A DNA stretch of 64,000 nt from an uncultured Clostridia bacterium (GTDB lineage Bacteria; Bacillota; Clostridia; TANB77; CAG-508), in assembly GCA_947626765.1 (NCBI GenBank), contig CANQTQ010000001.1:28122-92121 (forward strand), in the 5' to 3' direction. This document shows positions 1 to 64,000 of this stretch, one piece after another (the stretch's first letter is position 1; each line of letters opens with the position of its first letter). The notes under the pieces were generated by a model that made no database searches, was not told the DNA's origin, and saw only the letters and a list, made by a program, of their open reading frames with translations. Both the position numbers and the translations under genes were made by a program.

Positions 1-10021: not shown

Positions 10022-10798
10022 TTAAATTTTATTATATATTTTTAATAATTCATCTGTGTATTTTCCATCTTCATTATATATGTATAATGGTTTACATAGT
10101 TTTAAATGTGGTTTTGCATTTTTTACAGCTTTTATTAAAATTAAATTTGGTTCTTTTTTAAAATTTGGCTGTACAAATTTTAAAATTTTTGGTTCTAATT
10201 TATATTTACATAATTCTGTAATTATATCTGCTAATCTTTCTGGTCTATGCACTAAATAAAGGCTACCCTTGTCTTTTAACAAATACTGTGAAATAGAAAT
10301 AAAATCTTCTAAAGTAGCTGTTATTTCATGCCTAGAAATCAATTTTTTTTCATCTATATTAGTTCCTCCTGTTCCACTTTTTTTATATGGTGGATTTGTT
10401 ACTACACTATCAAATGTACATGGCTTATATATTTCTTTTAAATTTTTTATATTTTCACAAATAATTTGTATTCTATTTTGTAAATTATTTAGCATAATAC
10501 TTCTTTTTGCCATTTCTGCAACTTCTTTTTGAACTTCTATTCCTGTAATTTTAGTATCTTTAGTTTTGCTAGATAATAAAATTGGCAAAATTCCTGTACC
10601 AGTTCCCAAGTCTATTATATTACTTCCCTGTTTTATTTCCTTTGCAAAATCAGATAATAATACACTATCCATCCCAAAGCAAAATCCATTACTATTTTGA
10701 ATAATTTTTAAGTTTTCTAATTCTAAATCATCTATTCTTTCATTTTCTTTTAATTGCACTTCCATATTTACTCCTAAATGTTTTATATACTTATACAC
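10022..10798 (-). CDS. class I SAM-dependent methyltransferase, YabB/TrmN6-like tRNA (adenine-N6)-methyltransferase
   Basis: IDLGTGTG SAM loop and VTNPPYKK catalytic motif. It sits next to rsmI, as yabB-yabC do in Bacillus. The true start may be the internal MEVQLKEN. Confidence 0.75.
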   Translation of the reverse strand: MYKYIKHLGVNMEVQLKENERIDDLELENLKIIQNSNGFCFGMDSVLLSDFAKEIKQGSNIIDLGTGTGILPILLSSKTKDTKITGIEVQKEVAEMAKRSIMLNNLQNRIQIICENIKNLKEIYKPCTFDSVVTNPPYKKSGTGGTNIDEKKLISRHEITATLEDFISISQYLLKDKGSLYLVHRPERLADIITELCKYKLEPKILKFVQPNFKKEPNLILIKAVKNAKPHLKLCKPLYIYNEDGKYTDELLKIYNKI

Positions 10799-10864
10799 TA
10801 TATCATAAAATGTAACTATTTTAAATTGTTTTCATAAAATATATTATTAATATGAGGAGTTTTT

Positions 10865-11011
10865 ATGGAAGATAGAGGAAAAAATGAAAAAATTGATTTT
10901 AAAAAAAGAAAAGAGAATATGTGTAATTCTCTTTTCGAAGTTGAACATTTTTTAAGAAATATAAAAGATATTTCAAAAGGTTTAAAACTTTATAATATTA
11001 TAAAAAGGTAA
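10865..11011 (+). CDS. possible small protein (48 aa)
   Basis: ATG 8 nt after GAGGAG. Translation: MEDRGKNEKIDFKKRKENMCNSLFEVEHFLRNIKDISKGLKLYNIIKR. It ends just before the 20-bp palindrome at 11031-11050. No known motif. Confidence 0.3.
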   Translation: MEDRGKNEKIDFKKRKENMCNSLFEVEHFLRNIKDISKGLKLYNIIKR

Positions 11012-11030
11012 TGATTTTATAGTTAGTCTG

Positions 11031-11050
11031 CTAGAATAGTACTATTCTAG
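11031..11050. terminator. perfect 20-bp palindrome between convergent genes (probable bidirectional terminator)
   Basis: CTAGAATAGTACTATTCTAG. It shares the AATAGTACTATT core with 4265-4278. Confidence 0.5.
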
Positions 11051-11083
11051 CTTTAATATAATTATGTATAGTAATAATAATTT

Positions 11084-11713
11084 TTATAATATATTAGTTT
11101 TTATTAAACTTTCATTTCTAACAAATGGGTCTTTAAAGCTAATAACATCATCTTTAAAACTTTTATTTTCTTTTCCATTAATTAATATTTTAACTCCACT
11201 TACTTCATTTAATTCTGTTAATGTATTAACTATTGAATATATTGTGGCGTTTTCATCGTCTAATCCATTTTGATGATTTTCTATAAATTCATCTGAAAAG
11301 TCTATGTATACTATATCTCCTTTTAGTTCTGCTTTTAATATTTTTGTATCTGTTGGTATTGTAGATTTTAAATTTTCATTTTTAGGCTCTGAAATTAATA
11401 AATTTACTAAAGTTGCATAAGGATCTGTATATAAGGTCTTTGCATCTACTATTCTTCCTTCTGGAATTAATTCTTTTGTTTCTTTATTTTGATAATATAA
11501 TGTAACTATAGTTTGCCTCATTTGTTCATCACTAATTTCCTCTTGTGGCTGTATTTCAGTTATTGGCATTTCTTCTTCTCTATTTATTATATAAAGATAC
11601 ACCTCTATTCCTATAATTGCTAGAACTAAAACACTTACTAAAATAATCCAAACCTTCTTATTCATTTTTACACTCTCCTTTTTAACTTGTACTATTGGTC
11701 TATTGTTATTCAA
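11084..11713 (-). CDS. GerM-domain lipoprotein/membrane protein (sporulation/germination)
   Basis: N-terminal TM segment, then TLYYQNKETKELIPEGR...ATLVNLLISEP...GDIVYIDFSDEF, typical of GerM (Germane) domains. Confidence 0.7.
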   Translation of the reverse strand: MNNNRPIVQVKKESVKMNKKVWIILVSVLVLAIIGIEVYLYIINREEEMPITEIQPQEEISDEQMRQTIVTLYYQNKETKELIPEGRIVDAKTLYTDPYATLVNLLISEPKNENLKSTIPTDTKILKAELKGDIVYIDFSDEFIENHQNGLDDENATIYSIVNTLTELNEVSGVKILINGKENKSFKDDVISFKDPFVRNESLIKTNIL

Positions 11714-11813
11714 AATTAAAAAGGTTTAGAACTAATTTTATTTAAAATATTTGTTATTAATTAGAATTTCATGTTATTTATGTTTACTAATATTAAACTT
11801 AAAACTATATAAT

Positions 11814-11842
11814 TTGCAATATTATGTAAAATATGGTATAAT
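11814..11842 (+). promoter_or_regulatory. sigma-A type promoter for the 61-aa ORF
   Basis: TTGCAA, 17 bp spacer, TGgTATAAT (extended -10). Confidence 0.6.
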
Positions 11843-11920
11843 AAGTTTAAGTTCAGCTTAATGCTGATGTAGAATTTCCTAGTAATCATAATAAAAAGTC
11901 ACAACAAGGAGGAATTATTT

Positions 11921-12106
11921 ATGAAACGGCGTAGCATTGCTTACTTGCTCAATTGCATAATCCTTGGATCTATAATGGGTCTTGCAATTGTCGTTGGAGC
12001 AATAGTAAAGGAGTGCTATATAATTGCAATCCTTACAATTATTGTTTTAGGATTGCAAGTGTACTCCTATCATAAAGATGTAAAGGAAAGTGAACAGAAC
12101 AAGTAA
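11921..12106 (+). CDS. small two-TM hydrophobic protein (61 aa)
   Basis: GGAGG RBS 9 nt upstream, its own promoter, and a terminator at 12117-12148. Visibly higher G+C than its surroundings. Contains the only in-frame CGG (11927-11929) that is not tied to a frameshift. Confidence 0.5.
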   Translation: MKRRSIAYLLNCIILGSIMGLAIVVGAIVKECYIIAILTIIVLGLQVYSYHKDVKESEQNK

Positions 12107-12116
12107 CCGTTTCAAA

Positions 12117-12148
12117 AAGGGATATCTTTTAGATATCCTTTATTTTAT
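12117..12148 (+). terminator. intrinsic terminator
   Basis: GGATATCT-TTT-AGATATCC followed by a T-rich run. Confidence 0.7.
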
Positions 12149-12292
12149 ATTTACACACATATTTTTAAGATTGACTTTTATTGCTATTTGTAGTAAAGTA
12201 TATGTTACTTATTAAGCAAATTGTAATTTACATAAATGTACAAATAAAATTATTTAGATATTTTATTATTCTTATAAGGAGGTTTTATTTCT

Positions 12293-12956
12293 ATGACAAA
12301 AATTAAAGATCCTATAAGCTTTTTTTCACACGCTTTTGGTGCTGTACTTGCAGTTATAGGACTAGTTTTTTTAATTATTTACTCTGCTAAATTTGGAGAA
12401 GGTGCTTGGGATATAGTTTCTTTTACTATTTTTGGTGTAGCTTTAATTTTATTATATACTTTTAGCAGTTTATATCATTTATTAAATTTAAAGGAAACTG
12501 GAACTAAAGTGTTTCGTAAGTTTGACCATATAATGATTTACATTTTTATTGCAGCAAGTTATACTCCTATTTGTTTAGGTCCTTTAAGAGGAGGCTGGGG
12601 CTGGAGTATTTTTGGTATAATATGGGGACTTGCTATATTAGGTGTTTTTCTAACTATTTTTTGGTTAAATGCACCAAGGTGGCTTACTACTGGACTTTAT
12701 TTAGCAATGGGTTGGACTGTAATTATTGCTACATACCCATTAGTTACTACTTTTATTAAATTAAATGCTTTTAGTTCTCTTTTATGGCTTCTTGTGGGTG
12801 GAATTTTTTATACTATTGGTGGAATTTTATATGGTTTAAAATGGCCAAAATTTAAAAATAAATATTTTGGTTTTCATGAACTTTTCCACATTTTTATTTT
12901 GTTTCGGAAGTATATGTCATTTTATTTTTATTTTTTGTTACTTACTTTATGTTTAA
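12293..12956 (+). CDS. hemolysin III / PAQR family membrane protein; the frame requires skipping C12905 (zero-frame CGG)
   Basis: - Seven-TM protein with SLYHLL, FDHIMIY and FHELFHIF motifs.
- The zero frame runs into RKYMSFYFYF...
- Skipping C12905 (TTG TTT C GGA AGT ATA TGT CAT) gives ILF-G-SICHFIFIFCYLLYV, with a stop at 12954-12956. Confidence 0.8.
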
Positions 12957-13002
12957 ATTTATTATAGCAATTTATAATTCTATATCTAAAAACATTTTTA
13001 GG

Positions 13003-13031
13003 TTGACAATAATTATATTTTATGTTAATAT
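13003..13031 (+). promoter_or_regulatory. sigma-A type promoter of the stand-alone tRNA
   Basis: TTGACA (13003-13008), 17 bp spacer, TAATAT (13026-13031). Confidence 0.6.
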
Positions 13032-13056
13032 AATTAAAGCAATACTTTTATTGTTT

Positions 13057-13134
13057 GCAGCTATAGCTCAGAAGGTAGAGCGCATCTTTGAGGGGGATGG
13101 TCTTGTGAAGGTTCGAGTCCTTCTAGCTGCACCA
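13057..13134 (+). tRNA. atypical tRNA, predicted anticodon GAG, 78 nt including CCA
   Basis: - Hand-folded cloverleaf.
- Acceptor stem GCAGCTA/TAGCTGC.
- D arm GCTC-AGAAGGTA-GAGC.
- Anticodon stem CATCT/GGATG (one T.G pair) with loop TTGAGGG.
- 7-nt variable loop GTCTTGT.
- T arm GAAGG-TTCGAGT-CCTTC.
- Discriminator A, encoded CCA.
- Own promoter and terminator. Confidence 0.7.
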
Positions 13135-13164
13135 AGAGGTTCTAAAATAAGAACCTCTTTTCTT
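13135..13164 (+). terminator. intrinsic terminator after the tRNA
   Basis: AGAGGTTCT-AAAATA-AGAACCTCT followed by a T-rich run. Confidence 0.75.
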
Positions 13165-13326
13165 ATTTTATTTATTCTTGTAAACATCATAGCTATAGCC
13201 TTAATATTCCCACCTTTTTACATTGACAAATTAAGATTTTTTGTATAAAATTAAGGTGTTATGGCATAAATAATAATCATAAAATTTAAAATAAAATTGT
13301 ACATAAAAAAGGAGATATTATATTTT

Positions 13327-16300
13327 ATGAAACAGTTATTACATGTTGGCCTAGATGTAGGTTCTACAACAGTTAAAATTGTTATTATGGATGAAAATTT
13401 AAATACATTATATACAGATTATCAAAGACACTTTTCTGATACAAAAAATACTGTTTGCAATGTACTAGAAAATTTAGCAAATAAATATGAAGATGCAGAA
13501 TTTAGCATAGCTTTAACAGGCTCTGGTGCTATGAGTGCTGCTAAATTTTTAGATTTACCTTTCATTCAAGAAGTTGTTTCTTGTAAAAGGGCTGTTGAAA
13601 AATATATTCCTCAAACAGATGTAGTTATTGAACTTGGTGGAGAAGACGCTAAAATCATTTATTTTGATAAATCTATTGAACAACGTATGAACGGAACTTG
13701 TGCTGGTGGTACAGGTGCTTTTATAGACCAAATGGCTTCTCTTTTACATACAGACCCAACAGGTTTAAATGAGCTTGCTAAAAATCATACTATGATTTAC
13801 CCTATTGCTTCAAGATGTGGAGTATTTGCCAAAACTGATGTACAGCCTCTTTTAAATGAGGGCGCTGCAAAAGAAGATATTGCTGCTTCAATTTTTCAAG
13901 CTGTTGTAAATCAAACTATTAGTGGTTTAGCATGTGGAAGACCTATTCGTGGAAAAGTAGCCTTTTTAGGTGGCCCATTAAATTATCTTTCTGAACTACG
14001 TGCACGTTTTATAGAAACTTTACACTTAGAAGGAGACTCAATTATTATTCCAGAAGAAGCACACTTATTAGTTGCAAAGGGTGCTGCTATTGATTCTGTA
14101 AATTCTTCACACCCTATAACAGTAGAAAAATTAAGAAGCAAGATTCAAATGTTACGCATTTCTCATGATGATACTTCTCACCCTCTTTCTCCTTTATTCT
14201 CTATTGATGCAGAATACGAGGAATTTAAAGAAAGACATAATAAAGAAACTGTTAAAAAAGGTGATTTAAAAACTTACGAAGGAGACTGTTTTGTTGGTAT
14301 TGATGCAGGTTCTACTACTACAAAACTTGTTGTAATAGATAAAGAGGGAACTTTGCTATACTCTTTATATGGTAGCAATGAAGGTAATCCTCTTGAAAGC
14401 GTTATAAAAATGTTAAAGCAGTTATATAGTATTTTACCAGAAAAAGCTATAATTCGTTATAGTGGTGTAACTGGTTATGGAGAAAAGCTAATTCAAACTG
14501 CATTAAATGTTGATTTAAATGAAATTGAAACAATAGCTCACTATACTGCTGCTAAGGAATTTTTACCTAATGTTACTAGCATTGTAGATATTGGCGGTCA
14601 AGACATGAAATATATTCGTATGAAAAATGGAGCTATTGATAATATTATGCTTAATGAAGCTTGTTCTTCTGGTTGTGGCTCTTTTATTGAAACTTTTGCT
14701 AAAAGTTTAAATTTATCTATTGAAGAATTTGTAAATTCAGCTTTAGAAGCACGCAAACCAGTAGATTTAGGTTCACGTTGTACTGTATTTATGAACTCTA
14801 AAATTAAACAAGCTCAAAAAGAAGGCTACTCTGTAGGTGACATTTCTGCTGGGCTTTCTTATTCTGTTATAAAAAATGCTATTCAAAAGGTAATGAAAGT
14901 AAGAGATGTTAAAACTTTAGGTGCGCATATTGTAGTACAAGGTGGTACATTTTACAATGATGCAGTTTTAAGAGCATTTGAATTAATTGTTGGCAGAAAT
15001 GTTGTAAGACCAGATATTGCAGGTTTAATGGGTGCTTATGGTGTTGCACTTCTTAGTAAAGAACAATATGAAGCAAATTTAGATATGGAATATACTTCTA
15101 CTTTATCTAAAATGGAAGACTTAGATAATTTAAAAATTGATATTAGTCATGTTCGTTGCAATGGATGCGAAAATCATTGCTTATTAACTATAAATAAATT
15201 TAATAATGGTGCAAGATATATTTCAGGAAATCGTTGCGAAAAAGGTGCCGGTCTTGTAAATGAAAGTAAAAAAGATTTACCAAATTTAATTAAATATAAA
15301 TATGAAAGAATTTTTGGCTATACACCTTTAGACGAAAAAGATGCTAAACGTGGAACTATTGGTATTCCTAGAGTATTAAATATGTATGAAGACTATCCAT
15401 TTTGGTTTACATTTTTAAGTTCTTTAGGTTTCCGTGTAGTTTTGTCTGAAAAAAGTAATCGTAAAACTTACGAAAAAGGTATGGAAAGTATGCCATCTGA
15501 ATCAGTTTGTTTTCCAGCAAAACTTTCACATGGTCATATTGTAGGTCTTATAAAAAGTGGAATAAAAACTATATTTTACCCTTGTATGCCTTATTCTAGA
15601 AAAGAATATGAAAAAGCAGATAATCATTATAACTGCCCTATTGTTATTTCATATTCTGAAGTACTAAAAAATAATGTTGAAGAGTTAAAAGATGTTAAGT
15701 TTTTAAATCCATTTTTACCATTTGAACCAAAAATATTAGCAGAAACAATTTTGAATTTGCCAGAATTTAAAGAATATAATTTTACTAAAAAGGAATTACT
15801 AGAAGCTGCTAAAAAAGCAGAAGCTGAGTATCAAAAATGTAAAGAAGACATTAGAGCTAAAGGTGTTGAAGCCTTAGATTATATGAATAAAAACAATGTA
15901 AAAGGTATTGTTTTAGCAGGCAGACCTTATCATGTAGACCCAGAAGTTAATCATGGAATTGATACTTTAATTACAAGTCTTGGATTATGTGTTTTAACAG
16001 AAGATAGCATTTGTAATCAGACAGAAGTAAAACGCCCTATTCGTGTTGTTGACCAATGGGTATTTCATGCTAGACTTTATGCTGCAGCAGACTTTGTAGG
16101 AAAGCACGATAATTTAGAGCTTGTGCAATTAAATTCTTTTGGATGTGGTGTTGATGCTGTAACTACCGACCAAGTTGAAGAAATATTAAATAGCTATGAT
16201 AAAATGTATACTTTAATTAAAATAGACGAAATTAATAATTTAGGTGCTGTGCGTATTCGTATTCGTTCACTTCTTGCAAGTATGAGAAAAAGAGAACAAA

Positions 16301-17655
16301 ATAAAGAATTAAAAAAAGGAAATGGAAATTACGAAGTAAATAAAAAAATATTTACTAAAGATATGAAAAAAGACTATACTATTTTAATCCCACAAATGGC
16401 TCCAATACACTTCGAATTATTAGAGTCAGCGGTGCGTTCTTGTGGCTATAAGGTAGAATTATTAAGAGAGTGTACTGCACATACTGTAGAAACAGGACTT
16501 AAATATGTAAACAATGATGCTTGCTATCCATCTATTTTAACAACAGGCCAAATGATTGAGGCATTGGAATCTGGAAAATATGATTTAAATAGAACTGCAT
16601 TGATTATGTCTCAAACAGGCGGTGGATGTAGAGCAACTAATTATATTGGATTTATTCGTAAGGCATTAAAAGATGCAGGATTTGAAAATATTCCTGTTAT
16701 ATCATTTAATGTTGTCGGTATGGAAAAGATGCCAGGATTTAAAATTACTATGCCTTTAGTAGAAAGACTATTAAAAATGGTAGTTTATGCTGATCTTTTA
16801 CAAAAAATGCTTACAAAAAATAGAGCTTATGAAGTAAATAAAGGCGAAACTCAAAAACTATTTGATGAGTGGATGGAAAAATGTAAAAAATTATTAGAAA
16901 AATCTACTTTAAAAGAATTTAAGCAAAGTATTTATGATATTGTAGAAGATTTTGAAAAGATTGAATTAGATACTAGTATAGAAAAGCCAAAAGTTGGTAT
17001 TGTTGGAGAAGTTTTAATTAAATATCATCCTTTTGGAAATAACTTTGTTGCAGAAAAACTTGAAGAAGAAGGTGCAGAAGTAATTCTTCCAGACTTTATG
17101 GGATTTATTAAGTTTATTGCAACTCATAAAATTACTTTTAATCAATTAATTAAAACAGACAAAGTAAAAGCAAAATTATTTAAAGCAGCTATTAAATTAA
17201 TAGATTTATTAGAAAAAGATGCTAGAATTGCTCTTTCTAATTCAAAAAAAGGTTATTTATTACCTTGCAATATTTTTGAATTAGAAACAAAAGTAAAAGA
17301 TGTTTTATCTATAGGAAATCAAACTGGTGAAGGTTGGTTTTTAACTGCTGAAATGATTGAATATATTGAACATGGTATTCCAAATATTGTTTGTGTACAA
17401 CCTTTTGCTTGTCTTCCAAATCATGTTGTAGGAAAAGGTGTTATAAAAACTATAAGATCTAAATTTCCTGAAGCAAATATTTCACCTATTGATTATGATC
17501 CTGGAGCAAGTGAAGCAAATCAAACAAATAGAATTAAATTATTAATGACTGTTGCAAAAGATAATTTAAAGAAAAAGCAAAATGAATTAAAATCTATAAA
17601 TAAAGAAAATGACAGTATAGAAAAAATTAATGAAGATGTATCTTTAAAATTATAA
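13327..17655 (+). CDS. acyl-CoA dehydratase activase-related protein (two BadF/BadG/BcrA/BcrD-type ATPase modules plus DUF2229-type C-terminal domains)
   Basis: - LHVGLDVGSTTVKIV and CFVGIDAGSTTTKLVV are ASKHA phosphate-1 motifs.
- IGGQDMK repeats and the cysteine cluster CNGCENHCLL are present.
- Size of about 1440 aa is typical of this fusion family.
- The track start (13297) is TTG; ATG 13327 is more likely. Confidence 0.8.
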   Translation: MKQLLHVGLDVGSTTVKIVIMDENLNTLYTDYQRHFSDTKNTVCNVLENLANKYEDAEFSIALTGSGAMSAAKFLDLPFIQEVVSCKRAVEKYIPQTDVVIELGGEDAKIIYFDKSIEQRMNGTCAGGTGAFIDQMASLLHTDPTGLNELAKNHTMIYPIASRCGVFAKTDVQPLLNEGAAKEDIAASIFQAVVNQTISGLACGRPIRGKVAFLGGPLNYLSELRARFIETLHLEGDSIIIPEEAHLLVAKGAAIDSVNSSHPITVEKLRSKIQMLRISHDDTSHPLSPLFSIDAEYEEFKERHNKETVKKGDLKTYEGDCFVGIDAGSTTTKLVVIDKEGTLLYSLYGSNEGNPLESVIKMLKQLYSILPEKAIIRYSGVTGYGEKLIQTALNVDLNEIETIAHYTAAKEFLPNVTSIVDIGGQDMKYIRMKNGAIDNIMLNEACSSGCGSFIETFAKSLNLSIEEFVNSALEARKPVDLGSRCTVFMNSKIKQAQKEGYSVGDISAGLSYSVIKNAIQKVMKVRDVKTLGAHIVVQGGTFYNDAVLRAFELIVGRNVVRPDIAGLMGAYGVALLSKEQYEANLDMEYTSTLSKMEDLDNLKIDISHVRCNGCENHCLLTINKFNNGARYISGNRCEKGAGLVNESKKDLPNLIKYKYERIFGYTPLDEKDAKRGTIGIPRVLNMYEDYPFWFTFLSSLGFRVVLSEKSNRKTYEKGMESMPSESVCFPAKLSHGHIVGLIKSGIKTIFYPCMPYSRKEYEKADNHYNCPIVISYSEVLKNNVEELKDVKFLNPFLPFEPKILAETILNLPEFKEYNFTKKELLEAAKKAEAEYQKCKEDIRAKGVEALDYMNKNNVKGIVLAGRPYHVDPEVNHGIDTLITSLGLCVLTEDSICNQTEVKRPIRVVDQWVFHARLYAAADFVGKHDNLELVQLNSFGCGVDAVTTDQVEEILNSYDKMYTLIKIDEINNLGAVRIRIRSLLASMRKREQNKELKKGNGNYEVNKKIFTKDMKKDYTILIPQMAPIHFELLESAVRSCGYKVELLRECTAHTVETGLKYVNNDACYPSILTTGQMIEALESGKYDLNRTALIMSQTGGGCRATNYIGFIRKALKDAGFENIPVISFNVVGMEKMPGFKITMPLVERLLKMVVYADLLQKMLTKNRAYEVNKGETQKLFDEWMEKCKKLLEKSTLKEFKQSIYDIVEDFEKIELDTSIEKPKVGIVGEVLIKYHPFGNNFVAEKLEEEGAEVILPDFMGFIKFIATHKITFNQLIKTDKVKAKLFKAAIKLIDLLEKDARIALSNSKKGYLLPCNIFELETKVKDVLSIGNQTGEGWFLTAEMIEYIEHGIPNIVCVQPFACLPNHVVGKGVIKTIRSKFPEANISPIDYDPGASEANQTNRIKLLMTVAKDNLKKKQNELKSINKENDSIEKINEDVSLKL

Positions 17656-17690
17656 TTAGTAAAAAAATAATTTAAAATGTATAATAAAAA

Positions 17691-17728
17691 ATAATTATCG
17701 TAAAAATATTTACGATAATTATTTTTTT
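17691..17728 (+). terminator. intrinsic terminator
   Basis: ATAATTATCGTA-loop-TACGATAATTAT followed by T7. Confidence 0.8.
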
Positions 17729-17730
17729 AT

Positions 17731-29417: not shown

Positions 29418-29756
29418 TTATAAAAGACCTGCTTTCTTAAAAAGATTTATCATATCTTCTTTAATAATATGAAAATTTGCACTATTAACTGAATTTTTCT
29501 TATTCCATAAAAAAACAATATTATAACCCTTTTTTAAATCTTTTTGCAATAATCTATAATTTTCTCTAATTTTTCTTTTAATCATATTTCGTTTTACAGC
29601 TGTGCATGTTTTTTTAGAAATAGCAATTCCAAATAAATTTTTATCTTCTTTATTTTTTGTAATATAAATTGTTATTTGTTTACCTACATAAAATTTGCCT
29701 TGCTTTAAAACATTTTCAAATTCATAATTTTTCTTTAAGGTTTGCATTTTCTTCAT
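29418..29756 (-). CDS. rnpA: ribonuclease P protein component
   Basis: 112 aa basic protein; KKTCTAVKRNMIKRKIRE (RNR-type motif); follows rpmH. Confidence 0.9.
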   Translation of the reverse strand: MKKMQTLKKNYEFENVLKQGKFYVGKQITIYITKNKEDKNLFGIAISKKTCTAVKRNMIKRKIRENYRLLQKDLKKGYNIVFLWNKKNSVNSANFHIIKEDMINLFKKAGLL

Positions 29757-29772
29757 CTAATAATCACTCAAT

Positions 29773-29806
29773 TCAAAAAAGGTCACTTGATTTTTTATGT
29801 GACCTT
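29773..29806 (-). terminator. hairpin/attenuator between rpmH and rnpA
   Basis: AAGGTCAC-loop-GTGACCTT, flanked by an A run and a T run. Confidence 0.55.
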
Positions 29807-29811
29807 TATTT

Positions 29812-29946
29812 TTACGCACTTAGTTTTTTTCTACCTTTTGCACGTCTAGCTTTTAATACATTTCTGCCTGTTTTAGTTTTCATTCTTTTCATAAAACCAT
29901 GTTCTTTTTGTTCTTGTCTCTTTTTTGGTTGATATGTTCTTTTCAT
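29812..29946 (-). CDS. rpmH: 50S ribosomal protein L34
   Basis: Too short for the ORF track. Minus-strand translation: [52 protein letters not shown] upstream. Confidence 0.95.
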
Positions 29947-30230
29947 TTTAGCACCTCCTACATTTATATAAAAACCATGAATATGGATTTTTTAACTTCA
30001 TAAATCATTAGACACAGTCACTTTGCATATTATACAACATTTATAGCATTTATGTCAATATTTATAATTAATTTTAATATTTTATTTTTAATAGTATTGA
30101 CTAACTCTTATGATTTTTGATATTATATTAAAATATAGGGATATAAGGTTTTTAAGACATTTTTTCAGTAATATATTTTATGTAAAGAATCTCACATTTT
30201 TGTTTATTTATAGGAGTTTATGTGGTTTAC

Positions 30231-30262
30231 TTTTCCACAGTTGTTGATAAGTATGTGGATAA
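30231..30262. promoter_or_regulatory. oriC left part: DnaA boxes upstream of dnaA
   Basis: TTTTCCACA (30231-30239), TGTTGATAA (30242-30250), and a perfect TGTGGATAA (30254-30262). Confidence 0.8.
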
Positions 30263-30302
30263 CTTTACGTAATAATTTTCTAAAGTGGAAGGATTGAATG
30301 AA

Positions 30303-31634
30303 ATGCAAAGAGCAGAAATAGATGAATTACTTACTAAAGCAAAAGATTTATTAAAATCAGAAGTAACAGAAATTTCATATCGTACCTGGATAAAAGATAT
30401 AGAAATTGAAGATATAACAAATAATACAATTATAATCCTTACACAAAATGGTTTACAAAAAAATATGTTAGAGTCTAGGTATTTACCTGTAATTCAAAAT
30501 ACATTCAATTTTCTTACAAATATAAGCTATGAAATTAAAATAATTTCAGAAGAAGAAAGAGTAGAAGTAAAAGATTCTCTGCCAGAATCTTCTCCTATAT
30601 ATGCAAATTCTAACTTAAATCCAAAATATACTTTTGACAGTTTTGTTGTAGGAAATAATAATCGTTTTGCTGCAGCAGCAGCTTTAGCAGTAGCAGAAGC
30701 TCCTGGAGAAGCTTATAATCCATTGTTTTTATATGGTGGGGTAGGGCTTGGAAAAACCCATTTAATGCATGCTATTGCAAATGAAATTTTAAAAAGAAAT
30801 AAAAATTTAAATATTTTATATGTCAGTTCAGAAAAGTTTACTAATCATTTAATTAATGCAATTAAAGATAATAAAAATGAAATGTTTAGAAATAAATATA
30901 GAAATATTGATGTTCTACTTATTGACGATATTCAATTTATTGCCGGAAAAGAACGAATTCAAGAAGAATTTTTTCATACCTTTAATACTTTACACGAAAG
31001 TGGCAGGCAAATTATTATTTCTAGTGATAGGCCACCAAAAGATATTCAACCATTAGAAGATCGTTTAAAAACTCGTTTTGAATGGGGATTAATTGCAGAT
31101 GTTTCTAGTCCAGACTATGAAACTCGTATGGCAATATTAAAAAAGAAAGCTCAATTAGAACATATTATTATTGAAGATGAAATTTTAGCAAATATTGCAA
31201 CTAAAATTGATTCTAATATTAGAGAGTTAGAGGGAACTTTAAATAAATTAATTGCAATGTCATCTTTAGAACACAAACCTATTACAATTGCACTTTCAGA
31301 TAAGGCAATTGCAGATGTTGTTTTACACAAAAATACTGTTCTTTCTACAGAATACATACAAGATATTGTTGCTAAATATTTTAATATTACAGTAGAAGAT
31401 TTAAAAGGGTCTAGAAGATCGGCAGATATTGCTTTTCCAAGACAAATTGCCATGTATCTTTGTAGAGATGTTGCTCAAATTTCAACTCCAAAAATTGGAC
31501 AAGCTTTTGGAAAAAGAGACCATTCTACAGTAATGCATGCTTGTAATAAAATATCTACAGAAATTAAAGAAAATTCAAATACAAAATTAATTGTGGAAAC
31601 TGTGAAAAATTCTTTATTTGAAGAAAATAGTTGA
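30303..31634 (+). CDS. dnaA: chromosomal replication initiator protein
   Basis: GGVGLGKTHL Walker A, LLIDDIQF, RELEG, C-terminal HSTVMHA. ATG 30303 is preferred over the track GTG 30285 on RBS spacing. Confidence 0.95.
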   Translation: MQRAEIDELLTKAKDLLKSEVTEISYRTWIKDIEIEDITNNTIIILTQNGLQKNMLESRYLPVIQNTFNFLTNISYEIKIISEEERVEVKDSLPESSPIYANSNLNPKYTFDSFVVGNNNRFAAAAALAVAEAPGEAYNPLFLYGGVGLGKTHLMHAIANEILKRNKNLNILYVSSEKFTNHLINAIKDNKNEMFRNKYRNIDVLLIDDIQFIAGKERIQEEFFHTFNTLHESGRQIIISSDRPPKDIQPLEDRLKTRFEWGLIADVSSPDYETRMAILKKKAQLEHIIIEDEILANIATKIDSNIRELEGTLNKLIAMSSLEHKPITIALSDKAIADVVLHKNTVLSTEYIQDIVAKYFNITVEDLKGSRRSADIAFPRQIAMYLCRDVAQISTPKIGQAFGKRDHSTVMHACNKISTEIKENSNTKLIVETVKNSLFEENS

Positions 31635-31732
31635 TATAAAAATAAAAAATAATATTTTTTAAAATTTGTGTTCTAAAAAATATTCGTTTGTAAAAAGAAT
31701 ATCAAATTCTTCTTACGGAACACTTAAATTAG

Positions 31733-31888
31733 ATTTCCACAATTACATGTGAATTTGTTGTTAATAACTTGTTGATAATTTATTTTCCACATAAAAAAAT
31801 TAAAACTGTAAATAACTTTTTTAATTTTCCACAAAATTATCAACAAAAAATTTATTAGGGACATAAAGGTTTAAATAAGTTTTCCACA
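31733..31888. promoter_or_regulatory. oriC right part: DnaA-box cluster between dnaA and dnaN
   Basis: ATTTCCACA at 31733-31741. TTTTCCACA at 31783-31791, 31825-31833 and 31880-31888. TTATCAACA-type boxes near 31769 and 31838. AT-rich stretches lie between them. Confidence 0.85.
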
Positions 31889-31957
31889 CAATTCACAACA
31901 CCTACTATTACTACTACTAAATATATTATTTATTATATAAAAAAGGGAGGAAATAAA

Positions 31958-33076
31958 ATGGAAATTATTTGTGAAAAGGAAAAAATCCTTAAAGCTATTA
32001 ATTCCGTAACTAAAGCTGTAGCATCTAAAACAACAATGCCTATACTAGAAGGAATCTTAATTCAAACAAATGATAAAGAAATTAAATTTACAACCTATGA
32101 TTTAGAAATAGGTATAGAATATATAATAGAAAGTGATGTTAAAGAGCAAGGAGCAACAGTTGTAAATGCAACTATGTTTAGTGAAATTATTAGAAAGCTT
32201 CCTGATACAGAAATTCATATTACTGTTAATGAAAATAATTTATTAGTAATAGAATGTGAAGGTTCTTTATATAAGCTTGCAACAATGAACCCAGATGAAT
32301 TTCCAGAACTTCCAAAAATAGAAATTGAAAATTCTATTGAAATTGAACAAAATAATTTAAAAGATATGATTAGAAAAACTATTTTTGCTGTTAGTACAGA
32401 AGAAAACAAACCTATTTTTACAGGATGTTTATTTGAAATAAAAAATAATAAATTAAATGTAGTAGCAGTAGATGGTTTTAGGTTAGCATGGAAAAGTAAG
32501 TTTTTACAATCTGCTGCAAATGACTTTTCTGTTGTTATTCCAGGCAGAACTTTAAATGAAATTAATAAGATTTTGATTGATTCTTTTGATAGTGTAAAAA
32601 TTGGGATATCTAAAAATCAAGCATTATTTGAAATGGAAAATTGTAAAATAGTAACTCGTTTGCTAGATGGTGAATTTTTAAATTATGCAAGTGTAATACC
32701 GGAAAATTGGGAAACAAGAATTAGAGTAGATAAAGCAAATATTCAAGACTGTTTTGAAAGAGTTAGCTTAATTTCAGCATCTTTAATAGAAAAAGAAAAA
32801 AAATATCCTGTTAAAGTAAATGTTGAAATAGGAAAAGTAACTATTTCTTGTACAAACCAAACTGGTGATGCAAAAGAGGAAATGTTTGTTGAAACAGAAG
32901 GCCAAAATTTAGAAGCAGGTTTTAATCCAAAATATTTCTTAGATGCTCTTCGTGCAATAGACGACCAAGAAGTATTTATAGATTTTGGTACAAGTATTTC
33001 TCCATGTATTATAAGACCTGTTGAATCTAATGGAGATTATATTTATATGGTATTACCTATTAGAATGAAAGAATAA
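31958..33076 (+). CDS. dnaN: DNA polymerase III beta sliding clamp
   Basis: 372 aa; three-domain clamp, MPILEGILI and LLDGEFLNY motifs. Confidence 0.95.
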   Translation: MEIICEKEKILKAINSVTKAVASKTTMPILEGILIQTNDKEIKFTTYDLEIGIEYIIESDVKEQGATVVNATMFSEIIRKLPDTEIHITVNENNLLVIECEGSLYKLATMNPDEFPELPKIEIENSIEIEQNNLKDMIRKTIFAVSTEENKPIFTGCLFEIKNNKLNVVAVDGFRLAWKSKFLQSAANDFSVVIPGRTLNEINKILIDSFDSVKIGISKNQALFEMENCKIVTRLLDGEFLNYASVIPENWETRIRVDKANIQDCFERVSLISASLIEKEKKYPVKVNVEIGKVTISCTNQTGDAKEEMFVETEGQNLEAGFNPKYFLDALRAIDDQEVFIDFGTSISPCIIRPVESNGDYIYMVLPIRMKE

Positions 33077-33094
33077 TAAAGAAAGAGAAAATAA

Positions 33095-34153
33095 ATGTAC
33101 ATAAATAAAATAAAATTACAAAACTTTCGTAACTATAAGAATCAAGAGATTGAATTAGATAAGAATCTTAACATTTTTTATGGAAATAATGCACAAGGAA
33201 AAACTAATATATTAGAAGCAATATTTTTATGTGCATTTGGAAAATCTTTTAGAACAAATAAAGAAAGAGAATTAATTTGTTTAGGAGAAGATGTTTTAAA
33301 TACAGAAATTAATTATCAAAAAAGTGATAGAGCTGGAAAAATAGAAATTGTTATTGAAACTAAAAAACAAATAGAAGTAAATGGCATAAAAATAAAAAAA
33401 CTAAGTGAATTATTAGGTAACATAAATATTGTAATATTTACGCCAGATGATATTCAAATTTTAAAAAATGGACCATCTGAAAGACGAAGATTTTTAGATA
33501 TGATGATAGGTCAATTAAGACCTAATTATGTATACAATTTAAACAACTATTTAAAGACTTTAGAACAAAGAAATAACTATTTAAGGCAAATAAAAGAAGA
33601 AAATAAATCAGAAGAAATGCTAGAAGTATGGGATGAAAAACTAGCTGAATATGCATTAAATATTTGTAATTATAGAATAGAATTTATACAAAAAATAAAA
33701 AATAAAATTGAAGAAATTCATTCAAAAATTACAAATGAAAAAATTAATATAGAATATATAACAGAATGTAGTAATAAAGAAAATTATTTAAATTTATTAA
33801 AACAAAGAAGAAAATTAGATATAATAAAAGGATTTACAACCAAAGGAATACATAGAGATGATTTTAAAACTTACATAAATGGAAAAGAAATTGAAATTTA
33901 TGGTTCGCAAGGTCAGCATAGAACAGCAGTACTTTCTTTAAAATTAGCAGAATTATATGTTATTCATGATGAAATAGGAGAATATCCAATTTTATTACTA
34001 GATGATTTTATGTCTGAACTAGATGAAAAAAGAAGAAAAAGTTTAATTCAAAACATAAAAGATACTCAGGTAATTATTACTTGTACTGATAAGATGAACT
34101 TAACAGATGGAAAGTTATTTTATGTAGAAAACGGACAAGTAAAAAATAAATAA
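33095..34153 (+). CDS. recF: DNA replication/repair protein RecF
   Basis: FYGNNAQGKTNILEAI Walker A, SQGQHRT signature, LLLDDFMSELD Walker B. Confidence 0.9.
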   Translation: MYINKIKLQNFRNYKNQEIELDKNLNIFYGNNAQGKTNILEAIFLCAFGKSFRTNKERELICLGEDVLNTEINYQKSDRAGKIEIVIETKKQIEVNGIKIKKLSELLGNINIVIFTPDDIQILKNGPSERRRFLDMMIGQLRPNYVYNLNNYLKTLEQRNNYLRQIKEENKSEEMLEVWDEKLAEYALNICNYRIEFIQKIKNKIEEIHSKITNEKINIEYITECSNKENYLNLLKQRRKLDIIKGFTTKGIHRDDFKTYINGKEIEIYGSQGQHRTAVLSLKLAELYVIHDEIGEYPILLLDDFMSELDEKRRKSLIQNIKDTQVIITCTDKMNLTDGKLFYVENGQVKNK

Positions 34154-34217
34154 AAAAACATTTGCAAAAAAGTTTTAAAATATGTTAATATATAAATTGT
34201 TTAAAGGGATGATAATA

Positions 34218-36353
<2,136 letters not shown>

Positions 36354-36361
36354 TATTTTTT

Positions 36362-36395
36362 AATAGCTAGTAGAAAATAAAATCTACTAGCTATT
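36362..36395 (+). terminator. 13-bp stem hairpin after gyrB
   Basis: AATAGCTAGTAGA-loop-TCTACTAGCTATT. No strong T run follows. Confidence 0.5.
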
Positions 36396-36859
36396 ATCTA
36401 ATAAAGCTAATATTAATTTACAGCTAAAACTCATATACCTAACTATTGACCTAATGTATATTACTATACAAATAAGCCATTTCACCAAATATATAAATCA
36501 GTTGCTCGACTATTAATATACCCTAAATAGCCATATTCATCCTAAAATAAGGACTAATAACAACCATTTAAAAATATAAAAATAATCTTAACTTCGAATA
36601 TATAATCTATATTTTCAACCATATATTTAATATCTATTTTCATTAAAGTAACAAAAATAAACTGCAAATATAGCTTAAATACAAATAATATATTCTCATC
36701 TCCGAATTAGTACCACCTAAAAGATTATTTTAAGCAATAATAACTCTTTGCTCGAATTTTATAAAACCAAAAACAGACCTTATAAAACTCTTAGTTCAAC
36801 TAATATTAACCTTATATTCTTATTATGTTAATTTAATTTTTTTTTATTCATAAAAATTT

Positions 36860-36914
36860 TGTCGAATTTTGGCATACGATTTTTCTTGACATTTTTTGCA
36901 CATGATAGTATTAT
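36860..36914 (+). promoter_or_regulatory. promoter of the VirB4 operon with an upstream Spo0A box
   Basis: TGTCGAA (36860-36866), then TTGACA (36886-36891), 17 bp spacer, TATTAT (36909-36914). Confidence 0.55.
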
Positions 36915-37096
36915 AAAAATAGTAATTACTACTTTACATAATTTTTTTCAAAAATTTTATTCTAGGAATTCCAATACTTTAAATTGAAAAATTTATTATG
37001 AAATTAAATTTATAATGCTAGCATTATCTTATTTTTTAACATGAAATGTACTAAAAATAAAAAATTGTATTAGCAAAATATAATAAAAGGAGGAAT

Positions 37097-37669
37097 ATGG
37101 AAAATAAAAAAAATTTAACAGTTCAACAATGGCTTCCGTTTGAAAAAATTTTAAATAATGGAATTATTGAACTAAAAAATAAAGAATATATAAAAATATT
37201 AAAAATAACTCCAATAAATTTTAATTTAAAATCGGAACTAGAAAAAGAAGCTATTTTAAATTCATATAAAATATTTTTAAAGACTTGTAACTTTTGTTTT
37301 CAAATATTAATTCAAAGTAATAAAGAAGACTTAAGCAAACATATAGAAAAAATAAATGAAAACTTAACAAATGAAAAAAATTCTATTCAGGAAATTTCTA
37401 AAAATTATATTCAATATATAAAAAATTTAAATCATGATAAAAAATCCTCTACAAAAAATTTTTATATCATTTTAAAAGAAAAAAATGAAAATAAAGAAGT
37501 TTTAAATTTTGAAAATTATGCTATAGAAAATCTAAATGATAAGTATTTTAAAATAAAGGATTGTTTATCAAGGTGTGGGAATATGGTAATTTCAATAGAT
37601 ACAAAACAAGAAGCTATTTCCATTTTATTTTCTTTTTTAAATTCCAGAATATATTTAAATCAAATTTAA
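37097..37669 (+). CDS. VirB4-like conjugation ATPase, N-terminal segment (ConE/TcpF/Tn916 Orf16 type)
   Basis: WLPFEKILNNGIIELKNKEYIKILKITPINFNLKSELEKEAIL matches the N-terminal region of Gram-positive VirB4 homologues. It ends at AUU-UAA (37664-37669). Confidence 0.65.
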   Translation: MENKKNLTVQQWLPFEKILNNGIIELKNKEYIKILKITPINFNLKSELEKEAILNSYKIFLKTCNFCFQILIQSNKEDLSKHIEKINENLTNEKNSIQEISKNYIQYIKNLNHDKKSSTKNFYIILKEKNENKEVLNFENYAIENLNDKYFKIKDCLSRCGNMVISIDTKQEAISILFSFLNSRIYLNQI

Positions 37670-37679
37670 AATAGGAGGT

Positions 37680-39572
37680 ATAAAAGTTATAAAAGACCTT
37701 TTACAAAAATTAAAAAATAAAATTATTAAAGAAAAAAACAATAAAGAAAAAAATAAAGCTCTTCCTTTTTTAGAAGGTACAATTTCTCAAAAAGATGAAA
37801 TAAGTCCATCGTATATTAATTTATTAAATCCGAAATATATTGAAATAGATAATATGTATTATTCTACTTTAATAATTACAAATTATTTTAGAGAACAAAC
37901 AGATTTACTATTAAAATCATTAATTGATGCTAATATTAATTTAAATATTTCAATTTTTTATGAAAAACAAGATACTTATAAAACAATTCGAGATTTAACA
38001 TATCATATTGGAAATGTTTCTGTAGATTTAAAAGAAAGCAATCAAAATAGGCAAGATATAGATTTAGCTGCATTTACATATAATGATGCAAAATATATTA
38101 GAAAAGAAATGCAAGTAAATAATGAGGAATTATATTTTTTATATATTTATGTAACCACATTTTCTAATGAATTAAAAGAATTAGAATATTCACTAAGCAA
38201 GTTAGAAGGCTTACTACAAGGAAAAGGCATGCAAACAAAAAGAGCATATTTTAGACAAGAGCAAGCATTTTTAACTTCACTTCCAATTATGCAAAACTCT
38301 AAATTTTTAAAAGAAGCTGCAAAAAGAAATATATTAACAAGTGGACTTATGTCAACATATCCATTTATTTCTTCTGCAGTATTTGATGAAGAAGGAATTT
38401 TAATTGGAACTAACATTTATAACAATTCTTTAGTTTTTATAGACAGATATAATACTGATAAATATAAAAATGCAAATATTTGTATTTTTGGAACAAGCGG
38501 AGCTGGAAAATCTTTTTATGCAAAATTGCTTATTTTAAGAAACAGAATAATTGGAATAGAACAATATATTATAGATCCAGATAGAGAATATGGAAATTTA
38601 TGTAGCAATTTAAATGGAACTTTATTAAAAATTGGTCCAGGTTCAAATACATATATAAATGTATTTGATATTAGAGAAGAAAGCATAGAAGAAGATGGAC
38701 AAGGATATTTAGCAAATAAAATAAGCAAATTAAATGGATTTTTTAACTTAATATTTGGAAATATAAATGAAGAAGAAAAGGCTATTTTAGAAGAAAAAAT
38801 AATTGAGCTATATGGAAAAAAAGGAATTACTTTTGATGATAAAACTCTATATAAAAAGCAATATGAAAAAATATATATTAAACCAATTTTTAAGGACACA
38901 CATGATATGCCAATATTAGAAGAATTTTATGAATTATTAGGAGAAGATGAAAGAACTAAAAAATTTCAAATTAAGTTAATTCCATTTGTAAAAGGTTCAT
39001 TAAAATACTTTAACAATTATACGAATATAGAACTAAAAAATTTGTTAATAGTAGCAGATGTATATGAATTAGGAGAGGATAATTTAAAATATGGAATGTG
39101 GCTTTGTATTGATCTTTTTTGGGATCGAATAAAGAAAAATAGAGAAATAAAAAAAGCTATTTATATGGATGAAATATGGAGATTAATAGGCATTACCTCA
39201 AACAAAGAAGTAGCAAGTTTTATTTATAAGATATTTAAAACAATAAGAAAATATGGAGGAAGTAGTGTAGCAATAACACAAGATATTTCAGATTTATTTA
39301 GTTTAGAAGATGGAACTTATGGAAAAAGTATTTTAAATAATTCACAAATAAAAACATTTTTTTCTTTAGAAGAGGAAAATATTAAAGTATTAGAAAAATA
39401 TACAAATTTATCAGAAAAAGAAAAAGTGGAAATTAAATCTTTAAAAAGAGGAGAATGTTTAATGTTTATAGGAAATGAACATATTTTAACAAAAATTGAA
39501 GCAGCAGATTTTGAAGCAAATATAATAAATGGGGGAATAAAAAATGAAAAAAATAATAACAGCAATAGGTAA
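37680..39572 (+). CDS. VirB4-like conjugation ATPase, central and ATPase domains (start uncertain)
   Basis: - SPSYINLLNPKYIEIDNMYYSTLIITNY, Walker A FGTSGAGKSFYAK, Walker B IYMDEIW.
- The frame is open from 37659, but there is no ATG/GTG/TTG before 37854.
- AGGAGG lies at 37673-37678. Confidence 0.75.
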   Translation: MKVIKDLLQKLKNKIIKEKNNKEKNKALPFLEGTISQKDEISPSYINLLNPKYIEIDNMYYSTLIITNYFREQTDLLLKSLIDANINLNISIFYEKQDTYKTIRDLTYHIGNVSVDLKESNQNRQDIDLAAFTYNDAKYIRKEMQVNNEELYFLYIYVTTFSNELKELEYSLSKLEGLLQGKGMQTKRAYFRQEQAFLTSLPIMQNSKFLKEAAKRNILTSGLMSTYPFISSAVFDEEGILIGTNIYNNSLVFIDRYNTDKYKNANICIFGTSGAGKSFYAKLLILRNRIIGIEQYIIDPDREYGNLCSNLNGTLLKIGPGSNTYINVFDIREESIEEDGQGYLANKISKLNGFFNLIFGNINEEEKAILEEKIIELYGKKGITFDDKTLYKKQYEKIYIKPIFKDTHDMPILEEFYELLGEDERTKKFQIKLIPFVKGSLKYFNNYTNIELKNLLIVADVYELGEDNLKYGMWLCIDLFWDRIKKNREIKKAIYMDEIWRLIGITSNKEVASFIYKIFKTIRKYGGSSVAITQDISDLFSLEDGTYGKSILNNSQIKTFFSLEEENIKVLEKYTNLSEKEKVEIKSLKRGECLMFIGNEHILTKIEAADFEANIINGGIKNEKNNNSNR

Positions 39573-40776
39573 TCCAACATTAAATGTAAACTTAAAAAAA
39601 GAAAATGAATTTGAAGTTATGTCAGAAGACATACAATATCAAGAAGGGATATTTGAATTTTTAGAAAAAGAGCCAAATATTAATTTTATAATTTTAAGTG
39701 AATTAATACCAGGAAATTTAGAAATAAAAAATTTAATAGAGAAAATAAAATTAATTAATAATAATATACAAATAATTTTATTTTTAGAAAAAGAAAATAA
39801 AGAATTAGAAAATTATTTGTATGCAAAAGGTATAAATTTTATTTTTTATAACAATGAAATAGAAATAAAAGAAATAGTTCAAATTATAAAAACAAATCAA
39901 AAAGAAGAAAATAATGATTTAAAAAAAGAAATAGTTGAACTTAAAAAATTATTAGAAGAAAAAAATGAAAAATCTAATGTAATTTTAGAAAATACCTTAA
40001 AAAAAGAGAAATTAATTAATATATATAATAAATTTTTTTCAAGAAAAAAAACATTAAAAGAAAAAACAAAAGAAATAATTTGTGTAAGTGGAACAAGTGG
40101 CGCAGGCAAGAGCATATTTACAGTTAATTTAGCAAAATCAATAAATAAAAATAAAATTTTAATTATAGATTTTGATGTTTTAAATAACAGTTTACATACT
40201 ATTTTAGGAGTAAAAAAATATTCTGAAAAAATAATAAATAAAATGGAAAATAAATCAAATGAAATAAAAATAGAAGAATTAATAATAAAAATTAATTCTA
40301 AAATTGATTTAATATCTGGTGTTAATTTATTATTTAATTCAAATTATAAAATTAATAATGAAAAAATAAAAAATATTTTAGATACTTTAGCAAAAAAATA
40401 TAATGTAATTATTATAGATACATCTTCTGAATGCTTTTTAGATTTTACAAAAGAAATTATGAAATTATCTAATTTAAATATTTTTATTTCAGAAACAAAT
40501 TTATTACAAATAAAAAAGGCAAAAAAATTATTGAATATATATATTAATAAATGGAAAATACCAATTAAAAGTTTTTACATTATATTTAATAAATATGATG
40601 TAAATTCTATAGATTTTTCTATATTAAAAAATATATTTTCAGATTTTAATATTTTAGGAAAATTAAATAATGATTCAAATTATAATTTAATCATTAATAA
40701 AAATGCCATAGGAAATATAAATAGAAATTTACAAAAAGAATATTTAAAACTATATAAAGATTTAATAAAAAATTAA
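39544..40776 (+). CDS. TadZ/CpaE-like ATPase (pseudo-receiver N-domain plus MinD/ParA-fold ATPase)
   Basis: CVSGTSGAGKS P-loop, ILIIDFDVLNNSLHTILG, YNVIIIDTSSE. The N-terminal ~120 aa look like a receiver domain. It overlaps the VirB4 end by 29 nt. Confidence 0.6.
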   Translation: MKKIITAIGNPTLNVNLKKENEFEVMSEDIQYQEGIFEFLEKEPNINFIILSELIPGNLEIKNLIEKIKLINNNIQIILFLEKENKELENYLYAKGINFIFYNNEIEIKEIVQIIKTNQKEENNDLKKEIVELKKLLEEKNEKSNVILENTLKKEKLINIYNKFFSRKKTLKEKTKEIICVSGTSGAGKSIFTVNLAKSINKNKILIIDFDVLNNSLHTILGVKKYSEKIINKMENKSNEIKIEELIIKINSKIDLISGVNLLFNSNYKINNEKIKNILDTLAKKYNVIIIDTSSECFLDFTKEIMKLSNLNIFISETNLLQIKKAKKLLNIYINKWKIPIKSFYIIFNKYDVNSIDFSILKNIFSDFNILGKLNNDSNYNLIINKNAIGNINRNLQKEYLKLYKDLIKN

Positions 40777-40833
40777 TTATAAAATTAAAAATATAATAAA
40801 TAAAAAAGTAATAAAAATAAAAGGAGAATAAAA

Positions 40834-41586
40834 ATGGAAAATTTATTAAAAGAGGAAACTAAACAAAAAGCATTAAATCAAGAAATAGAAAAAAATGAAA
40901 CAAATGAATTAGTTACAGAAAAAGAGCAAACTGGATTTTTAAATTCTACTATAGGAAAAGTAATAAATACAGCTATAGACTTAGGTTTAAGATGGATGTT
41001 ACCAGATTTTGTTGAAAATCAAGTAATAGATGTAAAAAATAGTTTAATAAAAGGTGGTTTAAAAGAAGGAATTAACAAAGCAGTTGAAAGTGGAATTGAA
41101 TTAGGAAAAAGTGTAACGGGTATATTTACAGGAAAATTTGAAAATATTTCTCAAGCACAAAATGCAATAAAAAATGGTGGAATTATTGATGGAGTATCTA
41201 ATGTATTAGATACTGCTATATCTACTAGTATAAAAAATGGCTGGTTGCCAATAAATGTAGCTAGTTTAATTAGACAAGGAAAAAATGTAATACTAGATAA
41301 TATTAGTACAAATATTGAAACTGAATTTGTAAGTCAATTAGATAATGTAGAAAAGTTAGGAAAATATGAAAATAATTGGCGCAATTATTATAATTCAAAA
41401 GACTTTGACGGAATGGAAAGAGAATATCAAAAAATAAAAGATAGGTTAAAAGAATTATTACCTTTAGAAAATACTATTAAGCAAGCAAGAGAAATTGAAA
41501 ATATACATTTATTAATAAAAAATAATGGACATGATTTTAATTTAAGTCAAGAGCAATTACAATTAGCTGGAATATTAACTGCATAA
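40834..41586 (+). CDS. hypothetical protein (250 aa)
   Basis: Good RBS (AAGGAG), last gene of the operon before gyrA. No motif recognised. Confidence 0.45.
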   Translation: MENLLKEETKQKALNQEIEKNETNELVTEKEQTGFLNSTIGKVINTAIDLGLRWMLPDFVENQVIDVKNSLIKGGLKEGINKAVESGIELGKSVTGIFTGKFENISQAQNAIKNGGIIDGVSNVLDTAISTSIKNGWLPINVASLIRQGKNVILDNISTNIETEFVSQLDNVEKLGKYENNWRNYYNSKDFDGMEREYQKIKDRLKELLPLENTIKQAREIENIHLLIKNNGHDFNLSQEQLQLAGILTA

Positions 41587-41797
41587 GTTTTATTATATTA
41601 AAATTATTTGCTATTACTTAAAGCCTAATATTTATGGCAAAAATAAAAAAATATTTTAATAAATAGATAGATACTCTAAAATTTGTAATTTATTTTGAAT
41701 AGTAATTAAATAGCATTTTTCTTCTACTTTTTACTTGCATATTTTTTTCCATTTTAGTATAATTAACAGGTAAGAAAACAAGAAAAGAGGTATAAAA

Positions 41798-44251
41798 ATG
41801 GAAGCAAATGAGCAAAAAAGAAATGACGGAAAAATAATAGAACGTGACATAGAAAAAGAAATGCGTACTGCTTATATTGATTATGCTATGAGTGTTATTG
41901 TATCTAGAGCACTTCCAGATGTAAGAGATGGATTAAAACCAGTTCATAGAAGAATTTTATACTCTATGTATGAAGATGGTATTACATCAGACAAGCCATA
42001 TAGAAAATGTGCAAATACTGTAGGTTCTGTTTTAGGTAGATATCATCCACATGGAGATTCTTCTGTATATGATGCTATGGTCAGATTAGCACAAGACTTT
42101 ACGCAAAGATATCCTTTAATTGATGGACATGGAAATTTTGGATCTGTTGATGGAGATAGCCCAGCTGCTATGAGGTACACAGAAGCAAGAATGGCTAAAA
42201 TTGCAGAAACAATGCTTACTGATATAGAAAAAAATACAGTAAATTTTATGCCAAACTATGATGATAGATTACAAGAACCAACTGTACTTCCTGCAAAAAT
42301 ACCTACATTATTAATTAATGGTTCATCTGGTATTGCAGTAGGAATGGCAACAAATATTCCACCACATAATTTAACAGAAGTAATAAATGGAATTATAAAA
42401 ATTATAGATGAAGATAATGTTACAGATGAAGAATTAATGGAAGTAATAAAAGGACCTGATTTTCCTACAGAAGGAATTATATTAGGTTTAGAAGGAATTA
42501 AACAAGCCTATACAACAGGAAAAGGAAAAATAACGGTAAGAGCAGAAGCTGAAATAGAAGAAATGAGTGGAAATAGGCAAAGAATTATTGTAAATTCTCT
42601 TCCATATCAAGTAAACAAAGCAAAATTAATTGAAGATATGGCTGATTTAGTTAAAGAAAAAAGAATAGAAGGAATTTCAGAAATTAGAGATGAATCAGAT
42701 AGAGAGTCAAAAATAAGAATAGTAATTGAATTAAAAAGAGATGTAAATGCTCAAGTAATTTTAAATCAATTATATAAACATACACAACTTCAAGATACAT
42801 TTGGTATTATAATGCTTGCCTTAGTAAATGGTGAACCTAAAATATTAACGCTAAGACAATGCTTAGACTATTATATTGATCATAGAAAAGATGTAATTCT
42901 TCGTAGAACGCAATTTGACTTAGACAAAGCATTAGCAAGAGCACATATTTTAGAAGGATTGAAAATTGCCTTAGACAATATTGATGAAGTAATTGAAATT
43001 ATTCGTAATTCTTATGATGATGCAAAAGAAAGATTAATGGAAAGGTTTAAACTTTCTGAAATTCAAGCGCAAGCTATACTAGATATGAGATTAAGAACAT
43101 TATCAGGATTGCAAAGAGAAAAAATTGATGAAGAATATAATGAACTAATGAAATTAATTGAACATTTAAGAGCAGTTTTAGCAAGCGAAAGATTAGTATA
43201 TGACATTATAAAGGAAGAATTATTAGAAATAAAGCAAAAATATGGTGATGAGAGAAGAACAAAAATTGTTGCTGCAGAAGGAGAAATTAACATTGAAGAT
43301 TTAGTAAAAGAAGAACAAACCGTAATTACGTTAACACACTTTGGTTACATAAAGAGAATGCCAATAGATACATATAAAAGCCAAAAACGTGGAGGAAAAG
43401 GAATTACAGGATTAGCAACAAGAGAAGAAGACTTTGTAAAACAAATATTTACAGCCTCAACTCATGATACAATATTATTCTTTAGCAATAAAGGAAAGCT
43501 TTATAGACTAAGAGGATATGAAGTACCAGAAGCAGGAAGAACAGCAAAAGGAACTGCAATAGTTAATTTATTAAGATTAGATGCAGGAGAAAAAATATCA
43601 GCAGTTATTCCAATTTCTAACTTTGCAGAAGGAAAATATTTATTAATGGGAACTAAAAAAGGCTTCATTAAAAAAACACCATTAAATGAATTTGATTCTA
43701 GTAGAAAAACCGGTCTTTTATCTATTACACTAAGAGAAGATGACGAATTAATAGATGTTAGATTAACAGATGGTGAAGATAATGTTGTATTGGTAACTCG
43801 TGAAGGTGCTTGTATTACATTTGGAGAAAAAGATGTAAGACCAATGGGAAGAACTGCACAAGGTGTTATAGGTATTCGCTTAAATGAAGAAGATTCTGTA
43901 ATAGGAATGGAAAGCATCATTGAGGGAAATAAAAATGCTACGCTACTTGCAATTACAGAAAATGGATTTGGAAAAAGAACAGAATTAAATGAATACAGAG
44001 TTCAAACAAGAGGTGGAAAAGGCGTAACTACATATAAAATTACACCAAAAACAGGAAGCTTAGTAGGAATTCGTATTGCAACAGATGATGAAGACGTAAT
44101 GCTTATTACAGAAAACGGAACAATTATTAGATTAAGAGTAAAAGATATTAGTGTTTTAGGTAGATCAACACAAGGTGTTACACTTATGAGAACAAATGAA
44201 GGAAAGGTAGTTAGCATAGAAACTATTAATCCAGAGGAAGAAGAAAAATAA
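41798..44251 (+). CDS. gyrA: DNA gyrase subunit A
   Basis: ALPDVRDGLKPVHRRILY, HPHGDSSVYDAMVRLAQDF, AAMRYTE catalytic Tyr, C-terminal beta-pinwheel repeats. Confidence 0.95.
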   Translation: MEANEQKRNDGKIIERDIEKEMRTAYIDYAMSVIVSRALPDVRDGLKPVHRRILYSMYEDGITSDKPYRKCANTVGSVLGRYHPHGDSSVYDAMVRLAQDFTQRYPLIDGHGNFGSVDGDSPAAMRYTEARMAKIAETMLTDIEKNTVNFMPNYDDRLQEPTVLPAKIPTLLINGSSGIAVGMATNIPPHNLTEVINGIIKIIDEDNVTDEELMEVIKGPDFPTEGIILGLEGIKQAYTTGKGKITVRAEAEIEEMSGNRQRIIVNSLPYQVNKAKLIEDMADLVKEKRIEGISEIRDESDRESKIRIVIELKRDVNAQVILNQLYKHTQLQDTFGIIMLALVNGEPKILTLRQCLDYYIDHRKDVILRRTQFDLDKALARAHILEGLKIALDNIDEVIEIIRNSYDDAKERLMERFKLSEIQAQAILDMRLRTLSGLQREKIDEEYNELMKLIEHLRAVLASERLVYDIIKEELLEIKQKYGDERRTKIVAAEGEINIEDLVKEEQTVITLTHFGYIKRMPIDTYKSQKRGGKGITGLATREEDFVKQIFTASTHDTILFFSNKGKLYRLRGYEVPEAGRTAKGTAIVNLLRLDAGEKISAVIPISNFAEGKYLLMGTKKGFIKKTPLNEFDSSRKTGLLSITLREDDELIDVRLTDGEDNVVLVTREGACITFGEKDVRPMGRTAQGVIGIRLNEEDSVIGMESIIEGNKNATLLAITENGFGKRTELNEYRVQTRGGKGVTTYKITPKTGSLVGIRIATDDEDVMLITENGTIIRLRVKDISVLGRSTQGVTLMRTNEGKVVSIETINPEEEEK

Positions 44252-44253
44252 AT

Positions 44254-44296
44254 AAAAAAATACATCTCAAATTATATTTGAGGTGTATTTTTTTAT
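44254..44296. terminator. bidirectional intrinsic terminator (gyrA / loader gene)
   Basis: A run, TACATCTCAA-loop-TTGAGGTGTA, T run. Confidence 0.75.
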
Positions 44297-44321
44297 GTAA
44301 AAATTATTAAATATATTAAGT

Positions 44322-45317
44322 TTAATGAGTTAATCTAATATCATCACCAAAGAAATAACAAATATTATAGTACCCAATAATTCTAGAGACTATTCTTTCA
44401 TCATAAGCATCAAAAATATCTTGCAAACTTAAATTAGTAGAAATAATAGTTTTAGTAATTTTTTTTGAATTTAATAGTCTAGCATTTAATAAATTAAATA
44501 GCTCTACTAATTTCATATTATTAATTCCTTCTGTTCCCAAATCATCAATAATTAATAAGTCCACATTAAGCAAATGCTCATAAATGTCAGAAGAAACGTT
44601 GGATTTTCCTAAATGATAATTAATAATTGTATCTAGCATAACAGAAGAAGTTTGATATAATACAGTTTTACCTTGTTTTAATAATTCATTTGCAATACAG
44701 CTAGAAAGAAATGTTTTTCCAAGACCTGTTCTTCCTGTAAATAATAAATTTTTTTCTGATAAATCATCAAAATTAGAAATAAATTTCTTACAAATATCTA
44801 AAATTAACTTAATATTTTCTCTTGGAGAAATATCTGAACCATATTTATCTTTTGAAATTTCATTAGAATATAAATTTAAATTAAAATTATTAAAATTTTG
44901 TTTTTCTAAATTACTAATGTTAGATTTATTATATTCTATATTATAAATTTTTTGCTTTAAACAATTGCACATTTTAGAAGATTTACCATCAAAAACGTAA
45001 CCAGTATCATTACAAATTTTACATTCATAATTAGGAATAATACTTTCTGCTTCTTTACCAATAGACTTTAATATTTTTTCTTTTTGTTTTTTTAAAATAG
45101 TAATATCTGAATTTAATTTTTCAATTAGTTCTTTATTATTATTTTGAGCTAATTCTTTCATTGCAGAAAAAGCTAAAGAGCTTAATTTTTTATCAATATC
45201 AAAAAGTTCAGGAAATTTATTATATAAATTTTCTTTATTTTTTTGAGCAAACTCTTCAGCAAATATCCTTTTTTTATTATATTCAATTAATAAAGAATTA
45301 AGAGTAGAATTATTCAA
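44322..45317 (-). CDS. DnaC/DnaI-type helicase loader ATPase
   Basis: Cys cluster CKICNDTGYV...CNCL, Walker A FTGRTGLGKTFL, Walker B LLIIDDLG. Confidence 0.8.
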   Translation of the reverse strand: MNNSTLNSLLIEYNKKRIFAEEFAQKNKENLYNKFPELFDIDKKLSSLAFSAMKELAQNNNKELIEKLNSDITILKKQKEKILKSIGKEAESIIPNYECKICNDTGYVFDGKSSKMCNCLKQKIYNIEYNKSNISNLEKQNFNNFNLNLYSNEISKDKYGSDISPRENIKLILDICKKFISNFDDLSEKNLLFTGRTGLGKTFLSSCIANELLKQGKTVLYQTSSVMLDTIINYHLGKSNVSSDIYEHLLNVDLLIIDDLGTEGINNMKLVELFNLLNARLLNSKKITKTIISTNLSLQDIFDAYDERIVSRIIGYYNICYFFGDDIRLTH

Positions 45318-45335
45318 AATAAAACCTCCACTAAA

Positions 45336-46304
45336 CTAATTTTTTTTGTTTGCATATAATTCATTTAAATTACTATAAGATCTTTGATCGTATTTTTGGT
45401 ATTCAGTTTTCTTTTCTAATTGCTTTATATTTTTATTCTTTTGTTTCATATCTTCTAAAAATTTTTGAACTTGTTCTGGAGTTGTAAATTTTCTATCATG
45501 CCAATCTGTTAATAATTTATCAATATAATCAAAGCTAGGGTTTACTTTAGAAGTAGTTCTTTTTAATGCAATTTCAATTATATCAAAAGAAAAAGCGAAA
45601 TCTATAATCCATTTTTCAACATAATTAAATTCATATTGAGATAAAGGTCTAGATATATTTAATTTTTTAATAATCATATTAGCAATTTTATTTACTTTTT
45701 CTTGTTTTTCATAATATAATTCCAAATCATTATAAGTTTTAATTGAATTTTTAGACCAAGCATCTGCTACTACTTGAATATAATTTCTATGAAGAGCAGA
45801 CTTATCAAAACAATATTCAAATAAAGCAATCATAACTTCATCATCAAATTCATATTTTTTAAACCATAATTCAATATCTGGATACCATGTAGTTGGCATT
45901 AAACCAGAGAAAAATTTATTATTAATATATTCAAGAGTTTTTGCACGCTTTTGGCTTTCAGCAGATTTTTGAATTTGCTCAGCAGATAAAGAAACTCTTG
46001 GCTTATATAAATGATGTAGTTCTATTTCTTGTAAATTATTAAAAACAAATCCAGTATTTTTTCTAACAAGTACGTTTTGATCTTCCCAATATTTAATAGC
46101 ATCTTGAATTACTTTTAGAGAAAGCCCTAATTTCTTACATAAATCATTTACTTTAATATCTTTATCATATTTAGAAAGAAATAAAATATATAAATATACT
46201 TTAACAAAATCGCTATTTGCTTCTGGCAAATATTCTGTAAAAAATATATCTGGTATATTTGTATTTGAAAACAATGGCAATAAATCATTTTGCTCTAATT
46301 TCAT
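45336..46304 (-). CDS. DnaD-domain replication initiation protein (DnaB/DnaD family)
   Basis: 322 aa; the DnaD-like repeats DDEVMIALFEYCFDKSALHRNYIQVVADAWSKNSIKT and FDIIEIALKRT...YIDKLLTDWHDRKFTT. Paired with the loader ATPase. Confidence 0.75.
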   Translation of the reverse strand: MKLEQNDLLPLFSNTNIPDIFFTEYLPEANSDFVKVYLYILFLSKYDKDIKVNDLCKKLGLSLKVIQDAIKYWEDQNVLVRKNTGFVFNNLQEIELHHLYKPRVSLSAEQIQKSAESQKRAKTLEYINNKFFSGLMPTTWYPDIELWFKKYEFDDEVMIALFEYCFDKSALHRNYIQVVADAWSKNSIKTYNDLELYYEKQEKVNKIANMIIKKLNISRPLSQYEFNYVEKWIIDFAFSFDIIEIALKRTTSKVNPSFDYIDKLLTDWHDRKFTTPEQVQKFLEDMKQKNKNIKQLEKKTEYQKYDQRSYSNLNELYANKKN

Positions 46305-46379
46305 AGAGATTCCTCCAATTATTGTATTTTGAAAAAATTATATCATTTTTCTACAAAATTTACAACAAAACGAAATATA

Positions 46380-46760
46380 AAAGTAAAATAATTTTTAATA
46401 AATAAAAATGTTAAATTCTTATAAAACATAATATAAAAAAAATAAAAAATAATAAAGGAATAAAAATAATAAAATAAAAAATAAAAATTGAAAATTTAAA
46501 AATAAAAATTAAAATAAAAACTAAAATTAAAAATAGAATAAAAATTATAAATTAAAATAATAAAATCAAAAATAAAAATAATTTGAAATAAAAATAAAAA
46601 ATATAATAAAAATAAAATTAAAAAACAAAATAATAAAACAAAAAATTTAAAAATAATAAAATAATAAAATTAAAAAAAGAAAATTAAAAACATAAAAAAG
46701 TAAATTATTAAAATTAATATTAACAAATAGAAAACGAAAAAAGTAGAAAAGTAAGATATA
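46380..46760 (+). repeat. A-rich low-complexity block (inverted counterpart of the T-rich blocks at 17.7-19.9 kb)
   Basis: Runs of AAAAAT/AAAATT-type units with almost no G or C. No ORF. Confidence 0.7.
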
Positions 46761-47193
46761 AAAGTCACATAAGATAATGTAAAAAAATGTAAATTAGAAA
46801 TGATAGAAAAAATGCAAAAATATGTTCACGTATATCTAGATTGTTTTATAAAATATTAACACTAAATTTTGTATAAAATATAATAAAAATTTCAAAAATA
46901 AAAATTGTCAAAATGTAGCTAAGGTGAAAAATCCATTGTATAATTTGAAGTAAATATTATGCCATATAAATGATTAAAATTTAATAGAAAGGCAGAATAT
47001 AACAAAATTTAAAATATGAATTTGTAAAAAAAGTATTGGGATTGAATACTTTTAATAACATTTTATAATAAGTTCAAACGATATACATAACAAAGATTAT
47101 GAAAACTAACATACATCCTTATGAACTTTAAAATAATAAGGCTCATTATATAAAGTTAGTAAGAAAAACAACAGAACGAACAAAAAGACAATT

Positions 47194-47478
47194 TTATTGC
47201 TTCGAATATAAATATAACTTTGGACTCTTAATATAATGTATAATATATACTAAAATATATACTATATTTTCATGATTAAAACCGATTATGCTAAACAAAA
47301 AAATTGGAAAGCAGAATAGTATAAACACAAATATTTTTACATTTAAATTTTTGAAAAATAAATTTATCAAAATAAAAATAATAGCATCCCAAATAATATT
47401 TAATATTAAAGATGAATAATCTAAAATTCCAAATAATTTATTTTTAAAATTATAATTTTGTGGAAAAATAAATTTCAT
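47194..47478 (-). CDS. PrgI/VirB3-like small membrane protein
   Basis: 94 aa from the ATG after GAGGAG (the track start is 15 nt upstream). MKFIFPQNYNFKNKLFGILDYSSLILNIIW plus two TM helices, as in PrgI/TcpE-type T4SS components. Confidence 0.5.
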   Translation of the reverse strand: MKFIFPQNYNFKNKLFGILDYSSLILNIIWDAIIFILINLFFKNLNVKIFVFILFCFPIFLFSIIGFNHENIVYILVYIIHYIKSPKLYLYSKQ

Positions 47479-47493
47479 AATTAATCTCCTCAT

Positions 47494-47672
47494 ATAAAAA
47501 TTAAATAAAATATAAATTAAATTATAAATATTATTTAAAATAATAAATTTATAATAATTAAAAAATAAATAATAAATAATAAATAGTAAATAATGAATAA
47601 TAAAATAAACAATAGAATAAATAATAAAATAAAAATTATAAATTTAATATTAATAAAATAAATTTATCTTTA
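47494..47672 (+). repeat. A-rich low-complexity block with ~7-nt AAATAAT-type periodicity
   Basis: AAATAATAAATAATAAATAGTAAATAATGAATAATAAAATAAAC... It lies between the VirB6-like and PrgI-like genes. Confidence 0.7.
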
Positions 47673-48557
47673 TTATATATTTTTTAATGTATTAGCTCCA
47701 ATTTGCAAATTATTAGAAACATCAGTAGAAATTCCTCCAATTAAAGTTCTTATATATGAATTAGCATGAATTAAAGCATAAATACCGCCAATATAAATTA
47801 ATTTAGAAAGAATGTTTTCACTTTGATATGGTACAGAAAAAATAATTAATAAAATAATTGAAATAAAAGATTGTTGTAATAATAAGGATAAAATTGTTCT
47901 GAACCACGTTTTAAAAAGCCAAGAAGTAGAACTATTTATTAAACTTAAAATAGCAAATGGAGTTAATAAGATAAATATTTTTATTAAAATAAAGCGCAAA
48001 GAATATGAAAAAATTAAATTAAATAAACCTATTGAAATAAAACTTTTTATCATTCCATCAAATGAAAATACAGTAAAACTTTCTTCATTAATAGAAATAT
48101 AATTATTTAATTGAGTAATTAATCCTGAAAAAGAAATTTCGCTTCCTAAAATTTTTCCTCCAATATTTCTAATTGCATCAGAAATAAAACTATTAAGTTC
48201 TAAAAATTGCTTACAAATTAAGTAGGAGCAATTCATAACAATTCCAAAAATTAATAATTTAAATACAAATTGAAAAGGTCTTTCTATTTGTAAGTTCATA
48301 TAATAAGAATATAATAATCTAATTGCATAATATAAACTAAAACCAAACAGCAAGGAATTTGCAATTAAAAGCAAACCATTTGAAGAATTTGTACCAAATA
48401 ATTTTTCAAAAATAGAATCAGTTAAAATATTACTATTAACAAAAGTAATTTCATCTAATATTTTATAAACACTATTATCAATAGAAGAAAATAAAGTTTG
48501 AAAAATAGAATTAATAGTTTGAATAATTGTATTAGTTAAAGAAGTAGGATCTTCCAA
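47673..48557 (-). CDS. VirB6/TrbL-like polytopic membrane protein
   Basis: 294 aa with 6 or more predicted TM helices. The call rests on its position between the VirB2-like and VirB3-like genes. Confidence 0.5.
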   Translation of the reverse strand: MEDPTSLTNTIIQTINSIFQTLFSSIDNSVYKILDEITFVNSNILTDSIFEKLFGTNSSNGLLLIANSLLFGFSLYYAIRLLYSYYMNLQIERPFQFVFKLLIFGIVMNCSYLICKQFLELNSFISDAIRNIGGKILGSEISFSGLITQLNNYISINEESFTVFSFDGMIKSFISIGLFNLIFSYSLRFILIKIFILLTPFAILSLINSSTSWLFKTWFRTILSLLLQQSFISIILLIIFSVPYQSENILSKLIYIGGIYALIHANSYIRTLIGGISTDVSNNLQIGANTLKNI

Positions 48558-48569
48558 AAACAGCGCCTC

Positions 48570-48926
48570 CTATTTTAATAATGTTTGAATTGCAGATAAA
48601 ACTAAATCTAAAACAAGAATAAAAGCATATGAAAATAAAGTACTTCTAATTAATTTTTTGGCAATTCTTATTCTTTCTTCATCTCCAAAACTAAACTTTT
48701 GCATAAAAACGCCAACAGCTATTGCAACTGCAGCTGCAGGAGTAGCAAGCTTTAGCAGCCAACTTTCAATTTGCTCAAATGTAGAATTTAATTTGTCTAC
48801 AATTTGTGGATTTCCATCAAATAAACCAGCATAAACTGGAGAATAAAAAAATACATAAAAAATCATAAATAAAAATAATATTTTTATAAAAAAATTTTGA
48901 TTGAATTTTAATTTTTTTGTAAACAT
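48570..48926 (-). CDS. VirB2/TrbC-like pilin-type protein
   Basis: 118 aa: signal peptide ending VYA, then two hydrophobic helices (ATPAAAVAIAVGVFM, LFSYAFILVLDLVLSAI). Confidence 0.5.
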   Translation of the reverse strand: MFTKKLKFNQNFFIKILFLFMIFYVFFYSPVYAGLFDGNPQIVDKLNSTFEQIESWLLKLATPAAAVAIAVGVFMQKFSFGDEERIRIAKKLIRSTLFSYAFILVLDLVLSAIQTLLK

Positions 48927-48958
48927 AAAATCACTCCTTGAAATAAATTTTGAATTAA

Positions 48959-50683
48959 TTATTTAAAATATGGAAATAAATTAATTTTTTGTGGGTGAAT
49001 TATTTTAGAACCATCAGAAAGAAATGCTAGGCAGGAAAAATTTTTAAGTGATTGCGTAAAAAAGTTTGTATCATATACAAAATCAGAATAAATATGAGTA
49101 TTAATAGTTTCTGATATACTAGAATTTTTAGAATTCAATGAATTAGTAAAATAGCTAAAAACAGTTTCTTTAGCATTTTCTGAAAAGCCTCTTGAGATTT
49201 TTTCTTTATCTTCTTTTCCAATCTGTTTTTGTGCAGTTTCAATTGTAAAAATATCATCATTACGAAACCATAATTTATTAATTAAATTTTGAATAATAAC
49301 ATTAACAGCAGCTTGATTATGTAAAGTATTAAGAAGCGAAGTATAGCTTTGAGTAGCAACAATATTAATACATTTAGCTTCTCTACTTTGAGAAAAAAAG
49401 TTAGCATCTGTTTCTGTACAATATTCCGAATATTCATCTGAAATAAAACAAACACTTCTAAAATTAGAATAATTATTTTTGGCTAATCTTGACATAACAT
49501 CAGTTTGAAAATCTAATTTTAAATATGCAGCAATTATTTTTGATAGACTAGAATATTCATTGATATTCATGTTTAAAACTACAATTTTACCTTTAGAAAG
49601 AACTTCTTCGAAACCAAAAAAATTTAATTCTTCTTTACTAGGGTTAAATGTTTTTAAAACATCATAATCAGATATAAAACAATTTGTAATACGAGTAATT
49701 TCAGATTTTAAAATAGATAATGTTCTATCATCTAATGATAAAAATTCTTTTTGAAAGAAAGTTATAGCAGAAAGCAAATCATAAATTTGGTTATTAGAAA
49801 ATTCATTTTGAAAAAACTTTTCACGTAATAAGTTAACTTTTTCTAAATAATAATCTGGAATTGTTACTAATTTATGTAATTCTTGAAAAGTAACATAATT
49901 ATCATTATATAGCCTACAAAGTTTAATACATTCTTCTAAAATTTGAGAAGCTTTATCAAGCCAGTAAGATTCAGTATTATTCTTAGAAAAAAGTAATAAA
50001 ATTGTTTTTAAACGATTTGCTAATATAGAGGGTTTTAAATTTGGTTTATGTAAAGGATTATATTTGTATTTACCATTTAATTCAATAGTAATAACATCAT
50101 TTTCTCTATTAAATTCTTGTGCAAACTCTAGTACTTTTTTGTGATAATTTCCTTTTACATCTAAAATAAGCATACCAAGTTTTTCATTTTCAACATTATG
50201 CAAATAGCCAATTAATTGCTTAGTAAATGGATACATTGCACTACTAGTTTTTCCTGTTCCAATAGTTCCTGTGATTAAAATATTTTGATATAAACTTTTT
50301 TCGGGTAAATATATTAAACTTTTTTCTTGTTCAGTTTCACCAACTAATAATCTTAAAGAATTATCTAATTCCAAATTTATGAAAGAAGTTGAACTCTTTT
50401 GCTTTTTAATTTTAGGTTTATATTTTTTTGAATTTTTTAAAGATTTATGAAAAAGTAACTGATATATTGTATTAGAAAAAAAGAAGGAAGAAAAAATATA
50501 AGTAAAACAAAACCAAATTTTACAATATTTCCATAAAACAGGTTGTTCTATACAAATATCAAAAGAATGAAGCCCATAATCTACTATAATATGATTTTTA
50601 TTATAAAGTGGAATAAAAATTTGAAAACCAATAAAACAAAATAAAGACATAAAAAATAAAGTAAATAAGATACGTTTTAACAA
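48959..50683 (-). CDS. type IV coupling protein (VirD4/TraG/TraD family ATPase)
   Basis: N-terminal TM helices, Walker A ITGTIGTGKTSS, Walker B CFISDEYSEY, NIVATQSY. Confidence 0.7.
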   Translation of the reverse strand: MLKRILFTLFFMSLFCFIGFQIFIPLYNKNHIIVDYGLHSFDICIEQPVLWKYCKIWFCFTYIFSSFFFSNTIYQLLFHKSLKNSKKYKPKIKKQKSSTSFINLELDNSLRLLVGETEQEKSLIYLPEKSLYQNILITGTIGTGKTSSAMYPFTKQLIGYLHNVENEKLGMLILDVKGNYHKKVLEFAQEFNRENDVITIELNGKYKYNPLHKPNLKPSILANRLKTILLLFSKNNTESYWLDKASQILEECIKLCRLYNDNYVTFQELHKLVTIPDYYLEKVNLLREKFFQNEFSNNQIYDLLSAITFFQKEFLSLDDRTLSILKSEITRITNCFISDYDVLKTFNPSKEELNFFGFEEVLSKGKIVVLNMNINEYSSLSKIIAAYLKLDFQTDVMSRLAKNNYSNFRSVCFISDEYSEYCTETDANFFSQSREAKCINIVATQSYTSLLNTLHNQAAVNVIIQNLINKLWFRNDDIFTIETAQKQIGKEDKEKISRGFSENAKETVFSYFTNSLNSKNSSISETINTHIYSDFVYDTNFFTQSLKNFSCLAFLSDGSKIIHPQKINLFPYFK

Positions 50684-50943
50684 TAAAAAGCCTCCTATTT
50701 TAATAGATTTGTTTTTAATTTTAACTTAGAACCTTGTAAATTGTGAAATATTTTTACCTCGAAAAAAGTATATAATGAATAAAAAAAGATAAAAGAATTG
50801 ATAATAAGAAGTATGAAAAAATAATCAATTAATTCTATTTTATATCACCTCACTTTTTTTATAATATAACAAATTTTAAAATTTGTCTATACTTTTTTAT
50901 AAAAATATGATAAAATAAAATATGGTTTGGAAAGGAGAATACT

Positions 50944-51129
50944 ATGGAAATAAAAAAAGATATGACAATAGGTGAGTTATTAGAAACTTCACCAGAAAAA
51001 GCAGAAATTTTATTAGAAGCTGGAATGCACTGTTTAGGATGTCCTGCTTCTCAAGCAGAAACTATAGAAGAAGCTTGTGAAGTACATGGAATTGATGTAG
51101 AAGAAATTATAGAGAAATTAAATGCATAA
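50944..51129 (+). CDS. DUF1858 domain protein (hybrid-cluster-protein-associated redox disulfide type)
   Basis: 61 aa; MTIGELLETSPEKAEILLEAGMHCLGCPASQAETIEEAC. Confidence 0.75.
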   Translation: MEIKKDMTIGELLETSPEKAEILLEAGMHCLGCPASQAETIEEACEVHGIDVEEIIEKLNA

Positions 51130-51193
51130 AATTACAAACTCATAATAAAATATAATTTTTAGATATTTTTCCCTATAAATTTTAAAAAATGTA

Positions 51194-51222
51194 TTGACAA
51201 ATAATATAAAATAGTTTAAAAT
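51194..51222 (+). promoter_or_regulatory. sigma-A type promoter of the tRNA cluster
   Basis: TTGACA, 17 bp spacer, TAAAAT. Confidence 0.6.
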
Positions 51223-51265
51223 AAAGCTTGTGTTAACTCAAACGAGAGTTGCAAGCTTGAGACTT

Positions 51266-51341
51266 GGGTCATTAGCTCAGGTGGTAGAGCACTTGACTTT
51301 TAATCAAGTTGTCCGCGGTTCGAGTCCGCGATGGCTCACCA
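51266..51341 (+). tRNA. tRNA-Lys(UUU)
   Basis: Cloverleaf with anticodon arm CTTGA-CTTTTAA-TCAAG and T arm CGCGG-TTCGAGT-CCGCG. Two G.U pairs in the acceptor stem. Encoded CCA. Confidence 0.9.
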
Positions 51342-51392
51342 ACTCTAGGGTTTAAGCATATAAACTTAAATCCTAGAAAAGTTTTATATCAT

Positions 51393-51467
51393 GGCCCCGT
51401 GGTCAAGCGGTTAAGACATCGCCCTTTCACGGCGGAGACATGGGTTCGATTCCCGTCGGGGTCACCA
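51393..51467 (+). tRNA. tRNA-Glu(UUC)
   Basis: GGCCCCGTGGTCAAGCGGTTAAGACATCGCCCTTTCACGGCGG..., typical Firmicute tRNA-Glu with loop CTTTCAC. Confidence 0.9.
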
Positions 51468-51473
51468 ACATAT

Positions 51474-64000: not shown

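Follow-up and report, generated by a model that had tools for sequence, protein, structure and literature searches.

A conserved type IV secretion-like locus among the origin-proximal replication genes of uncultured gut Clostridia

Why should the genes of a conjugation-like machine lie between gyrB and gyrA, and again beside the helicase-loader genes, of a gut Clostridia bacterium? We addressed this in a 64,000-nucleotide stretch of its DNA (the window), where a preliminary description had picked out eight such genes. All eight proteins were present in translation table 11 at the positions in Table 1, and translation with table 4 added no gene content. Profile searches gave the family assignments, of which that of the pilin is the weakest. 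The gyrB–gyrA interval holds a TrsD-like VirB4 N-module, the VirB4 ATPase, a TadZ/CpaE-like ATPase and a 250-residue all-helical protein (unk250). Past gyrA and the DnaC/DnaD genes, on the opposite strand, are a divergent VirD4-type coupling protein, a VirB2-like pilin candidate, a VirB6-like protein and a PrgI/VirB3-like protein. The locus is flanked by yidC-jag-mnmEG-rsmG-soj-parB-dnaA-dnaN-recF-gyrB on one side and by ksgA on the other. Its composition matches that of the host, as first described: GC3 is 0.06–0.16 for the T4SS genes and 0.09–0.11 for gyrA and gyrB, in a genome of 26.8% GC.

Table 1. Features of the locus, in window coordinates, with the best supporting matches.
Feature	Position	Strand	Matches and remarks
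Spacer, gyrB/TrsD-like gene	36354..37096	+	ORF-free, AT-rich, 20.5% GC
TrsD-like/VirB4 N-module, 190 aa	37097-37669	+	NCBIfam VirB4_plasma 4e-10; CD1110 N-terminus
VirB4 ATPase body	37680..39572 (first canonical ATG 37854)	+	CD1110 family 5.7e-81; TraC 4.3e-47
TadZ/CpaE-like P-loop ATPase, 410 aa	39544..40776	+	CbiA 6.8e-9; CpaE_hom_Actino 0.0035
unk250, 250 aa	40834..41586	+	conserved; predicted soluble, all-alpha
gyrA	41798..44251	+	housekeeping; interleaved with the machine, not part of it
DnaC/DnaI-type helicase loader	44322-45317	-	PRK06835 1.2e-96, above cut-off
DnaD-domain protein	45336-46304	-	DnaB_2 2.9e-31
PrgI/VirB3-like small membrane protein, 99 aa	47194..47493	-	two predicted TM helices
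VirB6-like polytopic membrane protein, 294 aa	47673..48557	-	via orthologue L012:821-1711
VirB2/TrbC-like pilin candidate, 118 aa	48570..48926	-	T4SS_pilin PF18895 6e-4, below cut-off
VirD4-type coupling protein, divergent, 574 aa	48959..50683	-	TrwB_AAD_bind 3.4e-9, 36.5 bits (cut-off 20.5)
Small protein, 61 aa	50944..51129	+	divergent from VirD4-like gene

The first two genes after gyrB had been described as VirB4 in two pieces. There are indeed two ORFs, but TrsD is an ORF of its own in all five families of relatives compared (f1 to f5), so a gene break was rejected and the two-gene layout of TrsD plus ATPase is ancestral. The TrsD-like protein is a homologue of the N-terminal domain of single-chain VirB4: it matched residues 1–127 of CD1110 (4.9e-9) and TrsD (8.9e-6), and an orthologue (in L013) matched TrsD at 8.8e-13. 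The ATPase also matched P-loop_TraG (3e-18), and its orthologue profile matched the VirB4 of PDB entry 4AG5 (8e-70). Its reading frame is open from about position 37659, and comparison of the junction in 24 relatives placed a conserved FLEG..SPSYINLLNPKYIEID segment upstream of ATG 37854. Because of this segment a non-canonical start is probable, and VirB4 translation probably begins at the ATA/ATT just 3′ of an AGGAGGT (37673–37679).

For the second string, the VirD4, VirB6 and PrgI/VirB3 assignments were upheld by matches of the protein itself, of an orthologue or of a profile, and the VirB2-like pilin stayed below the cut-offs. The VirD4-like protein (gene present in 31 of 41 relatives) has N-terminal TM helices and the Walker A motif GTIGTGKTSS. 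It further matched TraG-D_C (3.7e-4) and SXT_TraD (7.5e-8), and its profile matched DotL/IcmO (6SZ9, 4.3e-5). In Clostridia and Patescibacteria it had no close relative outside the order, except for one 53%-identical match in a MAG of another family (G105), where it lies on a small contig. Its sequence is very divergent, and we infer its role as substrate receptor purely from family membership. The VirB6-like protein, whose gene is present in 33/41 relatives, gave no Pfam or NCBIfam match itself; an orthologue sharing 38% identity with it matched TrbL/VirB6 (PF04610, 7.8e-7, 29.5 bits, cut-off 25.9). The PrgI-like orthologue profile aligned with PrgI-family proteins (hhalign, 93.4%, E 2.5e-7), and members of that template exceed the Pfam PrgI cut-off. 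The pilin candidate has a signal peptide followed by two hydrophobic helices around a conserved FSFGDEE loop, with an invariant core of TPAA..G..K.FSFGDE in the alignment. Its orthologue matched T4SS_pilin (PF18895) at 2e-4 and a TrbC match reached 0.018, all below cut-offs, and profile–profile comparison with the bona fide TrbC-type pilins of another contig of the genome (C6) was weak (10%, E 0.003).

The TadZ-like protein combines a receiver-like N-terminal extension with a MinD/ParA-type domain (its orthologue matched AAA_31 at 1.7e-9, CbiA and, weakly, Response_reg), and is distinct from the chromosomal Soj (21964–22770). Its gene overlaps the 3′ end of virB4 by 29 nt. In f3, f4, f5, L041 and CAG:1219 it is followed by genes for a VirB11/TadA-like ATPase and a T2SSF-like membrane protein; neither was found anywhere in the 97%-complete genome studied here. 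No other gene of the set reaches the dN/dS of the TadZ-like gene (0.26–0.83), and several close relatives from the same family (Clostridium sp. or uncultured Clostridia MAGs) carry a truncated copy or none. It is a relic of a TadZ/VirB11-TadA/T2SSF module of three genes that is intact in other families; the genus of the window has lost the ATPase and the platform, and its TadZ-like gene is relaxing or decaying. In the four families with the full operon (f1, f3, f4, f5), the VirB4 operon ends with unk250, which matched no Pfam or NCBIfam family. Its AlphaFold2 model (pLDDT 86.9) has ten helices and matched no PDB fold (best E 0.66).

Is this a recently integrated conjugative element? The preliminary description had thought not, and raised the possibility of an apparatus for secretion or DNA transfer that had been domesticated and fixed at the origin. 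Synteny, the VirB4 tree, selection and missing mobility genes bear out both views, and an ICE reading was rejected on the same grounds. VirB4 orthologues occur in 40 of the 41 relatives, and in the MAGs checked that lack one, gyrA is also absent or a contig breaks at the site. The genes form two operon-like strings, TrsD-VirB4-TadZ-(VirB11/TadA-like)-(T2SSF-like)-unk250 adjoining gyrA, and VirD4-pilin-VirB6-PrgI directly upstream of dnaD-dnaC. Both are syntenic across families of the order: the first recurs between gyrB and gyrA in f1, f4, f5 and named MAGs, and the second, DnaD-DnaC included, stays together as a single string in all the families compared in which the VirD4-like gene occurs (f1, f3, f4, f5). 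DnaD is single-copy in the genome. Gene order is unchanged even where protein identity across families falls to 30–50%. Among named genomes, that of Clostridium sp. CAG:571 is the closest, and the host order is probably GTDB TANB77; the order carrying the locus comprises uncultured gut Clostridia with small genomes (about 1–2 Mb). The sequencing runs that hold the window sequence are DNA only, from rabbit gut.

Origin-type VirB4s were monophyletic (95/76; 99 SH-aLRT in a larger quick tree), with branching that follows the host families. Measured against the closest relative, at a dS of about 0.3, dN/dS was 0.04 for TrsD, 0.085 for VirB4 and 0.16 for unk250 in the VirB4 operon, and 0.088 for VirD4, 0.083 for PrgI, 0.11 for VirB6 and 0.15 for the pilin, compared with 0.03 for the neighbouring gyrA (98.5% identical to that relative), 0.15 for DnaC and 0.18 for SDR. 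By this measure seven of the eight genes (0.04–0.16) are under purifying selection like their housekeeping neighbours. No relaxase or integrase was found when ORFs encoding 150 aa or more were scanned at 11–29 kb and 53–64 kb of the window, together with the HNH ORF; the flanking ORFs scanned include yidC, jag, mnmE, mnmG, rsmG, soj, parB and ksgA. A search for att-like direct repeats returned only A-rich low-complexity matches. Neither conserved string contains a relaxase in any family, and the strings have no integrase, att site, cell-wall hydrolase or VirB8-like protein.

An inversion that captured gyrA and the loader genes had also been suggested. A single inversion between gyrB|TrsD and DnaD|PrgI would yield one VirD4-to-unk250 operon, and family f2, where PrgI lies directly upstream of TrsD-VirB4, is compatible with that geometry. 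The event is geometrically possible, but nothing was captured recently, because the split layout is old and the DnaD-DnaC pair comes next after the VirD4 string in all families. In f2 only PrgI-TrsD-VirB4 is kept, with no VirD4, so VirB4 is of some use even where the coupling protein is missing.

Where did the machine come from? Origin-type VirB4 is sister to the VirB4 group of CD1110-type Clostridial ICEs (support 100/100), which carry VirD4, NlpC/P60, PrgI and integrase genes. A position as sister of the Patescibacteria clade was rejected (AU p = 7e-10). The chromosomal T4SS of Patescibacteria comprises TrsD plus VirB4, PrgI, VirB6 and VirB2-like pilins with no relaxase, adjoins dnaA/dnaN/ksgA and is indispensable to growth as an epibiont (PMC12102498, PMC12857230). 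The locus studied here resembles this Patescibacteria/candidate-phyla-radiation system in gene set, missing relaxase and location among replication genes, but differs in VirB4 ancestry. The Patescibacteria-like system of this genome may instead be a second conserved T4SS, on contig C6, with three TrbC/VirB2 pilins, PrgI, a TrsD-like protein, VirB4 and a VirB6-like protein, together with a lysozyme + C39-like hydrolase.

We consider it likely that the locus is a fixed, vertically inherited and still-selected descendant of a Gram-positive conjugation machine of the MPF-FATA type, kept order-wide near the origin and exporting in a contact-dependent way. A membrane-anchored VirD4 hexamer would recruit the substrate, PrgI/VirB3 and the VirB6 channel would offer docking sites for TrsD and VirB4, and VirB4 would pull the VirB2-like pilin out of the membrane to build a short wall-spanning conduit or pilus. 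On cell contact the machine would then export its substrate, more likely protein than DNA, since the conserved strings have no dedicated relaxase. Placement near the origin probably keeps gene dosage high and linked to replication, an effect also proposed for the T4SS of Patescibacteria. A T4SS free of self-transfer genes would then be a selected chromosomal fixture among the replication genes of a whole Clostridia order.

By gene content the machine looks incomplete alone, because the conserved strings lack a hydrolase, a VirB8-like protein and a substrate. The origin set might contribute the only coupling protein to a composite machine, with the C6 set supplying wall hydrolase and pilin array. 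C6 has no VirD4, its type of VirB4 occurs in nearly every relative, and f2 keeps the origin-type PrgI-TrsD-VirB4 despite having lost VirD4. We nevertheless think this unlikely: each set has its own VirB4, VirB3, VirB6 and pilin, the pattern of two independent machines, and the two VirB4s are 25–28% identical and fall in different parts of the tree.

A slightly smaller chance attaches to continued DNA movement, as donation or release of chromosomal DNA starting near oriC, or as service in trans to mobilisable elements, with a relaxase elsewhere or unrecognised. VirD4 is retained, its string adjoins dnaD-dnaC in every family that has it, and the operon includes a ParA-like ATPase; VirC1 and the gonococcal ParA are proteins of this kind that assist DNA export. 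The genome does hold a weak MobA/VirD2-like relaxase candidate (PF03432, 0.0048), but this sole candidate sits in a separate mobile element that encodes a VirB4 and a VirD4 itself. Neither conserved string has a relaxase of its own, and adjacency to replication genes may simply mirror origin-proximal placement.

The highly conserved core of the pilin candidate, and an ancestral TadZ/TadA-like/T2SSF-like association typical of filament assembly systems, would also suit an organelle that serves as a pilus, in adhesion or in DNA uptake, be it a ComB-like competence system or a surface filament. We regard this as improbable. To our knowledge ComB-type uptake systems have no VirD4, whereas VirD4 is conserved here under purifying selection; a type IV pilus locus with PilB, PilT and PilC is already present and complete in this genome; and the genus has lost precisely the filament-type ATPase and platform.

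That loss could mean that the system is being dismantled in the genus, and it joins the variably truncated TadZ-like gene and the internal stops or split VirB4/VirD4 frames of several relatives in favouring a functionless, slowly decaying remnant of an ancient integrated element, a very improbable reading that is largely refuted by dN/dS values that for seven of the eight genes equal those of housekeeping neighbours, by conserved gene order and by intact T4SS frames throughout the window.

The spacer after gyrB, of similar length in the closest relative (L024), matched no Rfam family and is likely to be the promoter region of the VirB4 operon; its best sigma-70-like site is TTGACA-17-TATTAT (36886–36914). 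Beyond VirD4, the 61-aa gene is kept as a neighbour in f1, f4 and f5, a conservation that marks it as the fixed chromosomal boundary of the VirD4 string.

The source genome (1.48 Mb in 57 contigs, 97% complete) came from a rabbit gut metagenome. The window contains a classical origin region, in which two strings of type IV secretion system (T4SS) genes lie among the replication genes, the first beginning with a TrsD-like gene 5.5 kb downstream of dnaA. The list of eight genes in the preliminary description proved correct, and family, profile and PDB searches backed its assignments, that of the pilin being the weakest. The components found, a VirB4-family ATPase, a coupling protein and a VirB6-type channel with its VirB3/PrgI partner, are those of an MPF-FATA-type T4SS.

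Features of the origin region and of related loci, with positions in the window unless a contig or locus is named; dN/dS was computed against the closest relative (dS about 0.3)
Feature	Position	Strand	Description	Matches	dN/dS
yidC, jag, mnmE, mnmG, rsmG, soj, parB	soj-parB at 21-22.8 kb	minus			
Low-GC stretch	17000-20500				
dnaA	30285	plus			
dnaN, recF		plus			
gyrB	to 36353	plus			
TrsD-like	between gyrB and gyrA, gene 1		190 aa	only N-terminal 130-160 residues of single-chain VirB4, and TrsD family	0.04
VirB4 ATPase	between gyrB and gyrA, gene 2; start region 37655-37860			NCBIfam CD1110 5.7e-81, TraC 4.3e-47	0.085
TadZ-like	between gyrB and gyrA, gene 3		410 aa, MinD/ParA/CpaE-kind P-loop protein with N-terminal extension		0.26-0.83
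unk250	40834-41586, gene 4 between gyrB and gyrA	plus	250 aa	no family match	0.16
gyrA (comparison)					0.03
DnaC/DnaI-type loader (DnaC, comparison)	past gyrA	opposite			0.15
DnaD-domain protein	past gyrA	opposite			
Spacers beside PrgI-like gene	46305-47193 and 47494-47672				
PrgI/VirB3-like	past gyrA	opposite	99 aa, two-helix membrane protein	orthologue, profile-profile, PrgI/VirB3 family 93.4%, E 2.5e-7	0.083
VirB6-like	past gyrA	opposite	294 aa, polytopic	orthologue, TrbL/VirB6 PF04610, 29.5 bits (cut-off 25.9)	0.11
Pilin candidate	past gyrA	opposite	118 aa, signal peptide and two helices	T4SS_pilin and TrbC, only below threshold	0.15
VirD4-type coupling protein	past gyrA	opposite	574 aa, membrane-anchored	TrwB_AAD_bind 36.5 bits (cut-off 20.5)	0.088
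HNH ORF	51889-52278				
ksgA	downstream of gyrA region				
SDR gene (comparison)					0.18
C6 T4SS cluster	G000:C6, about 9900-21050		three TrbC/VirB2-type pilins, PrgI, TrsD-like (410 aa), VirB4 (658 aa), VirB6-like (639 aa), lysozyme + C39-like hydrolase (692 aa)	pilins 2.4e-10	
yqeY and M16-peptidase genes	G000:C6 22500-26200				
C3 transfer module	G000:C3, about 700-16000		VirD4 split 349 + 296 aa, pilin-like, VirB6-like in two ORFs, PrgI, TrsD-like, DNA methylase, VirB4 (576 aa), M23 peptidase	weak MobA/VirD2-like candidate (412 aa)	
Full ancestral-type operon in family f3	L020 1-4400				
VirD4-like copy outside the order	G105:C97:1151-2506				

A profile of VirB4 orthologues matched the VirB4 domain 4AG5 in the PDB at 8e-70, and the Walker A motif GTSGAGKS was invariant. 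The window's own VirB6-like and PrgI-like proteins had no direct family match in profile searches. The VirD4-like protein is very divergent: it had no T4SS-DNA_transf match, and a profile of its orthologues matched DotL/IcmO at 4.3e-5. The pilin, the least secure assignment, had a weak profile-profile match (10%, E 0.003) to the TrbC-type pilins of a separate cluster on contig C6. The TadZ-like gene was ruled out as the chromosome-partition ParA, as the window has a canonical soj-parB pair.

VirB4 had also been described as lying in two pieces. Two ORFs are present, but the gene is not broken: a separate TrsD-like ORF followed by an ATPase ORF was found in all five families (f1 to f5) of the order, and the split is a two-gene design. 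Genetic code 4 did not mend it, since the region was unchanged under table 4 and the genome uses table 11. How, then, does the ATPase begin? In f2 and f3 the second ORF starts with an ordinary ATG. The window's VirB4 ORF has no ATG, GTG or TTG ahead of the conserved N-terminal segment FLEG..SPSYINLLNPKYIEID, and carries AGGAGGT followed by ATA/GTT/ATA codons. Many species of the genus likewise lack these start codons upstream of the segment, and have GGAGGT with ATA, ATT or GTT within a few bases. The simplest reading is that the ATPase is a separate protein, likely with a non-canonical ATA/ATT start. VirB4 was also found in two pieces in the genus members G001, G005, G010 and G018, and with single internal stops in G003, G007, G012, G013 and G022, with VirD4 affected in G022 and G003; these frame breaks and stops, in genes that are well conserved apart from them, could be errors of the metagenome-assembled genomes (MAGs) or real pseudogenes.

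The set is widely shared among uncultured, small-genome gut Clostridia of the same order, probably TANB77 by the GTDB placement of 'Clostridium sp. CAG' genomes. A VirB4 orthologue was found in 40 of 41 relatives, with 75-94% identity within the genus and 32-52% in the four other families, while 31 of the 41 have the VirD4-like gene and 33 the VirB6-like gene. No species of the genus is taken to have truly lost the system: the checked MAGs without it are also missing gyrA or end a contig there, and the absences are attributed to assembly gaps. The order gyrB-TrsD-VirB4-TadZ-..-unk250-gyrA was seen in f1, f4 and many named MAGs, including Clostridium sp. CAG:571, and its gyrA side was seen in f5. 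The second string, a divergent 61-aa gene followed by VirD4-pilin-VirB6-PrgI-DnaD-DnaC, was present in every family with a VirD4 gene (f1, f3, f4 and f5), and its order was kept even where the two strings sit on different contigs or 200 kb apart. Its DnaD is single-copy in the genome and is therefore the housekeeping DnaD.

These data rule out a recent integrative and conjugative element (ICE), as the preliminary description had concluded. Relatives share the same gyrB-gyrA string without relaxase or integrase, the VirB4 tree tracks the host, and the genes are under purifying selection. As had been claimed, no relaxase or integrase was found in either string or in the scanned flanks, a repeat search found no att-type repeats, and neither a VirB1-type cell-wall hydrolase nor a VirB8/TcpC-like gene occurred in the two conserved strings of any family examined, a lysozyme/C39-like hydrolase being found only in the separate C6 cluster. 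Nor did the set show the patchy, lineage-independent distribution of an ICE: in the relatives it occurs in every genome whose gyrA region is assembled. The composition also matches the host, with the third-position GC of the T4SS genes equal to that of gyrA and gyrB; their lower overall GC is an amino-acid effect.

From what was the set derived? Two VirB4 trees were built, a careful maximum-likelihood one of 56 sequences and a larger quick one. In the 56-sequence tree the VirB4s of the origin-linked set (origin-type VirB4s) formed one clade (95/76), whose internal branching followed the families, and this clade was sister, at 100/100, to VirB4s scattered among larger Clostridial genomes. The latter belong to typical conjugative elements, which also carry a canonical VirD4, an NlpC/P60 hydrolase, PrgI and integrase fragments; these elements are the CD1110-type ICEs, which are also the best NCBIfam match of the origin type. 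Against the equivalog model NF045971 (conju_CD1110; cut-off 325 bits) the ATPase ORF scored 272.8 and the TrsD-like ORF 35, and the origin-type VirB4 is placed as a sister clade of the CD1110 family, not a member. BLAST had hinted that it might instead be a Firmicute sister of the Patescibacteria clade: its matches to Patescibacteria VirB4s, obtained in 40 of 41 genomes sampled, had E-values of 1e-60 to 1e-78, against 1e-34 for the genome's own paralogues. However, the tree and an AU test reject this, as forcing monophyly of the two costs 78 lnL units (p-AU 7e-10).

The remaining T4SS proteins of the set had no match in ICE loci. For the VirD4-like protein, a single close relative was found outside the order in Clostridia or Patescibacteria, a 53%-identical copy. 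It lies on a small contig in a MAG that is 84% complete and belongs to a different family of the class, and could be due to mis-binning or rare transfer. The most economical reading is that an ICE-type T4SS was domesticated no later than the base of the order, after which its accessory parts would have diverged strongly and a Tad-like trio would have been added.

The full trio is seen in other families. In f3, f4, f5, a rumen MAG and Clostridium sp. CAG:1219, two extra genes lie between the TadZ-like gene and unk250. The first encodes a T2SSE ATPase (400-436 aa), with best curated matches to VirB11 (1.4e-46) and a TadA-family conjugal-transfer-associated protein (6.5e-37), and the second a membrane protein of 291-313 aa whose T2SSF domain match exceeds the threshold. 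The ancestral operon thus ran TrsD-VirB4-TadZ-VirB11/TadA-T2SSF-unk250, a hybrid in which a T4SS motor was combined with an ATPase and a platform of Tad-like kind. The two genes were found nowhere in the window's 97%-complete genome, whose only T2SSE ATPases are PilB and PilT, encoded on contig C9 in a type IV pilus locus; the window's genus has lost both, leaving the TadZ-like gene alone of the trio. This gene behaves like a relic: no other gene of the set has so high a dN/dS, and several close relatives within its family have it truncated or lack it. The AlphaFold2 model of unk250 is helical (pLDDT 87) and had no fold match in the PDB. In f3 the full operon adjoins yqeY and M16-peptidase genes, which in the window's genome flank the C6-type T4SS cluster instead.

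The same order of TadZ/CpaE-like, T2SSE ATPase and T2SSF-like genes occurs in Tad/Flp pilus loci and in the CpaE-like, TadA-family and TadB-like genes of the actinobacterial 'helicase/secretion neighbourhood' (TIGR03815, TIGR03819). In contrast, the ancestral string has no Flp pilin or prepilin peptidase, and its trio is fused into the VirB4 operon. Of the Tad/Flp (type IVc) pilus set, the TadZ-like gene alone is in the window. A literature search on TANB77 and type IV secretion returned nothing relevant; the one TANB77 functional paper describes a Tad-type pilus cluster with CpaB, a ParA-like protein, CpaF, TadB/C and seven pilin-like genes (PMC11680825). That 'conserved pilin' cluster is different from the window's locus, being Tad-type, and the genome has no CpaF-type ATPase.

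The closest VirB4 relatives, those of the CD1110-family elements of Clostridia (NF045971; CTn-type ICEs, MPF-FATA), share 35-38% identity with the origin type (E about 1e-100), and PrgI-like, VirB6-like, small pilin-like and VirD4 genes occur in both. However, the VirB4 of these ICEs is a single chain of 840-870 aa, while that of the origin set is split; they carry an NlpC/P60 hydrolase and integrase fragments, while the origin set has no hydrolase, relaxase or integrase; and their VirD4 is canonical (T4SS-DNA_transf 8e-49), while that of the origin set is very divergent. They are also patchy, occurring in about 11 of 200 Clostridia genomes, whereas the origin set tracks host phylogeny. The pGO1/pSK41-type Trs systems of staphylococcal plasmids (TrsD and TrsE) resemble it in having a TrsD-like protein of about 200 aa followed by an ATPase (NCBIfam TrsD matches), but are plasmid-borne and conjugative, with a relaxase.

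Almost all Patescibacteria carry a chromosomal, MPF-FATA-derived, relaxase-less T4SS with TrsD, VirB4, PrgI, VirB6 and VirB2-like pilins, which often adjoins dnaA, dnaN and ksgA, and for which co-option and a gene-dosage benefit from the origin-proximal location have been proposed (Quinonero-Coronel et al. 2025, PMC12102498). It is essential for epibiotic growth of Southlakia epibionticum (PMC12102498, PMC12857230), and a 2025 review states that Gram-positive T4SSs lack VirB2 pilins, with Patescibacteria as the sole exception (PMC12857230). The origin set is alike in its MPF-FATA derivation, separate TrsD and VirB4, PrgI/VirB3, VirB6 and VirB2-like pilin (weak here), and also in being relaxase-less, chromosomal and vertically inherited in small genomes, beside dnaA/dnaN/ksgA-type genes. 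In contrast, its VirB4 lies outside the Patescibacteria clade without adjoining it, and is sister to Clostridial ICE VirB4s. Its VirD4 is in a conserved string, while that of these Patescibacteria (CPR) is mostly remote, and it has a single pilin gene where they have an array. The ancestral TadZ/VirB11/T2SSF module is not reported for CPR, and the host is a Bacillota lineage. The origin locus is a Patescibacteria-like architecture and location in a Bacillota order, reached by an independent route.

The genome has two further T4SS clusters, on contigs C3 and C6. The C6 cluster has no VirD4 or other coupling protein. C6-type VirB4 was found in nearly every relative and groups, on a long stem, with the Patescibacteria clade (98/92 in the 56-sequence tree), but an AU test did not reject moving it away (p = 0.11). 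If this grouping holds, it is the C6 cluster, not the origin-linked set, that would truly correspond in Bacillota to the CPR system. The C3 cluster is a transfer module of mobile-element type, and acidic EE-F-E/D tails occur on many of its small proteins.

What might the origin-linked machine do? The conserved and selected set comprises a coupling ATPase, a two-chain VirB4 motor, VirB3-like and VirB6-like partners, a pilin-like protein, a ParA-like ATPase and a helical protein. Going by established family roles, VirD4 would select the substrate, VirB4 with TrsD, PrgI and VirB6 would form a membrane translocon that feeds pilin into a short conduit, and the output would be contact-dependent export. 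As there is no dedicated relaxase, the substrate may more probably be protein than DNA. The machine may work without a wall hydrolase and a VirB8-like scaffold, or may obtain them from another locus, possibly the second T4SS cluster. Gene dosage near the origin and hitch-hiking within operons may be all that lies behind the unbroken linkage of the VirD4 string with dnaD-dnaC and of the VirB4 string with gyrA; the strings may also be tied functionally to replication.

Among monoderms, T4SSs that are fixed in the chromosome, lack a relaxase and have VirB2-like pilins have so far been described only for Patescibacteria. This locus adds the same evolutionary outcome arising independently, from a Clostridial ICE-type ancestor, in a lineage of small-genome gut bacteria that is widespread and uncultured, and its origin-proximal placement amid replication genes is equally striking. 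A broader proposal, which we consider rather unlikely, is that two T4SSs, each with pilins and without a relaxase, belong to the core genome of the whole order (probably TANB77), one locked into the oriC replication-gene cluster and one (C6) sister to the Patescibacteria T4SS. Were this so, conjugation-derived machines would serve almost as housekeeping organelles in contact-dependent interactions with other cells, the role envisaged for the CPR T4SS in epibiotic growth; the lineage would be either a recipient of the CPR system or the monoderm relative or donor long sought for it; and the fixed VirD4-pilin-VirB6-PrgI-dnaD-dnaC string would couple expression of the machine to replication initiation. 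The locus raises the questions of what role such machines have once transfer of their own DNA is gone, how far reduced-genome gut Clostridia depend on cell-cell contact, and where the CPR system came from. For annotation, these genes should not be labelled mobile-element remnants or pseudogenes.

The spacers on either side of the PrgI-like gene are very A-rich (~14% GC) and of low complexity; that between DnaD and PrgI varies from 57 bp to >2 kb in relatives and is therefore not a conserved element. No known RNA elements were found in the long spacers, promoter and terminator scans gave chance-level matches in such AT-rich DNA, and no RNA runs were among the sequencing runs holding the sequence. 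The low-GC stretch near soj-parB comprises about 3 kb of only 12-18% GC without an ORF of at least 150 aa, and is flanked by a gene for a 1452-aa acyl-CoA dehydratase activase-like protein and two tRNA-Ser genes. The free-standing HNH ORF lies by tRNA genes and partially matches the RNA-guided endonuclease IscB (NF040563, 1.7e-8) in the HNH region of the latter.
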